Below are positions 1-64,000 of a stretch of 64,000 nt of DNA, one piece after another. The position numbers were made by a program, and so were the translations under genes. Origin of the DNA: Candidatus Poribacteria bacterium (GTDB lineage: Bacteria; Poribacteria; WGA-4E; WGA-3G); contig OY730443.1 of assembly GCA_963422705.1 (NCBI GenBank), forward strand, positions 3,169,394-3,233,393, read 5' to 3'. The notes under the pieces are model-generated. The model was not told the origin of the DNA. It did no database searches and saw only the letters and a program-made list of their open reading frames with translations. Numbering within the stretch: position 1 is the first letter of the stretch; each line of letters begins with the position of its first letter.

Positions 1-2130
1 GATATTGAGAAACAGGTCGTCGATTTTCAACCTAACTATAAAGACTCGTTGTCCGAACCTACCGTCCTTCCAGGCCTCTTGCCCAATCTGCTAGTCAATG
101 GCACGACAGGCATTGGTGTCGGTTACCTCACCCGGATTCCGCCGCATAACCTGAACGAAGTCGTCGACGCACTCCTTTTCAAACTCGCCAATCCGGATGC
201 GGATGCCGACGCACTTCTGGAATACCTTCCGGGCCCCGATTTCCCAACCGCCGGGAGTATCGTTGGCACGCAGGGCATACAGAATCTGTATCGCACGGGA
301 AAGGGTAGTATTCCGATTAGAGCGAAAGCTATCATTGAGCGTGCCCAGACGGGGCGCAAAACTGAAAAAGAACAAATCGTCATTACCGAAATTCCGTATC
401 AAGTGAAGAAGAACCAACTCTTGGAGCGAATGTATCAACTCGTCGTCAATAAAACCGTGACAGGCATCACGGACATCCGCGATGAATCGGACCAGGATAT
501 TCGCATCGTGGTAGAACTCAAGCGGGGCGAGGTGGCGAAGGTAATTCTCAATCAACTGTTCAAGCATACACAGATGCAAACGAACTTCAGTGCAAGCCTC
601 CTCTGCCTAGTGGAAGGACTGCCAAAAATCCTGACACTTCCCGAAATTCTGCGTAGCTATCTGTCACATCGGCGGGACGTGATTCGGCGGCGCACCCAAT
701 TTGAACTCGCACGTGCCGAACGCCGCGCCCATATTTTGGAAGGTTATCTCCTCGCCTTACAACATCTTGAAGATATCATTGAGCTCGTCCAAACCGCTGA
801 ATCCCCACAAGCCGCCCATCAAGGACTCTGCGGGACTTACGAACTCAGTGAGCAACAAGCTCGTGAAATCCTGACGATGACGCTTCGCCAATTGACAGGG
901 CTGGAACGGCAGCGACTCCGCGATGAGTATACCGGGCTGCTTGAAACGATTGCGGAACTTCGCGCCCTCCTCGACAGTGAAACCCTCATCACGGACATGA
1001 TGCGTACGGAATTGGAAGGACTGAAAGAGAGTTATGGCGATGAACGCCGTACGCTCATTACAGAAGCCGTCAAAGACTTTGACATTGAAGACCTCATTCC
1101 CGACGAAGAGGTGGTTGTCACCCTGTCCCACGCCGGATACCTCAAACGTCTACCGAGTGACACGTACCGCACGCAGCATCGGGGCGGTGTCGGTGTGAAA
1201 GGTGCCGTGACGAAGGACGGTGATTTCTTAGAGCATCTCTTCATCGCCTCCGCGCATCAATACATCTTATTTTTTACCGATAGAGGGAAATGTTACTGGC
1301 TCAAAGTGTTTGAGATGCCGGAGGGTAGCCGCACCGCTGCCGGTAGAGCTGTTGTCAATCTCCTGCGATTGGCGTCCAATGAAAAGATTACCGCCTTCGT
1401 CCCCATCAGCAAATTTAACGAAGAACAATTCCTTTTGATGGCGACTGAAAAAGGAATTGTAAAAAAGACAACGCTCTCTCAATTTCAGAATCCGTTAGCG
1501 AGTGGTATCATCGCCATCAATCTTGATGACGAGGACAGGCTTATAGGCGTCCAACTCACCGACGGAACGGCTGACGTGCTGCTTGTGACTCATCACGGGA
1601 TTGCCATCCGATTCAACGAAAAGGATGTCCGGGCACTAGGGCGTAATACGCGCGGTGTCCGCGGGATTGCACTCGGAAAATCGGATTATGTCGTTCAAAT
1701 GGTTGTCACCGCGGCTGTGTGTTCTGCAAAGGAATCCGCTGTTTCTGAATTAAGCGTGGCGCAACGCCGTAAACATACCGTTGAAGAATTCCTGCCTACC
1801 TCTCCCTCTGACGATACGCTGCTTATCGTCACTGAAAATGGGTACGGCAAACGCACTGGTGTCTCGGAATACCGCGTCCAAAAACGCGGGGGTAAAGGTA
1901 TCCTCGCAATAAAAAAATCGGAGCGTAACGGTGCTGTCGTTGCGGCGAAACGCGTCACCGATGCGGATGAACTGGTCTTCGTCAGTTCAAACGGGTACGT
2001 TACACGCATCGCTACACGCGATATCCGATGCATCGGACGAACGACACAAGGCGTCCGCCTCATGACACTCCAACGTGACGAAACCCTCGTCGATGTTGGG
2101 AAAATCGTAGAATCGGCAGAGAACAGATAA
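1..2130 (+). CDS. gyrA: DNA gyrase subunit A, 5'-truncated at window edge (C-terminal about 710 aa)
   Basis: Frame 1 is open from nt 1 (DIEKQVVDFQPNYKDSLSEPTVLPGLLPNLLVNGTTGIGVGYLTRIPPHNL...). This matches the GyrA breakage-reunion domain and the C-terminal beta-pinwheel repeats. The ORF track only starts at internal Met 49. Confidence 0.9.
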   Translation, partial: DIEKQVVDFQPNYKDSLSEPTVLPGLLPNLLVNGTTGIGVGYLTRIPPHNLNEVVDALLFKLANPDADADALLEYLPGPDFPTAGSIVGTQGIQNLYRTGKGSIPIRAKAIIERAQTGRKTEKEQIVITEIPYQVKKNQLLERMYQLVVNKTVTGITDIRDESDQDIRIVVELKRGEVAKVILNQLFKHTQMQTNFSASLLCLVEGLPKILTLPEILRSYLSHRRDVIRRRTQFELARAERRAHILEGYLLALQHLEDIIELVQTAESPQAAHQGLCGTYELSEQQAREILTMTLRQLTGLERQRLRDEYTGLLETIAELRALLDSETLITDMMRTELEGLKESYGDERRTLITEAVKDFDIEDLIPDEEVVVTLSHAGYLKRLPSDTYRTQHRGGVGVKGAVTKDGDFLEHLFIASAHQYILFFTDRGKCYWLKVFEMPEGSRTAAGRAVVNLLRLASNEKITAFVPISKFNEEQFLLMATEKGIVKKTTLSQFQNPLASGIIAINLDDEDRLIGVQLTDGTADVLLVTHHGIAIRFNEKDVRALGRNTRGVRGIALGKSDYVVQMVVTAAVCSAKESAVSELSVAQRRKHTVEEFLPTSPSDDTLLIVTENGYGKRTGVSEYRVQKRGGKGILAIKKSERNGAVVAAKRVTDADELVFVSSNGYVTRIATRDIRCIGRTTQGVRLMTLQRDETLVDVGKIVESAENR

Positions 2131-2168
2131 GAGCCCTTAACCGTCCTGCCTGAATTGGAGAAATTCTG

Positions 2169-3797
2169 ATGAAGATGAAATTGTCCCAAATTGCGCTCTT
2201 CCTCCTCAGTATTACTTGTTGTTCTGCATTCGCTGACAGCGTTCCGTCCGTCGCTCCCGCGAACTCATTATCGCCGGCGGTTCAACAGGATGCCGCCAAT
2301 TGGGCGTGCTTGATGTGGGCAGTCTATTGCAGCGCGCATCCGAAAAAGATTCGGCAGAGCCGAACCGTTTACGATACGCTCATCGCTGAATTTGAGAAGC
2401 CTTCAGAAAAGATATCTTTTGGAGTACAGGCAAAAAGTTTCATTTGTACACAACGGGCAACCCTACGCCTCAATCATTTACAGGACATCCGCGGTGCGAA
2501 AGCGGATTGTGAATGGGCAGTTGAACTCAATCCGGAAAATGTCCGAGCAACCTGGCTCCTCTCCCGCGTCTTAGAGCAGCTCGCGATTGCCGCGATTCGC
2601 ACCGGGAAACAGACTGAAACCGGTACCGATTTGCAAACGGAGCTGATGACTACCTTAAAACGGGTGATTGAATTAGATGCAGACCATGCTGGCGCGCATG
2701 AAACACTTGCTCGATTTGCCAAGTACTTTGGCGAAACAGAACTCGCCATCACCTCGTTGAAAGCACTCACTCGCATTCTTCCGTTTGAAGCGCAATTTCA
2801 TCTGCAGCTTAGTGAATTATATGAAGACGCAGGGCGGTTACCTGAATCCATTAATAGTTACGAACGGGTTGTCACTATCCAGCCCCGAAATGCTAGTGCC
2901 AAGAACCATCTTGGGCAGCTTTACTTACAGGTCGAGGACTTTGAAAATGCTGTCACCGCCTTTCAAGCCGTTTTGGAATTCGTAGCATCACAAGAAGGGG
3001 GTTCACAGCGCGAGCGAACGCGGCGCAATGAACGCTTGCAACGTCCGAATCGGGTGACGCAAGAAGATACGTCACAGATTGAACTGGATGCACAGTTTGG
3101 TATCGGCATTGCGTATCAAGGTACTGGGGAATTTGTTAAAGCGGAGGGACACTTACTGCAAGCAATCGTACTCACGACTGAAAAGGTGAAAAAGACTCGG
3201 AATCGGGCGGCACGCAACGATTTACAGCACCGACTTCGAGAAGTTCAATACACGCTTGCTCAGGGGTACCTGCGGTTTGAAGAAAAAGCGGGCGCTCAGA
3301 AAGCCTTAACCATCTTTGCGGAGATATTAGCAGCCGCACCGGAACATGTGGGCGCAAACTACGGTAGTGGTATCGCAAATCAAGTGTTAGGAAACACCAC
3401 CGAGGCTGAGGTGTATCTCTCCAAAGCGATTGAGCTCTCTTCAACACCGCTCCCCGATGCCTATAACGCCTTAGGCTATCTCTATGCGCAGCAAGGCATT
3501 AAATTAGACGAAGCCGAATCCCTTGTGGAACAGGCACTTCGCTCTACCCCCACATCGGGGGCATACTTGGATAGTTTAGGATTCATTTATTTTAAACAGG
3601 GCCAGCTAGATGCAGCCATCGAAACGTTAGAAAAAGCCGACAGGCACTTACCCAATACGCCCGACATTCTTTTACACCTTGGCGACGCTTATCTGAGAAA
3701 AAGATGGACAGTGAAGGCACGTCAAGTTTTTCAACGCGCGCTGGAGCTCTCACCGGAGAATACCCAACTCAGACAGAAACTCGATTCCATCGAATAA
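2169..3797 (+). CDS. Secreted tetratricopeptide (TPR) repeat protein
   Basis: N-terminal signal peptide (MKMKLSQIALFLLSITCCSAFA) followed by multiple TPR-like helical repeats. RBS GGAGAAA lies upstream. Confidence 0.6.
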   Translation: MKMKLSQIALFLLSITCCSAFADSVPSVAPANSLSPAVQQDAANWACLMWAVYCSAHPKKIRQSRTVYDTLIAEFEKPSEKISFGVQAKSFICTQRATLRLNHLQDIRGAKADCEWAVELNPENVRATWLLSRVLEQLAIAAIRTGKQTETGTDLQTELMTTLKRVIELDADHAGAHETLARFAKYFGETELAITSLKALTRILPFEAQFHLQLSELYEDAGRLPESINSYERVVTIQPRNASAKNHLGQLYLQVEDFENAVTAFQAVLEFVASQEGGSQRERTRRNERLQRPNRVTQEDTSQIELDAQFGIGIAYQGTGEFVKAEGHLLQAIVLTTEKVKKTRNRAARNDLQHRLREVQYTLAQGYLRFEEKAGAQKALTIFAEILAAAPEHVGANYGSGIANQVLGNTTEAEVYLSKAIELSSTPLPDAYNALGYLYAQQGIKLDEAESLVEQALRSTPTSGAYLDSLGFIYFKQGQLDAAIETLEKADRHLPNTPDILLHLGDAYLRKRWTVKARQVFQRALELSPENTQLRQKLDSIE

Positions 3798-3921
3798 TTC
3801 TTGCCGATGATGCTAAAAATCAGTCGCTATTTCGATGGAAGAATTTCATTCATGATTCTCGCGTTGATTTACAGGCGTACTGTTATTCACAAGTTTTTTG
3901 AGGACGGAGCAACAGGATTAC

Positions 3922-3955
3922 GGAGCCCCGTGACAAGGTGAGGGGCTCCTTTTCC
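3922..3955 (+). terminator. Intrinsic terminator downstream of the TPR gene
   Basis: ggagcccc-gtgacaaggtga-ggggctcc hairpin (8-bp GC stem) followed by a TTTTCC run. Confidence 0.55.
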
Positions 3956-4032
3956 GTCACAACCGCGGTGAATTTTTATGGGCACGGCACCTTTTCAGGC
4001 CAAAACGACTTTCGCACACTTGCAAGGTACCT

Positions 4033-5772
4033 ATGCGAGAAAGCATGATACTCATCATCATCTTAGTAGTCTTGTTCACACCGCAACGTAGTAAGGCTTT
4101 CCGCTGCGGCACTTCCGAATTGATAGAAAATGCAGACGCCATCACCCCGTTGCAGGAACCTGCAGCAACTGCCCCGGCCCCGCTCCTCGCGATTGGCACC
4201 GAACGGACGTTCTTTGCCCCGGATTTTCGCAGCAGGCAATCCTACACTGTGAGGGCAGTTTTGCGAGGTGTCGGTAAATACTGTTATGTTTATGTCGAAG
4301 AGTCTGAATGGGATGCGCGCGTTACGCCTGACACCGTCACGAACATTGTTCGCGCTTTCGATGAGCGCACCCCGACACAATCCCGGGGCATCTATCCGAC
4401 GTTGACACATGTGTTCGGTGCGCCGCCGGATATTGATGCCAATGGGCGCATCATCTTACTCCTCTTAAACATCCGCGATGCGTTCGAAAACAGCGGTACC
4501 TACACCGCCGGCTTTTTCAACCCTGCCGATCAGCAGCGCGGTTTCCTTCGTCACCCCGGCGCGCGTGGACTTTCTATCCGCAGTAACGTCGCTGATATGC
4601 TCTATATTGATACGCGTCCGCTCCCCATTCACTCCCCGCATGCCCATAATGTCATCGCCCATGAGCTGCAACATCTTATCCATTGGCGACACGATGCGCG
4701 CGAAGCCGTTTGGGTGGATGAGGGTTGTTCGGACTACGCCGCTTTTCTCTGCGGTTATTTCTCAGAGGAACACGTCGCCGCTTTTGAAAAAACGCCCACG
4801 GTTTCTCTTACCCACTGGCCAGAAAACCATAACGTTTCACTGGCACATTACGGTGCCGCTTTTCTTTGGATGCTGTACCTCCATGAACACTACGGCGGCC
4901 CAGACACTGTCGCTGCCATCGTGAAGCATCCCTCCACCGATATCGACGGCATTACGGCTGTCCTCCTTGAACTCGGTTTTTTGGATGGAACACAACCCCG
5001 TTTGCCCTGGCATCGCACTGAGACAATCGAATTGGCAAAAAACGAAATTCTGTCAGTCACCGATATTTTCGTCGATTGGCAAGTTGCCAACCTCCTTTCC
5101 GGCTACAAGTTGATACGCCGGCTGACTCTGACTCCTACAGACATGCATCGAGACTATCCATTCTACGGGGAAAGTGTCATTCCGCCCTTCGCTGCTGAGT
5201 TCCTTCACTTCGCGCTTCCCAACCGAAATGAAACGCTCACGCTCCGTTTTTCAGGCGGCAATCCTGCTGTTGCCGACTGGGCAGTGCACCTTGTTGAATG
5301 GCATTCAAACACCCGCATTCACATTCGAGAGATGTCTTTAAAAACGAATAGAGACACCGGCAATTTAAACATTAGCCCTGCCGCCACGGCAGCACTTCTC
5401 ATCCCCAGTTTGCAACCCGAAGCCGCCCGTCTAGCTCCGATAAACAGCGTTCCGTATCAATATAGCGCGACACGGGGTGGAAATGTTACTTTCATCACCA
5501 GCGTCTTGCCAAACCCGGTGCATCCACAGTACTGGGAGATTATCGCGCAAACGAATGAACCTCTCATCGGGTTCACCCCGACGATTACGCTTGAGTACCT
5601 TGAGCGCCAGACTCTTGTTGAAGAGGCGCCCATGCGTCAACTACCGCGCAGCGGAAGCTATCGATATACCGTCCGGCTAGCGCCTGAGCAAGTCCCGGCT
5701 GATGTGACGTGGTATCTCTTTCTTGATGCACGGCGCGTTGAACAAGGGACTTTCAGCGATATTCCAAAGTAG
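4033..5772 (+). CDS. Secreted zincin-like metalloprotease-fold protein (HExxH), function unknown
   Basis: Signal peptide MRESMILIIILVVLFTPQRSKA. HELQH motif with downstream DEGCSDY. No closer family is recognisable by eye. Confidence 0.5.
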   Translation: MRESMILIIILVVLFTPQRSKAFRCGTSELIENADAITPLQEPAATAPAPLLAIGTERTFFAPDFRSRQSYTVRAVLRGVGKYCYVYVEESEWDARVTPDTVTNIVRAFDERTPTQSRGIYPTLTHVFGAPPDIDANGRIILLLLNIRDAFENSGTYTAGFFNPADQQRGFLRHPGARGLSIRSNVADMLYIDTRPLPIHSPHAHNVIAHELQHLIHWRHDAREAVWVDEGCSDYAAFLCGYFSEEHVAAFEKTPTVSLTHWPENHNVSLAHYGAAFLWMLYLHEHYGGPDTVAAIVKHPSTDIDGITAVLLELGFLDGTQPRLPWHRTETIELAKNEILSVTDIFVDWQVANLLSGYKLIRRLTLTPTDMHRDYPFYGESVIPPFAAEFLHFALPNRNETLTLRFSGGNPAVADWAVHLVEWHSNTRIHIREMSLKTNRDTGNLNISPAATAALLIPSLQPEAARLAPINSVPYQYSATRGGNVTFITSVLPNPVHPQYWEIIAQTNEPLIGFTPTITLEYLERQTLVEEAPMRQLPRSGSYRYTVRLAPEQVPADVTWYLFLDARRVEQGTFSDIPK

Positions 5773-5903
5773 GCGGTAACAGCAAAGTGGTTTCACACAT
5801 GGTAGCTTACCACTTCCGACTGGAAGAAATATCCGCGAATTAAAATTGATTTCCTTAACGATTTTTTGTAGAATAAAGGCGAGCACCTGTAAGCAGAGTT
5901 TGA

Positions 5904-5945
5904 TGAAGTTAAGAAGATGAAGTTAAGAAGATGAAGTTAATGAGG
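5904..5945. repeat. 14-bp direct tandem repeat x3 (gatgaagttaagaa) immediately upstream of the RBS of the BNR-repeat gene
   Basis: The motif tgatgaagttaagaa-gatgaagttaagaa-gatgaagttaatga is read directly from the sequence. Confidence 0.6.
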
Positions 5946-5959
5946 AGGATAGATTAGCT

Positions 5960-6925
5960 ATGCAACCGATACTCTATGCAGGAACCATCGGGCAAAGCGT
6001 TTGGCGTAGCAAAGATAGTGGTGAAACATGGGAGCGGGCGAGTAACGGAATTTTTCCCGAAGCAGATGTCCGTGCCCTTGCCGTGAATCCAAACCAGCCG
6101 GAGATGCTGTATGCGGGGACAGAAAATGGGGTATTCCGGACAGAAAATTCTGCCGATGAATGGCACCCACTCCCAAGTCCAATGGATGGACGTGAGGTCT
6201 GGGCACTCGCGGTTGATAATTCATCTCCGGAGACACTCTACGCAGGGACATGCCCCTCCGCCTTTTACAAATCCACAGATGCGGGTACCAGTTGGAAACA
6301 ACTCAATGTCGAATTGGCACAGGAATGTGAAGGGTTACCAATCATTCCACGTGTGACAACTTTCGTTGTTGATGCCGAAGATAGTCAGACGCTCTATGCG
6401 GGCATTGAAATTGATGGCATGCGTCTGAGTACAGATGGGGGTGAGACATGGGAAGAACGCAGTGAAGGGCTCAGCAGTTTAGATATCCATGGGCTCTGTG
6501 TTGTTCCGGGCCACCCAAAAACGATTATTGCTGCAACTAACAACGATGTATGCGTTACGAACAATATGGGTTTACAGTGGACACCTCTCAACGTCGGGGC
6601 GCATTATCCGTGGCCTTATTGTCGTGCTGCTTTTTATCTGAATTCGGATGCGGGGCGTGTCTTTATCGGTGCTGGCAATGGCCCGCCGGGCGACGAGGGT
6701 GGCATTTTCTCTACCCGTGACAATGGAAAAACTTGGACGCGTGCTGATATTGGTGGCGTTGCCAACAGTACAATTTGGTGTTTTGCGCACAACGCCCAGG
6801 TGAAGGATTTCCTTATTGCTTGTAGTGTAAGCGGGCAGCTTTACCGTAGTACGGACGCTGGTGATTCTTGGATGAAGTTGGGACATGAATTCGGTGAAGT
6901 TCGAGCCTTAGCTGTGGCAGGATAG
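5960..6925 (+). CDS. BNR/Asp-box repeat beta-propeller protein (Ycf48/sialidase-like fold)
   Basis: Repeated S-x-D-x-G-x-T-W Asp-box motifs (SKDSGETW, STDAGTSW, STDGGETW, TRDNGKTW, STDAGDSW). Confidence 0.7.
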   Translation: MQPILYAGTIGQSVWRSKDSGETWERASNGIFPEADVRALAVNPNQPEMLYAGTENGVFRTENSADEWHPLPSPMDGREVWALAVDNSSPETLYAGTCPSAFYKSTDAGTSWKQLNVELAQECEGLPIIPRVTTFVVDAEDSQTLYAGIEIDGMRLSTDGGETWEERSEGLSSLDIHGLCVVPGHPKTIIAATNNDVCVTNNMGLQWTPLNVGAHYPWPYCRAAFYLNSDAGRVFIGAGNGPPGDEGGIFSTRDNGKTWTRADIGGVANSTIWCFAHNAQVKDFLIACSVSGQLYRSTDAGDSWMKLGHEFGEVRALAVAG

Positions 6926-7028
6926 GGGTTTTATGGTTCTGAACTTGATTTTTTCTATGATTTGTGATAAGCTTTAGCCATTAAAGCATTTTAATAACGA
7001 AACACTTTATAGGAGGCACGTTTCAGTT

Positions 7029-7799
7029 ATGCGTTTTTTTACGTTTTCCTTAATACCACTTTTCCTCATCACAATCGCCGGTTGTCTCGGTGGGGGAGAA
7101 GTTAACATTACAGAGCCCCCGTTGATTAGTGAGGCGAATACCGTTGTCGTCGTGCCGTTCTTCTCTGATTCCGGTGAGGATGATGTGAATCAGCTTGGGC
7201 GCCGGATTAGCGTCAATTTGGCGAATCGATTAGAACTCATCTTCGAAGAGGCAGAATGGGTATATGACATTTCGAACAAGGTTCAACCGATTGCAGATAA
7301 ACTCGATGAATTGGGGCTTACCGTCAGCCAAATCTACACAGACCCGGCTTTAGCTGCCAAACTTGCAGAGGCATTCAGTGCCGATATGGTGATCATTGGC
7401 ACTGTTGAGAAACCTAAGTTGAATCGGACGGATTATAACCAATTGCTGATGAAGCAAGGACGACAAGGTGGTATTTCGGGTACATCTACATATATCCGGA
7501 CCCGCCTCACCGCGCTGGGAGGGGTGCGCGTCAAAATTGTGGCGCCGACAGGGGCATTGCTCTATAACAACAGAATTCGCTCTTATCTTAAGTATTGGTA
7601 CGCCTACCAGACTCAGCAAAGTCAACAAATAATCTATAAGACGGAAGTCGAGAAGCTCGCCGATCTCGGGAAATACCTGCCACTCAGAATTGCTTATGTC
7701 CTCCACGAAAGCGGGTTCAGGCTGGAACCTGAAGAGCAGATTTTGTTGAAGCCAGACCTTGTGCTTAAAGGGACTGGCGGCATCGTTGAATTTAACTAG
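7029..7799 (+). CDS. Lipoprotein of unknown function
   Basis: Lipobox IAGC after a hydrophobic signal peptide. RBS AGGAGG lies upstream. Confidence 0.55.
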   Translation: MRFFTFSLIPLFLITIAGCLGGGEVNITEPPLISEANTVVVVPFFSDSGEDDVNQLGRRISVNLANRLELIFEEAEWVYDISNKVQPIADKLDELGLTVSQIYTDPALAAKLAEAFSADMVIIGTVEKPKLNRTDYNQLLMKQGRQGGISGTSTYIRTRLTALGGVRVKIVAPTGALLYNNRIRSYLKYWYAYQTQQSQQIIYKTEVEKLADLGKYLPLRIAYVLHESGFRLEPEEQILLKPDLVLKGTGGIVEFN

Positions 7800-7929
7800 C
7801 ATTGGCGCGAATTGTCGTGCAGCATTGGAAGCCCCCGGGGAGTTGATGGCACCGCCATTTTGGAAAACGGTGGTACCTCGGAACAGAATTCCTTAATTCT
7901 GTTCCGACACGCCCGGATTCATGTTCTGC

Positions 7930-8379
7930 TCACTGCCTTCTTTGAAAAAAATGTTCAATCTGCATGATATACGTTTCACTGTGTTTCAAAAGCATCCGCG
8001 AAATATCATACATTTCAGATAATGGTAGTTCCTCATAAGGGTTCGCAATCGTTCTATAATGAGTGAGGGCACTTTCAAAAAAAGATAAAGTCGTTTTGTC
8101 AATTGCCCCGTGTTGATGCATCATCCGAAATCCGTGGTGTTTGTGAAACGAGTTTTTTGGTTCTGAATTGAAGCAAAAAGCGATAATCGCTGTGTTGATG
8201 TCTACGATGCGCTGTGTAATCATAAGAAAGCAGCTTTTGACGTAAGTATGGGTTAACCTGTCTGCACCAACGTATTCTACTTCGGTATCTGGTAGCCCTT
8301 GGTGGAGTTGTTCTAAGCACTCGCGCACGGCTGCAATTTTACCGCTCACTAGGTTTTTTGGGCTGTTTTTTTTTCGCAT
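7930..8379 (-). CDS. Hypothetical protein, possible HEPN/DUF86 (HepT-like) fold
   Basis: 149-aa ORF containing a FRMMHQHGAID segment that resembles the R-x4-6-H HEPN motif. No cognate nucleotidyltransferase is adjacent. The assignment is weak. Confidence 0.3.
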   Translation of the reverse strand: MRKKNSPKNLVSGKIAAVRECLEQLHQGLPDTEVEYVGADRLTHTYVKSCFLMITQRIVDINTAIIAFCFNSEPKNSFHKHHGFRMMHQHGAIDKTTLSFFESALTHYRTIANPYEELPLSEMYDISRMLLKHSETYIMQIEHFFQRRQ

Positions 8380-8552
8380 GACATACTCCTTATCAATTGA
8401 GTCCCTGCAGCGGCACCGTCCAAAACATTCAAACTATTCGACTGACAGGTAAGTGAACTGGAGGCTGCGATAGACAAGAAATCTACTGAGAAATTTTAGG
8501 CAGTCTCTTTTTAGACGCTAAAGACGGTTAAAAGTTTAACAATAGGAGAAGG

Positions 8553-9533
8553 ATGGAAGCTATCATCAGAACCGCCGATGGTGGCCCCGAAGTCTTGGAA
8601 ATTAGGGAGATGCCACCTCTGCAACCAACAGAGACGCAGTTATTGGTGGATGTTTACGCGAGTGCACTCAATCGAGCTGATTTGATTCAACGCCGGGGCG
8701 GATATCCACCACCCCCGGGCGAATCTGAGATACTCGGTTTGGAAATTTCTGGGACAGTCGGACAACTGGGGGCTGCTGTAACAGGCTTTGACGTGGGCGA
8801 CCGGGTTTTCGGCTTAGTCGGCGGGGGTGGCTACGCTCAGCAAGCGGTGATTGATTACCGGATGGCGATGCATATCCCGGACAACTGGCGTTTTGAGGAG
8901 GCCGCCGCGGTACCGGAGGCCTTTTTTACCGCAAACGAAAACATCTTTACCCTCGGAAAATTAGCACCCGGAGAAACAATTCTGATTCATGCGGGGGGTA
9001 GTGGTGTCGGCAGTACCGGTATTCAGATGGCACATCACGTAGGGGCGCGTGTATTTGTCACGGCGGGTTCCACAACAAAAATTAATCGCTGCAAAGCGCT
9101 CGGGGCTGTTGATGGAATCAACTATAAAACCGATGATTTCGTTACGCAAATCCAGGAGTTCACGAACGGGGAAGGGGTTGACGTTGTTTTAGACTTTATT
9201 GGGGCACCTTATTTTTACCGAAACTTGAGTCTTCTCAAAACGCAAGGGAGACTCCTGCAGGTAGGCTTAATGGGCGGGGCAAGCACGGACATTAACCTAG
9301 GTACCTTGATGCGTAACCGGCTTCAGATTATTGGTTCTGTCATGCGCCCTCAATCCCTTCCGGAGAAAATCAGCATCACGGAACGATTTGTTCAAAGGTG
9401 GCTCCCCATTTTGAAGGATGGTACGCTTCAGCCTATTATTGATACCGTTTTTCCGTTGGAACAGGCTCAGCAAGCTCACGAATATATGGAAGCGAACTGC
9501 AATTTTGGTAAAATTCTTTTAAAGGTACGTTAG
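8553..9533 (+). CDS. NADPH:quinone oxidoreductase (MDR superfamily, Qor-like)
   Basis: Glycine-rich HAGGSGVGSTGIQ nucleotide-binding motif. Length and layout are typical of zinc-independent quinone reductases. Confidence 0.8.
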   Translation: MEAIIRTADGGPEVLEIREMPPLQPTETQLLVDVYASALNRADLIQRRGGYPPPPGESEILGLEISGTVGQLGAAVTGFDVGDRVFGLVGGGGYAQQAVIDYRMAMHIPDNWRFEEAAAVPEAFFTANENIFTLGKLAPGETILIHAGGSGVGSTGIQMAHHVGARVFVTAGSTTKINRCKALGAVDGINYKTDDFVTQIQEFTNGEGVDVVLDFIGAPYFYRNLSLLKTQGRLLQVGLMGGASTDINLGTLMRNRLQIIGSVMRPQSLPEKISITERFVQRWLPILKDGTLQPIIDTVFPLEQAQQAHEYMEANCNFGKILLKVR

Positions 9534-9681
9534 TGGTTGCCGCTGTTCTCAAGCCGCTTTCGAAAAAATGTTGAAGAATCTCGGCGGGAAAAAGAACAAT
9601 TACAGATACCAACCTTAGGCTGTGAAAGCGACGCTTTAATCATTTTGAGAACCACTGGACTAAAAAAACGGAAACCTGACG

Positions 9682-12600
9682 ATGTTGAACCTTGTAGAAA
9701 ATCGAAAACGCCTGTCTGTGTCTCTCTGTTTCATCTTTTTCTTCATGAGTTACGTTGTGCCGGTTAAAGCACGCGTCGAGCACGTGACAACTGATGAGGG
9801 GATTACCTTACATTTGAGTTTGCCACAACTTGTGCATGAAGAAGAGGTTTTAGATGGTGTAACATATCACCTTGTTGGTTATGAAACGTGCGGCTATATC
9901 TCCGAACCGGGCATGCCGAAAGTGCCTGTGACGCGTGTCATGCTGGGTGTTCCACCGGGGGTGCGTGTAGAAGTTGCCGACGTTTCTGCGGCCGCGGCGC
10001 AGACGCGTTCTGGTATCCGACTCCCCGTCGTGCCAGTTCCCTTATCGCGGCAGACTTCTCGACAGCGTGGTACTGCATCGCTAGCGCGCATCGTTGCCGA
10101 TGGCTACATCCGGAGTCAACGCGTCGTGCTCGTGGAATTGGCGCCGGTGCAGTATATTGAGCAAGCGCGGCAGTTAAGGACATATGCCTGGCTCACGGTG
10201 AAACTGCGCTTTCAGCAGATGAGAGAAAGTGGCATGCCGCTTGTAAGTGGTTCCGCATCAGAAATCAATCGGTTTCCTGCACAGGGCCGCGCCGTTAAGG
10301 AGCCCCCTGTTTTTGAACAAGCCTTGTCGCGATTATTGTTGAATGCGGAAGCAGCCGCCCCGTTTCGGCAGCCGCCTCGGCCGGCAGCCGCACCTGCAGC
10401 AGTCGGAGTAAAGAAGGGGACAGCGCGGTCGCTGTGCAAAATTTTTGTGGAACATACCGGCGTTCACGCGATGACTGCGGACTCACTACGGCGCGATTTT
10501 GATATAGATTTGGTTGGGGCAGACACGATGGGCTTTCGGATGTGGCATGACGACAGAGAAGTACCCATTTATATCGAGGGGGGAGAAGATGGCCTCTTTG
10601 ATGCACATGATGTTATCTTTTTCCTTGGCTTGAAAACCGATAATCCTTACACCCGGTGGAACATCTATTGGCTCACGCATGATGAGAACAGAAACAGAAC
10701 AGCCGCACGCGTGCCGTACCTTAACGCCGCTCCCGGTGATGCGACGGCGACACAAGTACCGTCTTTTCGCTCCATTGTTACATTTGAAGCAAATCAACTC
10801 ACCAGTAACTTAGAATTTGTGAAGCCTGATAATGTGTCGCCCGGGAATAAACATGGATGGTTTGACGTGCTTGATTTCTGGTACTGGGATGGCATCAAAA
10901 ACGCTGGGGATAGTGGGGAAATGCGCTTGGAAGTTCCGCTCTATGATGTTGCCAAAAGTTTTGAACCGCCGCGGATTCACGTGGAACTGCAAGGGGGAAC
11001 TCCCGTTGAACACGATGTTCTTGTCGCGTTTAATGGGGTGCGAATTGACGTCGCAAATTGGGAACAGCAAGATACGCTTGCGCTTGAGCGGACGTTTCGA
11101 ACGTGGGAAACCCTCAAAGATTTGTCTGCCGGTGAGTATAATGTATTTTCTTTGGCACGCGTCGATAGTACCTTTGAAGAAGATACGACGCGCTATCCGT
11201 ATCATGTCTATGTTAACCGATTTTCAGTCGAGTACACGCGCCTCTTCAAAGCCGTCGCGGACCGGTTGTGGATGCGTTCGCCCTCTCGTTCGGACGTGGA
11301 GTCGCGTGCAAGTCGCAAATTGCAATACAGAATCGACGGGTTCCTCGCACGTAATGTGCATGTCTTTGAGACGGATGGGACGAATCTGACAGCAAAACTG
11401 AGCGGAGTCGTCGTTGAGGACAAACCCGTGGAACCGCTGGAGCGAGATAGGTGGCGGCACCTTATCAAGACGGGCACCCTGGGTGCGGATGCGCGAATTC
11501 CTAACACCGCGTACACGACAACTTTTCAGGTATCCGATGCGCGAAAGACACAGTTTATTGCAATCTCAGAAGCGGCGGTGCTGCAGCCAATCCGCGTCGA
11601 GTTCGTGCCCCCGAGTACGCTTATCGATTCACCGAACGGCGCCGATTACCTGATTATTACACATCCGAAATTCACTCAGGCAGCGGAAACCTTAGCCGGA
11701 TGGCGCGCGACAGCCACTGGCGGTGGATACCGCACCAAGGTTGTCAGTACAGAAGATATTTACAATACATTCGGTAACGGACATGTGCATCCGAGTGCCA
11801 TCAAAACGTTTCTCACCCATGCTTATCACACCTGGCAGCCCCCCGCCCCAACGTATGTCGTGCTTTTTGGCGACGCGACATTCGATTTTCGCGGGATTGA
11901 CGCATCTCTCTACCCCGAACCGCCGGAAATGGACGGCTATATTCCGACACATTACATCCATACGGATTCGTTCGGGCGTACTTCGTCAGATCATTGGTAC
12001 GCCACAGTTTCTGGTTACGATGAGTTTACTGATTTCTATATCGGTAGACTGAGTGTAGAAACGACGAGCGAAGCCACCGCGATTGTCGATAAAATTATTG
12101 CATATGAACAGCGCGCCCGGGGAAATGGCAATCGTCCAAGGGAAGATGAGTGGCGGCGAAGAATCATCTCGGTTGCTGACGATGAAGTGAGTAACTCCGG
12201 CGACTTTATCTTTAAAAAGAGCCTCGATGAAATCGCAAAAAATCACACATTGTTGGGCTATGAAACCGTGCAAGTTTTCCTTGAAGATGTCATTGACGAG
12301 GTGTCGGCGCGGCCGGCGGAATTTCCGGGCCTCTTACCGCAACGCGTCGCAAAAAACCGAATTATAGATGCCCTGAGTGAAGGCGCTGTTATCGCGCAAT
12401 ACGCGGGACACGGTGGCAGAATCGTTTGGGCACACGAAGCAATCTTTGATAACGCATCGGTTGAACTGTTGGAAGAAACACCGAAAATCCCGTTTATGCT
12501 CGTGCTGAGTTGTTACAACGGCTACTTTGACAAGCCGGGTGAGCCGAGCATGGCAGAGAAACTCTTGCGGAAGCCCAGGGGCGGTATCATTGGGATGCTG

Positions 12601-15600
12601 AGTGCAACCCGGCTTACCTATGCCGGGGGCAACGACGCACTCAACCGCATTATTTTTGACATGTTCTTCAAACGCAACGTCACACAACTCGGTCCGATAA
12701 GTTTTGATTCAAAACTTGAGTTGCTGATGACAGAAGGCACGGGGCAAATTGATGTGATGATGGAGTATACACTGTTCGGGGACCCGGCCTTGCAGATTGC
12801 CCTCCCGGAATACGAATTCCGGCCAGAAATTTTGACGAAGACGGTTGCACCCGGCGATATCCTCCGTATCGCTCCCGGGACGGTTCAGAATGTACGCTAT
12901 GATGACAAGACGCAAATCAAACAGTTCACTCGTAACACCGATTTTGTGGGAATGCTGACAGTGACAGCACGCTTCCCGGGTAAAAATGCGATTGGGCAAG
13001 GTGTCACCGGGCCGGTGGAATACTATACCGGCGATGTAATCGTGACAAAAAGTATCCCGGTAACTCAGGGGACGTATCCAGCAGTGAGCATTGAGGTACC
13101 ACGCAACATTGCCCCCGGTGATGCGCATGTTGAATACGCTGCTCAAAGCGACGTCACTGTGGATATCGCTGTTGGCGGGGACTCTTTTACGGTAGATGTT
13201 CCCAAGATACTTGACATCCGACCGGAATTAGTTAGCGACGATACTTTTCTTATTTCTGTTAAGGTGTCCGATGATACGATAGGACAACTTACCACAGTGA
13301 TGCTTGAGTGGCGGAACCCGCAAACGCGGCAGTGGGAAGAAGTAACACTCATACCGAAAGCGTCGGGTACTGATGGGGAGTGGTGGACACTGCCTGAGGC
13401 GCTTCCGGTGCCAAGAGATGGGCGTGTCATCCGATATGAGATTACTGCAACGGATGCCGATGGCAATACCGTGACAAGTGATAACTTGCGCTATTATCCT
13501 TATACCTACCCGAATCTCTCTGTTGTCGAGGTATCCCGTGCTCATGTCATTCGGTATCACTATGATGCTGACAGTAAGCAGTGGAAGCTCTCCGCGGACG
13601 TGGAATGGATAGGCGTCGATGAACAATTTCCTCTGTCTGTTGCCTTCTTTAACGGGAACCCGGATCTTGACGGTGATGGCCGGGTTGATAGCAATGCCAA
13701 TAGAATTGGTATGACACGAATTGTCCCGGGCGACTGGGTGCAGCGCAATCCGTTGAAGAAAGAGGGGTTTTATCCATCAGATCCGCTGAACATAAATCCG
13801 ATTGCAACGGCGACAATTGCACACGAATTGCGCCGCGGCAAGCACGATATCTTTGTCGTCGTTGATGTGTCAGAGGCGATTCGCGAAAATGATGAAGACG
13901 ATAACGTCGGCTACCACAAGATTCACGTTGAGACTGGGGTTGTTGGCCGGCTGCCACGTCAGATTCTGAGTTTAGATGAAAATTGCATCATCACCGCCCC
14001 CGGAAATGTTCTGGATACCGATGCAGTCGTGGCTATTCGCGCCCTTGGAAGTTCAACAGGTTTGGGAGGCACCGGCGTCCCTATCGAAAAAAACTACCCC
14101 TCTATTTTCCGATTTCAGCGGGCACCCTTGCCCGGTGATGTGCTTGCCTATGATATTGCCTTGGATACTGGGGCATCGTCGGGTAGATTAAAGACACCCG
14201 TCACAGTGTCTTTAAATTTGGACACGGCGGGACTGACTCAGCAGTTGCGACAAGAATTGCTAGGTGTTGACGCGACGCATGCCGATGGTGAAGGAGAGGT
14301 AGATGTTGCTGCTACGTTAACGGCGGCGTTGAGCACGCGCGTTCAGGAGACGGGTATCTACCTCTGGAATGTGCATCTTGGCAATTGGACGCGGCTTGAA
14401 TCCCAAAACCGCTTACAAGCTGCTACAACACAAATGAAGGTTACGCGTGTTTCGGCCCAAAATATCGGTGGCGGCTATTTACAAAATGTTCGCCTTCATC
14501 CGGACGGTGCGCGTAGCGGAAAATGGGTGCTGCTTTGGCAGGCAAAACGTTCGTACCGGCTCTTGTTGGCACCCACCGGAACGCCTGACGTTGAAGCGGA
14601 CAATCCGGACGCTCCCGTTACTGATAGTGAGCTTCCATTGGAAACTGTGTATTCAGCACAGCAATTGATACGGTTTAGCCCAGACGCTCCCGTTTTTCGC
14701 GACGGTATCGCGCTTGATATTGCACCCGACGATTCGCTTCCATTCGCATTCGGGGATGTTATCTCTTTCCGTATTACACAAATCCAAGAGCCGCCTACCG
14801 ATGAGGGTATCGCTGGTCCGCGGTGGTACGCTTCCTCCTTCCGAAACAGGAACGAAGGTAACGGTAGCCTGAGTTACATTCACCTAGAACCTGATACGAC
14901 TATACCAGAAGAGCGTTGGGTGCTTCTTTTTGTCACAGCAACGACATTTCAGGTGGAAGGCGAGAAAACGGGTGTTTTGCGCGGGGCAGATGGGATGCCC
15001 TACCGGGGAAAAAGCGGCGTTCCGTTTGAATATGCACCCTACGGTTTAAAGCTTCTGGTGACACAAGGCGAGCGCCCTTTTACTGTAGGTGATAGTTTCA
15101 GGTTTCAAACCGGCCCGGTCCAGACGCTCCGCGCGACAACAGATATCCTGGCCCCTGTGACACTCCTGCACAGTGATGACACTGTTGCGCCTGATATCCA
15201 GTTAACCGTCTCGTCACAACAGCACTTTATCCCGGGCGATGGAGCGGATGCAGAACCTATTATTGGTGCCACGCTCACTGATGATAGCGGGCTCGATACG
15301 ATTACCCGTCCTCTAACGCTGGAGCTCGGTACGCCGGGAAGGGGCTACGAAACTATCGCCCCTGAGGCGTATCAATTAACACAAGTACCGGGTTCTCCTC
15401 AACTCACTTTAACATACGCGTCGCCGAAGTTAGAACCGGGCGAGTACCGCATGCGGCTCAAGGCGAGCGATGTCCACGGCAACACTGCTGAGTCAAACAT
15501 AACATTTCAGGTTTACGGCAACCTGCAACTGGTTTCTTTCCTCAATTATCCGAATCCGTTTACGCGTTCTACTATGCTAACATGTGAGCTCACTGCCCCG

Positions 15601-15816
15601 TCGGATTCGATAGACATTAAAATCTATACGGTGAGTGGGCGACTGATTCGAACATTATCTCTATTACCGACAGCGGGATTTTTGATGGAGGAATGGGATG
15701 GCAAGGATGCGGATGGCGTCGATGTCTCCAACGGTGTCTACTACGCGAAAATTCAGATTCACCGTGAGGGTGAGAAGGAACTCACCGACGTATTGAAAAT
15801 GCTGAAGCTGCGATGA
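9682..15816 (+). CDS. Giant secreted C25 (gingipain-like) cysteine peptidase with Ig-like domains and a T9SS C-terminal sorting domain
   Basis: Catalytic-type motifs YAGHGGRIVWAHE (His) and VLSCYNGYFD (Cys) of the C25 family. The C-terminus (LNYPNPFTRSTMLTCEL...IKIYTVSGRLIRTL) is Por/T9SS CTD-like. 2044 aa. Confidence 0.75.
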   Translation: MLNLVENRKRLSVSLCFIFFFMSYVVPVKARVEHVTTDEGITLHLSLPQLVHEEEVLDGVTYHLVGYETCGYISEPGMPKVPVTRVMLGVPPGVRVEVADVSAAAAQTRSGIRLPVVPVPLSRQTSRQRGTASLARIVADGYIRSQRVVLVELAPVQYIEQARQLRTYAWLTVKLRFQQMRESGMPLVSGSASEINRFPAQGRAVKEPPVFEQALSRLLLNAEAAAPFRQPPRPAAAPAAVGVKKGTARSLCKIFVEHTGVHAMTADSLRRDFDIDLVGADTMGFRMWHDDREVPIYIEGGEDGLFDAHDVIFFLGLKTDNPYTRWNIYWLTHDENRNRTAARVPYLNAAPGDATATQVPSFRSIVTFEANQLTSNLEFVKPDNVSPGNKHGWFDVLDFWYWDGIKNAGDSGEMRLEVPLYDVAKSFEPPRIHVELQGGTPVEHDVLVAFNGVRIDVANWEQQDTLALERTFRTWETLKDLSAGEYNVFSLARVDSTFEEDTTRYPYHVYVNRFSVEYTRLFKAVADRLWMRSPSRSDVESRASRKLQYRIDGFLARNVHVFETDGTNLTAKLSGVVVEDKPVEPLERDRWRHLIKTGTLGADARIPNTAYTTTFQVSDARKTQFIAISEAAVLQPIRVEFVPPSTLIDSPNGADYLIITHPKFTQAAETLAGWRATATGGGYRTKVVSTEDIYNTFGNGHVHPSAIKTFLTHAYHTWQPPAPTYVVLFGDATFDFRGIDASLYPEPPEMDGYIPTHYIHTDSFGRTSSDHWYATVSGYDEFTDFYIGRLSVETTSEATAIVDKIIAYEQRARGNGNRPREDEWRRRIISVADDEVSNSGDFIFKKSLDEIAKNHTLLGYETVQVFLEDVIDEVSARPAEFPGLLPQRVAKNRIIDALSEGAVIAQYAGHGGRIVWAHEAIFDNASVELLEETPKIPFMLVLSCYNGYFDKPGEPSMAEKLLRKPRGGIIGMLSATRLTYAGGNDALNRIIFDMFFKRNVTQLGPISFDSKLELLMTEGTGQIDVMMEYTLFGDPALQIALPEYEFRPEILTKTVAPGDILRIAPGTVQNVRYDDKTQIKQFTRNTDFVGMLTVTARFPGKNAIGQGVTGPVEYYTGDVIVTKSIPVTQGTYPAVSIEVPRNIAPGDAHVEYAAQSDVTVDIAVGGDSFTVDVPKILDIRPELVSDDTFLISVKVSDDTIGQLTTVMLEWRNPQTRQWEEVTLIPKASGTDGEWWTLPEALPVPRDGRVIRYEITATDADGNTVTSDNLRYYPYTYPNLSVVEVSRAHVIRYHYDADSKQWKLSADVEWIGVDEQFPLSVAFFNGNPDLDGDGRVDSNANRIGMTRIVPGDWVQRNPLKKEGFYPSDPLNINPIATATIAHELRRGKHDIFVVVDVSEAIRENDEDDNVGYHKIHVETGVVGRLPRQILSLDENCIITAPGNVLDTDAVVAIRALGSSTGLGGTGVPIEKNYPSIFRFQRAPLPGDVLAYDIALDTGASSGRLKTPVTVSLNLDTAGLTQQLRQELLGVDATHADGEGEVDVAATLTAALSTRVQETGIYLWNVHLGNWTRLESQNRLQAATTQMKVTRVSAQNIGGGYLQNVRLHPDGARSGKWVLLWQAKRSYRLLLAPTGTPDVEADNPDAPVTDSELPLETVYSAQQLIRFSPDAPVFRDGIALDIAPDDSLPFAFGDVISFRITQIQEPPTDEGIAGPRWYASSFRNRNEGNGSLSYIHLEPDTTIPEERWVLLFVTATTFQVEGEKTGVLRGADGMPYRGKSGVPFEYAPYGLKLLVTQGERPFTVGDSFRFQTGPVQTLRATTDILAPVTLLHSDDTVAPDIQLTVSSQQHFIPGDGADAEPIIGATLTDDSGLDTITRPLTLELGTPGRGYETIAPEAYQLTQVPGSPQLTLTYASPKLEPGEYRMRLKASDVHGNTAESNITFQVYGNLQLVSFLNYPNPFTRSTMLTCELTAPSDSIDIKIYTVSGRLIRTLSLLPTAGFLMEEWDGKDADGVDVSNGVYYAKIQIHREGEKELTDVLKMLKLR

Positions 15817-16859
15817 ATTTTAGGGAGGAGTGGACGATACGATGTCGCGTGATGAACATGAAAAATGATAAGTTTTGGGTGGGTATCTGTTGTCTACTCA
15901 TACATCTCATGATGCCGACGGACATCTTTGGGAAGTATACGGCGGACTTTCTGACGTTAGGCATCGGCGCTCGCGCCGTCGCGATGGGTGGCGCGGCGAC
16001 AGCGACTACGGACGATGTGTTTGCGATTTATTGGAATCCTGCCGCGTTGGGGCAGCACGAGCAGCACCAATTCGGTTTGATGCACGCTACGCTCAATGGA
16101 CTTTCTGCTCACAATTTTATCGGGTATAGCCATCCTCTAAAAAAGAGAGGGGCTATCGGTATTGCTTGGCTTCGTGTCGGGGTTGATGATATTCCTATTA
16201 CGGGTATTCCTGTGACTAGCCGTCCCGTTGGGCCGACAAACCGCCCGAAGGTAATTGGCACAACCAGCCACACGGACAATGCAGCTGTCCTCGCCGGCGG
16301 ATGGAAGCTGTTGTCGCACTCGCGATTCTCCTTTCGGCTTGGGGGCGCCCTTAAGCTCCTTTACATTGATAGTTATCAGAGCACGAACGCGATTGGTGGG
16401 GGTGGAGACTTTGGTATTCTTCTGACTGCAGATAAACCCGCTGTTTCCCTCGGTGTTCACATGACTGATATTTTGAGCACGAAACTCTATTGGAATACCC
16501 CGCCAGAGGTGGCCGGCGGTGTTCCACACACGGAGACGCTTGCCCCACGTGTCAAAGTCGGGATTGCTTCAACGCACCGACTCCCGCCAATGGGTAGCCG
16601 GCTGACGCTTGCCTGCGATGTTTTTACGCAACACGGATTGGAACTACATGCAGGTGCTGAGTACATGCTGTTTGATGTAATTGCCTTACGGATGGGCGTT
16701 GAAGGACAGAACGGTATCACCCGATTAAGGCGCTTGACGGTAGGAATTGGCATGCACCTGCGTTTTGTGAACGGGGCGACTGCAGTACTTGACTATGCCT
16801 TCGCGAACCACCCAGAATTGGGCGGCAGCCATCGGATGTCTTTTCAGGTGGGTTTCTAA
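15813..16859 (+). CDS. PorV/PorQ-family outer-membrane beta-barrel (candidate T9SS cargo shuttle)
   Basis: ATGA start/stop overlap with the upstream peptidase gene. N-terminal motif GIGARAVAMGGAATATTDDVFAIYWNPAAL is typical of the PorV/LptO family. Alternating beta-strand pattern ending in an aromatic residue. Confidence 0.6.
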   Translation: MNFREEWTIRCRVMNMKNDKFWVGICCLLIHLMMPTDIFGKYTADFLTLGIGARAVAMGGAATATTDDVFAIYWNPAALGQHEQHQFGLMHATLNGLSAHNFIGYSHPLKKRGAIGIAWLRVGVDDIPITGIPVTSRPVGPTNRPKVIGTTSHTDNAAVLAGGWKLLSHSRFSFRLGGALKLLYIDSYQSTNAIGGGGDFGILLTADKPAVSLGVHMTDILSTKLYWNTPPEVAGGVPHTETLAPRVKVGIASTHRLPPMGSRLTLACDVFTQHGLELHAGAEYMLFDVIALRMGVEGQNGITRLRRLTVGIGMHLRFVNGATAVLDYAFANHPELGGSHRMSFQVGF

Positions 16860-17214
16860 GTAAATCTCAATAACTTCTGGGTTTGCAGCATGATAAAAAT
16901 AAACTTCCTTTTACGGTTTGTTGCGATAGTGTCATCTAACTCTTGCCGAATTTGTTCCCGTTTCACGGCCACTTCCCTGTTTGCAATTCTGTATGCTTCT
17001 TGGGAAACCAGGATATCCGGCGCATCAGGTTTCTGATGGCCCAAAGCTGTTTTTTTTTATGTTGATTTTTCCTCGTTGGATATATATGGAAACGGGGCGG
17101 CTGCACGAAAAAGGGGAATTTATATTTTTTTTGCAAAAAACGGGGCGATTTGAAAGGATGCTTTCAGACGGTTTGTAAAAAAAAAATGTGAGGAGAAGTT
17201 ACCAAGACGCGCAT

Positions 17215-17397
17215 TTATACACGTTTCTCAATGAGTCGTCCGACGAAAAAAATTAAAATCCCTAACGTTAAGAATCCCATCTCAACGCCCATGGCTTTTG
17301 CTTCGCTATATCCGAATGGATTGGCACATCCTAAGTAGAGCCCTGCCCCTAAGCAGGCGATGCCTATTAATTCCAAAGTTTTTCCGATGTAGTACAA
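17215..17397 (-). CDS. Small two-helix membrane protein (60 aa)
   Basis: Two hydrophobic helices. It lies 33 nt downstream of, and co-directional with, the 17430..18143 gene. Confidence 0.3.
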   Translation of the reverse strand: MYYIGKTLELIGIACLGAGLYLGCANPFGYSEAKAMGVEMGFLTLGILIFFVGRLIEKRV

Positions 17398-17429
17398 ATG
17401 TCCTCCAGGACTATGAGAGGGAACTGTTT

Positions 17430-18143
17430 TTAATACAGACTTTTAATTTTGCCCCACTGTATCAACTTTTGTTGTCGGTTCGGTTCAATTTTCGCTGTGA
17501 AGACGAGATCACCGAGCCGAGTGTTCTCTTCGGTATAACCTGTGGGTGCCCAGGCGATTTTATTCTCTAATCTGCCTTCATCCACATCATTGTAGCTAAT
17601 GCCAAACCCGATACTGTTTCCCTTTGCGGCGACGGTATCAAGCCGAAAACTGAGTTCACACGTTTTCCCATCGTTTCCCCATGCCACTCGAGTCAGAGGA
17701 GATTTCATATATTTGATTTTTCGTTGGACGGGAATTTCATATCGGTAGAGTTCATCCTTGTATCCGGTGTGATGCGGGTCCAAATAGAGAATGAGATGGT
17801 CTTCGTGCATGATTTTGGATTGATGTTTTTCCAATCCATCATCTGTTAAATGAATAGCGATATAAAGGAATCCGCTTCTCCAAACGGCTGCGAAGCGCCC
17901 TGTGAAATCACTAGATTCCGCTGGCCATGCGTTGCCGGTTATCACCTCTTGTTGGAGTTTACTGGTGAGAATGTCCTCCCAAGCCGGGTCATCTAAGTAT
18001 CCGTCAACGATAGGTGCAACGGATACAAGTTCTGCGTTATATTGGAAAATTTGAAGTTTTTCGCCTGTAAGATGCGCGAGAGTATAGGGAATCGTTACGA
18101 GTAGAAAGGCCGCTATCAAAAGCATCTGACTTCTAATTCTCAT
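17430..18143 (-). CDS. Secreted carbohydrate-binding (CBM9/DOMON-like) protein
   Basis: Signal peptide MRIRSQMLLIAAFLLVTIPYTLA. Aromatic-rich beta-sandwich-like sequence. Confidence 0.45.
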   Translation of the reverse strand: MRIRSQMLLIAAFLLVTIPYTLAHLTGEKLQIFQYNAELVSVAPIVDGYLDDPAWEDILTSKLQQEVITGNAWPAESSDFTGRFAAVWRSGFLYIAIHLTDDGLEKHQSKIMHEDHLILYLDPHHTGYKDELYRYEIPVQRKIKYMKSPLTRVAWGNDGKTCELSFRLDTVAAKGNSIGFGISYNDVDEGRLENKIAWAPTGYTEENTRLGDLVFTAKIEPNRQQKLIQWGKIKSLY

Positions 18144-18289
18144 AAATATCTCCTTTTGGTTTTTGGGTAGGTTTTACTCACTCTATCAAGTATACCACAA
18201 GGTTAACAATTTTCTCAAGTGAATCTCGGGTATAATTAAGTGGGTGATTTCAAAAAATTACTTAATCTTAACATTTTTTTGAAATTGAT

Positions 18290-18318
18290 TTGAAATTTGT
18301 CAAAAAATTTGTTATACT
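18290..18318 (+). promoter_or_regulatory. Sigma70-like promoter upstream of ftsH
   Basis: TTGAAA, a 17-nt spacer, then TATACT. It lies about 100 nt upstream of the ftsH start in an AT-rich region. Confidence 0.45.
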
Positions 18319-18417
18319 TAATTGGAGAGCAGATAGGTTTTGAAAATCGCACTTAGCGTGCAGCGTGCAAGCCGATATTGCGAATCTGTTCTAAAGCTCA
18401 AATTTTAAGAGAGGCTT

Positions 18418-20343
18418 TTGGTTGTGAATAAGAATACAAGAAACATGTTATTATGGTGGGTATTTTTGGGATGTCTGGTTATCTTTGCCATTTTCCAATT
18501 AATCAACCGTAAAGATAAGGTTTACCCACTGACGACGTCTGATTTTCATAAATATATAAAAGAGGATCCCTCTGTATTTGACGGGGATTTGATCCTGGAT
18601 GAAGAATCGGTTGAAGGAAAGTTTCATGAAAGCGTGATACCGAAAGTTCAACAATATCTTAATCAACGTGCGGCGGTATCGGAAGAAGTGTTAACACCGA
18701 AAGTTCCTGAGAAGTGGAGTGGTGAATTTAAAACGAGTCGTGATAGTGAGAATTTCCGGCTTCAAGAGAAACTCTCGGAACAGGGAATTGCTTATGATGT
18801 AAAGGGCTCTTCTAACTTTACACAGTGGTTATTTGTATTTGGAACAACCGTTGTCCCTTTGCTTATTTTTTTGGGGTTGATGATTTTCTTGTCTCGTCAA
18901 ATGCAAGGGAGTGGGAATCGTGCGTTGTCGTTCGGAAAGAGTCGGGCCCGGCTACATTTAGCGAGTCAAGATAAGGTGACGTTTGATGATGTGGCGGGTG
19001 TTGATGAAGCAAAAGAGGCATTAGAAGAGGTTATTCAATTTCTCAAGGCGCCAAAGAAGTTTGAACGTTTGGGCGGTAGAATTCCAAAAGGTGTGCTGCT
19101 AATGGGGCCACCGGGGACTGGGAAGACGGTGCTTGCCAAAGCGGTTGCTGGAGAAGCGGATGTTCCGTTCTATAGCATTAGTGGTTCCGACTTTGTTGAG
19201 ATGTTTGTCGGGGTGGGTGCCTCCCGGGTACGTGACCTTTTTGAGACGGGCAAGAAAGACGCGCCTTGTATCATTTTTATTGATGAGTTAGATGCGGTTG
19301 GACGGCACCGTGGCGCTGGAATTGGGGGCGGACATGATGAACGCGAGCAAACGTTAAATCAACTGCTTGTTGAAATGCAGGGGTTTGATGTTTCTGAAGG
19401 GGTGATTTTACTTGCAGCGACGAACCGTCCTGATGTACTGGATCCCGCGTTGTTACGCCCCGGACGGTTTGACAGGCAAATTGTCGTTGACCTCCCTGAT
19501 GTTCGTGGCAGAGAGGCTATTCTCAAGGTGCATACTAAAGAGCCATACAAGATTTCGGAGGATGTGAATCTTGAGATTCTAGCCAAGTCCACACCGGGGT
19601 TCTCTGGAGCGGACCTTGAGAATGTTGCCAATGAGGCTGCACTGCTTGCCGCTAGGCAGGATAAAGAGTGGATTGATATGATGTGCTTGGATGAGGCGAG
19701 GGACCGCGTCCTGATGGGGCCAGAACGGCGAAGCCTTGTGATTAGTGAGGCTGAGCGCGAAATTACTGCTTATCATGAGGCAGGACATGCTCTGATGCTA
19801 CACTTTGTGCCTGAAAGTGACCCGAATTATAAGTGTACGATTGTTCCACGCGGCAGAGCACTCGGCGTGACAGCAAAATTACCGCTTGAGGAACGCCATA
19901 ATATGAGCAAAAAAGGACTTCTGGCCCATATTATCTTTGCACTCGGTGGACGTGTCGCCGAAGAAATCATCTTTAGGGAGCAGACAACAGGCGCAGAAAG
20001 CGATTTTGAACAAGCAACAAACCTCGCCCGGAGAATGGTCACGCAGTGGGGTATGAGTCGCCTCGGTCCACTCACATTCGGGAAAAGGGATGAGCAGGTT
20101 TTCCTCGGTAAAGAGCTTGCTGTTCATAAGGATTATAGTGAAAAAACCGCGATTGAAATTGATCGAGCTGTTCAGGAAATTGTCATGGAGTGCTACGAAA
20201 AAGCTCGCTCGATTTTGGAGACTAATATTGATGGATTGAAGCTGCTAGCGGACGCGTTGTTAGAACGGGAAACGCTTGTCACTAAGGAAATTGATGAAAT
20301 CCTTGGACCGCGGCCACAATTACCGGAGCGGACTGTCGCATGA
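18418..20343 (+). CDS. ftsH: ATP-dependent zinc metalloprotease FtsH
   Basis: N-terminal transmembrane helices. AAA Walker A GPPGTGKT, Walker B IIFIDELD, second region of homology, and the HEAGHAL zinc site. Confidence 0.95.
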
Positions 20344-21167
20344 ACTGCCGTGGAAAAGTCATCGCTTTCGGAGAACGCACCTATGTTATGGGGGTTTTGA
20401 ACGTTACACCGGATTCCTTCTCTGATGGCGGGCGATTTCTGGACGTGGAAAGGGCCGTTACGCATGCAAAATCGATGCGTGAAGCCGGGGCAACGCTCAT
20501 TGATGTCGGTGGGGAATCCTCCCGGCCAGGCGCCGAACCTATTTCCGTAGATGAAGAATTGTCACGCGTCTTACCCGTCATTCATCGTCTTGCAGGTGAG
20601 TTGGATGTCATTCTCTCAATTGACACGTATAAAGCGACTGTAGCGCGATGTGCATTGGAAGCGGGAGCGCATATTGTCAATGATATCACGGCACTTCATG
20701 GGGACGCAGATATGGCGCGGGTTGTATCGGAGATGAAAGCTGGTATCATTTTGATGCACATGAAAGGTGTGCCTTCCATGATGCAACAACATCCACACTA
20801 TGTTGATGTTGTGGATGAGATTCGCTTGTGGCTACAGAACTGCGTTCAGATGGCGGTGGGGCAAGGCATCGCGCTTGAACAGGTTATCATCGACGCGGGC
20901 ATCGGCTTTGGTAAGAACACGGAACATAATCTAGAAATTCTAAAACGCCTTGATGAATTCCGTGCACTTAACTGTCCGCTGCTCATTGGCACTTCCCGGA
21001 AGTCCTTTATCGGTAATGTCTTGGCTCTTCCTGTAACGGAGCGACTTGAGGGTACGGCTGCGACGGTATGCTGGGCAATTTCGCGGGGAGTGGATATTGT
21101 TCGGGTTCATGATGTGAAGCCAATTGTACGCGTCGCGCGAATGATGGACGCGCTCTATCGGGAGTGA
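20340..21167 (+). CDS. folP: Dihydropteroate synthase
   Basis: GVLNVTPDSFSDGG pterin-binding motif. 4-nt overlap with ftsH, a common ftsH-folP linkage. Confidence 0.9.
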   Translation: MNCRGKVIAFGERTYVMGVLNVTPDSFSDGGRFLDVERAVTHAKSMREAGATLIDVGGESSRPGAEPISVDEELSRVLPVIHRLAGELDVILSIDTYKATVARCALEAGAHIVNDITALHGDADMARVVSEMKAGIILMHMKGVPSMMQQHPHYVDVVDEIRLWLQNCVQMAVGQGIALEQVIIDAGIGFGKNTEHNLEILKRLDEFRALNCPLLIGTSRKSFIGNVLALPVTERLEGTAATVCWAISRGVDIVRVHDVKPIVRVARMMDALYRE

Positions 21168-21252
21168 CACCGTTCTGAATTTTGCACCGCCACCCCGGTA
21201 TGCTCATCTAGCAAATCGGTAAATAAATGGCTTGGCCCCATCTTGAATATTA

Positions 21253-21645
21253 ATGCACCATCCAGAAATTCACGGAATTGGTATAGACATAGTTGAGGTA
21301 GAGCGTATTCGCGATGCATCCCAGCGATGGGGCGCAAAGTTTGAACAGCGGGTTTATACCGTGCAGGAGCTCGCGTATTGTGGAGTGGCGCCTTCGCGAT
21401 ATTGGCGCCTCGCTGCGCGTTTTGCTGCCAAAGAGGCTGGGCTGAAAGCACTCGGGACTGGATTAACCACCGGTATGAATTGGAAAGATGTCGAAATTCG
21501 GGCGAACGTTGTTGGAAAGCCATTGCTCGTCATGCACGGTGAGGTGCTGCGATATGCTGATACACTCGGTATCAGTACAGCATTCGTTACGATGTCCCAT
21601 ACGAATCTCTATGCCATCGCACAAGTGACGCTAGTCTCACGTTAG
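21253..21645 (+). CDS. acpS: Holo-[acyl-carrier-protein] synthase
   Basis: IHGIGIDIVEVERI N-terminus. Size of about 125 aa. Confidence 0.85.
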   Translation: MHHPEIHGIGIDIVEVERIRDASQRWGAKFEQRVYTVQELAYCGVAPSRYWRLAARFAAKEAGLKALGTGLTTGMNWKDVEIRANVVGKPLLVMHGEVLRYADTLGISTAFVTMSHTNLYAIAQVTLVSR

Positions 21646-21697
21646 CCGCCTTTGAAACCCGCGTTTACCGGATTACACCTACCATGCGATTCCAAAA

Positions 21698-22834
21698 ATG
21701 ATAATGAAAATACGGAAAGAATTGAAATATATGCGAAATTGTGTTGCAATCCTGCTATGCCTTTCATGGTGTTGGAATGTGGTTGATGCCGCTGAGGATG
21801 CAAGCACTATAGCTGAAGCGGATGGATTTCTCAGCCAGTTACTCAGTGCTAAGCATCGTGGAATGGGAGGTACGTTTGCTGGAAGTGCGCGCGGGGCTAC
21901 GGCGCTTGGCAGCAATCCGGCGGGGATGATGAACCCGGCGGAAAATCGACTTGTCATCTACACGTCCCGATTTCCGCGTACTATCGCGGTGATTTCCAAA
22001 CCTAATTTTGATGGGATTTACAAAGATTACAGTCGCTACGAGCAACGGGCTTCGGGAATTCAGACATTAAATTGGACATTACCGATAAGACGGTTTGGCA
22101 CGTTAGGACTCGGTTTTTCGTTTGCACACGAAGGGCGGTTCCGCCGCGTTGACTATGATGGAAAAGCACTCAATAGCTTCCCTGAAACTCATCTCGCTCT
22201 CGGGCTCAGTTACGGTGTCAAACTCTTTGGCAGTTTAGATATTGGCGTTGATACGAAATGGGTGCGTTCTAAAGTTGCCGATGCTACCGGCGTCGAACAC
22301 CTTGGACATGGTTATGCATACAATGTTGGATGTATCCAAGAACTGGGACGTGGAATTCAGGTTGGCATCGTTGTCCGGAATTTGAGCAACGGCTTGTCAT
22401 TTTCTGACCTTTCTATTCCGCGCCGGATGCGGCGCTATATGGTGTCGGGTATTGCGTACCGCCGTAACCTTAGCGATACGACAACCGTCCACGTTGGCTT
22501 AGATGTGAATCTGCCGTCTCCTGATGTTCTGCAGACGAGTTTAGGGGCAGAAGTTTGGTACCGCGAACGGATTGGTTGCCGCATCGGCTATCTCAGAGAC
22601 ATTGAAGAACGTTATGTGCCGGTGTATCTACTGGAAAGTGATACCGTTGAATCGGATGAGCGGCGCTGGAAATTGGAGGGAATGTCCTACGGCATCGCCG
22701 TCCGGTTCGGCGATTTGATGTTAAATGCTGCTTATATGCCAACGTTCAAGCCTGTCGCGGCAGCGGATGAGCGCGTTTATCTTATCCAAGGAGAGGCTGT
22801 TTATACGTTCTCAATCGGTTTTTTCGTATATTGA
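21698..22834 (+). CDS. PorV/PorQ-family outer-membrane beta-barrel (second paralog)
   Basis: Signal peptide. Motif LLSAKHRGMGGTFAGSARGATALGSNPAGMM resembles the PorV/PorQ N-terminal signature. C-terminal aromatic residue (FFVY). Confidence 0.5.
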   Translation: MIMKIRKELKYMRNCVAILLCLSWCWNVVDAAEDASTIAEADGFLSQLLSAKHRGMGGTFAGSARGATALGSNPAGMMNPAENRLVIYTSRFPRTIAVISKPNFDGIYKDYSRYEQRASGIQTLNWTLPIRRFGTLGLGFSFAHEGRFRRVDYDGKALNSFPETHLALGLSYGVKLFGSLDIGVDTKWVRSKVADATGVEHLGHGYAYNVGCIQELGRGIQVGIVVRNLSNGLSFSDLSIPRRMRRYMVSGIAYRRNLSDTTTVHVGLDVNLPSPDVLQTSLGAEVWYRERIGCRIGYLRDIEERYVPVYLLESDTVESDERRWKLEGMSYGIAVRFGDLMLNAAYMPTFKPVAAADERVYLIQGEAVYTFSIGFFVY

Positions 22835-23430
22835 GCATGTCTGATGAATATAGTACTGTCCTAGGGATTGCCTCCGCCAAACACGTCGTCAAAAAGTCTC
22901 GATTCTTCGCTGACGCAACAGAAGTGGCGTGTCAACAGGCAGTTCGGACGTTTCTTAATGATGTGCGAGCTCAACGCCCGCGTGCATCGCACTACTGCTA
23001 TGCCTATAGTATTGGAAGCGGGACGTCGAAGCGGGAGTATGCAACGGATGCAGGGGAACCGCGCAATTCCGCCGGGCCACCAATCTTATCGGTGATTCAG
23101 GCGCAGGGAATTTCTAATGCGGTTTGTGTTGTTACCCGATATTTTGGTGGAATCCATTTGGGGATTGGTGGCTTAATTCGCGCGTATGGACAGTGTGCAA
23201 GAACTTGTCTCCAAAACGCGACGTTGGCGCCACGTATTTTTTACCAACACTTCCGTTGCAAAGTGCCTTATTCATATATTGGTACAGTCGTCACACTTTG
23301 CAAACGCAGTGGCGGTGATGTCACCGGTATGGAATGGACACCACAGCCTATCATTGCCATTCGGATTAGGCAAGGCGCCGTCGAAGCATTCAAGGCACGC
23401 CTCCAAGGTATTGGAATTCTAACGCTGTAG
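22831..23430 (+). CDS. YigZ/IMPACT-family protein (UPF0029)
   Basis: Conserved GEPRNSAGPPIL and VTRYFGGIHLGIGGLIRAY motifs. Confidence 0.75.
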   Translation: MSMSDEYSTVLGIASAKHVVKKSRFFADATEVACQQAVRTFLNDVRAQRPRASHYCYAYSIGSGTSKREYATDAGEPRNSAGPPILSVIQAQGISNAVCVVTRYFGGIHLGIGGLIRAYGQCARTCLQNATLAPRIFYQHFRCKVPYSYIGTVVTLCKRSGGDVTGMEWTPQPIIAIRIRQGAVEAFKARLQGIGILTL

Positions 23431-23491
23431 TGGAGACGGTATTTCTCGATGTTCACTTTACGGTGAAAAAACTGGTTGGAGGAAATAGGCG

Positions 23492-23926
23492 TTGAGCAAT
23501 ATGAAATACACAGTGACTCATGAATGGATTCAGGTTTCTGATGAGGCGGAAGGGACTATTGGTATCACTGAACGCATACAGGAGATGTATAGCAATATTA
23601 TTTTTGTGGAATTGCCACCACTCCGGGATTTTGAACAAGGGGAAATTCTGGGGCGGATTGAAACGGCTGATGGGAAGAATTTTTATATTTATGCCCCTGT
23701 TAGTGGCGAAGTTTATGAAATTAACACCGCGCTTGAAGATGATATTCAACTCCTTAACCGTTTTCCTGAAAGTGATGGCTGGATTTGTAAACTCTATATT
23801 GAAAATCTGAGTGAATTTGACTCTCTACTTAACCTCGTTGAGTACTATAACTACGAAGAGGATGAACCTTGTGCCGAAGAATACATGCCTGAAGTTGACT
23901 TCTATGAAAATGTAGATGATTATTAA
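23492..23926 (+). CDS. Glycine-cleavage H-protein-like lipoyl-domain protein with an acidic C-terminal tail
   Basis: HEW...GITERIQE...IFVELP...YIYAPVSGEV...ALEDD matches the GcvH fold. The candidate lipoyl Lys sits in ETADGK. Confidence 0.6.
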   Translation: MSNMKYTVTHEWIQVSDEAEGTIGITERIQEMYSNIIFVELPPLRDFEQGEILGRIETADGKNFYIYAPVSGEVYEINTALEDDIQLLNRFPESDGWICKLYIENLSEFDSLLNLVEYYNYEEDEPCAEEYMPEVDFYENVDDY

Positions 23927-24152
23927 GTTGGTGGCAAGCGTGATGTTCTTAAAACGAGTGACAGGGCGCGCTGTCCGCTCCGTCTTATCTGAGGTAGCGT
24001 ATAACTAGGTACTTATTTCTGGGACAATCCGACACCATCATAAAAATTTCGGCCAATGGTGTCGTGCAGTGTCCTTTATTTCAATTCTATAAAAATCGCC
24101 ATTTGCAATACCCCGTGGGGTTGTAAAATTTCAATGAGAGAGGAGCCTTCCG

Positions 24153-24989
24153 ATGCCGCAGACTGAGAAGATTCGGATTGGACACAGCCCGGATTCTGAT
24201 GATGCATTTATGTTCTATGCCCTTGCCAAGGGGCTAATTCCAACGAATCCGTTTGAGATTGTCCACGTTATCGAGGATATTGAGCGTTTAAACCAGCGCG
24301 CCCTTGCCGCGGAATTAGAGATTACCGCGATTTCGGTTCACGCGTACGCGTATGTTGCCAATGACTATATCCTCATGCCTTGTGGGGCGAGTATTGGTGA
24401 CAGATACGGACCGGTTGTTGTTTCAAAGGAACCCATGAAAAGCCTAGCTGGTAAGCGCATCGCTATTCCCGGGAAGATGACCACGGCGTATCTGACGATG
24501 CGGCTCTTCCAACCGAATTTTGTGGCGGAGACGCGACGCTTTGATCAGATTTTGGATGCTGTTCAGCAGGGTGAGGTAGACGCCGGGCTCTGCATACATG
24601 AAGGGCAGTTGACTTATGAACGCGAAGGACTGCATAAAATCGTTGACTTGGGAGAGTGGTGGTTTCAGGAAACCGGATTACCCATTCCACTCGGGGCCAA
24701 CGTCATTCGCCGGAACCTCGGCACCGAGAAAATCCGAAACTTAACGACGTTACTAAAGCAGAGCATTCAATATTCGCTATTGCATCGTGAACGTGGACTT
24801 GAATACGCAATGACGTATGCACGGGACATGGAAACCGCGCTCGCCGACAGGTTTGTCGGAATGTATGTCAACGATTATACGATTGATTATGGCGAGAAGG
24901 GAAGAGCCGGCGTGCGCGAATTACTCAAACGCGGGTATAAAGCAGGTATCATTCCGCATGCCCTTGATATCGATTTTGTTACCATTTAA
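24153..24989 (+). CDS. Menaquinone biosynthesis via futalosine, MqnA/MqnD-family protein
   Basis: About 280 aa periplasmic-binding-protein-like fold. The opening RIGHSPDSDDAFMFYAL matches the VitK2-biosynthesis (MqnA/MqnD) family. Confidence 0.65.
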   Translation: MPQTEKIRIGHSPDSDDAFMFYALAKGLIPTNPFEIVHVIEDIERLNQRALAAELEITAISVHAYAYVANDYILMPCGASIGDRYGPVVVSKEPMKSLAGKRIAIPGKMTTAYLTMRLFQPNFVAETRRFDQILDAVQQGEVDAGLCIHEGQLTYEREGLHKIVDLGEWWFQETGLPIPLGANVIRRNLGTEKIRNLTTLLKQSIQYSLLHRERGLEYAMTYARDMETALADRFVGMYVNDYTIDYGEKGRAGVRELLKRGYKAGIIPHALDIDFVTI

Positions 24990-25453
24990 GAATTACGTGT
25001 TGTGCTGAGGTTAACCTTACTGTCAAAATGTAAGGGGTTCTATCTAGGCTATCCCTCTATACTGGAGGGAGTGGGATTCTGTACCACACAAACGGGGAAA
25101 GGAGTATGGACGCGAAACGCCGCAGAGTCTTTCAATTGGAATCCGCAACAGGTGAAAAATTGGCATCGGGGGTTCTGTATGATGAGGGAAATGTACAAGT
25201 TTTATGGCGACTGGACATCGGGTACACCGCAGAACAGTATTCGTCGCTGAATCTGGTTTTGGATTTGATGCCAGGGATTGCGATGCTGCGCTTCACTGAG
25301 GCATTCTCATGATAACTAGCGGAGGCGTGCTTAGCCTTTGTCACGATGCTTAGAAGGAGCAGCCTGTTAAACCTATACATGAATAGAGAAATCATGATTC
25401 GCCTGATTTGCGTTGGATACTGTCTACAATAAACTGACGCATGAACCGCCTGG

Positions 25454-26344
25454 CTAACGCAGACGCCGATCCGCTAACTTGATCACCTGTCCAGTTTCCT
25501 GTGCAATATACATATAGCCGAGCCCATCTAACACAACCCCCTCTTGTTCGTCCCCGGGTAATAAATATTGACTTAGAATTGTACCATCCGGTTTGAGCTC
25601 TATGAGTAGATTCGTTGTGTCGCTAATCAGGACAAGGCATTTCGCACGCTCATCATAGGCGAGCCCAGAGATATCAATGAAGTTCATCTGATGGTAACGG
25701 ATAATCCTCCCTTCTGTTCTATCGGCTTGTGAGGAGCGCAGCGGGACAACTACTTCGCATATAACCGATGGCTCATCTTCCGGCTTCAGACTGAAGGTTT
25801 GATTGCCAACCCAAAAGGTACCGCCCTCCGGATGAGACGCATCCGGAATAAAAACGATTGCCTCGATGCCCATTCCGCCTTTTTTCAAGAGTGTTTTACT
25901 TTCAAACTTCCTATTGATTGCAAATTCTCTCTGAATGATAAGCGTGGCCGGGTCGATTTCCAAAATCGTTTCGTCATCTTCAATAACGGTGTATAGCCAA
26001 CCGGTATCAGGGTTAACGGTAATTCCTTCCAGGTCTCGTTCGTTCAACATTTTTGATTGAACCAGTGTTCCGTCTATTGTCCTGATTTCATGAATACTCC
26101 CAGAATCGTCGGCGACAAACAGGCTGCGCCGCGTCGGGTGATAGGTGATACCGGAGGGTTCAGCAATATTCGCATCCGTGATATTGCCTAGCCAATTATA
26201 GGGGAGCTCAATCGGGCGAGAACCCGTGTGCTTGTTTCTTACGGAGTGTTCTACCTGATTTAGAACATAGACTAAGGAGGCACTGATAGCGATTATTGAA
26301 ATGATTATGAGTGCTCTATTATACGACATTGGGTTACTCTGCAT
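25454..26344 (-). CDS. SdiA-regulated/YjiK-like beta-propeller protein
   Basis: N-terminal TM/signal peptide. IAEPSGITYHP...LFVADDSG and repeated blade-like segments. Confidence 0.5.
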   Translation of the reverse strand: MQSNPMSYNRALIIISIIAISASLVYVLNQVEHSVRNKHTGSRPIELPYNWLGNITDANIAEPSGITYHPTRRSLFVADDSGSIHEIRTIDGTLVQSKMLNERDLEGITVNPDTGWLYTVIEDDETILEIDPATLIIQREFAINRKFESKTLLKKGGMGIEAIVFIPDASHPEGGTFWVGNQTFSLKPEDEPSVICEVVVPLRSSQADRTEGRIIRYHQMNFIDISGLAYDERAKCLVLISDTTNLLIELKPDGTILSQYLLPGDEQEGVVLDGLGYMYIAQETGQVIKLADRRLR

Positions 26345-26549
26345 AGGAGGATTGTTTAAATGCCCCTCAATGTTATTCCTATTTTATCATATTTTATGGA
26401 ATTAACCAAATAGTCTTTGGGCGCGGTTCGGGTTATTTCGGTTTTGGCATTTTTGTATTTGTAGATTTGCCGGAAGTGAGCGCTGGGGTTCCCCCTACCG
26501 GGATGTCTTGTGGGGAAGAGCCCGTTCTTAACGAAGACCCGTTCTTGAC

Positions 26550-26996
26550 GGAGAATTGTAGTAGATGCTGAAAATAAGGGGACATTAGCGTATCAATTTT
26601 GTCGACAGGACGAGCGTCGCCGCAAGGTAACGTATCTGCCTCATCACTTGTTAGGGGGTGATGTACCATGAAAACTTATTCGTATCAATGTAGAGATTCA
26701 TCCAATTGTATTCGGCTTGGCAACTTTCTTGACGATATGTGGCAAGTGGATATGTATTTCCATAAGCGGCAGCGTCAACAGGATAAAGACGGATTATCAT
26801 GCGATGCGCGCACACGTGATTAAGTTGAAGCGGTGCCCCCCGGCATTGGAATGTTTTGCCGAGTCAAGTCCTCTAAGAGGAAATCAAACGTATTTACGCG
26901 GGACATCCGCGTTTTTTCAATAAATCTGGCGGTAACCCCATATCAAACCGCAGTTGCTATGAAACCGAAGCTGACCTTTTAGGGTGTGGCTATCAC
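26550..26996 (+). mobile_element. MITE/PATE-like internal-deletion derivative of the IS200/IS605-like element at 43.7 kb
   Basis: Left part matches that element's left end (LE) and tnpB 5' end (cgtatcaa, then ATGAAAACTTAT...cttgacgatatgtggcaagtg). The junction is at a shared aaacc, followed by a right end (RE) matching accgcagttgctatgaaaccgaagc...ctatcac. Flanked on the left by TTGAC. Confidence 0.6.
26669..26821 (+). pseudogene. tnpB: tnpB 5' fragment (51 codons) inside the MITE-like element
   Basis: MKTYSYQ...LGNFLDDMWQVDMYFHKRQRQQ parallels the N-terminus of TnpB at 43857 (MKTYKYP...IGNQLDDMWQVHVYFHKWQRH). Confidence 0.6.
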
Positions 26997-27050
26997 TTGA
27001 CATATTGCTCCTTAGGTGATATACTAATTCATTAAAGAAGGAGATTCCCT

Positions 27051-28466
27051 ATGTCAAACATGCCGAGGTTAGTGGTTGAAGTCTTTGAACATGTGAATTT
27101 TCAAGGCCGGAAAGTGACGCTGATTGAGTCAATCCCAAATACCGGGGAAATTGGTGCCCAGGATATTATCTCTTCGGTTAAGATTTACAAAGGACCAGGA
27201 TTTAATGCATCACCGAACTATAAAGCGATTTTTCATGAGCATGAGGGCTATAGGGGACGCAGGCTCGTGTTAGCCCCCGGGTTCTATTCAAACATTCACG
27301 AGATTCCATACAACTTCGGGGATGCAATTACTTCTATCAGTTTTAGTCCATCTGCACATCCGACACCCCCGGAGTACGGGGCTGTCCCGGTTATCATTGA
27401 GGTATTTCGCGATGTTGACTACAGTGGGCAGCACAGCGTTATCATGCGGGATGTTAGTTCTATGTTTGACATCGGGATGAACGATACGATTTCATCAATT
27501 CGCATTCAACGTGGCCCGAGTTTTCCGTTTAGTGGATGCCATGTCGTATTCTATGAGCACGTGAATTTTGAAGGGCGTCGGCTGAGTCTCACTTTAAGTT
27601 CACAAGAATTCCGCGTATCGATTCGGAATCTGCGTTCGTTACCCCACTCCCAGTCATTTTCAGATATTATTTCGTCTTTAAAGATTGTCCCATTAGGTGT
27701 TTTCCGGGTTTTAATTGTTGTTGGTGATAGTATGAGCGGGGAGCCTGCAGTGCTCGAGTCGCTAACGACTTTGGAAGGGTTGAAATTCCAATTTGCGACG
27801 GTGCATATTAATGATAATCCTGACAATCGCGGTGATGCGAATAACGCCATTAAGCTCTCAAGCGTGCCGCTTTCCGATTACGATATCATCTGGTTTACGT
27901 GGAATGCGCCGGGGCACGATGGCGAATATTTTATGGAGGATGCCGACTATGCAATTCGGGATTTTGTCCGGAAGGGTGGTATCGTGTGGGCTTCTGCGAT
28001 GGATAATAACATCATCCCGCCTGATGGCGTGCATACAACGGAACCGACTTGGCGCGGGGAATGGCTACCCGTTGACAGGCATCCCATCCGGGTAATCAAT
28101 TCTAATGACGGGAACATCACGGTAACCGGAGACGGCCAGAAAACCGGCCTCTTTACCTGGCCTCATAAAATTAATGTTGATGCACTTGTTACCGACGATA
28201 ATTGGGTGACGGACGACTCGAGTTATCGCAAATTAGCAATCAGAGAGGATAACGAGGATGCTGTCAGCGTTCAGCTACAGTGGGGTGAGGGCTACTACGT
28301 CACCTTTGCTGTGGATACTCGGGATGCTTACCGCACAACCATATCCAAGCCGCTTATTGAAAATGCGCTCTGTTACTTGGCAAACCTCGCTTGGCAGACG
28401 TCGCCCCGTCAACCGCTCAAAGGCCGGTATCGGACACATCATAGCAGCGATACCATCTTTCGTTAA
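27051..28466 (+). CDS. Beta/gamma-crystallin-domain protein with an uncharacterised C-terminal domain
   Basis: Three Greek-key pairs, for example VVEVFEHVNFQGRKV...ISSVKI, IIEVFRDVDYSGQH...ISSIRI, VVFYEHVNFEGRRL. RBS AAGGAG. Confidence 0.6.
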   Translation: MSNMPRLVVEVFEHVNFQGRKVTLIESIPNTGEIGAQDIISSVKIYKGPGFNASPNYKAIFHEHEGYRGRRLVLAPGFYSNIHEIPYNFGDAITSISFSPSAHPTPPEYGAVPVIIEVFRDVDYSGQHSVIMRDVSSMFDIGMNDTISSIRIQRGPSFPFSGCHVVFYEHVNFEGRRLSLTLSSQEFRVSIRNLRSLPHSQSFSDIISSLKIVPLGVFRVLIVVGDSMSGEPAVLESLTTLEGLKFQFATVHINDNPDNRGDANNAIKLSSVPLSDYDIIWFTWNAPGHDGEYFMEDADYAIRDFVRKGGIVWASAMDNNIIPPDGVHTTEPTWRGEWLPVDRHPIRVINSNDGNITVTGDGQKTGLFTWPHKINVDALVTDDNWVTDDSSYRKLAIREDNEDAVSVQLQWGEGYYVTFAVDTRDAYRTTISKPLIENALCYLANLAWQTSPRQPLKGRYRTHHSSDTIFR

Positions 28467-28638
28467 CGCTCATGTGGACTCGCCTCGGCTTCGCAAAAGC
28501 GCGCCTCAAGGTGACGGAGAAAACAATCTTTTGTCTGAATCGTGTTTAAGGGGACTGCATGAAGAAAGATTTTGCCGAACCGCTGCATCCGTTGGGCTTG
28601 CTTACCTTAACCTTAAAGTTACCTGATGGGAGAAATCA

Positions 28639-31467
28639 ATGCGTTTTATTGCTGTTATCGTTTTCTTAATTGGGGTCGCGATTGCGATTGGGTACTTCGC
28701 ATATCAAAATCTGGGCGGCTTTGCGTCCACCAGCCTGGTTCGTTGGCTCATCGTTATTTTTGCGGTATTGTTGGGGAGCCTCATTGCGTTCGCAGCTTCA
28801 GTCATCCGATATCGGATTCCGAAAGCGGATGTTGCGCTTATTAGGACGGGGGGCTCCCGGGAAAAAATTCGTGTCACCGGCGGACTCTGGGTAAACACGA
28901 TTATTCATGAAATCAAAGAAGTTTCTCTCAATACCATGCGCATTGAGGTGGTTCGCGAGGGGCCAGAAGCGCTAATCACCTACGACTTCAACCGTGGAGA
29001 TGTTGAAGTCGTTTTTTACCTTAAGGTCGAGCCTGTAGAGGACGGTATCTTACGCGCAGCACAAGCACTCGGCGATAAATCTATGACGCCAGAAACCGTC
29101 CGTGAACTGATAGAACCTAAGCTTGAGGGGGCACTACGCAGTGTTGCCGCCGAAAGTGACATACAAGAGCTCTTGCAGAAACGACAAGAATTCGCTGATA
29201 AAGTACAAGCCACATGTGGCGAAGACCTGGAAGCACAAAATGGGTTGACACTTGAAACTGTCTCCATTATCCGCGTCGATCAGACACCCGTTGAAACATT
29301 GGATGCCGATAACCGTTTTGACGCCGTCGGTATCCGGGAAATTACTGAAATTACAGCCGAGCAGGAACGCGAAAAAACACGCATTGTTCAAGAGAAAGAT
29401 GTAGCAATCGCTCAAATTGAGATGGATGCACGCGTCCGGAAGCTTGAAATCGAACAGGAACAGTCCTGGGCAGAGTCAGATCAGCAGAAGAATATCTCTA
29501 TTTATGCAGCTGAACGGGAAGCCGAGACACTCAAATTTCAGTTTGAGATGGAGCAAGGCGTCCAAGAACGTGAATATGAGATGAAGCAAGAGGTTGAACG
29601 CGCACGCATCACACAGGAACAAGTCGTCCAAGAACGCGAAATTGAGATGAACCGGGATGTTGAAGTCGCCCGCGTCCAACAAGAACAGATTGTCGCTGAA
29701 CGCGAAATTGAGAAAAACCTTATTGTTGAAACGCAACAGATTGAACAATCCAAAGTTGTTCAACTTGCCGAAATTGAGCAGCATCTTATCGTGCAACTGC
29801 AGAAAATTGAGCAGGAACAGAGCATCGCTGTTCGTGATATAGAGAAGGAGTTATTCGTAGAGAAGGCGCGTATTGCGCAAGAAGAGGGTGTGATGCTGCG
29901 TGATATTGAGCGTGATTTACTTGTTCAGACGGAGCGTTTTAGTCAAGAGCAACAGGTTCAGCAGCGTGAGATAGAAAAGAATCTGGTTGTGGAGACAGCC
30001 CAAATCGAGCAGCTTCGGCAAGTAGAACTAGCCGAGATTGCGAAAATGCTAACGGTAGAGATAACGCGCATTGCGCAGCAACAGCAGGTGGAGACGCGCG
30101 ATATAGAGAAGGAGTTATTCGTAGAGAAGGCGCGTATTGCGCAAGAAGAGGGTGTGATGCTGCGTGATATTGAGCGTGATTTACTTGTTCAGACGGAGCG
30201 TTTTAGTCAAGAGCAACAGGTTCAGCAGCGTGAGATAGAAAAGAATCTTGTCGTGGAGACAGCCCAAATCGAGCAGCTTCGGCAAGTGGAACTGGCCGAG
30301 ATTGCGAAAATGCTAACGGTAGAGATAACGCGCATTGCGCAGCAACAGCAGGTGGAGACGCGCGATATAGAGAAGGAGTTATTCGTAGAGAAGGCGCGTA
30401 TTGCGCAAGAAGAGGGTGTGATGCTGCGTGATATTGAGCGTGATTTACTTGTTCAGACGGAGCGCTTTAGTCAAGAGCAACAGGTTCAGCAGCGTGAGAT
30501 AGAAAAGAATCTTGTCGTGGAGACAGCCCAAATCGAGCAGCTTCGGCAAGTGGAACTGGCCGAGATTGCGAAAATGCTAACGGTAGAGATAACGCGCATT
30601 GCGCAGCAACAGCAGGTGGAGACGCGCGATATAGAGAAGGAGTTATTCGTAGAGAAGGCGCGTATTGCGCAAGAAGAGGGTGTGATGCTGCGTGATATTG
30701 AGCGTGATTTACTTGTTCAGACAGAGCGTTTTAGTCAAGAGCAACAGGTTCAGCAGCGTGAGATAGAAAAGAATCTGGTTGTGGAGACAGCCCAAATCGA
30801 GCAGCTTCGGCAAGTGGAACTAGCCGAGATTGCGAAAATGCTAACAGTAGAGCAATCCCGGATTGGCCAGGAATTGCGCGTGGTGTTGACTGATGAGGAT
30901 AGAAAAATCGATGTTGCCAATAAACAGCAGTTGACAGCCCTGGCCGAAAAAGAGCAGCTGGTTGCAGAGGCTGAACGGATGGGTGCCGAAGTAGAGGTTA
31001 CCGCGACTGAACAGCGTGGAGAGGCAGAATGGCAGCGTGAAGTGGCAATCATCGGAGCGGAAGCGCAGGCACAACCAATTGAACGTCTCGCCGACGCGGT
31101 GCTTGCTGAAGCACGCGCCAAAGCACAGGGAGATATGGCAGATTACGAGGCACGAAACGTTGCTGAGCAGCGGGTTCTCGTACAGGAAGCCATCTTAGAA
31201 CTCATTGACGAACTCCCTGATATTTTTGAAGAAATGATGAAACCTGTTGAGAAAATCGACAGCATTAAGATTTTGGATATGGGGAACAATGATGGGCAAC
31301 GCGGTATCACACGTAGCAATATGGGACGTCTCGCAAATGCCTTGCTTGATACCGGCGCAATTTCACCGATGTTAAAGGAATTGTTCAACTTCGCCGATGT
31401 AGATGCGCAACAAATTACGGATAAGATTGCTGAATATCTCGCCGACTTGGTGAATCGCCCCAGTTAA
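28639..31467 (+). CDS. Flotillin/SPFH (band 7, YqiK-like) membrane protein with an expanded coiled-coil repeat region
   Basis: N-terminal TM helix plus SPFH-like segment (LIRTGGSREKIRVTGGLWVNTIIHEIKEVSLNTMRIEV). Long E/Q/R-rich heptad region containing an 88-aa unit repeated about 4 times. Confidence 0.65.
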   Translation: MRFIAVIVFLIGVAIAIGYFAYQNLGGFASTSLVRWLIVIFAVLLGSLIAFAASVIRYRIPKADVALIRTGGSREKIRVTGGLWVNTIIHEIKEVSLNTMRIEVVREGPEALITYDFNRGDVEVVFYLKVEPVEDGILRAAQALGDKSMTPETVRELIEPKLEGALRSVAAESDIQELLQKRQEFADKVQATCGEDLEAQNGLTLETVSIIRVDQTPVETLDADNRFDAVGIREITEITAEQEREKTRIVQEKDVAIAQIEMDARVRKLEIEQEQSWAESDQQKNISIYAAEREAETLKFQFEMEQGVQEREYEMKQEVERARITQEQVVQEREIEMNRDVEVARVQQEQIVAEREIEKNLIVETQQIEQSKVVQLAEIEQHLIVQLQKIEQEQSIAVRDIEKELFVEKARIAQEEGVMLRDIERDLLVQTERFSQEQQVQQREIEKNLVVETAQIEQLRQVELAEIAKMLTVEITRIAQQQQVETRDIEKELFVEKARIAQEEGVMLRDIERDLLVQTERFSQEQQVQQREIEKNLVVETAQIEQLRQVELAEIAKMLTVEITRIAQQQQVETRDIEKELFVEKARIAQEEGVMLRDIERDLLVQTERFSQEQQVQQREIEKNLVVETAQIEQLRQVELAEIAKMLTVEITRIAQQQQVETRDIEKELFVEKARIAQEEGVMLRDIERDLLVQTERFSQEQQVQQREIEKNLVVETAQIEQLRQVELAEIAKMLTVEQSRIGQELRVVLTDEDRKIDVANKQQLTALAEKEQLVAEAERMGAEVEVTATEQRGEAEWQREVAIIGAEAQAQPIERLADAVLAEARAKAQGDMADYEARNVAEQRVLVQEAILELIDELPDIFEEMMKPVEKIDSIKILDMGNNDGQRGITRSNMGRLANALLDTGAISPMLKELFNFADVDAQQITDKIAEYLADLVNRPS
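29836..30855 (+). repeat. 264-bp near-perfect tandem repeat x about 3.9 inside the flotillin-like gene
   Basis: Unit starts at 29836, 30100, 30364 and 30628 (gatatagagaaggagttattcgtagagaaggcgcg...), with only a few SNPs between copies. Confidence 0.9.
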
Positions 31468-31512
31468 AAAGAGAGATGTCTCACTGTAAAGGGCTAGCGA
31501 AACCGTTAACCG

Positions 31513-32808
31513 ATGCGACATGTAACCCTACGAAAACGCCCCAAACGTCAACGTTGCCGTACCTGTCGTTCCGATAACGGTAAACGTATCTGCCCTGCAC
31601 TCAGCGGCATGTTAATCTGTCCTGAATGCTGTAGAGCGAAACGCGCGAAGATTCCTGGGTGTGATGAGAAGTGCCGGTACTACGCCCCGCTCCTTGTTTC
31701 AAGCAAGGTGCAGAAGATGCCCGATTACCCAATACACCGGTGTCTTGTCAGTCGTTCAAGCGATACCGGGATGTTAATCGTAGTCGGCACGCGAAAACGT
31801 CCAGATGGGAACGTGAAGGCGATGTTTCTGCTTCTTGACCTCTGGAAAAAAGGCATCCGGGACTGCTTTTTTGATGCAAATCTCTCCGAGAAACAGTTTG
31901 AACGTGTTGCCCAAAGCATCGGCAAAAGTTACAATTTAATGGAATATGCCGGGCTCGACGAGCCGGACGAAATCGACGGGGAGGCAGCGCCTGTAGATAT
32001 TCGCCTGCCGAGAAATACGCTGGTTATTGAAGCGGATGCTGCGGTACACGTGGATAAAGGCGTACGTATCATTGAGCATGAAGGGGCATCCGGGGGAAAA
32101 GCGATTGATAGCCTGAGAGGCGCCCGCGCAATACACGAAATTTATATTCCGAAGACCGGGCGATGGTACGTTTGGTTGCGCGTTCTCTTTGACAGTGGCA
32201 GAAAAGACTCTTATTGGGTGGGGATGGATGACGCGAAAGCGCACCCTTGGAATCAAGAAGGCGGCCCCGGGGCAATCAAAATTTATGCGGAACCTGGGGA
32301 CTCCAAAAAATGGAGACGCTGGCTCTGGGATTCCGGCATAGATAACATCCATGGAATCAGTCCGTGTTTTTTTCACGTAAAACAGACAGGGTACTATCAG
32401 CTCTGGTCCAAAGGGAGGGAGCCGGGTTCTTGCTTGGACCAGATTTGTCTGACACGTTCTCGAAATTTTAATCCGGAAATCGCATCGGATGGAAAACCCC
32501 TCCCAGTTATGCGGGCACCGCATCCTTACGAGCCAATTTCCGTTCACGAATCCCAAAAACTCATCCGTCATGCTGTTGACATTGCAACCGCCGTTAACAC
32601 CGAATTGCCTTGGGAATTTCAATATTGGGTTCATGATATGTGGGGCGATATCTCCAAATTTCCTAAAACGGAAGGCTCTCTCTATAAATGCCCGAAGTGT
32701 GGCGAGGAGCTGCCCCGACAAGCAGTTGAACTGATGATACAACACGCGCAGTCGGATGATATTCAATTCTACATCTTATGCCGAAAGTGCGGGGGCGAAT
32801 TTGATTGA
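31513..32808 (+). CDS. Hypothetical Cys-rich protein with a C-terminal zinc-ribbon
   Basis: N-terminal CxxC cluster (CRTCRS...CPECC...CDEKC) and C-terminal CPKCGEEL...CRKCGGEF. The true start is probably internal. An antisense ORF also exists. Confidence 0.4.
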   Translation: MRHVTLRKRPKRQRCRTCRSDNGKRICPALSGMLICPECCRAKRAKIPGCDEKCRYYAPLLVSSKVQKMPDYPIHRCLVSRSSDTGMLIVVGTRKRPDGNVKAMFLLLDLWKKGIRDCFFDANLSEKQFERVAQSIGKSYNLMEYAGLDEPDEIDGEAAPVDIRLPRNTLVIEADAAVHVDKGVRIIEHEGASGGKAIDSLRGARAIHEIYIPKTGRWYVWLRVLFDSGRKDSYWVGMDDAKAHPWNQEGGPGAIKIYAEPGDSKKWRRWLWDSGIDNIHGISPCFFHVKQTGYYQLWSKGREPGSCLDQICLTRSRNFNPEIASDGKPLPVMRAPHPYEPISVHESQKLIRHAVDIATAVNTELPWEFQYWVHDMWGDISKFPKTEGSLYKCPKCGEELPRQAVELMIQHAQSDDIQFYILCRKCGGEFD

Positions 32809-35087
32809 TAAGGAATCAATTCGTGAGCAAATCCACGCCGACTGGCATTCACCGCATTCTGATTGTGACGGGGCATGCACGCATTCACATCGATGGAATG
32901 CGACATGTCGCATCTGTTATTTTTATGAGGTTTTGTATCGGTATGTCTCGCGCCCTACTGATAATAAGTCTTAGCCTCTTTACATCGCTAGCCATCCCCG
33001 CGCCACCGAACCCTTCTTATTACTTTAACGTCGATGTCGTAACAGGTGAATTGCACCCTAAATTTCCACAGAGTGCCCTTAAGTTTATGCAGGCACTGGA
33101 TGGCTGCTGCTTTGCCGCGCCGCAGCGCAATCTGCAGCCTGATGGTGTTGAATATGTGCTCGCCCTCAAGGTGGATTTTGTTGATGTACCCGGACTTAGG
33201 ACTGGTACTGAATTAACGCAATACCTTTTTGATACAGACGGCGTTTCTTTGAAAACCTACTACTGGGAAAATTCTTATGGCCAAATGGATATCCAACCGG
33301 GCCCGCTCGGGGGTGTTGTACCGGCTGGCAATCGCTGGGTACGCGCGAAAAAACCGATGGGTTATTACGGGGAGGGGGGCGGCGTTAACGTTGTTCGCAG
33401 TCAAGAATTGGTGCGCGAGGTGTGTCAAGCCGTCGATGCAAGTATCGATTTTTCGCAGTATGACAGGGACAAGGATGGGCGTGTAGAACATGTTTTTATC
33501 ATTCATTCGGGCAATGACAACGCAACGTCCGGTGTACCCGAGGATATCTGGTCTGCCTTAATCCCGGGCATTGGGCTGACGGTTGATAGCGTATTAATTG
33601 ACACTGCTGTGCTCGTTGCTGAGGAACCGGATTTTGAGTACCCGCATTTGGGCATCTACTTTCACGAATTCTTCCACAATTTCGGTGCGCCAGACATTTA
33701 TGGGCTTAATTTCACCGATGCCCGTGACAATAAATGGTCCCTGATGGGCGCATTTGGGCCTTATCAGGGACCTGATGTACGCGGTTTTGGAAACGGTTTA
33801 GCCCCAAGTCATATCATGGGGTATCTCAAATGGGATTTCGATGGGCGCCCGGAAAATGGGCGCGTTGGGTGGATTGAACCTGTAACTATCACACAAAATG
33901 GAAATTTCTCTATTCCGAGTTTCGCGCTTCCACCGAAAACTGACAAGCTTTTCAAAATTGATATTACCAACCTAGCGAACAGATTTGGTGACTCACTGGG
34001 ACGGAACGTCTCTGAATTCTTCCTGATAGAAAATCGTTACAAAGCCTCTGGAACGAGGTTTGATACCTACTTGCCTGAATCCGGTATTCTGATATGGCAT
34101 ATTGATGAAAGATACGTGCGCCCCGTTGGCAGTTTTGATGCCTCGCAACAGATTTGGCTTGAAGATCCGACAGATCCGGAACACATCGGAATTTCAGAAA
34201 CCGGGACGGGGTTTATAGATATTCAGCGCATTACCAACGGTGCGGCTTACTCCGCTGATGATGGGCAGACATCTTTTACGCCCGGGAGTTTGCCGAATAG
34301 CAATGCCAACGACGGCACTGTAACCGGTATCTCAATTACCAATATCGGGCCTGAAGGGCTAACCGTTCCCATAAGCGTATCCTTTGGAGATACATACGAA
34401 CCCAATGATACGTTCGCTCGGGCATTTCCCATCAGATATGGACAGCTATACGAATCCTTCATTTTTGATGCGACTGATACGCGTGATATCTACCAATTGG
34501 AAGTACTCAAGGGTATCACGATTCGTGTGACGCTTACACATGTTTCGCGCTTACAAAAGTACGCTCTTTTTCTGATGGATGGGAGGAATGAAATCAGAAA
34601 AGAGGCGGATTTGGACATTTCTTCTTCCAATCCCGCTGAGCTTATCACCAATTCTATTCGGCTGCAACTCGTTTATCAGCCTGATGTGACAGGGACGTTC
34701 TACATTATTATAGAGTCAGATGGTGGCTTTAGCAATGTTGATTCTTACAGGCTGCAAGTAGAGCAGTTGGAGGCCGGGGCTTTCGGCATCGCGTCGCTTC
34801 GGATTTATCCGAATCCCCTGCGCCTCGACGATGGGATGATGAATTTTGAATATCAGCTTGCCGCATCGCAAACGGCGGATAGTGTCAAACTTGAGATTTT
34901 TAGCCTCGCTGGTGACATAGTATACAATGACATGCATCGGGAGGTTTTTTCAGGCGGCACGTTCCAATGGCGAGGGGTAACGCGGACTGGCAGTCAAATC
35001 GCACCCGGTATCTATGTTTACCGAATCTCTGCGAGCCAAGCAGATATCAGCACGCAAGAGATTGGTAAGGTGATTCTGCTCAAATAG
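32805..35087 (+). CDS. M6 (immune inhibitor A)-like zinc metallopeptidase with a T9SS-type C-terminal sorting domain
   Basis: HEFFHNFGAPDIYG matches HExxHxxGxPDxY of the M6 family. Signal peptide/TM. C-terminus LRIYPNPLRLDDG...EIFSLAGDIVY resembles Por CTD. Confidence 0.65.
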   Translation: MIRNQFVSKSTPTGIHRILIVTGHARIHIDGMRHVASVIFMRFCIGMSRALLIISLSLFTSLAIPAPPNPSYYFNVDVVTGELHPKFPQSALKFMQALDGCCFAAPQRNLQPDGVEYVLALKVDFVDVPGLRTGTELTQYLFDTDGVSLKTYYWENSYGQMDIQPGPLGGVVPAGNRWVRAKKPMGYYGEGGGVNVVRSQELVREVCQAVDASIDFSQYDRDKDGRVEHVFIIHSGNDNATSGVPEDIWSALIPGIGLTVDSVLIDTAVLVAEEPDFEYPHLGIYFHEFFHNFGAPDIYGLNFTDARDNKWSLMGAFGPYQGPDVRGFGNGLAPSHIMGYLKWDFDGRPENGRVGWIEPVTITQNGNFSIPSFALPPKTDKLFKIDITNLANRFGDSLGRNVSEFFLIENRYKASGTRFDTYLPESGILIWHIDERYVRPVGSFDASQQIWLEDPTDPEHIGISETGTGFIDIQRITNGAAYSADDGQTSFTPGSLPNSNANDGTVTGISITNIGPEGLTVPISVSFGDTYEPNDTFARAFPIRYGQLYESFIFDATDTRDIYQLEVLKGITIRVTLTHVSRLQKYALFLMDGRNEIRKEADLDISSSNPAELITNSIRLQLVYQPDVTGTFYIIIESDGGFSNVDSYRLQVEQLEAGAFGIASLRIYPNPLRLDDGMMNFEYQLAASQTADSVKLEIFSLAGDIVYNDMHREVFSGGTFQWRGVTRTGSQIAPGIYVYRISASQADISTQEIGKVILLK

Positions 35088-35353
35088 GAACACGATGGAA
35101 TCCACCGCATTTTTCTGGACCCGGATGAGTCAGGCTTTTTTCGCTGAATTTGTTTTTTTACAGTCAGATAGTTTTTAACCGGTTATCTTGCTATTGCTTC
35201 CGAATTAAAAAAATTGACGAAAAACTGCAATTATGATAGTTTAAAGAAAAGCCGTTTGGCATAGGCATTAAAAGTCAGGGCGGACAGTGTATGTTGCGCA
35301 ACTTATTTCATATCCGCTCATAGTTAATTGTAAACAAGGAGGCAATATTATCA

Positions 35354-36439
35354 ATGAAATGGTTCAATAAATTGCAATATGGATTCGCGAGCGCTGCCGT
35401 ATCGACATGGCTGAACGTTGCGCTGCTATTTGTGTTCGCGCTTGGCGTTGCAGGGTGTGGTACCTCTCTTAGCAACTTATCCCCGATTCAACCGGCGGAG
35501 AATATAGCGGAGGCGCTGATGTTAAAGAGCCAAAACCCGGAAAATGAGGTGACTGTCCCTAAGGTTCCTGCTGAGGAGCTCGTCACGCCGTTCTTAGCTA
35601 AGCACGGTATGCAGACTGTTGGATTCCGTGTTGGAAAGGCGCGAAATGTGAACATGCAAGCGTTAACCTATCTATTGGCGTTTGAAGAGTACGCGCATTT
35701 GGAAAAAGAGTGGGGAAAATTTCTCAACGAGTGGGACGAAACCAAAACTCAGATTGAAATGGGTAAAGGTGATGATGATAAGAAGATGGTTGATGTCGTC
35801 TTAGTGTCACATTTTCCAACACTTTTTGATGTTCAGGCGAAACAGCCTATTGTCACCAAGAGCTTGGATGGAATTACCGTCTCGATTGTTTATTGGCGGC
35901 GCCCGGATCTGGACCGGAAGTACAACCGTGGAAACGCTTTTTCACCTTTTTACGAAACAGAGGCACTTCACCAAGGTGACAAAACGGATGTATTTTACGT
36001 CAAGATTACCAATAACCGGAGTGAAAACATCCTCTTTGATGTCAAAAACTGCAAAATCATCGACCAGGGTGACAATGAATATTACGGTTTGGATTACGAT
36101 GATTTAGAGGAACGTCTCGTCCTGATTCCGCGTGCGACAGGGCTTTATGTCAAAAATGGGCTTGAAAAAGCGCGACAGATTTTGATTGAAAGACGAATGA
36201 AGATTGTTGAAAAACAGGTGGGGGCCCGGCGGACAGGTGTGCCGCCAGGCGAAAGTGTGGAAGGCTTCGTGGCTTTTTCACAGACGAAGTTGAACGCGAT
36301 AGAAATTAACGTTGTGCTCCCGATTGAAAAAGCACCGCCCCCGGAGGGCGCGCAGCGTTACCAAACGGTGGAATTTGAATTTCCGTTTATCCACGACAGA
36401 GGTATTCGTATTGCACAGCCTTCCCCAAGACGTTATTAG
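35354..36439 (+). CDS. Lipoprotein of unknown function
   Basis: Signal peptide with lipobox-like VAGCGT. Strong RBS AAGGAGG. Confidence 0.5.
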   Translation: MKWFNKLQYGFASAAVSTWLNVALLFVFALGVAGCGTSLSNLSPIQPAENIAEALMLKSQNPENEVTVPKVPAEELVTPFLAKHGMQTVGFRVGKARNVNMQALTYLLAFEEYAHLEKEWGKFLNEWDETKTQIEMGKGDDDKKMVDVVLVSHFPTLFDVQAKQPIVTKSLDGITVSIVYWRRPDLDRKYNRGNAFSPFYETEALHQGDKTDVFYVKITNNRSENILFDVKNCKIIDQGDNEYYGLDYDDLEERLVLIPRATGLYVKNGLEKARQILIERRMKIVEKQVGARRTGVPPGESVEGFVAFSQTKLNAIEINVVLPIEKAPPPEGAQRYQTVEFEFPFIHDRGIRIAQPSPRRY

Positions 36440-36547
36440 CTTTAAGTGATAGCGGAGGTATCTTCCCGTCGGATGTATGTGCGTAATCAGCACCCCGCGT
36501 GGCGATGCGCGTTGTCGAAGTCTTGTTATTTTTCTAAATGCTCGTTG

Positions 36548-36588
36548 TGTTATCTTACAGCGAGCATTTTTTTCGGGTGAATGGTACC
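36548..36588 (+). terminator. Intrinsic terminator between the convergent lipoprotein and helicase genes
   Basis: aatgctcg-ttgtgttatcttacag-cgagcatt hairpin followed by TTTTTTTC. Confidence 0.55.
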
Positions 36589-36669
36589 TTCAGGTTTAAC
36601 GAGAATTGGATATCAGCGCGTTTTGTGAAAAGGGGATACTCCCATAGGTTCGTGTCCGGGGTGGACAAG

Positions 36670-38769
36670 TTAACCTTCCACGATTTCACAATCTGGAAGT
36701 GAATCCAAGAAATGTTTGCTGTAATTCCCCGTTTTAATTCTCGGGTCGAGAATGACGACAATCCCTTTATCGGTTTGTGTGCGGATGAGCCGCCCGAACC
36801 CCTGCTTGAGGCGTAGTATTGCCTCCGGTAAACTGAACTCAAAGAACGTATTTCCGCCGCGCTCTTTAATCTGTTTAACGCGTGCCTCTAACACAGGGTG
36901 CGTTGGTACCTCAAATGGGAGCCGTGTAATAATCACATTGCTAAGGGCCTCCCCACGGATATCCACGCCTTCCCAAAAGGTGGCAGTGCCGAATAAGACG
37001 GAGTTGGTATCCTCACGAAACGCACCAAGCATGTTTGTGCGAGAGAGTTCACCCCCCTGTTTGAAGGCAGCAATCCCTATCTCATCAAGGTAAGGGGCAA
37101 GCGCATCGTAAACCTCATCCATCATTTTATAACTGGTAAACAGAACAAATGCTTTGCCATGTGTCAATTTGAGGTAGTGTTTAATGTGGTGAATTGCTGC
37201 CGGTGTAAACTTAGGACTGTTCGGGTGAGGCATAGAACCTTGAATGTGGATGCGTACCTGTTGCTTAAAGTTGAACGGCGAGTCGACGAGGAGCTCTCGA
37301 CAGCCAGTGACTCCAACCCGCTCTTTAAAGTAATCAAAGGTGTGTTTGGTAGAGAGGGTTGCGCTTGTCATCACCACGCTGTTTTTAGTGTTGAAAAGGA
37401 TATCTTGTAACATCTCGTTGATGTTTGTCGGTGTCGCGTTTAAGTGGATGCGTGAGGTGTGTTCGCGGGTTGTGATTTCAGCCCAATAGACATAATCTGA
37501 ATCGGTTTGACGGATTATCATGTCCAGTTCGTCACGGAGCCGTTTGGAGTGTAGGTAATGTGCCGTAATCTCTTGTTCATCATCATCGGTTTTGGCATCG
37601 TTTCGAAGTCGTTCTAAAGTGTTCTCAATTTCTGCGAGTGGATAATCTAACAGATTTGTGATAAAATTAGCGCGCTCGATGAGTTTGGTGGGCGGCTGGG
37701 AAGCGACTTCTCTATTGCTAAAAGAGACGGCGGGATTCACCGTTGATTCGCCGATTTTATCGATGATTTCCTCAAAAAGGCGCTGTGCCTGTTGACGTGC
37801 TTCCGAGACTTGAACTTTCAGTTGTGATGAATTAAAACGTGCCGCTAACCCGGTTTTCTTCCCTTCGTTGTAGAGCGAATCGAGGAGCCATTTTACCTGA
37901 GTGTTGCTGAATTTAACACTACCATGGTGTGTCGCGGTTGCTTCCAAGTGGTGTGCCTCATCGATGATGAGATAGTCATAGTCAGGCAAAATCGCGGCTG
38001 CTTCATTTTTTTTGCGGAGTACTAAATCGCTTAAAAGCAGAGAGTGGTTGACAATGAGGAGTTCTGCACCTTGCATCTTTCTACGCGCTTCGAAGTAGAA
38101 ACAGGTTTCGTAAGTCGGGCATCTGCGCCCGAGGCAGTTATCCCGCTGGGAGACAACTTTATCCCATATTTTAGGTAGTGGTTCCCGCGGCAAATCTGCC
38201 CTGCTTCCATCCGTTGTGAGGTTCACCCATTCCGTGATGTCCGTGACTTCATCCACCTCCTCTCGTGTATCAAAGAGTCCACGCGGATATTCAAGTAATG
38301 TTTTGAGCCGTCTCCGGGAGAGGTAATTCCCGCGCCCTTTTGCGAGCACTGCAGTGAAATTGCGTGGCAGGATGTCCTCCAGAAACGGAATGTCCTTCAT
38401 AATGAGTTGTTCCTGCAAACTGATGGTGTTTGTTGAGATGACAACCGTTTGCGCTTCCTTGCATGCCAGCGAGATTGCGGGTATCAGATAGGCGAAACTT
38501 TTGCCTACCCCGGTACCCGCCTCCACAATCAGATGTTCTGAGGCGAGGAATGCACGGGCCACTTCATTTGCCATGTGCAGCTGCTCTTCTCGAAATTCAT
38601 AGCTATCGAGTTGTTGTGAGATAAGTCCACCGGGGCTAAAGATTTCTTTCAAGGTAAGCGGTTTTGATGTTTGTGACATTTTTCGGGGACAGAAGTGATA
38701 AGATATATCTGTCGTCGATGAATTTGTATACCCTGGTGGGCAGTTGCTCCTCATGTCGAAATTCGGCAA
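36670..38769 (-). CDS. DinG/Rad3-family ATP-dependent DNA helicase with an Fe-S domain
   Basis: Motif I VEAGTGVGKSFAYLIPA, DEAH box IIDEAHHLE, and the Cys cluster CLGRRCPTYETCFYF. Confidence 0.8.
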   Translation of the reverse strand: MPNFDMRSNCPPGYTNSSTTDISYHFCPRKMSQTSKPLTLKEIFSPGGLISQQLDSYEFREEQLHMANEVARAFLASEHLIVEAGTGVGKSFAYLIPAISLACKEAQTVVISTNTISLQEQLIMKDIPFLEDILPRNFTAVLAKGRGNYLSRRRLKTLLEYPRGLFDTREEVDEVTDITEWVNLTTDGSRADLPREPLPKIWDKVVSQRDNCLGRRCPTYETCFYFEARRKMQGAELLIVNHSLLLSDLVLRKKNEAAAILPDYDYLIIDEAHHLEATATHHGSVKFSNTQVKWLLDSLYNEGKKTGLAARFNSSQLKVQVSEARQQAQRLFEEIIDKIGESTVNPAVSFSNREVASQPPTKLIERANFITNLLDYPLAEIENTLERLRNDAKTDDDEQEITAHYLHSKRLRDELDMIIRQTDSDYVYWAEITTREHTSRIHLNATPTNINEMLQDILFNTKNSVVMTSATLSTKHTFDYFKERVGVTGCRELLVDSPFNFKQQVRIHIQGSMPHPNSPKFTPAAIHHIKHYLKLTHGKAFVLFTSYKMMDEVYDALAPYLDEIGIAAFKQGGELSRTNMLGAFREDTNSVLFGTATFWEGVDIRGEALSNVIITRLPFEVPTHPVLEARVKQIKERGGNTFFEFSLPEAILRLKQGFGRLIRTQTDKGIVVILDPRIKTGNYSKHFLDSLPDCEIVEG

Positions 38770-38779
38770 TAGTGATTCC

Positions 38780-40141
38780 CTATTTTTTCAACAGAAGGGT
38801 TACCTGTTCTGTGCCATGACTGCTTTTTATATCAAGGATGAGCTCCGGCACATTGCGTTGTGCCTGTAGAAACGCGTCGAATGCTCGCACGTCGCGAATT
38901 TTCTTGCCGTTGATTGAAATGATGAGGGTGCCTATCGGAATTCTTGCATTGAACGCCGGCGCATTTGTCTTAATCCGTTCAACGATAACACCTTCGTCCG
39001 TATTGGTGAGGTAGGTGTACCTTTCAAAATCGCGTTTCTCCAGTTTTCGCACCGCGACGCCGATGGTTTTCCATGCGACAGAGTCGCTTTCAAAGGCTTT
39101 TCCTGTGAATTCTACCGGCATTTCTGCGATGATTACGTTGAACGTTCGTTCCTGCCCATTCCGGATTACCGTAATTTTAGACTGTTTCCCGATTTGCGAG
39201 TCGGCAATCCACATTTTGAATTCGTTCTCGTCTTGAACTTTTTGTCCGTTGTATTTAACAATCACGTCGCCTCGTTGTAACCCGAAACGGTGCGCTGGGC
39301 TCCCTTGTCTGACCCGGTTCACGCGAATTCCCCGGGGCATCCTCTGCATTCCAATCCCTAAAAACCCGCGGATGACGCGTCCGTTGGCGACAAGCTGTTT
39401 GCTAACCTTTTTGACGAGGTTGCTTGGAATCGCGAAGCCTGCCCCCGCCCTAACGGCTTTTGGAACCGCTTTATCATTCGACGGGGTGTCAGAACGGCGA
39501 ATTAATGCGTTAATTCCAATCACCTCGCCACGGATATTCAGCAACGGCCCGCCGCTGTTACCGGTATTAATCCATGCATCCGTCTGGATGAAATCTTGAT
39601 ACCGAATAATACCGATGTCCCGGAATATCGTTCTCCCTTTGCCGCTCACGATGCCGCGTGTCACTGTGTGCGCCAATCGAAACGGGTTACCGATAGCGAT
39701 GGCGAATTGCCCAACGCGAACCTGCTCTGAATCTGCCAAGGGGAGAACCGGTAGCTCTACTTCCGCATCAATTTTCAAGACGGCGATATCAGTGTTAAGA
39801 TCTGTTCCTACCAAGTTGGCATCCCATTCAGTTCCATCTAATAGCCGAATCTTGAGTCTGCTTCCACCACGTATCACATGTTCATTGGTTAGAATGTAGC
39901 CGTCTTTTCGGAAGATAAACCCTGAGCCCTCTAAACGTTGATGTTGATTTTCATGGTTCATGTATATGGAACTGACACCGACAATAGCAGGTGTGCTTTT
40001 CGCTGCCACAGTGACAAAAGCGTTATCGAGGGCGGATAGCAGTTCTATATCTGTGGGGTGGCTTGTCCCGGGCCCACAGGAAGCTATTGTACTGATAAGA
40101 AGAATGAATAAAAAATAGTTAACGAAGATATTTTTTTTCAT
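38780..40141 (-). CDS. htrA: Periplasmic serine endoprotease HtrA/DegP family (protease plus two PDZ domains)
   Basis: Signal peptide. Catalytic triad context ILTNEHV, DIAVLKI, GNSGGPLLN. PDZ-like C-terminal domains. Confidence 0.85.
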   Translation of the reverse strand: MKKNIFVNYFLFILLISTIASCGPGTSHPTDIELLSALDNAFVTVAAKSTPAIVGVSSIYMNHENQHQRLEGSGFIFRKDGYILTNEHVIRGGSRLKIRLLDGTEWDANLVGTDLNTDIAVLKIDAEVELPVLPLADSEQVRVGQFAIAIGNPFRLAHTVTRGIVSGKGRTIFRDIGIIRYQDFIQTDAWINTGNSGGPLLNIRGEVIGINALIRRSDTPSNDKAVPKAVRAGAGFAIPSNLVKKVSKQLVANGRVIRGFLGIGMQRMPRGIRVNRVRQGSPAHRFGLQRGDVIVKYNGQKVQDENEFKMWIADSQIGKQSKITVIRNGQERTFNVIIAEMPVEFTGKAFESDSVAWKTIGVAVRKLEKRDFERYTYLTNTDEGVIVERIKTNAPAFNARIPIGTLIISINGKKIRDVRAFDAFLQAQRNVPELILDIKSSHGTEQVTLLLKK

Positions 40142-40928
40142 AGTAAACCTCGTTCTTCCGATTTATCGCCAAGCGCCCCTGCTGAGGGGAGGCGAAATCT
40201 CCGATGGCAAGGTTAGCTGAAGTTACATCCATCAGGATGTTGTGTTGATTCACGGCTTCATCCGAATTGTCGGTGTAGCACCCGGCGCCCGGATACTGTC
40301 GCAGGGCGAGGTTCGCTGTCTGTCATCGTGCCCGCTCAGTAGGTGAGTGTGCGGCGAAATCGCGCGATGCCCTACCTTAATAAGCGCAACACGGCCGCGG
40401 ATTTTATTCAGTTCATCTGCTTGTTGTCAGGCGGATTCCACCCGTTGACCGGAGTGGGATTCAGCATCTTATCGTCAGAGAATATGGCTAATTGGCATAG
40501 GGATAGGCATACAACACCGCAATCCAATCGCTGAACTCATTCTTGGGATGAAATCGGGCCATGTGGCGGTACAAGCGAGCGTCTGTGTTAATTCAGCTAA
40601 CGTTGTCTAATCCTTAAACGCCTGTTTCAGCGCCTCAATTCTTAAGAGCACATCGTCAGGGAATCCTTTACTTCCGTGCCACTCCTTGCCCCTTCCGTTC
40701 TCAATAATATCGTCACGTTCTAAAAAAAACTGTTAAGTACCGGTACGAAATCTATCAGGCTGCACTAGCGTTCCTGCTGTTGTTTATCATATTTTAACAT
40801 CGTTTTTGTTACCTTGTCAAGTGTGTTTCGTGTGCCACGCAGGCCCATTCAGTTATCTGTTAAGAACTAAGAATAGACGCTAAATCACTTAACTTCCTAT
40901 TTTATCAATACCCTTACCGGGACTGGTT

Positions 40929-43613
40929 CTATTCCTTAAGGCTGCTATAATAGAGCGCGTTGAATAACAACTTAAACGTTCCTACGGATTGCCCGCGGTG
41001 TTGGGGCTTGAATCCGAAAAGAATTACCCGTCCTTCCCCGATGCTGGTTTCCAATAGTGCGGCTTTCTGTCGGATACGTTTTTCGCCTTCTAGCCAACCA
41101 CTCATCAGTGGGTTGAACTCGGGATAGGTAGCAAGTTGTTTGGCGGCGCCCTGTCTCCCATCGAAGACGGGGCCGAATTTAAAAAAGATTGCGGTGTCCC
41201 TTTCAAGCCCATAGCCGATAGGGTGTCTCGTATCAATCCGGACGCGCAATAAGGAGCCGGGGCAGAAAAAGGTGTCTTCCTTTGAAGCATTTTTCTGTTC
41301 TACGACATTAACGATACCATTCTCGCTTAGCCCGAAGTATTTCATTGGCAATTCTGTTGCGCGATTTAGGCAGATTAGATTGCCGCCTTCCTCGATAAAC
41401 GTGCGCAAATTCGCGAGTCCCTCTATTCCGATTCCGCCGACATATTCGGGCGGTAATTTCCCGGGCGCGTGTCCATTGAGGATACCGTTTGCATCCATAT
41501 CGGGCAAAATGATGGCATCGTAGCGCGCCGCTAAATTTCCGGCGCGCATCTCGGCATTAGTAATTGTATGATAAGTAAAATTATGTGTTTCTAGCACCCA
41601 TCTCGTCCATCCTTCGTCGATGTTCGCCGTCCACGGTTTGTACAGCCCAAGGCGAGGCGGTAAAAGCTGCGTGAACCTTCGACTAAGGGGCGCATCATCC
41701 AGGGCGGCATAGGCGTACATGTGAATCCCGTATTCTTCGGCGAGTGCTTGCATCTCTTCCACTTGCTGTAAAGGCGGCACTCCTGTCCGAATTAGAATGG
41801 CCCCGGGGAGAAGTTTTTGATTTCCTTGAATCTCTATTTCGCGTTTGGCCCAATAGAGCCGGTAGGCGGGGTTCCCGTCTGCGCGCGTAGTACGCAATAA
41901 CTGGTTGAGTAACATTGTCTCTCTATTTGACCGGTTTTCAAAAAGGTAGCCAGTCGGTTCCGGAACAAGTTTCAGGCTTCCATGAATTGGGGGAAGTGAA
42001 TCGATTTTTGCCAAGTCAGCCTCAAACGGGTGCACCACGGGTACGGTTCTGACACCCATCTGCAAAGGGAGTGTCCAGCCGGCGATGTCGTACGGGCGTT
42101 CTAGCGGCGCATTTGGAGAAGGACGGCGGTCCGGGTATCTCTGAATTTCAAGCAAATCTTTGGCGTGCGCGCGAAAAGGTTGTGCCATCGAGATAACGTA
42201 AGTGCCTTCAGGATATTCCACCCCATCTGCCATAAAGTGTGATTTTGCCTGATGAATTATGACGCCCCCACGCTGAAGAATATTTAGCATCTTACGTGCG
42301 ATGTGTATGTCACGTTGACGCGTCGGTACCAGGAAGGCGCGCGGTGGTTCCTGCTGCCCTTTCTCTATTGCCTGTAGCCCCATTTTGTAAAAGTTAGTTT
42401 TCAGTGTTACTCGATGCTCGGCGGCGAAGGATAGGATTGAATGCGCTGCGGCGAGTTCATAGTTAACAATGTCTCTCAACCGCCACCATCCGCCTGGCCA
42501 CGGTTCAGGAAAGTTGGTGCGCACGGTATATTTATCAAGTCCTCGCCGGTATCCTCTCAGGGTTCCATGGGGTTGAAAAATCGGCGTCGCAATCTCCACG
42601 CGTGCTGCCTCAGTCAAAATGCCAACCATGTTGTGTCGATAGGGGGCTGTGCGAAATCCGCCATGCCACCAAGTATCATAGACGGCACTGGATAATACGC
42701 CCTTGAAGCCTTGTGTGGTTAAATCAAAAGCGAGTTGCGCGCCGATTAAGGACAAGGTTCGCTGCAAGAGCGGCGGGATGTTCGGATTAACCGGGTCAAA
42801 GTAAGGGGGAATTACAAACCGGGGGCCACGATAACTCATCTCATGAACATCGTAGACAATCTCGGGGAACCATTCTTGATATAGGACGCGTGTTAGGAGC
42901 TGCGTCTCAACCTGTGTCAACATAAACCAATCGCGGTTGTTATCATGTCCTGTATATTTCTGGTAGAGCTAAGGCAGCTCTGCGCCTTCATACGGGGTGC
43001 CGACGTTTCGGTTATACCAATCGACAACGATGTTTAACCCGTCCGGATTTGCGGACGGAATTAATAGAATTATGACGTTTTCAAGAATGGACAACATTTC
43101 AGGTGTCTCGGCGATGGCAAATTGATGTGTGAATTCCATCGCCATCTGCGAGGAGGCGAGCTCTGTTGAATGCAAGTTGCAGTTAATCAGCACGACGGTT
43201 TTCCCTTCTTGACTGAGCGCATTAAGTTCGTCTGATTCACCGTGTTTTGGCTTTGCCAATCGCTGCTGTATCGCTTGGTACCCGGCGCGATTTTTCAAGG
43301 TTTCCGGGGCAGAAATCAGCACCATAATAAAATCGTTCCCGTCTGTCGTCTTCCCAAGTTCCTCTACCTCTACCCGGGGTGAGTTGTCAGCAACGTGGCG
43401 CAGATAGGTAGAAACCGTCTGCCATCCTGCAACTTGATAATCCGAACCTACCTTAAAGCCGAGGGCCTCTTCAGGACTCATCAATTGTGCTGTGGCAGGT
43501 GAAATGGATATGCTCAACGAAAGTAGTAGCAAGCTCCACAGTCGCTGGTGTGGGATAGTATGCGTGAGAACCCGCGGCGGATATCTCCAATTCCTGTGGA
43601 TGATATTAAACAT
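40929..43613 (-). CDS. M14-family zinc carboxypeptidase, interrupted by an in-frame TAG at 42969..42971 (two ORFs 42969..43613 and 40929..42923)
   Basis: Signal peptide. Zinc ligands INCNLHSTE (HxxE) and SANPDG. Read-through of the TAG gives the conserved continuation GAELP*LYQKYTGHDNNRDWFMLTQ. Confidence 0.7.
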
Positions 43614-44182
43614 TTCTATGAATGGTTCCTTTATTTTATCTGTTTTCAGGGTTTACGGGCATTCGTTTGTTTTGCCCAATCCTTTAGGTTTGGGATATAA
43701 GCCCGCTAAGGGCCTAATCCTTGTGAAATAAATTTGACTTTTCTGCTAAAAATGTGATATCATATTCGTATCAAGTTGGCAGACATGAACAGCGTTACCA
43801 CTTGGTAGCGTGTCTGCCTACCCACTAGGGGTTTAAGACTTGAAACTTGATAGTCCATGAAAACCTATAAATACCCGCTTGGGAAACAATCTAATACGAT
43901 GCGCATTGGAAATCAGCTTGACGATATGTGGCAGGTGCATGTGTATTTCCATAAGTGGCAGCGTCACCGGTATAAATATGGTTTGCCGTATGCCAACTAC
44001 GCTGCAATGTGTCAACATGCATGCATATTGAAACGAACCACACATCCACATTGGAAGTTGTTGCCAAGCCAAGCCATCCAAGCAGAGCTAGAACGAATTG
44101 ATAATGCGTATCAAAGGTTCTTTAATAAACTGGGAGGTAACCCCCATATCAAACCTCGCCATAAGTTTAAGTCTATCACGCT

Positions 44183-44288
44183 GAAACAAACTGGATTTAA
44201 ACTGACTGATAACCGTATTACACTCACTTTTCGTCGAAACAAACTGGATTTAAACTGACTGATAACCGTATTACACTCACTTTTCGTC
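44183..44288 (+). repeat. 53-bp perfect tandem duplication (gaaacaaactggatttaaactgactgataaccgtattacactcacttttcgtc x2) that frameshifts tnpB
   Basis: Copy 1 is 44183..44235 and copy 2 is 44236..44288. 53 is not a multiple of 3, and a TAA lies just after the junction. Confidence 0.9.
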
Positions 44289-44668
44289 AGTGGGATAAAG
44301 GGAAGTGGCGATTTGATAAAGTGCCAACTACGTTTCATAAGCACCGCCAGTGGCATGGGACTCTCCGTCGTATCACAATCAAATGTGATAATTGTGGCGA
44401 CTATTGGCTTTACATCATAACGGATGACACCGATTTTAAACCGCTGCCGACAACAGGTAAAAGCGTTGGGGCAGACTTCGGAATGAAAGACGCGTACTTG
44501 ACACTTAGCACGGGTGAGAAGATACAACACCCCGAACCTTTGAAACAGTCCTTGAACAAACTTCGGACTCTCAATAAAGCGTTTTCTCGTAAAGTTAAAG
44601 GTTCTGGCAACTGGTGGCGATGTGTCAGGCAACTTGCACGTCTGTATCGGAAAATTAGCAACCACCGC

Positions 44669-44691
44669 GAAACGGCGGTTTCGCCCTACGC
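44669..44691 (+). repeat. 23-nt hairpin mini-repeat gaaacggcggtttcgccctacgc, copy 1, in-frame inside tnpB-1 (encodes ..ETAVSPYA..)
   Basis: Identical 23-mer found four times in the window. Stem gaaac/gtttc with loop ggcgg. Absent from the aligned position of the second TnpB. Confidence 0.85.
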
Positions 44692-44949
44692 TAAAGATTT
44701 TCACTGGCAACTGGCAAGTGAACTTTGTAAAAAGTTTTCTTGCTTTGTCCTTGAGACGTTGAACCTTGACGGCATGAAACGACTGTGGGGGCGTAAAGTC
44801 TCGGACCTCGCCTTCTACCAGTTCGTTGAGATATTGGAATATAAGTGCAGTAAACATAAACGTATGAGGAAACAAATCGGACAATGGACGCCGACAACGA
44901 AGCCGTGTTCAGATTGTGGGTATCACAACAAAGAACTAAGACTTTCAGA

Positions 44950-45171
44950 TAGGCAGTGGACATGCCCCGACTGTGGTCCACACCACGACAGAGACATCAA
45001 CGCTGCGATAAACATTTTGCGGGCAGGGATAGCCGTCACTTGACGATATGCCTGTAGAAAACTACAGGGAAATGCCCGTAGGTGGAGCGACAGTAAGACG
45101 GTGGACACTTTGAGAAAACCGCAGTTGCTATGAAACCGAAGCCCCACGCTTTAGCGTGTGGGTGCTATCAC
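44950..45171 (+). ncRNA. Candidate TnpB-associated reRNA/omegaRNA scaffold (3' end of tnpB plus RE)
   Basis: By analogy with IS200/IS605 TnpB systems, the guide RNA derives from the tnpB 3' end through the RE boundary (…ctatcac at 45171). The 5' boundary is a guess. Confidence 0.3.
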
Positions 45172-45600
45172 GAAAGTATAATATAGAATGTCCGATGTGT
45201 CCAGAATGATTTTGTCCGAATGAGTTATCGTAGGTTTTAAAAGGAGTGATACCGTTCCCAATGAGAACCTTGCAGGCGCGCTTGCCAAGTGCGCAGTTTG
45301 AGACAGCTCCGGTGAAGATAAATGTCGCGGTATTTTTCTACTACACTGTAATTCTCGACTAGAAAGTCAATAACCCCCGACTTCAGTCGGGGGCTTGTGC
45401 GAAGCGTATACCAAACGTTCACTCCACAAGTTAAACGATTTTCTACAGTAAAATATCGCTTTATCTGGGCGTGGTGGCCTAAACAATGTTTCGGATACTC
45501 CCCTCGTCCGATTCACGCTACGATATTGCGCTCTGGAAGGGGCAATATACAACCCGTAAGGGAGATTACAAACGATGTTTGTTCCGGTGACGAGTCAAAC
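45172..45600 (+). ncRNA. Candidate omegaRNA for the downstream IsrB-like gene (about 400-nt ORF-poor structured region)
   Basis: Lies immediately 5' of, and overlapping, the IsrB-like start, as in IscB/IsrB loci. Contains a strong hairpin cccccgac-ttca-gtcggggg (45374..45393). No convincing protein ORF. Confidence 0.35.
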
Positions 45601-46375
45601 AGGTGCCTTGTTGATGCCGACGCGTGCGAACAAGGCGGGCATGCTGATTAAGAAAGGTTTCGCCACGCCCTATTGGTCAAATGGGATATTCTGTATCCGG
45701 CTTAACTATGCTACCGAAGCCGCATACACACAAGATATCGTCGTCGGTGTAGAACCCGGTAGCAAGAAAGAAGGCTTTACCGTCACATCAGCATCTCATA
45801 CCTATTTGAATGTTCAGGCAGACGCTCACGTCGGTGTCGGTAAGAAAGTGGCGAAGCGTCGAGAGTTGCGTAGAAGTCGGCGTTCACGAAAGTGTCCGAA
45901 TCGCAAGAATAGAACCAACCGTCTTGCGAATAGAGCGCGTATCCCCGCAGGCACACGTGCGAGATGGGACTGGAAACTTCGGATATTGGATTGGTTGTCC
46001 AAACTGTATCCGGTTAGCCACGTTTGTGTTGAGGATATTAAGGCACGGACAATAGAACGTGCGAAGAAGTGGAACACCTCCTTTAGTCCGCTTCAAGTTG
46101 GTAAACAGTGGTTCTATCGCGAAATCCGTAAACGGTGGGAACTGTTCACTTTACAAGGGTGGGAGACGAAAGAAATACGAGAGAGGTTAGGTCTCAAGAA
46201 GTCTTCAAAGAAACTATCGGAACCCTTTGATGCGCATTGCGTAGATTCTTGGTGTCTGGCACATCATACCGTAGGCGGTTTGGATATACCCGATAACACG
46301 TCGCTTCCGAAACGGCGGTTTCGCCCTACGCTTGTGTATCTCACCGATACCGATAAAACGCAGAGAGTTGCATAG
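45575..46375 (+). CDS. Compact IsrB-like (HNH-less IscB) OMEGA nuclease, 266 aa
   Basis: N-terminal PLMP-like domain (GALLMPTRANKAGMLIKKGFATPYW). RuvC-I IVVGVEPGSKKEGFTV. Arg-rich bridge helix KRRELRRSRRSRKCPNRKNRTNR. RuvC-II VSHVCVEDIKA. RuvC-III FDAHCVDSWCLAHH. No CxxC/HNH insert between RuvC-II and RuvC-III. Confidence 0.6.
   Translation: MFVPVTSQTGALLMPTRANKAGMLIKKGFATPYWSNGIFCIRLNYATEAAYTQDIVVGVEPGSKKEGFTVTSASHTYLNVQADAHVGVGKKVAKRRELRRSRRSRKCPNRKNRTNRLANRARIPAGTRARWDWKLRILDWLSKLYPVSHVCVEDIKARTIERAKKWNTSFSPLQVGKQWFYREIRKRWELFTLQGWETKEIRERLGLKKSSKKLSEPFDAHCVDSWCLAHHTVGGLDIPDNTSLPKRRFRPTLVYLTDTDKTQRVA
46309..46331 (+). repeat. Same 23-nt hairpin mini-repeat, copy 2, in-frame near the 3' end of the IsrB-like gene (encodes ..KRRFRPTL..)
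   Basis: Exact 23-mer match. Confidence 0.85.
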
Positions 46376-46485
46376 GCAACAGGAAGCGAAAGGCGGTAAA
46401 CGCACACGGGTGGGTGGCACTGTATTAGGGAAAGGCTTAGTCAAAAATACATTGCTTAATCATGTCAAATACGGTTTAACCCGCC

Positions 46486-46508
46486 GAAACGGCGGTTTCG
46501 CCCTACGC
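46486..46508 (+). repeat. Same 23-nt hairpin mini-repeat, copy 3, intergenic downstream of the IsrB-like gene
   Basis: Exact 23-mer match. Confidence 0.85.
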
Positions 46509-46936
46509 TCTTGCTGGCGTTAACGCAAATGGTTTGTTTTCGATATACAGTATGGGAAACAAACGATTAACCACAGGGGCGAAGCGTTCTGATTTTCGCG
46601 TGCTAACACGCCTCAACTTTTACTATAGGAGCGGTGTTTCCTCCCCTGAATGAATTCAGGGGGTTCCACACCGAAGAAAATGATGAATCGAAATCATAAT
46701 ACCTCCCGGTAGGAGGAGTCTTCTCTTTGATTTCCGCGTCGTCCAGATTCCTGCCGTCTCGAGAGCGTCACGACATGTCGAAAACGAAATGGGCTAAACT
46801 ACGCTGTATTAACACTTGACATTTTTGAAATTTTGTAGTATCTTTATTAGGAGTTTTCAACAAACCTGCAAAAAGATGTGCTCGTTCAATCGCATGGGGA
46901 GTGCTCTAATTAGAACATAAGGAGAGGAACGAAACT

Positions 46937-48142
46937 TTGATGAAAAAGGGTGTCATCATTCCATTGGCTTTGCTACTGCTACTAATGACTGGTTTTGGCT
47001 GTGATAGGAAACAGAAAGGGCCGAGCAATCTATCCGTCGGCAAAAGTAAACTGGTTGATAGTGGGCTTACACTAGAAGCTGTTAAACATCTCAAAAAAGC
47101 GGAACAAGAAGAGGAGAATAAATTAGAACCCCGTGTCCTGCTCTTGATTGCGTACTCACAGGGAATCGCTGATAAGAGCGCGATGAACCACGGCGTTGAG
47201 GCAGAATACAAAAATCAGAGGGAACGGCGGATAGCGGAGCTTACCGAAGCTGAAATGAACGCCATCCTTCAAATTCTCAGTACGCCGTCCCGCATTAGGA
47301 AAACAGGGCTGCAAATCTTCGTTGATAAGGGGGCTGAAGTAGTGCCTCTACTCTTGGATAGCCTTGTCAAAGGACAGTATCCTGGATTGCATCCAAATTT
47401 TACAGATATATTGGTAAAAATTGGCAGTGAAGGACTCCCGCAAATTTTAGAGACGGTGCGCGCAGAAATGATACATGCCCCAATTAAGGTTAAACTGGTG
47501 GAAGTCATCGCAGGAATTGGGGACAGGCAGGCCGTCGCGGCGTTAAAATCGATGCAAAAATCAACTTTAGATGCAGCGGTGGCGATGACGATTAACACCA
47601 CACTCTATCAACTTGGAGAAATCTCGTATAAAACAGAAATTCTTTCAGGGTTAAAGCATAGCAATGTTGAAGTCCGACGCGCTTCCGCGAAGGCGATGGT
47701 GAATATCAGTGATGTCCCACCCAAAACCCTTATCACGCGTTTGACAGATAGGGATTCGCAAATGGTAACCGATTTGGTAAAGGCGTTAGCAATTCATAGA
47801 GACGAGACGGCTGTTGCACCGATGGTAGATATCCTAACCGGTGAATTAGACAAAGACGCAAAGCAAGCGGCAATCAATACGCTGGAAATCTATGTTGAGA
47901 ATAAACTCGCCAAAACTTTAGCTCGCCGCGCTACCGAGCTCCTTACGAGTGGAAAGGTAAGCAATGCGAGGAATCGACTCTATCTTGCGCAACTCCTCAA
48001 ACGTGAACCGTTGAGAAATCAAATTGAGGCAATAAAAACCTTTGAAGATCTTGGGTATAAACTCCATGAATACTACTCAATTGAGGAAAGCCAGCTCGTC
48101 AAAACGACGTTGAAGCAGCTACTGGATCTGCTTGGAAATTAA
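46937..48142 (+). CDS. HEAT/PBS-lyase-like repeat lipoprotein (paralog A)
   Basis: Signal peptide plus Cys. Repeated helical hairpins. Co-linear similarity to the 48774 paralog (…EPRVLLLIAYSQG…, …VVPLLLDSLV…). Confidence 0.5.
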   Translation: MMKKGVIIPLALLLLLMTGFGCDRKQKGPSNLSVGKSKLVDSGLTLEAVKHLKKAEQEEENKLEPRVLLLIAYSQGIADKSAMNHGVEAEYKNQRERRIAELTEAEMNAILQILSTPSRIRKTGLQIFVDKGAEVVPLLLDSLVKGQYPGLHPNFTDILVKIGSEGLPQILETVRAEMIHAPIKVKLVEVIAGIGDRQAVAALKSMQKSTLDAAVAMTINTTLYQLGEISYKTEILSGLKHSNVEVRRASAKAMVNISDVPPKTLITRLTDRDSQMVTDLVKALAIHRDETAVAPMVDILTGELDKDAKQAAINTLEIYVENKLAKTLARRATELLTSGKVSNARNRLYLAQLLKREPLRNQIEAIKTFEDLGYKLHEYYSIEESQLVKTTLKQLLDLLGN

Positions 48143-48773
48143 GGGAACCCATGATATAGTAGAATTTGCAATTACTTCGATATTGTGATGCTTCCACAAG
48201 TTTTTGGGTGGAAAGGAGATAAGTCCTACGCCCGGGGCGTGAACGCCAAATACGACTCAGGGATTTGTAGCATTGATTCTGATTCATGCCAGGAACGCAT
48301 GGCATTCCCCGGATTCATAAAGGAATTTCGGGGATTTGCATTTTATGGAGACATGATTCTAAGCGGGTTCACCGAAGATAAAATTAGCGATACGATTCCT
48401 GAAAGCGGTTAAATCGAGCATCATATCGGATTAACGCCGTGGCCGTTTTCGCGCGCGGTATTTTGCTTATCCATGATAAATGAACTGGCCAAAAATCTTA
48501 AATTTTATTTATTGACACAAAAACTTAACTATTTTAGAATACTTATTCATCGTCTGGACGATTTATTCAAAAATATCTTTGTTGTGGCATCATGTGCATA
48601 CATGTTTCTGGCTACCAACTGGCCGAAAATTGTCCAAACCTTACTAAATAGATGTCTAATATTGGCTTGCAAGTTACGGTTCGCATCATTGCTGTCCGGC
48701 AGTAGGCGCATTGTGAACGTGCACGTCCTGAAGTACGCATGAATAATTAAACAGTCTACCAGTCGGGATTCAA

Positions 48774-50000
48774 TTGAGGAGGAAAGTTAAAGGGAACATG
48801 AAAACAGTTTTAACGATACTACTAGTTATAACCGTTATGGTTGTTGGCTGTCAGCAAAAACCGGTTATCACGCAACTTGAAGTTGGGCGAGGTAAATTGC
48901 TGGAGGCGGGGCTCGCCTTAGAAGCGATAGAGCACCTCAAGCGGGCAGAGGAAGAAGAAGTAAACAAGTTTGAACCTCGGGCACTTCTCCTGATTGCTTA
49001 TAGCTATGCGCTTTTAGAAGGCATCGCAGAAGTTCATGATGTAGAGAGTCAGTACCAGGAGGAACGCACTCGTCGGGTTACGCAATTAAGCGAGTTTGAA
49101 ATTAAGGAAATCCTGAAAATTATTAACCAACGGCACCGCGTTCAAAAGGCTGCAATACAGCTCTTGATTGATAAAGGGGAAGATGTCGTTCCACTTCTTG
49201 TGGACAATCTGGTTAGCGGACGTTATCAGAACGTACACCGCGATTTTGCTCAAATCCTCACCGCCATTGGTTCTAAAGGACTTGATGAATTAATGACAGC
49301 TGTCACGGACGCGAATACGCCAATCACTGTTAAGGTTCAATTCGTGCGAATCATAGGCGACATCGGAGATTCGTCTGCCACATCCGGGTTAGAATCTGTT
49401 ATGGAGACAAGCATGAACGCGGGGTTAAAGATGGAACTTAACGCCGCTCTCTATCTCCTTGGGAATACAAAGTATAAGGAAAATATCATTGCCGGACTTA
49501 CTGATAGCAATCTCAACGTTCGACAAGCGGCCGCAAAATCGATGGCAGTCCTCAACGAACCACCTACTGCCGCAATGGTAACAGCACTTAAGGATTCTGA
49601 TGATACTGTGCGCAGAGACATCGCTAAAGCTCTTCAGAAACATCCGCATCCCAGCGCTATTGACAATCTCATCGAATTGCTCACCAGCAATGCAAGTCCC
49701 AATACAAAGCTAATCGGGGTTAATACGTTGAATCTTTACGCAGAGAATGGCATTGCAAACGGGTTAGCCGGACGTTTAATCGCCTTGTTAACTAACCCTG
49801 ATGTCGTTAATCACGAAGACAGGATTCGCATTGTCCAACTTCTTAAAAAGCCACCCTTGCTCAAGCAAATTGAAGAGGCGGATAAGTACGACAATCTGCC
49901 CTCTCAGGTTTATGATTACTATGCTAACAAGGAAACCAATGGTATGGTAAAAGAGGTGCTGAATGAATTGCTGCTCTTAATACCCGAGTTACCAGAGTAG
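48774..50000 (+). CDS. HEAT/PBS-lyase-like repeat lipoprotein (paralog B)
   Basis: Lipobox VVGC. Same architecture as paralog A (…EPRALLLIAYSYA…, …VVPLLVDNLV…). Confidence 0.5.
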   Translation: MRRKVKGNMKTVLTILLVITVMVVGCQQKPVITQLEVGRGKLLEAGLALEAIEHLKRAEEEEVNKFEPRALLLIAYSYALLEGIAEVHDVESQYQEERTRRVTQLSEFEIKEILKIINQRHRVQKAAIQLLIDKGEDVVPLLVDNLVSGRYQNVHRDFAQILTAIGSKGLDELMTAVTDANTPITVKVQFVRIIGDIGDSSATSGLESVMETSMNAGLKMELNAALYLLGNTKYKENIIAGLTDSNLNVRQAAAKSMAVLNEPPTAAMVTALKDSDDTVRRDIAKALQKHPHPSAIDNLIELLTSNASPNTKLIGVNTLNLYAENGIANGLAGRLIALLTNPDVVNHEDRIRIVQLLKKPPLLKQIEEADKYDNLPSQVYDYYANKETNGMVKEVLNELLLLIPELPE

Positions 50001-50038
50001 CTAAACTATACCATTATCGACTTAAAAGTTTTGGAAAA

Positions 50039-51241
50039 ATGACTGCTAATTCGGTTTTTTCAAAAGGGGCATCCATGCTGAACTATCCTACAAACATCAA
50101 GATTACCCAAATTGAGCAGGTAACTGTGGAAATTGAACAGCCCGCAATTGGATGTAACTCCGGTGCACGGGAGATACAACAGCCTGAACCTAATGGGAAA
50201 TGGAAAGAACGAATCATCCGTATTTATACCGACGATGGCACCGTGGGGTGGGGCGCTGCGGGGTGGGGCGCGACGACAGCAGATGATGTTCAAGGTGCAC
50301 TCAACCAAAACCCGTTCCATCTGCTGAATCCAGCAGATGGCATATTAGAAGAGTTTCGCGGACTTGAAAATGCGTTGTGGGATACCATCGGACGTATCCT
50401 CGGCAAGCCTGCCTATCAACTCATCGGAACCGATGTTTCTGCCAATGGGTTACCCGCTTATGACAGTACCATTTACTTCAATGACCTGCTTTACGAAACG
50501 AAGGTAGAAGGGCTCAAACGAATTGAAAATGATGTCAAAAGCAGTCTTGCCAACGGGTTTCTCGCTTGTAAAATGAAAATCGGGCGCGGGAACCATCTCA
50601 TGGAACGGAAGGCAGGGCTCCATCGTGATATCGAACTCGTCCGGCTGGCACGTAGCACCGCAGGCGAAGGGTTCAATATCCTTGTTGATGCAAACAATGC
50701 TTATACTTACGACGACGTCATAACCTTTTTGAACGAAACAAGCGATTGCAATGTCTTTTGGATTGAGGAGATGTTTGACGAAGACGTTGAATTGTATCGC
50801 AACCTCAAAAAATGGATTCAGGAAAAAGGGGGGAAGACGCTTATCGCTGACGGGGAAACCCGAACACGCGAACCGCTTGAATTTTATGAGCCCTTCTTTG
50901 AGGCAGGCGTGATTGATGTAATCCAGCACGATATGAAAGGACTCGGGGTTACCGGGTGGAGAAAATTGGCTGCCATGGCAGCGGATGCGGATGTGCTCTG
51001 TGCACCGCATAATTGGGGCTCACTGCTCGGATTTTTCCTCAGCCTCCAATTCGGGAAAACAATTCCGCATTTTCTTTATGGCGAAGTTGCCACGCTTAAT
51101 AGCGATGTCATTGACACTTCCGGCTATCGCTTAAACGGTGGCAGGTTTACGGTACCAGATTCGCCCGGACTCGGTTTGGAACTCGATGAAAAGGTTTATG
51201 AGCAACGTTACGCCGGCAGAGAAGAGTGGCGGGTGAATTGA
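50039..51241 (+). CDS. Enolase-superfamily enzyme (mandelate racemase/muconate-lactonizing/dipeptide-epimerase-like)
   Basis: KMKIGRG…, VDANNAYT…, IEEMF… metal-binding/catalytic segment pattern. The more likely start is ATG 50075, preceded by AAAGGGG. Confidence 0.6.
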   Translation: MTANSVFSKGASMLNYPTNIKITQIEQVTVEIEQPAIGCNSGAREIQQPEPNGKWKERIIRIYTDDGTVGWGAAGWGATTADDVQGALNQNPFHLLNPADGILEEFRGLENALWDTIGRILGKPAYQLIGTDVSANGLPAYDSTIYFNDLLYETKVEGLKRIENDVKSSLANGFLACKMKIGRGNHLMERKAGLHRDIELVRLARSTAGEGFNILVDANNAYTYDDVITFLNETSDCNVFWIEEMFDEDVELYRNLKKWIQEKGGKTLIADGETRTREPLEFYEPFFEAGVIDVIQHDMKGLGVTGWRKLAAMAADADVLCAPHNWGSLLGFFLSLQFGKTIPHFLYGEVATLNSDVIDTSGYRLNGGRFTVPDSPGLGLELDEKVYEQRYAGREEWRVN

Positions 51242-51276
51242 TTCTATACCGATTAGTCGTATAAGTTTAAGATGGA

Positions 51277-52416
51277 ATGGGCACTATGACAGCTTACGAA
51301 CGAAACGCGAACGGACAAACTACCCTTGTAAAGCCCCACGTGAAAAAAGTTCTTGTCGCAATGAGTGGGGGCGTAGATAGTTCTGTCACCGCCGCTATGA
51401 TGGTGGCAGCAGGGCACGATGTTATCGGCATCACCATGCGCCTCGGTACACCCGATACAATTGAGGTGGAACCAGAACGCCCTAATTGCTGCTCGCTTGA
51501 AGGAATTGAGGACGCTCGCCGCGTCGCGACGCAATTGGGGATTCCCTTCTACGGCGTTAACTACGAGGATGTTTTTCGTGAACAGATTATTGACTACTTC
51601 GTCCAAGAGTATCTCGCCGCGCGGACTCCGAGTCCCTGCATGGTGTGTAATCGCAAACTGAAGTTCGGTAAACTCCTCAATCTGGCGGATTCATTAGCAT
51701 GTGACTTTATCGCCACTGGGCACTATGCGCGGATTGAACGCCACCCGGAAACCGGGCATGCTATGTTGCGAAAAGCCCGTGACGGGAGTAAGGACCAGTC
51801 CTATTTCCTCGCTGCACTCACGCAGGAACAACTCTCGCGTGCATTAATGCCTCTCGGCGAATACACGAAAAACGAAGTCCGCGCACTCGCCCAAAAGTAT
51901 CAATTGCGAACCGCTGATAAAATTGAGAGTCAAGAACTCTGCTTCGTTGCCGATAACAACTATCGACGTTTCCTACAAGATAGAGTGTCTGATAAAATTG
52001 AGGGTGGGGATATTGTGGATAAGGACGGTAACGTCCTTGGAAAGCATCAAGGGGTACCGTTTTATACCGTTGGGCAACGGCGTGGCTTGGGCATCGCCGC
52101 CGCAAAACCGCTCTACGTTACGCAACTCGACGCTACAGAGAATCTGCTCATCGTCGGTGAATCAGATGAGCTCTTGGAGGATACGATGCACGTTGAACGC
52201 CTCAATTTAATCTCTATGGAGAAATTGATGGTGCCTATTCGGGCGAACGTCAAAATCCGTTCGCGTGATGACGGGGGGCTCGCGACGATACACCCGCTCA
52301 GCGAGACGGAAGCCGAGGTAAAGTTTGACGCGCCTCGCCGAGCAATTACACCCGGGCAAGCAACCGTGTTTTACAATGGCGAATATGTCATCGGTGGCGG
52401 CTGGATTAAAGCGTAA
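51277..52416 (+). CDS. mnmA: tRNA-specific 2-thiouridylase MnmA
   Basis: PP-loop VLVAMSGGVDSSV. Catalytic Cys context (CCSLEG…, ELCFV). Confidence 0.9.
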   Translation: MGTMTAYERNANGQTTLVKPHVKKVLVAMSGGVDSSVTAAMMVAAGHDVIGITMRLGTPDTIEVEPERPNCCSLEGIEDARRVATQLGIPFYGVNYEDVFREQIIDYFVQEYLAARTPSPCMVCNRKLKFGKLLNLADSLACDFIATGHYARIERHPETGHAMLRKARDGSKDQSYFLAALTQEQLSRALMPLGEYTKNEVRALAQKYQLRTADKIESQELCFVADNNYRRFLQDRVSDKIEGGDIVDKDGNVLGKHQGVPFYTVGQRRGLGIAAAKPLYVTQLDATENLLIVGESDELLEDTMHVERLNLISMEKLMVPIRANVKIRSRDDGGLATIHPLSETEAEVKFDAPRRAITPGQATVFYNGEYVIGGGWIKA

Positions 52417-52535
52417 GGACAAAGCTGCAGAAATCCCGGAGCCCTTTACCCCAGAAAGCTTTAAAGCTCCCCCGTCAAATCCCCATGCTTTAGCTTTCGG
52501 GATGTAGACGGCGAAGTTCCTGATAGAACATATAG

Positions 52536-52564
52536 TTGACAATCTAATCATAATGTGGTATAAT
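52536..52564 (+). promoter_or_regulatory. Consensus sigma70 promoter for tnpA formed at the IS left junction
   Basis: TTGACA (52536..52541), exactly 17 nt, then TATAAT (52559..52564). The TTGAC is the candidate target pentamer that also flanks the other IS LE. Confidence 0.55.
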
Positions 52565-52672
52565 ATACGATACACGATAATAGAAAGGTAAGATATTATA
52601 CCTCTCAAAATCGCGAATAAGAAACGTAATGACAAAACAAGCAACAAGACACTCTCTAGTTGTCAATATCAC

Positions 52673-53041
52673 GTGATTTGGTGTACCAAGTATCGTCGTA
52701 AGGTTTTGGATACACAGATACAAGGACGCCTGAAACACCTCATACGAGAAAAACAGGACGCGTCTGAATATCAAATCTGTGAGGGTGAAACTCACCCTGA
52801 ACCTGTCCATTTGCTAATAGAAATACCGCCAATACATGCTATTGATAAAATCGTTGGCAAAATCAAAGGTTATACCGCGGCAAGCATGTTGCTTGCTACC
52901 TTTAAAGTTTTGCGAGAAGAATATCCGTGCCTGAAAAGTCGTTTGCCGTCTTTATGGACACGTTCAAAGTTTGTCAGTTCCTGTGGTGGCGTAACGCTCC
53001 AAGTCATCAAGGACTATATTGAAGCTCAAAGTGGACAATGA
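52673..53041 (+). CDS. tnpA: IS200/IS605 HUH (Y1) transposase TnpA
   Basis: HVIWCTKYRRKVL…HLLIEIPP… motif pattern of IS200 TnpA. Homology continues upstream to about 52625 (NDKTSNKTLSSCQYHV) with no in-frame ATG, and the ATG at 52629 is in the +1 frame. Confidence 0.8.
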   Translation: MIWCTKYRRKVLDTQIQGRLKHLIREKQDASEYQICEGETHPEPVHLLIEIPPIHAIDKIVGKIKGYTAASMLLATFKVLREEYPCLKSRLPSLWTRSKFVSSCGGVTLQVIKDYIEAQSGQ

Positions 53042-54268
53042 GAAAAGCCAGCAAGTTCAAACTTCAAAATCAATCGAACATCGTCAAAATCGGCAATATG
53101 CTTGACGATATGTGGCAGATACACCAGCAATTCATGCTTTTACAGCGTAGGTTTTAAGGTGATGATAAGTTGCATGAGAAATCTCCGACGAGATTATTAA
53201 GGGATTGTCAAAAACAGCAGAAGCTCAACCGACTAAGCACGACGAAAAATCGCATGTTCGGCTTTCAACCTGCCCGCATCTCGCATCAACAAACATATTG
53301 TGAAACTCAAGAAGCGCACAAAACCACATTGGGCAGACTTGCCGAGTCAAGTTGTGCAAGACGTTGTTCTGCGATATGGCAAATCACAAGACGCATTTTT
53401 CCAAAACATAGAAGAACGCAAAGCCGGTAAGACAAGACGTAAAGTCGGTAAACCGAAAATCAAACCGAGACACAAATACACCTCTATGACTTTCACACAA
53501 AGCGTAGGGCGAAACCGCCGTTTCGCGGGCTACACACTTGAAAAAAATCGTATCAAAATCAACGGTATAGATACGTGGTTCTCCTTCCACAAACACCGTG
53601 AAATCAACGGGACAATCAAGACGATAACACTCAAACGGGACAGGTGCGGTGATTATTGGATATGCTTTTCGTGCGCGAATGTTGACGATTCCGAACCGAA
53701 ACTCAAGACGGGTAAGAGCGCAGGGTTTGATTACGGAAACAAAACATTCCTTACAAGCGACGAAGGCAACAAGATAGAATCTCCGCAGTTTTTCAAACAC
53801 TCCCTGAAAACGTTGCGATGCCTGAGCAAAGCCCTGAGTCGTAAAGTCAAAGGTTCTAACAACTATTATCGTGCGTGTCGTGCTTTGGCGAGGCACCACA
53901 GAAAAGTCGCGCGCCAAAGAGAAGAGTGGCAGTGGAAACTTGCCACCGAACTTTGCACGGCGTTTGATATACTCTGTTTTGAAACACTGAATCTTGACGG
54001 TATGAAACGCCTTTGGGGACGCAAAGTCTCTGAACACGCAGAGGATCAGTTCATACAGATATTGGAACAGAAGTGTGCAAAGCATGGTAAAAAACTTGAG
54101 CGAATCAGTCAGTGGACACCTACAACAAAACCATGCAGTGATTGCGGATACCATAATCAAGAACTCTCTCTTTCTGATAGACAGTGGACTTGTCCCGACT
54201 GTGGTTCTCATCACGATAGAGACGTCAACGCTGCTATCAATATCAAACGGGCAGGCTTGGCTGCCTAA
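53038..54268 (+). pseudogene. tnpB: TnpB gene interrupted near codon 40 by a foreign about 130-nt segment (N-terminal fragment 53038..53160, remainder 53300..54268)
   Basis: N-terminal fragment MRKASKFKLQNQSNIVKIGNMLDDMWQIHQQ… then a stop. The remainder resumes at the equivalent of about residue 65 (KLKKRTKPHW…) and runs to CSDCGYHNQELSLSDRQWTCPDCGSHHDRDVNAAINI. Confidence 0.75.
53502..53524 (-). repeat. Same 23-nt hairpin mini-repeat, copy 4 (reverse orientation), in-frame inside tnpB-2 (encodes ..GRNRRFAG..)
   Basis: Exact reverse-complement 23-mer match. Absent from the aligned position of TnpB-1. Confidence 0.85.
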
Positions 54269-54488
54269 AGTGGAGCGACAATGAGACGGGGTTTCTCTCA
54301 GAGAAAAGCGCCGTCGCTACGAAGCACAAGCCCCTACCTTCAGGGAGTGGGTACCTATGCTGCTATCAATATCAAACGGGCAGGCTTGGCTGCCTAAAGT
54401 GGAGCGACAATGAGACGGGGTTTCTCTCAGAGAAAAGCGCCGTCGCTACGAAGCACAAGCCCCTACCTTCAGGGAGTGGGTACCTATG
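54231..54488 (+). repeat. 129-bp perfect tandem duplication spanning the last 12 codons of tnpB-2 plus the RE
   Basis: Copy 1 is 54231..54359 and copy 2 is 54360..54488. Each begins ctgctatcaatatcaaacgggcaggcttggctgcctaaagtggagcgacaatgagacgg… and ends …gggtacctatg. Confidence 0.9.
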
Positions 54489-54726
54489 ACAGCGACGTTT
54501 AAAGCCTATTTTGTGAAATTCGGCCTCGCCTATCGCATTCGGATGGATACGATGATTGCCCTGTTTATTTTTTTATGGCAATTTACCGATTGATAGCGGC
54601 GCAAGCGCGACGGCTCTGGCTGCACTGCGCGACGGGTGTCTTAAAGTTCGACGAACGGGATTTGGCCAGTACCTCATTTATTCTCCGGTAGTAAATCAGT
54701 CATGTTTAAAATCGACTACCCTCTCT

Positions 54727-55659
54727 ATGAAACCGAAACTCATCTGCCTCCTTGGCCCAACAGCCGTCGGAAAAACGGAAATAGCCATTGAATTGGCTAA
54801 TCACCTCAATGCCGAGATTGTGTCTGTCGATTCTCGGCAAATCTATCGGCACCTAGACATCGGCACAGCGAAACCGACACACGAGCAACAGAACGCAGTC
54901 CCACACCACCTCATCGATTGTGTCGATATCGCGGAGCCGTTTTCCGCCGCTGACTATCAGAGGTTGGCTGATACAGCAATTGTGGATATTCAAAAGAGAG
55001 GTAAGATATCTCTGCTGGTGGGCGGTGCGGGACTCTATTTTCGTGCGATTGTGGATGGGTTGTTTCAAGGACCGGGGGCAGATACCGCAATTCGGGAACG
55101 ACTTCAACGCGAAGCGGCGCATGCCGGGCCCGAATTGCTCCATAACCGGCTCTGCAGTTGTGACGCGGATGCTGCAGCACGTATTCACCCGAACAACGTA
55201 GTGCGAGTCATCCGGGCTCTAGAAATCTACGAACTCACCGGTACTCCGATTTCCCAACTGCAGCAACAGTGGAATCATCAGCAAATTGACAAACCGCCGC
55301 GATACCCGTTTACTGCTTTTTGCCTCAGCATGTCACGAGCTTACCTCTACCAGCGCATTGAACAGCGCGTTGATTTGATGATGACGAACGGACTCATCGA
55401 AGAAGTTAAGGGGGTACTGACGCGCGGATATCCGAGGGATTCTATCGCGCTGCAGAGTTTCGGATACAGAGAACTGATTGCCTATCTTGAACAGGAATGC
55501 CCGTTAAACGAAGCGATTGTAAAGGTGAAGCAGAACACTCGACGCTTTGCGAAACGCCAATTGACATGGTTCCGCAAAGATTCGCGCCTCGAATGGGTAG
55601 AGCGTGGAACGATTACAGAGGTTGTCGCTCACCTATTAGCGCGGGCTGAGCATATCTAA
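54727..55659 (+). CDS. miaA: tRNA dimethylallyltransferase MiaA
   Basis: P-loop LLGPTAVGKTEIAIELA and VSVDSRQIYRHLDIGTAKP. The ORF is open from 54556, but the Met at 54727 (MKPKLICLLGP) fits MiaA N-termini. Confidence 0.85.
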   Translation: MKPKLICLLGPTAVGKTEIAIELANHLNAEIVSVDSRQIYRHLDIGTAKPTHEQQNAVPHHLIDCVDIAEPFSAADYQRLADTAIVDIQKRGKISLLVGGAGLYFRAIVDGLFQGPGADTAIRERLQREAAHAGPELLHNRLCSCDADAAARIHPNNVVRVIRALEIYELTGTPISQLQQQWNHQQIDKPPRYPFTAFCLSMSRAYLYQRIEQRVDLMMTNGLIEEVKGVLTRGYPRDSIALQSFGYRELIAYLEQECPLNEAIVKVKQNTRRFAKRQLTWFRKDSRLEWVERGTITEVVAHLLARAEHI

Positions 55660-55760
55660 TTCTCCATTCATCTGATGCGGTACATACAACTTCATGAGGA
55701 GATTCAGCGCATCACACGCACCGCAGGAAACCGCGCTAAGCGAACAGCGTGTTTCTTTGT

Positions 55761-58700
55761 TCACGCTTCCGTCAACTCAGACGGTAACCCCTCAATAATT
55801 TCAGTCGACGCAACGCTCACATAAACCAGGCGTTTTATCACGGTAATAAGTTCATCCGGTTCTGCAAACCACTCATTTGCGTCATTGATGATGCCACTCT
55901 CCTTGTCCCGCGTCACCTTGTACCTATCAATTAACCACTCCAGGGGCGTCCGTCCGTTAACCACATACCGATGCGCCTCCGAAGGGATACCCGATACGCG
56001 CGTCTCCTCATTGATGATAAGCGTCTCTTTGCTCACCTTATCCGAAAAACGCATCGACTTCGAACTCAACTGAAAATTCCCCGTCGGGGCATCCACGGAA
56101 AGGGGGTACGCCTCACACGTCTCATAATTCAGGTGTAGGCGCGCTAGCGCCGCACCCGCATCCGAAAACGCGCTGAAATCAGGCGCAAACGGAATGCGCG
56201 GCAACATCTTGGTGACATCATTCGCGAACTTTTCACGATACACCGACGAATGCAATACGCCGTAAACATAATCGAAAATCGCATCCTTCGTGATGCCGTC
56301 ATCCCGGTAATGCGCACGGAACGCCGCCAGCGCCGTATCCGATATGTTGTCAAGACGCCGGCCACTGATTGGGTATTCCCACCGCGGAAAGCATTGGCAC
56401 CCATTGTTTAAACCGCATTCCGGCATCGTATCCGTGATAAGCGCGGAAAACGGCTTTTTGGAACCGATACCCGGCACACATATCACCCGGTTTTCACTCG
56501 ACAAGGGAGGAAACATCCTGTCCATCCAGTGTTTACTCTGTGCGAGCGTATAATCCGCGTAATAATTCGTGGGCACAAACGGGCGATAGCTCACCTTTCG
56601 AAGGTATTCTGCTTTAAAGTCAACCCTTTTCTTTTGTTCGAGTCTCTTTTTCAGCGCTGCTCCCCACTTAATATTCTGTCTTGCGTTGTGCCGGTGTACC
56701 ACCTCATCCACAGTGAGTTCAGGATTTGCCTCAAGTTCAGCAATTGCTGCGCGGTACTCTTTCGTCATGCGGCGGGCGTTGTCGAGGCATGCGTGTCGTG
56801 AGAAGTTGTGGAGGTAGGCGTCCCTACCCGTTGCATACCCGCGTGAATATAACTTAAATATCGCATCGTCCGCCTTGCCCACCTTTGTCTCCTTGGTGCC
56901 CATCGGGTAAAACCGTGCAAACGCATCGCTCCGCTGGTTAACCCAATCGTGATGAGCATTCGGCGTAATTGTCTGCCAATCGCGAACCCCTTTGATGGAG
57001 CCAGCATCCCGCAACGCCGTTAGCTTCTCCTCGCGCGTGAGGTAATCCCCGATATCGCGGTATCGGATTTCACACCTTTTCGTCGTTTTCAGTGCGCTAA
57101 ACTTCTGCTGTTTTTGGCAATCCGTTGATAATCTCGTCGGAGATGCTTTCGTCGTGCTTAGTCGGTTAAGCTTCTGCTGTTTTTGGCAATCCGTTGATAA
57201 TCTCGTCGGAGATGCTTTCGTCGTGCTTAGTCGGTTAAGCTTCTGCTGTTTTTGGCAATCCGTTGATAATCTCGTCGGAGATGCTTTCGTCGTGCTTAGT
57301 CGGTTAAGCTTCTGCTGTTTTTGGCAATCCGTTGATAATCTCGTCGGAGATTTCTCATGTTTTTGTCGTGCTAAGCGATGGGGGTTTTTTACCAAGATGG
57401 TGATGGCAACCGGGGCGCGGGAACCGCTGCCGAAAGCATTTCCACCTTCCGCACGTCGCCGTTCTCCAGAGGTCTCGCATCCCCTCGAAGGTGTAGCACG
57501 TAGATAGAACTGAATTCGGAGGCGAGACATGCCCGGAGCCCCGCATCGGCGTTCCCATCAACCCACGAACCGTTGGTAACGAAGGCGATAACCCCCTCTT
57601 CGCCAATTCTGTCGCTTGCCCACCGGAGTGCCAGTTTGTAGGTATCGTAGAGACTATTCTTATTGGTTACTGTCGATGCCGCGGCATAGGTGTCCCGGAT
57701 GCGTTTTTCAAGCGCCGGATAGTGCACGTTAGGGTTGTCATTGGCAGCACTCTTCTGCCCCACGGACCACGGTGGGTTACCGACGATGACACGGATACGC
57801 CGTTCCTGTTGATTCTCGGTGCGTTCGTTGTTATCCATCAGCCAGAGCAGGGGTTCTGTCTCTCTGTCCGGAATTGGTGTTGTGTTGAGCGTGAAAGTAT
57901 CGGTGAGGGCGATGCCGTTGAACGGTTGTTTCTCAAGTCCCGTCTGCGCACCCATGGACGCAGCCCCTTCAGGGCGCCGGCTGCGGAAGGCTTCGGCGAT
58001 ATTGATGGCGGCGATGTAATAAGCGAGGAGTACGATTTCGTTGGCGTGTAGTTCCTCCCGATATTTCCGTTCCACGTCCGCGGGCGCGATGAGTTCAGAT
58101 TGCAGCAGGCGCGCCAGAAAGGTGCCAACGCCGGCGAACGGTTCTAGGACATGAACACCTTCATCGGAGAGGCTTCGTCCGAATTCATCGGTGAGCACGT
58201 CGTCGGCGCTTTTCAAAATGAAGTCGACGATGTCCACCGGCGTGTAGACGATACCGAGTCGTTCCGCCTCTTGTTTCAGCGCCGTGGCGAAAAATTTCTC
58301 GTAGAGTTCCAACAGCACGCGCTGTTTCCCCGCGCTGTTATCGATGCCGCGGGCGCGCATGCGGACGCTGTCGTAAAAGCCTTCCAAGTCCCGCGTCTCA
58401 TCTAAGAGTCCGAATTCGGCGAAATCGGCCCGGAGCGTGTCCAGCGCTATCGCCACCGGGTTGCTAGAGGCGAATACGTCATTCTCAAAGAGTGCGTCGA
58501 AAACGGGATTTGTGATGATATGCTGTGCCATCATATCGATGGCGTCGCCGCGAGTGATAGCGTCGTTTATCGCGCTTTTGAGTTCGGCATGGAATGCGTC
58601 AAACCATTCTTGCAGCGCCGTGTTTGCTGGATGTCGCAGTAATCCCTCAATGCGTGCGACGACGCGCAAGAAAATATCGGCGACGTCCTTCGCCCAGCTC

Positions 58701-60829
58701 TCCCAATATTTCCTATCGCCGCACTGTTCCACGATTTGCGCGAAGATAGCGTCCGCGGGGATATCCAGCGGCAACGTCAGCTGTGAGGAAAACGCCGCAT
58801 CGCCGTTAAACTCGCCCTTAAATTCGCCCTCAAAGATGATGCGCTGGGTGGGCGTCGTGTTGATATCGATGCTGTTGATTTCCGCGTTGAGTCTATCGTC
58901 GTGTGAACGGAGCGCGCGGAGCACATTCCACACAGATTTGAAGCGTTCGGTGTCATTGAGGATTTTGCCCGGTTCGGCGCCCTCCGGTATCGCGACAGGC
59001 AGGATAATGTACCCATAAGTCTTCCCCGGCGATTTGCGCATCACGCGTCCTACCGCCTGCACGATATCGACGTATGAGTTCCGCGGCGTCATGAAAAGCA
59101 CCGCGTCGAGGGCAGGGACGTCGATACCTTCGGAGAGACACCGGGCGTTGGAGAGGATGCGGCAGACGTCATCGCCACCACCTTTCAACCATTCAATCCG
59201 TTTTTTTCGTAAGAGCGCATTATCTTTCCCGTCAACGTGTTCGGTTTGGCACTCAAACCGCGCTATGCTTTGCGTGTCGGACAGCTGCTGTCGTGCGGTG
59301 TCGATAACACCGTTCCAATGTTTGACAAGGCTTTTCGACGCGGCGATGGTATTGGAGAAAGCGATGGCACGCGTCAACGGCTGCCTATCGGTATCCGCTT
59401 TTCTTTCAGGGTTTTGGAGCGCCCGCCAGCACCCCACAATTTTTGTCGCGTCGTTAATGTTAATCTCCCCGCCACCCGCGGCGATGTATTTCTGCAGTAC
59501 GGGGCCCACCCCTTGCTCCGACATCGCGAGCACAACTACCTTGTAGTCAGAGAGTAAGTCCTGCTCAACCGCGCGCGAGAAGGGCAGCCGGTGAAATTCT
59601 GCCCCGTAGGTAGCCGCATCGTCCATCGAATAAACGTCTCTCTCATGTCGCGCGGCCTTCGCTTTGGCCCCGGCGGTATAGAGGCGGGATGTCGCCGTCA
59701 TGTAGAGGCGTCTCTTCGCGTGAATGCGCGCCGCATCGTGGATGAGCACGAACGGCGAGGTGGTATCGTCCGGGGCTTCGACACCCGTGGTGCGGTGCGC
59801 TTCATCACAAAGCACGATATCAAACGGCGGCGCCCCCTCTTTTTGCGCGGTTTCCACAATCGGCAGCGACTGATACGTGCAGAAAACCACCCGCATATTA
59901 TCGGCATCCGGTTTCTGTAGTGCCGCGGAGATGTCGCCCACAGCTGTCGTCACAGGGAGTTCGAGTTCGAGGAGGGATGCATCTTCAGCGGTTTTGCCCG
60001 CCTTTGTATCAGAGCAGATACCGATGTATCGGTGCGGTATCGCCTGCTGCTCCGCCCATTCGCGCATCGCTTGCGAAAAGAGCCCAATAGACGGCACAAG
60101 ATAGAGCACGCGCCCGCCGACACCGGCGAGATGTTCGGCGATGCGGAGTGCCGTGAAGGTTTTCCCCGTGCCGCACGCCATCAGCAGTTTACCACGCGCA
60201 GCGGTTTTGAACCCGTGAACCACATCGTCAAACGCCTCCCGCTGATGCGTCCGGAGGCGGAACGTCTCGTGTCGATACGCGAGCTGTTCAGGCGCTTGCC
60301 GACTGAGTTCCGGCCAGGTTACCGGGCGGCTGGCGAGTTCCGCGGCGCTGATGCGTTGGCATGCCGGGCGCAGCCCATCCAGTGTTTTACGCACATTCGC
60401 GCTCCAGGTATCGCTCGTATCCACGAAGATACGCGCGGTAAAAGGCTCCCGCGCCGACGCGGCGATAAAGGTGTCGACAACAGCCTTCGTGATACGCGTA
60501 TTTTCCGCATAACATTTGCATTGGATGGCGCAGTAGCCACCGGCGCGCTCTTCGGCGACAATATCGATACCGGTATCAACCGCGTCAAACTCCGGACGGC
60601 GTTCCGCCCATTCCCCCCACAGATAGACAGCGGCGAAGCGTTTTTTGTAGAAAGCGTCTTCGCGAAGATAGCTTTGTATCAACCGCTCAAACAGTCTCCC
60701 CTTTTCGTATTCGCTATCCGCATGCTCACGAATGTAAGTGAGCGCCCTGTCGAACCCGTTATCCGTTTCCGCCGTTTCGGTTCCCAATTCGAGATAAGCT
60801 TGTGTCACTTCTGACATATCGGTTTCCAA
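55761..60829 (-). CDS. Type ISP restriction-modification enzyme (LlaGI/LlaBIII-like), apparently frameshifted at about 57472 and carrying a 4 x 23-aa repeat insertion
   Basis: Mrr-like PD-(D/E)xK FDAVDTGIDIVAEE…IQCKCY. SF2 ATPase CGTGKT and DEAH. gamma-class N6-adenine MTase IVGNPPW. A 1-nt correction restores the conserved LRGDARTSGERRRAEGGNAFGSGSRAPVAITILVKNP…IRYRDIGDYLTREEKL and the C-terminal TRD. Confidence 0.8.
57081..57365 (-). repeat. 69-bp perfect tandem repeat x about 4 (in-frame, encodes ASPTRLSTDCQKQQKLNRLSTTK x4) inside the Type ISP gene
   Basis: Unit starts at 57102, 57171, 57240 and 57309 (cttctgctgtttttggcaatccgttgataatctcgtcggagatgctttcgtcgtgcttagtcggttaag). A about 78-nt module about 92% identical is present once at 53170..53250 inside tnpB-2. 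Confidence 0.9.
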
Positions 60830-61213
60830 TTCAGATTTGTTTTAGTGTGTTCGTATTGTAACGTTATCATTGATTTTTCTACCCATTTTCTTACAGTTCA
60901 TCGGTAGTTTTCTTGGCTATGCTGCCTATTCTATAATGATAATTGTATACTCAATTTTTGTCAAGTAAAAAAATATCGTCATGTAGTTCCTATTTCCATT
61001 TCACATGAGAAATTTACCCATTCATCTCTGTGCCCGAATTCTGTTCCGAGGGCATCGGATGACACTATCAGTGAAATATTGTTTGTAATTTTGTCTAAAA
61101 TTTGGTATACTTTTAGCGTACGGTTATGAATTTTTTGAGCAGAATCGTGTGAAAAATAAACAGTAGAAAATAAAAGGGATTGAGTTATTTGGTGGTTCCT
61201 GTGGGAGGCAATC

Positions 61214-64000
61214 GTGAATCATAGAGAAGGGTACGCGGAATTACAGTCCAAAATTTTAGATGCGCGCCGTGTTTGGAAACGGAGTCTTTTCTGGACGGGT
61301 GCTGCCATCGTTTTAACAGGGATATTGGCAATAGTAGTGGGTGAATCAATCGTCGATTGGCTGATGCCGCTGTCAAGCCCGGTAAGAATTGCACTGCTTG
61401 GCGTCGTCTTGGTTGCGACAGGCTATCTACTTTATAGATACCTCATTCAACCGTTGCGTGTTTCCCTCACGCTTCGTGATGTTGCTCTGAATATAGAACG
61501 GCAATACCCGAACCTTGAAGATAGATTGGTGAGTGCTATGCAATTTGGCGCTCGCGATACCACGGATGCGATAGAAGCACACATGCTGCAACGGCTGCTT
61601 ACGGATACAACAGAACGAATAAAAGGGATAGATTTTAAAGCGACAATCGACTACAGCCGGACGCGTAAGCACGTCGGGATTGCTTTTTTGTGCTTGATGG
61701 CATGTGGTATTCTTGCCCTGCTTTTTCCGACGGAAATCCATACGAGCCTTCTACGGGTATTCGTACCTTGGGTGAAAACGCATCCAATTTTGATGACGAG
61801 GCTCGCCGTGGCGCCAGGCAATTCCCGCATATTAAGTGGAAAAAGCCTGCCAATTCAGGTTACCGTCACGGGTAAATCTGCGGAAAAGGTTGTCTTAGTT
61901 TATGAAAAAAAAGATGCTGGGGCTTCCGGAGCAAGTGGAGCGGAACAAGAGATTAACCTCGTCCGGACCCCGGAGGATAAACGCGACTTTGGTTATGAAA
62001 TTTTCAACATTACCGCAGATATGGAATACTATGTTAAAGCCAATGAGGCAATATCGGAACGTTACACCGTTGAAGTCTTTGAAATGCCGAGAGTTAGCGA
62101 CGTTTCTGTCGCTTATACTTATCCAGCCTATACTGAGCTCACCCCTGTTGTGCAACAAGGGCTCGGTGATATCCGAGCAGTGGTAGGTACGCAAGCTGAA
62201 ATTAAACTGATAACGAATAAAGCCATCCAAGCTGCAACATTCGTAGTTCACGACACGACACTTACGGAAGAGAAAGAGCTATCTGCACCGGCACCGAAAA
62301 CAATCGAAATGAATATCTTTGACGGTAAGACGCTTACCACAACGTTGGATATTCAGGCGGATGGACGTTATGAGGTAAAACTGCTCTGTATTGATGGTTT
62401 TAATAATGAAATTCCGATTGCATATAGGATTAAAGCGATTCCGGATAATGCCCCGGAAGTTGTCATCAAAGCGCCTGGACGTGATGTGAAAGTGACAAAA
62501 CTTGAAGAAGTGCGCGTCGTTGCCGAAGCAAAAGATGACTATGGGGTTGCGCAGTTATCCTTGATGTATAGCGTCGGCTCTGGGCAGTTGCAGGAATTGC
62601 GGATGGAAACCGCGGATATCGCAGAAAAGAATCTCCGAAAAGGTACTTATACCTTTTACCTTGAAGAGTTTGATGTGGAACCGGGCGAAGTCATATCATA
62701 CTATGCCCAAGCTACTGATAATAACACGCTCACAGGCCCGGGGAAAGCCAGCAGCGATATCTATTTCATTGAGGTACGCCCGTTTAATGAACGGTTTCAA
62801 GAAGCAGAAGGAGAGCCCAGCCCACCTGAACCGAACCCATTTCGAGAAATACTTGCATCCCAGAAACAGATTATTCGTGAAACGTGGCGGCATATCAACG
62901 CGCAATCTTCGGATACTTCAGAAGAATATAGATTTGCTGTTAAGAAAACCGGTGAAAAGCAATCGGAACTGAAGGGAAAAACACAGCGATTAGTAGATGA
63001 AATTAGCATGGCGATGCAGACAGCCGCGGTGGCACCTGAAATTTTGATGAACTTAGAAGAAGCTGTTGGAAAGATGGGTGAAGCAAGCGATAGCCTTGAT
63101 GCCATCCAGCCAGACGCGGCAATGCCACCGGAACAAGATGCACTTGAATTGTTACTCAAAGTGAGCCTTGAAATGCCTAAGGTTTTGACCCGGATGCGTA
63201 ATAACAACCCGCAACTCGCAGAAAATCTTGAGCTCGAATTAGAGGAATTGCAAAGCGAAATTGAGCAAGGGCAAGATGAACTCGAACAGGAAATGCAAGA
63301 GAAGACACAAGCAATGTTAGAGCAGGCAAGCCAGATGTTGGAAGAACAGCAACAGTTGAATCAACAGAACCAACAGTTGGGACGTGAAAATGAACCTTCA
63401 CCTAGCGAAATGCAACAGAATCGCGAGCAACAAGGAGAACTCTCTCAACAAGCTGGTAATATGGCACATCAGCTGAATCAGATGCAACAGAATAGCCACG
63501 GTAGTGGGGGAACGCGTGCCGACAGATATGGGCAAGCCCAGCAGGCGATGCAACAGGCGCAACAACAGATGCGACAAGCAGCAGAAGGGATGCAACAGCA
63601 GCAACCGCAGTTGAGTGCCGCTAAAGGGGAACAAGCCGCTGCACAGCTTGAGGAGGCGATTGAACAGTTGGAGAACGTCTCCGCAGAATTCACTGAGGAT
63701 ACACTGGAAATAGCAACGCAAGAAATGCAGCAGTTGATGGCAGAGCAAGACGACGTTCAGCAGCAGACACAGCAACTCCGAAATCAATCTGAGCATTCTG
63801 AGATGCAAGTGGAAGATTTTCAGCAAGCATCCGAATTGGCAAATCAACAGCGCGGACTTCAGCGAGAACTAGAATCTCTTCAAAGCACACTTCAAACCTT
63901 GCAGGAACAGCTCAGTGAGACGCATCCTGACGCGGCGAGAAACGTTGCAGATGCAACCCGAAGATTCTTAGAGGAAAGCACCGCGCAAGATATGGAAACG
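61214..64000 (+). CDS. Large membrane-anchored Gln-rich coiled-coil protein (DUF4175-like), 3'-truncated by the window end; not in the supplied ORF track
   Basis: GGGAGG RBS 5 nt before GTG 61214. Two N-terminal TM helices. RDVALNIERQYPNLEDRLVSAMQFG segment. The frame is open with no stop to nt 64000 (more than 925 codons). The C-terminal part is Q/E-rich. Confidence 0.6.
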   Translation, partial: MNHREGYAELQSKILDARRVWKRSLFWTGAAIVLTGILAIVVGESIVDWLMPLSSPVRIALLGVVLVATGYLLYRYLIQPLRVSLTLRDVALNIERQYPNLEDRLVSAMQFGARDTTDAIEAHMLQRLLTDTTERIKGIDFKATIDYSRTRKHVGIAFLCLMACGILALLFPTEIHTSLLRVFVPWVKTHPILMTRLAVAPGNSRILSGKSLPIQVTVTGKSAEKVVLVYEKKDAGASGASGAEQEINLVRTPEDKRDFGYEIFNITADMEYYVKANEAISERYTVEVFEMPRVSDVSVAYTYPAYTELTPVVQQGLGDIRAVVGTQAEIKLITNKAIQAATFVVHDTTLTEEKELSAPAPKTIEMNIFDGKTLTTTLDIQADGRYEVKLLCIDGFNNEIPIAYRIKAIPDNAPEVVIKAPGRDVKVTKLEEVRVVAEAKDDYGVAQLSLMYSVGSGQLQELRMETADIAEKNLRKGTYTFYLEEFDVEPGEVISYYAQATDNNTLTGPGKASSDIYFIEVRPFNERFQEAEGEPSPPEPNPFREILASQKQIIRETWRHINAQSSDTSEEYRFAVKKTGEKQSELKGKTQRLVDEISMAMQTAAVAPEILMNLEEAVGKMGEASDSLDAIQPDAAMPPEQDALELLLKVSLEMPKVLTRMRNNNPQLAENLELELEELQSEIEQGQDELEQEMQEKTQAMLEQASQMLEEQQQLNQQNQQLGRENEPSPSEMQQNREQQGELSQQAGNMAHQLNQMQQNSHGSGGTRADRYGQAQQAMQQAQQQMRQAAEGMQQQQPQLSAAKGEQAAAQLEEAIEQLENVSAEFTEDTLEIATQEMQQLMAEQDDVQQQTQQLRNQSEHSEMQVEDFQQASELANQQRGLQRELESLQSTLQTLQEQLSETHPDAARNVADATRRFLEESTAQDMET

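Follow-up and report, generated by a model that had tools for sequence, protein, structure and literature searches.

A 75-nt leader-like sequence in two neighboring selfish genes of a Poribacteria genome looks like a scar of local copying and slippage

Introduction

How did one short sequence come to lie, in a single reading frame, inside two unrelated genes, and how did it become repeated in tandem in one of them? The question is raised by a 64-kb window (the whole stretch of DNA analyzed, 64,000 nt) from the 4.0-Mb chromosome of a sponge-symbiont Poribacteria genome. The original prediction described a module of about 78 nt, arrayed in a Type ISP restriction-modification (R-M) gene and present once in tnpB-2, and offered three explanations, namely a small mobile cassette, a recombination event, or copy-number variation of a linker in the R-M enzyme. 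From the comparisons reported here, the shared sequence looks like a 75-nt leader-like patch in two neighboring selfish genes, left as a scar of local copying and slippage. It looks like neither a novel type of mobile element nor a functional protein linker.

Results

The tandem array in the Type ISP gene and the single copy in tnpB-2 were both recovered, the former by Tandem Repeats Finder (TRF; 57098-57351, period 69, 3.7 copies, 99%) and the latter as one arm of an inverted repeat whose arms lie about 4 kb apart in opposite chromosomal orientation (Table 1). The repeat period of 69 nt is shorter than the predicted unit. The stretch shared between the R-M gene and tnpB-2 spans 75 nt, of which 71 are identical (95%, against about 92% predicted), and the four differences between the tnpB-2 and R-M copies are T/C, G/C, T/C, and C/T. 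The module is sense-oriented in each host gene, as had been claimed, and is also read in the same frame in both (HEKSPTRL...). The inserted lengths, 69 nt for the R-M unit and 93 nt for the tnpB-2 insertion (hereafter X), are both multiples of three. There is no third copy of the module within the 64-kb window.

Table 1. Coordinates of the two host genes, the module copies, and the parts of the array within the window
Feature	Position	Strand	Basis or remark
Type ISP R-M gene (Mrr nuclease, SF2 helicase, coupler, N6-MTase, TRD)	55761..60829	-	Split by a 1-nt frameshift near 57472
Complete additional linker in the Type ISP gene	57075..57380	-	306 nt (102 codons) vs 6 codons in orthologs
R0, CATCGCTTAGCACGACAAAAA	57360..57380	-	13/15 nt match the module tail
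Leader CATGAGAAA, single occurrence in the R-M gene	57351..57359	-	Common to the tnpB copy and the cupin leader of relatives (CATAGTAA)
u1-u3, three identical 69-nt (23-codon) units	57144..57350	-	TRF and alignment
u4, 43-nt core same as u1-u3, 26-nt tail diverged	57075..57143	-	Tail 17/26 matches in register
75-nt tnpB-homologous stretch (leader + u1 up to GACGAAA)	57285..57359	-	71/75 identical
75-nt module copy within X	53173..53247	+	Sequence comparison
X, clean 93-nt (31-codon) in-frame insert in tnpB-2 at TTA^TCG (codon 40)	53157..53249	+	Comparison with relatives
Decayed IS200/IS605 copy 2	52460..54487	+	Element ends at 52460 and 54487
tnpA of IS copy 2, 5'-truncated	52673-53041	+	122 aa vs 147 aa in this genome's full-length TnpA variants
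tnpB N-terminus of IS copy 2	53038-53154	+	
tnpB body of IS copy 2	53249-54268	+	+1 nt insertion at 53262

The R-M gene carries the Pfam domains Mrr_cat_2, ResIII, Helicase_C, ISP_coupler, N6_Mtase/Eco57I, and Type_ISP_C, and can be aligned to LlaGI and LlaBIII as far as the C-terminus; its predicted product thus has the domain set of a Type ISP single-polypeptide enzyme. The array is located, as predicted, between ...ILVKNP and CEIRYRDIGDYL, the start of the target-recognition region. At this junction, the linker comprises 102 residues here but only six (N-A-T-H-D/E-G) in 83 of the 87 orthologous Type ISP proteins; the remaining four have an unrelated 17-aa linker, and LlaGI has about four residues. 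The module is absent from all 87 junction-spanning homologs, which bears out the view of the array as an insertion relative to orthologous enzymes. The methyltransferase (MTase)-target recognition domain (TRD) linker of Type ISP enzymes would therefore accommodate large insertions, with two unrelated ones now known there. The module is compositionally foreign to its host gene. Its GC content is 44% against 56% for the R-M gene, and merely 3.3% of the 75-nt windows of the gene are this low; the complete 306-nt linker has a GC content of 45%, whereas every 306-nt window of the gene reaches at least 48%. The gene is not intact. Its frameshift, about 90 nt upstream of the array, splits it into two ORFs (57389-60829 and 55761-57530), and the upstream ORF ends at a stop codon (57389-57391) ahead of the array.

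The units of the array are not uniform. The claim of four identical 23-aa units holds for their length of 23 codons and for the identity of u1-u3, but not for u4, whose tail departs from the others; the 17/26 matches of this tail were reached in only 31 of 200,000 shuffles. The perfect identity of u1-u3 fits the recent expansion originally proposed. Upstream of the leader lies R0, for which shuffled sequences scored equally well against the module tail in 76 of 5000 trials, and which is either native linker or an old partial copy. The leader codons CATGAG (H-E) align on the conserved H-D/E of the native linker. A u4 tail diverged by approximately 35% on an identical core, together with the tail-like R0 upstream, suggests that the history of the R-M locus is older or more complex than one transfer followed by one expansion.

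In tnpB-2, X consists of 16 nt (AGGTGATGATAAGTTG), the 75-nt module, and a final AA, and it brings a TAA stop, an SD-like AGGTGA, and a TTG start. Rather than replacing some 25 codons, as had been thought, it is inserted exactly at TTA^TCG with nothing deleted. X is missing in the intact paralog P0002 and in all 80 Poribacteria relatives that were fetched. Judging from these alignments and from those at the R-M junction, both copies of the module are insertions relative to their relatives. Both host genes are broken, tnpB-2 being frameshifted 13 nt past X. The IS copy that holds X contains the Pfam domains Y1_Tnp, OrfB_IS605, and Cas12f1-like_TNB, and by its Y1 HUH TnpA and zinc-ribbon TnpB it belongs to the IS200/IS605 family, of which 80 intact relatives were found in Poribacteria. 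Elsewhere on the same chromosome, the annotation lists another tnpB with the module, P0001; in this type of copy, the reading frame of the module runs on into the TnpB body. The decayed IS copy also has a 129-nt x2 duplication of its right end and two 24-nt REP-like insertions. Such 24-nt insertions are scattered through the same IS genes, and those at 53501 and 52879 carry GTAG and a palindrome. These GTAG-tagged elements are the more promising lead for REP-like mobilization into IS200/IS605, TnpB, and IscB genes.

A homolog of the module was found in other Poribacteria. In three contigs (L063, L092, and L093), positions 1-48 of the module align with the sequence that immediately follows a TATAAT ahead of a cupin gene (none of 3000 shuffles was as good). 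This homolog lies in the conserved promoter-proximal part of the MazG-cupin intergenic region, and the orthologous leader region in a fourth contig (L083) is more diverged. Orthologous conservation of the leader in four contigs suggests that the sequence is resident there and not an insertion. CATGAG belongs to this homology, and it forms the 5' end of the module at all three kinds of locus, namely tnpB, the R-M gene, and the relatives' cupin leader. Two parts lack such a match: the last 27 nt of the module show no significant homology to the 3' part of the leader, and neither do the first 16 nt of X to its -10 region (P about 0.38). The MazG-cupin locus is absent from the 64-kb window. With the leader of the relatives as an outgroup, the ancestral base is kept by the R-M copy at two of the four differences and by the tnpB copy possibly at one.

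Signatures of known element classes were sought in the module and in X. The ends of X (AGGTGATG... and ...CGACGAAAAA) are not complementary, nor are those of the module (CATGAGAAA... and ...CACGACGAAA), as terminal inverted repeats of a MITE would be, and the longest internal inverted repeat reported by a repeat finder was a 6-bp stem. When either strand of each copy was folded as single-stranded DNA, the z-scores ranged from -1.3 to +0.4, and no structure was significant. No target-site duplication was seen at TTTTA^X^TCGCATG in comparison with 14 relatives; a GCATG direct repeat around X was considered as one and discarded, being native tnpB sequence. The module has neither GTAG/CTAC nor a significant palindrome, as a REP tag would require. 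Of the features of Rickettsia palindromic elements (RPEs), it is in frame but not palindromic, and it occurs in just two gene families, both selfish and both broken. A template/variable repeat pair of a diversity-generating retroelement was rejected because the mismatches are not A-specific, and Pfam revealed no reverse-transcriptase domain in six ORFs (51277-52416, 52673-53041, 53300-54268, 54556-55659, and the two R-M ORFs spanning 55761-60829). Shufflon-type organization was not found either: inverted repeats are present, but the second arm falls within a pseudogene of tnpB instead of an alternative specificity cassette, and the Pfam-scanned neighbors include no invertase.

Searches beyond the window were mostly empty. 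Known copies comprise those at the two independent sites in the window, plus at least one further IS copy (P0001) in the genome. When peptides from the three open frames of the module were compared with 5.8 billion proteins, P0001 was the sole match. An exact-pattern scan with TCTCCGACGAGATTATNAANGGATTG returned no match in 185,579 species genomes, JGI metagenomes, and IMG/VR; a pattern of the module tail returned none in metagenome contigs, and a gapped pattern of its core none in viral contigs. The module was likewise not found in 610 kb of other Poribacteria DNA. Rfam gave nothing relevant at E<=1 (window positions 52000-58000; L063 1700-2500), the module contained no promoter according to a promoter/terminator scan, and ωRNA guides and IS ends, when compared with the module by eye, did not match it.

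Discussion

In our preferred reading, to which we give roughly an even chance, the module is a passive leader-derived sequence that was carried between IS and R-M gene by local patching and then amplified by slippage. Its ancestor would have been an AT-richer, non-coding promoter-proximal leader of the MazG-cupin type present in related Poribacteria, and the module would have no function of its own. In one IS200/IS605 lineage, a copy of the leader would have entered tnpB at codon 40 and given rise to X, which would truncate TnpB via its stop and its new SD/TTG start; the chromosome would now contain at least two copies of this X-bearing lineage. A part of 69-75 nt would then have entered the Type ISP gene at its MTase-TRD linker, a short stretch at the surface that tolerates insertions. 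Local template switching or a repair event of the gene-conversion type, with the neighboring IS copy as partner, would be the most likely cause, and the new sequence would have been joined where CATGAG offers microhomology to the native His-Glu codons. Finally, the 69-nt segment may have been amplified, by slipped-strand mispairing or by unequal recombination, into three perfect units and one older unit.

We infer the copying mechanism, the direction of transfer, and the slippage from several observations. Local exchange is proposed because the two loci are only 4 kb apart, and inverted, in a chromosome of 4.0 Mb; among the three explanations first offered, a recombination event thus comes closest. 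The position of CATGAG on the native H-D/E and within the leader homology gives the appearance expected of a microhomology junction. Transfer from IS to R-M gene is slightly favored, although the ancestral bases kept by the R-M copy, and possibly by the tnpB copy, would fit either direction. Recent tandem duplications are about 10 times more common here than in relatives (four in 64 kb vs. three in 543 kb). The first 16 nt of X and the last 27 nt of the module, which find no match in the leader, weigh against the proposed origin. The REP-like 24-mers inserted in the same IS genes indicate that short insertions can arise in this genome by an enzyme-driven route, which may apply to the module as well.

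Alternatively, the tnpB and R-M copies could each have been taken separately from the resident leader of this genome, with no direct exchange between IS and R-M gene. That both are derived insertions while relatives hold a resident homolog, that their extents differ (X is longer at the 5' end), and that each copy retains some ancestral bases would all agree with this, but the two events would have to share the GACGAAA end and fall 4 kb apart, a proximity that becomes a coincidence with the MazG-cupin locus outside the window. The two copies also share derived indels (insertions of CCGAC and ACGG) and the 27-nt tail relative to the leader of the relatives, although these could be features of the genome's own leader. 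We regard separate copying as a minority possibility, but a real one. It is quite unlikely that a small non-autonomous RPE-like cassette, inserting in frame, struck tnpB and the R-M gene independently. Its discrete 75-nt extent with the common 5' end CATGAG at all three kinds of locus, inserts divisible by three in one shared frame, two diverged tail versions (u1-u3 vs. u4) as expected of a repeat family, and the REP-like 24-nt insertions, which suggest that short elements are mobilized in this genome, would suit a cassette. Against it stand the lack of terminal inverted repeats, target-site duplication, GTAG tag, and significant fold, as well as the absence of matches in the genome, metagenome, and viral collections and in the 610 kb of Poribacteria DNA. 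Moreover, just two independent sites were seen, 4 kb apart, the tnpB insert has 16 extra nt absent from the R-M copy, and the leader homolog is resident in four contigs rather than inserted. The mobile cassette of the original prediction is accordingly not supported.

The remaining explanations treat the arrangement as either functional or artifactual. That the pair works as a device is highly improbable, be it through a linker whose variable copy number adjusts the Type ISP enzyme or through a reversible 4-kb inversion between the 75-nt repeats. In the inversion version, the TRD would be disconnected and the N-terminal part of the R-M protein fused to the TnpB body. The two 75-nt inverted arms are 95% identical and share one frame across the two genes; since the P0001-type module continues in frame into the TnpB body, inversion would yield an in-frame fusion on either side; X offers an SD and a TTG start; and other orthologs tolerate insertions at the linker site. 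However, a frameshift precedes the array in the R-M gene, whose upstream ORF stops short of the repeats, which also makes the variable functional linker first suggested unlikely; tnpB-2 is frameshifted 13 nt after X; no alternative TRD cassette or invertase was found in the Pfam-scanned ORFs from 51277 to 60829; and the arrangement is unique to this genome. Very doubtful, too, is a composite in which a lineage-specific, hairpin-poor, leader-derived cassette of about 75 nt inserts in frame in TnpB and Type ISP genes and a reversible 4-kb inversion uncouples the R-M TRD. That the linker is native to Type ISP enzymes and the tnpB copy an assembly chimera is barely credible, as it is contradicted by the absence of the repeat from all 87 orthologs, by the differences between the loci at 4 of 75 positions, and by the independently annotated P0001 on the same chromosome. 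Logan short-read contigs of ERR11641160 also match the flanking sequence of the window at 100%, although they are too short to span the array.

If local copying followed by slippage is the right reading, the locus is a natural and well-resolved example of a short non-coding sequence patched into coding regions and then amplified. Its general importance would be limited, and the case adds to the picture of a sponge-symbiont genome whose selfish genes are unusually prone to insertion and duplication. The composite with an in-frame cassette, if true, would represent an RPE-like phenomenon outside Rickettsia, and many copies with identical ends, if present in the chromosome, would define a new in-frame-inserting miniature element.

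Several known systems resemble the module in part. RPEs are palindromic elements of about 150 bp inserted in frame in dozens of protein-coding genes of Rickettsia (PMC10969869). Like them, the module is a short in-frame insert in unrelated genes, and its position in the R-M protein would be surface-exposed and permissive; unlike them, it is non-palindromic and confined to two independent sites 4 kb apart, in hosts that are both pseudogenes. REP elements are reported to be mobilized by RAYT/TnpA-REP Y1 transposases (PMC2817692, PMC3733652). The short discrete insertions seen here, in a genome rich in IS200/IS605 Y1 transposases, are similar, and the 75-nt module differs from REPs in having no GTAG/CTAC tag or significant palindrome.

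The copy number of a 12-bp repeat in hsdS distinguishes EcoR124I from EcoR124II; that repeat is native, sets the length of the recognition-site spacer, and lies in an intact gene. Here too a tandem in-frame repeat separates R-M domains and slippage could alter its copy number, but the repeat is foreign to the MTase-TRD linker that it occupies, and its gene is frameshifted. Putative mobile promoters, or promoter propagation in prokaryotes, were reportedly described by Matus-Garcia, Nijveen and van Passel in NAR in 2012. The module recalls them in that its resident homolog directly follows TATAAT and its copies lie at unrelated loci beside transposase genes, whereas those copies are inside coding sequence, have no recognizable -35/-10, and are upstream of no gene. 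In FoSTeS/MMBIR-type events, microhomology-mediated template switching produces templated insertions during replication and repair. The mechanism proposed here is putative, and the R-M junction probably has a history exceeding a single switch, in which it differs from a plain event of this type; the copying of a nearby locus in inverted orientation, the possible 6-nt CATGAG microhomology, and the 16-nt filler at another junction are features that the module shares with FoSTeS/MMBIR.

Results

A shared module in two decaying genes

The restriction-modification (R-M) gene contains the complete set of Type ISP domains, and its alignment to LlaGI and LlaBIII reaches the end. It consists of two ORFs, with a 1-nt loss between positions 57470 and 57475 (AGACC for AGAACC, judged by orthologues, ...HLRGNARTSGERRRAEGGN...), which is probably a real pseudogenising mutation because the site lies outside any homopolymer. 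The upstream ORF stops immediately ahead of the tandem array, which is present as originally noted (3.7 copies, 99% identity by TRF), although its unit measures 69 nt and not 78 nt, and the fourth unit is not identical to the others. This unit, u4, shares a 43-nt core with the three identical units u1-u3, and its 26-nt tail matches theirs at 17 of 26 positions in register. Such a match was reached by 31 of 200,000 shuffles, and its rarity marks u4 as an old homologous copy. R0, the 21 nt upstream of the array leader, also resembles the module tail (13 of 15 matches; equal score in 76 of 5000 shuffles).

The single copy in tnpB-2, which belongs to an IS200/IS605 copy, is identical to the array leader plus u1 at 71 of 75 positions (differences T/C, G/C, T/C and C/T). 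The earlier figure of about 92% identity needs revision. The copies lie on opposite chromosomal strands, each in the sense orientation of its host gene; they share the reading frame, and both translate as HEKSPTRL(S/L)(T/R)DCQKQQKLNRLSTTK. No third copy was found in the 64-kb window. The lesions of the IS copy, called against its closest intact relative (L002), are listed in the table. The observation as a whole is real, with its details corrected.

Positions of the module copies, host-gene lesions, leader homologues and neighbouring repeats
Feature	Position	Strand	Remark
R-M gene ORFs	57389-60829; 55761-57530		1-nt loss near 57472; upstream stop 57389-57391
Array (TRF)	57098-57351
R0	57380-57360	minus, gene sense	CATCGCTTAGCACGACAAAAA
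Array leader	57359-57351	minus, gene sense	CATGAGAAA; single occurrence
u1-u3	57350-57144	minus, gene sense	three identical units
u4	57143-57075	minus
IS200/IS605 copy	52460-54487		contains tnpB-2
Module in tnpB-2	53173-53247
IS lesion			6-nt deletion
IS lesion			24-nt insertion in tnpA
IS lesion			93-nt insertion X
IS lesion	53262		+1 nt insertion
IS lesion			second 24-nt insertion
IS lesion	54230-54488		perfect 129-nt x2 duplication of right end; TRF, counted
tnpB-1	about 43858-45040		55% identity to tnpB-2
Duplication in tnpB-1	44183-44288		perfect 53-nt x2; TRF, counted
24-mer AGCGTAGGGCGAAACCGCCGTTTC	44669-44692	minus	inside tnpB-1
24-mer AGCGTAGGGCGAAACCGCCGTTTC	46309-46332	minus	inside ORF 45575-46375
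24-mer AGCGTAGGGCGAAACCGCCGTTTC	46486-46509	minus	just downstream of that ORF
24-mer AGCGTAGGGCGAAACCGCCGTTTC	53501-53524	plus	inside tnpB-2
Second 24-mer	52879-52902		reverse complement AAGGTAGCAAGCAACATGCTTGCC; in tnpA
MazG-cupin leader, L063	1932-1985	minus
MazG-cupin leader, L092	413-558
MazG-cupin leader, L093	1085-1230
MazG-cupin leader, L083	2858-3000		more diverged
942-aa ORF	28639-31467		repeat at 29836-30852
Third tnpB-related remnant	26671-26971		N-terminal fragment 26671-26775
27-nt exact match	26945-26971; 45116-45142
Array in relative L011	4336-4556		directly 3' of tnpB

Both copies are insertions

The R-M linker was surveyed in the best 120 homologues of the C-terminal part, 87 of which span the junction. 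Between ...ILVKNP and CxIxYxDIG, 83 of the 87 have six residues (consensus N-A-T/A-H-D/E-G), and the remaining four carry 17 unrelated residues (IKFPPDKGDKGGSKHEG); the linker comprises 102 residues in the window gene versus about four in LlaGI. The module was found in none of the 87, in agreement with the prediction that the array is an insertion relative to orthologous enzymes. Four Type ISP orthologues (P0023, P0034, P0044 and P0067) contain a different insertion, of 11 residues (IKFPPDKGDKGGSK...), at this very site, and the MTase-TRD linker appears, from these comparisons, to be an insertion-tolerant hotspot.

At the DNA level, the insertion joins tnpB-2 cleanly, at CGTAGGTTTTA^[93 nt]^TCGCATGTTCGG, so that no native sequence was replaced, let alone the 25 or so codons once proposed. 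The 93-nt insertion X was absent from all 80 relatives fetched from other Poribacteria genomes, nearly all of which match over 1110 nt. The same genome encodes an intact TnpB paralogue (P0002, ...LLQRRFYRLFGKTL...) and a second module-bearing TnpB (P0001, N-terminus MHEKSPTRLLRDCQKQQKLNRLSTTKNRLFGKTL...). Both are taken to share one chromosome with the window, whose own proteins were assigned by exact-sequence matching to a contig of equal length (4,001,648 bp). X spans 31 codons, creates a TAA stop at its beginning, and includes an SD-like AGGTGA followed by the TTG used as the start of P0001.

Similarity to a MazG-cupin leader

All IS relatives and name-bearing R-M homologues come from Candidatus Poribacteria, which are sponge symbionts. 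Searches of 185,579 species genomes, of JGI metagenomes and of IMG/VR, DNA collections that do not include this chromosome, gave no match to the module, and P0001 was the sole match in 5.8 billion proteins. The 610 kb of other fetched Poribacteria DNA contained nothing beyond the leader match first seen in L063 (OX638351.1), a locus found through a 17-mer and a 10-mer shared with the module. There, CATAGTAATCTGAGATTATCAATTGCCAAAAACAGCAG directly follows a TATAAT box, and a DMSP-lyase-like cupin gene lies about 120 nt downstream of it. This sequence aligns, apart from two small gaps, to positions 1-48 of the module (0 of 3000 shuffles gave an equal score). The leader is conserved at the orthologous MazG-cupin intergenic position in L092 and L093 and, more diverged, in L083. 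Because of this conservation at an orthologous site, the leader is, by comparison of these loci, a resident and vertically inherited sequence in the relatives, and a leader of this type is therefore the likely ultimate source of the module. No counterpart in the leader could be demonstrated for the last 27 nt of the module or the first 16 nt of X. The window contains no MazG-cupin locus and no other leader-like sequence. GC content is 44% for the module, 45% for the whole 306-nt R-M insert, 44% for the IS and 56% for the R-M gene, in which no 306-nt stretch falls below 48%. The leader contains a small palindrome (TAATCTGAGATTA), possibly an operator, and matched no Rfam family. A motif with a -10-like box at its end, TAGGTAGCAACTTRRGTTATWATA, was seen in L023, L037, L038, L048 (four copies) and L063 (two copies) and was not found in the window.

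Repeats in the surrounding DNA

Long (period of at least 40 nt), near-perfect tandem duplications number four in the 64-kb window versus three in 543 kb of IS-flanking DNA of other Poribacteria (L002-L081), about 10 times the frequency in comparable DNA. The 129-nt duplication spans the last tnpB-2 codons, an ωRNA-like scaffold and the IS right end, so that the first right-end copy is followed by tnpB 3' coding sequence; relative L011 has an array directly 3' of tnpB. The duplication in tnpB-1 shifts its reading frame. A 264-nt x3.9 repeat (98% identity), itself built on a 66-nt period, lies within a 942-aa ORF, and a tnpB-related remnant includes a 27-nt exact match to the ωRNA-like region just 3' of the tnpB-1 stop.

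Discussion

Two independent insertion sites are known, 4 kb apart and inverted in a 4-Mb chromosome. This arrangement speaks for local copying that involved the IS copy and the R-M gene over two random hits. Transfer from the IS to the R-M gene is slightly favored by three points. Of the two copies, X is longer. Homology in the R-M gene starts exactly at CATGAG, which is part of the leader homology and encodes the H-E pair (at that position, H in 70 and D/E in 72 of 83 orthologues), as would be expected of a microhomology junction. Furthermore, taking out exactly 4 x 69 nt would yield a plausible native linker, ...HE-R-C..., with R at that position in 2 of 83 orthologues. Nevertheless, the diverged u4 tail and tail-like R0 point to older or repeated events at the R-M locus and argue against a simple one-transfer story. 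So do the four differences: at two of them the R-M copy retains the base that is ancestral when the leader of the relatives serves as outgroup. The sequence was probably copied ectopically between these neighbors, perhaps joined by microhomology at the native H-E codons, and the three perfect units probably reflect recent amplification by slippage or unequal exchange.

No function is indicated for the array or X. The array lies downstream of the R-M frameshift and stop, TnpB is truncated by X, and the window copy is frameshifted again 13 nt past X; lengths divisible by three (69 and 93 nt) and a shared frame would each arise by chance about 1 time in 3. Between the 75-nt inverted arms, the 4-kb segment could undergo RecA-dependent inversion, with products that would in principle be in-frame fusions; nothing suggests that such an inversion is used.

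An assembly chimera, raised earlier as a misjoin at the tnpB copy, is contradicted by the sequence differences between the loci, by the independent P0001 and by short-read Logan contigs that agree 100% at the flanks. The module lacks the terminal inverted repeats and target duplication of a MITE, the GTAG tag of a REP and any promoter-like pair; it forms a 6-bp stem with no significant fold, its region matches no Rfam family, and the four differences are not adenine-specific as in a DGR pair. The most likely explanation is a short lineage-specific repeat that arose when two decaying selfish genes underwent ectopic copying and slippage. That the module is instead a mobile cassette is unlikely, and this reading is retained because REP-like 24-mers show short-element insertion to be active in this genome.

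These 24-mers sit in the same selfish genes as the module. The first, AGCGTAGGGCGAAACCGCCGTTTC, combines GTAG with the palindrome GGCG-AAAC-CGCC. Four identical copies of it occur in the window, three of them directly 5' of GCGG, and those in tnpB-1 and tnpB-2 are in frame (8 codons); a third lies in an ORF that is IscB/IsrB-like by eye. The sequence is absent from the 610 kb of other Poribacteria DNA. A second GTAG-tagged palindromic 24-mer, in frame in tnpA, adds ASMLLATF to a conserved region; it is missing from L002 and present in five of six TnpA variants of this genome. The window 24-mers fit the GTAG-tagged REP class already described in PMC3733652 and PMC2817692.

What the first reader, a model, noticed from the sequence alone, without database searches (positions are those of the whole stretch)
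57440..57530. Type ISP restriction enzyme gene split by a single-nucleotide frameshift within the conserved LRG..R-TSGE..GG.FGSGSR motif
ORF 57389..60829 ends …HLRGDARPLENGDVRK… while ORF 55761..57530 begins …ETSGERRRAEGGNAFGSGSRAPVAITILVKNP. Adding one nucleotide near 57472 (gcgaga-cc) joins them into the canonical motif of Type ISP/IIG methyltransferases. This is either a sequencing indel, a pseudogenised defence gene, or an on/off (phase) switch. R-M inactivation next to IS elements is biologically plausible.
Basis: partly seen in the sequence, partly recalled or inferred. Interest (0 to 1): 0.5.

Follow-up and report, generated by a model that had tools for sequence, protein, structure and literature searches.

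The report
Frameshifted Type ISP restriction gene remnant
A large single-protein restriction-modification (phage defence) gene in a sponge-symbiont-like bacterium has lost one base and so is cut into two reading frames; this is most likely an ordinary, recently dead gene, not a genetic switch.

Summary
On the minus strand, 60817..55761 encodes a complete Type ISP restriction-modification enzyme (Mrr nuclease, SF2 ATPase, coupler, N6-adenine methyltransferase, target-recognition domain). Its reading frame changes exactly between 57473 and 57472. Homologues read GAT GCx AGA ACx TCT GGx GAx (D-A-R-T-S-G-E). The window reads GAT GCG AGA CC TCT GGA GAA, so one A of AGA-ACC is missing.

No homopolymer, short repeat or slippery heptamer lies at the site, so a phase switch or programmed frameshift is not supported. 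Relatives from sponge-symbiont genomes do carry real repeat-tract switches in this gene, but at other positions, and none is broken here.

Other genes in the window are also damaged (both tnpB copies, and an M14 peptidase with an in-frame TAG), while about 30 housekeeping genes look intact. A true, recent pseudogene is therefore the best reading. A sequencing indel cannot be excluded without reads.

A 288-nt in-frame insertion, built on a 69-nt tandem repeat, sits in the methyltransferase-TRD linker, which is 19 aa in 65 of 66 homologues and 115 aa here. A 95% identical 75-nt copy interrupts the nearby IS605 tnpB. The finding itself is ordinary; the repeat is a minor unexplained curiosity.

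The parts
55761..60817 (-). Whole Type ISP restriction-modification gene remnant. Probable ATG start at 60817; the mechanical ORF start is TTG 60829.
   Evidence: The repaired 1689-aa product has Mrr_cat_2, ResIII/Helicase_C, ISP_coupler, N6_Mtase/Eco57I and Type_ISP_C. It matches LlaBIII at E=4e-301. Homologue P0005 starts at the position of the ATG.
57473..60817 (-). Upstream part in frame A: nuclease, ATPase, coupler, and methyltransferase up to ...LHLRGDAR (R1119 of the repaired model).
   Evidence: tblastn gives a single HSP in frame -1 down to 57473, 66-70% identity, no stops. Motifs GTGKT, DEAH and GNPPW are present.
57472..57473 (-). Frameshift junction. One A is missing (ancestral AGA ACC, now AGACC).
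57389..57472 (-). Out-of-frame tail of the upstream ORF (27 codons PLENGDVRKVEMLSAAVPAPRLPSPSW, then TAA). The same DNA in frame B encodes the conserved TSGERRRAEGGNAFGSGSRAPVAITILVKN.
55761..57472 (-). Downstream part in frame B: the last methyltransferase strands, the expanded linker, and the target-recognition domain.
   Evidence: tblastn frame -3 HSPs cover 57473..57378 and 57086..55767. Type_ISP_C scores 2.2e-90.
57075..57380 (-). Expanded MTase-TRD linker: 102 codons where homologues have 6, a net insertion of 96 aa (288 nt). It contains a 69-nt tandem array: a partial first unit, three identical units, and a last unit with a diverged 3' end. It is in frame and free of stops.
   Evidence: TRF 57098..57351, period 69, 3.7 copies, 99% matches. 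Repeat families. The segment has no counterpart in homologues. The linker is 19 aa in 65 of 66 homologues against 115 aa here.
53155..53247 (+). 93-nt in-frame insertion in IS605 tnpB copy 1. It begins TAA-GGTGATGATAAG-TTG. Its last 75 nt (53173..53247) are 95% identical to the first unit of the array in the Type ISP gene, in the same orientation and reading frame relative to the host gene.
   Evidence: (I1: 75 nt, 95%). Removing the 93 nt plus 1 nt restores a 378-aa TnpB that aligns with copy 2.
60936..60964 (-). Promoter-like site (TTGACA-17-TATCAT, 11 of 12) about 120 nt upstream of the start codon.
   Evidence: This is a consensus match only; the number of such sites in the region is no higher than in shuffles.

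Best explanation
This is a horizontally acquired Type ISP restriction-modification gene that has recently become a pseudogene.

How the intact enzyme works (established knowledge from LlaGI and LlaBIII): one polypeptide recognises an asymmetric site through its C-terminal TRD. It methylates one adenine with its gamma-class MTase. On unmodified DNA it uses its SF2 ATPase to translocate, and it cuts with the N-terminal Mrr nuclease when two enzymes collide head-on.

What is shown here: a single A was lost from AGA-ACC inside the MTase motif LRGxxR|TxGE. Translation therefore runs 27 wrong codons and stops at 57389.

What is inferred: the 1146-aa product lacks the last MTase strands and the entire TRD, so it cannot find its site. 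Methylation and restriction are lost together, which is harmless to the host. The downstream 589-codon frame has no demonstrated start of its own and lacks the catalytic MTase core.

The gene also carries a 288-nt in-frame insertion, built on a 69-nt tandem repeat, in the otherwise length-invariant MTase-TRD linker. This fits relaxed selection. The rest of the 5-kb gene is free of stops and keeps all catalytic motifs, so the inactivation is recent.
For: The frame change is located to 57473/57472, and the missing base is identified by comparison with the homologue loci in which the motif could be located. All domains and motifs are otherwise intact.

There is no repeat tract or slippery site at the junction.

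There is a second lesion in the same gene: the linker is 115 aa against an invariant 19 aa.

Other real lesions lie in the same window:
- An M14-like peptidase has an in-frame TAG at 42969-42971, a substitution rather than an indel.
- tnpB copy 1 has an insertion, a 1-nt frameshift and a 129-nt duplication.
- tnpB copy 2 is broken by a perfect 53-nt duplication.

About 30 housekeeping genes (gyrA, ftsH, folP, mqnA, htrA, mnmA, miaA and others) show full-length Pfam coverage.

Homologues are often broken elsewhere:
- L001 has an in-frame TAA.
- P0005 has an internal deletion.
- About 20-25 of 82 loci show frame changes, stops or insertions.
- Many short out-of-frame fragments appear in the protein database.

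The gene's GC content (0.53-0.57) is higher than its surroundings (0.46-0.50), and there is no synteny with relatives, which fits an acquired island.

Precedent: the H. pylori Type ISP genes HP0667-0669 and JHP0612-0613 are split by authentic frameshifts not due to repeats (PMC3936762).
Against: No reads are available, so the deletion could be an assembly error. The 1700 nt downstream of the shift contain no stop, and every motif is conserved. That is what an intact gene with a consensus error would also look like.

The exact ORF products were not found in any independent assembly.

Genes without Pfam hits in the window could not be checked for frameshifts, so the argument that only mobile or defence genes are hit is incomplete.

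The linker insertion is in frame and could be tolerated, so it is not proof of decay.
Confidence: 0.72

Rival explanations
1. Consensus or assembly indel. The organism has an intact 1689-codon Type ISP gene, and the missing A is an error of sequencing or polishing.
For: The gene is otherwise perfectly preserved over 5 kb. A one-base deletion in a two-base A run is a possible long-read error. No independent assembly of this stretch could be retrieved.
Against: The site is not a homopolymer of a length prone to error.

About 30 housekeeping genes in the same 64 kb have no frameshift. The two 1-nt indels seen both lie in about 6 kb of defence or mobile genes out of about 55 kb of coding sequence; under uniform errors this has p of about 0.01 (inference).

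The window also has a nonsense substitution and perfect tandem duplications in dispensable genes, which are not typical consensus errors.

Two Logan contigs made independently from run ERR11641160 are 100% identical to the window over 3.5 kb.
Confidence: 0.17
2. Reversible phase switch or programmed recoding. The frame is restored at useful frequency by repeat-tract slippage, transcriptional slippage or -1 ribosomal frameshifting.
For: Phase-variable R-M genes are well known (Cj0031 Type IIG, PMC4889913). Relatives of this very gene carry long repeat tracts, such as (GGAC)8-15, (GACA)20, (AG)20-24, G12 and G23, with both in-frame and out-of-frame states.
Against: The window's gene has no mono- to nonanucleotide repeat tract anywhere. 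The junction GCG AGA CCT CTG has no X XXY YYZ heptamer and no A/T run. None of the 82 homologue loci has a break or a tract at this position. The only repeat in the gene has a 69-nt period, a multiple of 3, so it cannot change the frame.
Confidence: 0.03
3. Functional split system. The two ORFs are both expressed and reassemble, or the TRD-containing ORF works on its own, as H. pylori HP0669 does as a stand-alone methyltransferase.
For: HP0669 (MTase plus specificity domains) alone is an active methyltransferase (PMC3936762). Both window ORFs are long and open. An ATG at 57530 precedes the downstream part.
Against: Here the break lies inside the MTase fold (LlaGI R955|T956 in 5ffj numbering), so neither piece has a complete catalytic domain. 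The first 17 residues of the downstream ORF are out-of-frame sequence with no clear ribosome-binding site. No homologue shows this split.
Confidence: 0.05

Closest known systems
LlaGI and LlaBIII, the characterised Type ISP restriction-modification enzymes of Lactococcus lactis (PDB 5ffj, 4xqk)
   Same: Same domain order and the same motifs: Mrr-like nuclease, SF2 ATPase with GTGKT and DEAH, coupler, NPPW methyltransferase, LRGDxRTxGE...GSGSR, TRD. E is about 1e-300 over the full length once the frame is repaired.
   Different: The gene is split by a 1-nt deletion at the position equivalent to LlaGI R955|T956. It carries a 96-aa insertion between the positions equivalent to 985 and 990. Its closest relatives (57-73% aa identity) are from uncultured Poribacteria and other sponge-associated MAGs, not Firmicutes.
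Helicobacter pylori HP0667-HP0668-HP0669 (HpyAXVIII) and JHP0612-JHP0613, Type ISP genes split by authentic frameshifts (PMC3936762)
   Same: A Type ISP gene cut into consecutive ORFs by frameshifts that are explicitly not due to sequence repeats.
   Different: In H. pylori one fragment retains MTase plus TRD and is active alone. Here the break is inside the MTase domain, so no fragment is expected to be active.
Cj0031 of Campylobacter jejuni, a phase-variable Type IIG enzyme (PMC4889913), and SSR-controlled mod and hsdS genes in general
   Same: A single-polypeptide R-M enzyme whose expression depends on the reading frame.
   Different: Those switches rest on a hypermutable repeat tract, and the window has none at the frameshift. 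Such tracts do exist in relatives of the window gene (L018, L025, L053, L062 and others), but at other positions.
Rickettsia palindromic elements and other small repeats that insert in frame into coding genes (reviewed in PMC10969869). Also copy-number changes of short repeats in the central region of Type I HsdS, as in EcoR124I/II (own knowledge).
   Same: The 75-nt sequence lies inside two unrelated genes in the same orientation and the same open reading frame. In the Type ISP gene it keeps the frame open.
   Different: Only two loci are known, both in this window. There is no palindromic structure or terminal inverted repeats. There was no match in public genomes, metagenomes, viral contigs, proteins or Rfam. 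It is tandemly amplified at one site. Membership of any known repeat family is not shown.

Membership tests
Type ISP restriction-modification enzyme | N-terminal Mrr-like PD-(D/E)xK nuclease domain | tested here: met
   PF13156 Mrr_cat_2, E=1.1e-34, residues 57-181. DTGIDIVAE...AIQCK aligns with DTGVDLVAE...AIQAK of LlaBIII.
Type ISP restriction-modification enzyme | SF2 helicase-like ATPase with Walker A and DEAH motifs | tested here: met
   ResIII 3.3e-20 and Helicase_C 1.1e-07. ACGTGKT and CDEAH are present in the translation.
Type ISP restriction-modification enzyme | Coupler domain between the ATPase and the methyltransferase | tested here: met
   PF22240 ISP_coupler, 1.3e-39, residues 708-833, full profile.
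Type ISP restriction-modification enzyme | Gamma-class N6-adenine methyltransferase domain (NPPW catalytic motif), uninterrupted | tested here: not met
   The motifs are present (GNPPW; LRGDAR/TSGE...GSGSRAPV), but the domain is cut by the frameshift at 57473/57472.
Type ISP restriction-modification enzyme | C-terminal target-recognition domain (Type_ISP_C) | tested here: met
   PF18135, 2.2e-90, profile positions 1-340 of 342.
Type ISP restriction-modification enzyme | All activities on a single polypeptide | tested here: not met
   As encoded there are two overlapping ORFs, 57389..60829 and 55761..57530. A single ORF exists only after one base is added. The locus is therefore filed as a gene remnant of this family, not as an active member.
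Type ISP restriction-modification enzyme | One-strand adenine methylation of an asymmetric site, ATP-driven translocation, cleavage on head-on collision | not testable with these tools
   This needs methylome data or biochemistry.
SSR-type phase-variable R-M gene | Hypermutable mono- to nonanucleotide repeat tract at the frame-changing site | tested here: not met
   A regex scan of 55701..60900 found none. The junction is GAT GCG AGA CCT CTG.
SSR-type phase-variable R-M gene | Length heterogeneity among reads or cells | not testable with these tools
   No reads are available.
Programmed -1 ribosomal frameshift or transcriptional slippage | Slippery heptamer X XXY YYZ, or an A/T run, at the point where homology changes frame | tested here: not met
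   The sequence at 57480-57465 is GCGAGACCTCTGGAG. The homology switch is exact at 57473.
Small in-frame mobile repeat (RPE- or MITE-like), for the 75-nt sequence | Many dispersed copies in the genome | tested here: inconclusive
   Two loci in 64 kb. The rest of the genome is not available. There were 0 exact matches in public collections and 0 peptide matches.
Small in-frame mobile repeat (RPE- or MITE-like), for the 75-nt sequence | Palindromic structure or terminal inverted repeats | tested here: not met
   The fold z-scores range from -1.4 to +0.3. The only structure is a 6-bp hairpin, AATCTC-CGAC-GAGATT.

The most novel reading that the evidence does not exclude
The 75-nt sequence shared by the Type ISP linker and tnpB could be a previously undescribed small repeat element of this Poribacteria-like genome. 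It would insert into coding regions in one open frame, in the manner of Rickettsia palindromic elements, and then amplify in tandem.

Its presence in the MTase-TRD linker, where relative L062 carries an (AAGC)6 tract, would then be part of a wider phenomenon. Type ISP enzymes of sponge symbionts would be modulated by repeats at a few insertion-tolerant hot spots. The frameshift would be a secondary event in a gene already altered in this way.
Probability: 0.15. Interest if true: 0.5.

Novelty: new member of a known kind. Interest (0 to 1): 0.2.

Why it matters
In itself it matters little. It adds one more decayed restriction-modification gene to a symbiont-type genome, and for annotation it should be labelled a pseudogene rather than two genes.

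It has some value as context. Type ISP genes are widespread and horizontally shared among sponge-associated bacteria of many phyla. A quarter or more of them are broken or carry repeat tracts. This points to rapid turnover and possibly stochastic switching of this defence in that community. The window copy is an example of the turnover, not of the switching.

Tried and rejected
- **Exact look-ups of both ORF products**, with ATG or TTG start, in public assemblies found nothing on record. No independent assembly of the frameshift site was obtained. Neighbouring mnmA and miaA were found only on short Logan contigs from run ERR11641160, which stop before the gene.
- **Scans for the 69/75-nt repeat** gave 0 hits each: two 22-24-mers in metagenome contigs, one in genome contigs and one in viral contigs. 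nhmmer and blastn over the window and 82 loci found only the five known copies.
- **A search with the 102-aa repeat peptide** against 5.8 billion proteins found nothing.
- **Rfam** gave no hit in the window at gathering thresholds.
- **Folding of the repeat on either strand** gave no significant structure. An RNA or hairpin-element reading was therefore dropped.
- **A DGR template/variable-repeat idea** was rejected, because the differences between copies are not adenine-specific.
- **Synteny with relatives** was absent, so no orthologous intact allele could be compared.
- **A short-query protein search** meant to surface identical short fragments found nothing above 80% identity.
- **tRNA scan**: none in the window, so no tRNA-linked island boundary could be set.
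- **Alternative genetic code (TAG as sense)** as an explanation for the M14 stop was rejected, because other genes show no in-frame TAG.
Full report
**1. What is in the sequence**

Two overlapping ORFs lie on the minus strand. The first, 57389..60829 (1146 codons), ends ...LHLRGDARPLENGDVRKVEMLSAAVPAPRLPSPSW. The second, 55761..57530 (589 codons), begins MSRLRIQFYLRATPSRGCETSGERRRAEGGNAFGSGSRAPVAITILVKNP.

Adding one A between 57473 and 57472 fuses them into a 1689-codon ORF without internal stops. The fused product has the full Type ISP architecture:
- Mrr_cat_2 (1.1e-34)
- ResIII, DEAD and Helicase_C
- ISP_coupler (1.3e-39)
- N6_Mtase/Eco57I
- Type_ISP_C (2.2e-90)

It matches the solved Type ISP enzymes LlaBIII (4xqk, E=4e-301) and LlaGI (5ffj, E=4e-300). 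The probable true start is the ATG at 60817, which is where homologue P0005 begins.

**2. Exact nature of the lesion**

tblastn with homologues shows the homology leaving frame -1 at 57473 and continuing in frame -3 from the same nucleotide. For example, P0028 residues 2-950 map to 60352..57473, and residues 951-982 map to 57473..57378.

In the related loci fetched from species-representative genomes where the motif could be located (about 65 of 82), it is read in frame as LRG-x-x-R-T-x-GE. The closest codon contexts are L010 and L072 (GAT GCA AGA ACx TCT GGx GAG) and L004 (AAT GCG AGA ACA TCC). The window reads GAT GCG AGA CC TCT GGA GAA.

One A of AGA-ACC is therefore missing. In LlaGI numbering (5ffj) the break falls between R955 and T956, inside the methyltransferase fold.

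**3. Is it a switch?**

No.
- The junction has no homopolymer longer than two, no short-sequence repeat and no slippery heptamer.
- A scan of the whole gene for mono- to nonanucleotide tracts found none.
- The only repeat in the gene has a period of 69 nt, a multiple of three.

The same scan of the homologues shows what a real switch looks like in this family. Sixteen to twenty of the 80 loci carry long tracts concentrated at a few positions:
- Around residue 955: (AG)20-24 in L070, L076 and L080.
- In the MTase-TRD linker: (AAGC)6 in L062.
- Around residue 1345 in the TRD: (GGAC)8 in L018, (GGAC)15 in L025, (GACA)20 in L053, (AG)24 in L032, (CCGGACAA)21 in L054, a pentanucleotide tract in L066, and C9 to G12 runs.

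In-frame states (L025, L021, L062) and out-of-frame states both occur. None of these hot spots coincides with residue 1119, and no homologue is broken there.

**4. True mutation or assembly error?**

This cannot be settled without reads, but the balance favours a true mutation.

About thirty housekeeping genes in the window have full-length profile matches and no split. They include gyrA, ftsH, folP, mqnA, a DinG-like helicase, htrA, mnmA and miaA.

The damaged genes are all dispensable:
- The Type ISP gene.
- IS605 tnpB copy 1, with a 93-nt insertion beginning with TAA, a further 1-nt frameshift, and a perfect 129-nt duplication at its 3' end.
- tnpB copy 2, with a perfect 53-nt tandem duplication that breaks the frame.
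- An M14-like peptidase with an in-frame TAG at 42969-42971. The Pfam match runs across the stop when it is read as W.

These are shown. A nonsense substitution and tandem duplications are not typical consensus errors.

Two contigs assembled independently (Logan) from run ERR11641160 are 100% identical to window 50265-52495 and 54462-55738. The organism is therefore in that run, and the assembly is accurate there. Neither contig reaches the frameshift, however.

The relatives retrieved are mostly closed long-read MAGs from sponge metagenomes. I infer, but cannot show, that the window comes from a similar high-accuracy assembly.

**5.

Directly after ...ILVKNP the gene contains 102 codons where homologues have six. 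The distance from GSRAPV to YRDIG is 19 aa in 65 of 66 homologue matches and 115 aa here, a net insertion of 96 aa or 288 nt. LlaBIII and LlaGI have no counterpart to it.

The insertion is a 69-nt tandem array (57098..57351, 3.7 copies, 99% matches). It has a truncated first unit, three identical inner units, and a last unit whose 3' third has diverged. That pattern is typical of a biological array, not of an assembly artefact.

It is in frame and stop-free in only this one sense frame. It encodes a polar 23-aa unit, ASPTRLSTDCQKQQKLNRLSTTK.

A 75-nt copy, 95% identical to the first unit, lies at 53173..53247 inside the N-terminal part of tnpB copy 1. It has the same orientation and the same reading frame relative to its host gene.

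I could not find this sequence or its peptide anywhere else:
- Genome, metagenome and viral contigs.
- 5.8 billion proteins.
- Rfam.
- The 82 related loci.

It has no significant secondary structure. Its origin is unexplained. It could be a small dispersed repeat of this genome, or a local templated copy between two loci 4 kb apart in inverted orientation.

**6. Context**

The closest relatives (57-73% aa identity) are in Candidatus Poribacteria MAGs and single-cell genomes. Near-equally similar copies occur in sponge-associated Bryobacterales, Vicinamibacterales, Alpha- and Gammaproteobacteria and others.

There is no synteny around them. The gene's GC content is above that of its neighbours. 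Both points fit horizontal acquisition.

Decay is common in the family:
- L001 (a 5.9-Mb closed contig) has TYQSLP changed to TY*SLP.
- P0005 has lost about 230 aa internally.
- About 20-25 of 82 loci show frame changes, stops or insertions.
- Many short out-of-frame fragments are in the protein database.

A frameshifted Type ISP gene is also documented in H. pylori, explicitly not due to repeats (PMC3936762).

**7. Mechanism and verdict**

Established knowledge for LlaGI and LlaBIII: the TRD finds an asymmetric site, the MTase methylates one strand, and on unmodified sites the ATPase translocates. The Mrr nuclease cuts when two enzymes collide.

Shown here: the frameshift removes the last MTase strands and the TRD from the only product that has a recognisable start.

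Inferred: both modification and restriction are lost at once, which carries no cost to the host. The loss is recent, because 1700 nt downstream remain open and all motifs are intact.

My probabilities:
- True recent pseudogene: about 0.72.
- Assembly indel: about 0.17.
- Functional split: about 0.05.
- Phase switch or recoding: about 0.03.

The finding is real but ordinary. The linker repeat, and the repeat-tract hot spots in relatives, are the only points of wider interest.

Noticed in passing
window 57075..57380 (-) and 53155..53247 (+): A 69-nt tandem array adds 96 aa in frame to the otherwise length-invariant MTase-TRD linker of the Type ISP gene. A 95% identical 75-nt copy is inserted, in the same orientation and frame, in IS605 tnpB copy 1, preceded there by TAA-GGTGATGATAAG-TTG (stop, SD-like sequence, start). 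No match was found anywhere in public data. Its origin is unexplained.
   Followed up: partly
L018 11954-11985; L025 11975-12034; L053 11951-12030; L032 12044-12091; L054 12002-12169; L066 11979-12188; L062 11405-11428; L070 10906-10945; L076 10856-10897; L080 10880-10927; L073 12549-12571: Type ISP homologues in sponge-symbiont MAGs of several phyla carry long short-sequence repeats of different units: (GGAC)n, (GACA)n, (AG)n, penta- and octanucleotides, and G/C runs. The tracts sit at the same few positions of the gene (about residues 955, 1150 and 1345), and in-frame and out-of-frame states both occur.

In L018, L053 and L066 the TRD tract is followed by two tandem copies of the segment ENRVICVPG...GQCFPR lying in different reading frames. 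This looks like widespread phase variation of Type ISP enzymes. I found no description of it in the searchable literature.
   Followed up: partly
window 42969..42971 (gene 40929..43613, -): An M14-like peptidase gene of about 894 codons is interrupted by a single in-frame TAG (...GAELP*LYQKYTGHDNNRDW...). This is probably TGG to TAG. The Pfam M14 match continues across it.
   Followed up: yes
window 44183..44288 (tnpB copy 2, 43857..45043, +): A perfect 53-nt tandem duplication breaks the reading frame of a second IS605-family tnpB. Removing one copy restores a 377-aa TnpB.
   Followed up: yes
window 54230..54487: A perfect 129-nt tandem duplication covers the last 39 nt of tnpB copy 1 and the region downstream, which is likely the omega-RNA or right-end region. 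The independent Logan contig L084 starts 26 nt before the end of the second copy, as expected for a de Bruijn graph branch at a real repeat boundary.
   Followed up: partly
window 53038..54268 (+), near 53266: tnpB copy 1 overlaps the tnpA stop (ATGA). Besides the 93-nt insertion, it has a 1-nt frameshift (GGC TTT C AAC CTG).
   Followed up: yes
L001 5829-5831: The Type ISP homologue in a closed 5.9-Mb Poribacteria-like contig (ERZ25084387) is cut by an in-frame TAA (TYQSLP to TY*SLP) and has a tnpB gene just upstream. P0005 (GCA_000406005.1) has lost about 230 aa of the helicase C-terminal region.
   Followed up: yes
window 29836..30852: A 264-nt repeat (3.9 copies, 98% matches) lies in frame inside a 942-aa flotillin/Band 7-like gene (28639..31467).
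   Followed up: no
window 45575..46375 (+) and upstream 45050..45570: A 266-aa ORF with an RRXRR domain (PF14239, the family that includes the N-terminal domain of IscB/IsrB-type proteins) lies next to tnpB copy 2. The 500 nt upstream are non-coding and contain hairpins. There was no Rfam hit at gathering threshold.
   Followed up: no
L083, L084 (Logan, run ERR11641160): Contigs 100% identical to window 50265-52495 and 54462-55738 show that the source organism is present in the public run ERR11641160. The look-up index also reports a contig longer than 1 Mb carrying the exact MiaA product, but that contig was not shown.
   Followed up: partly
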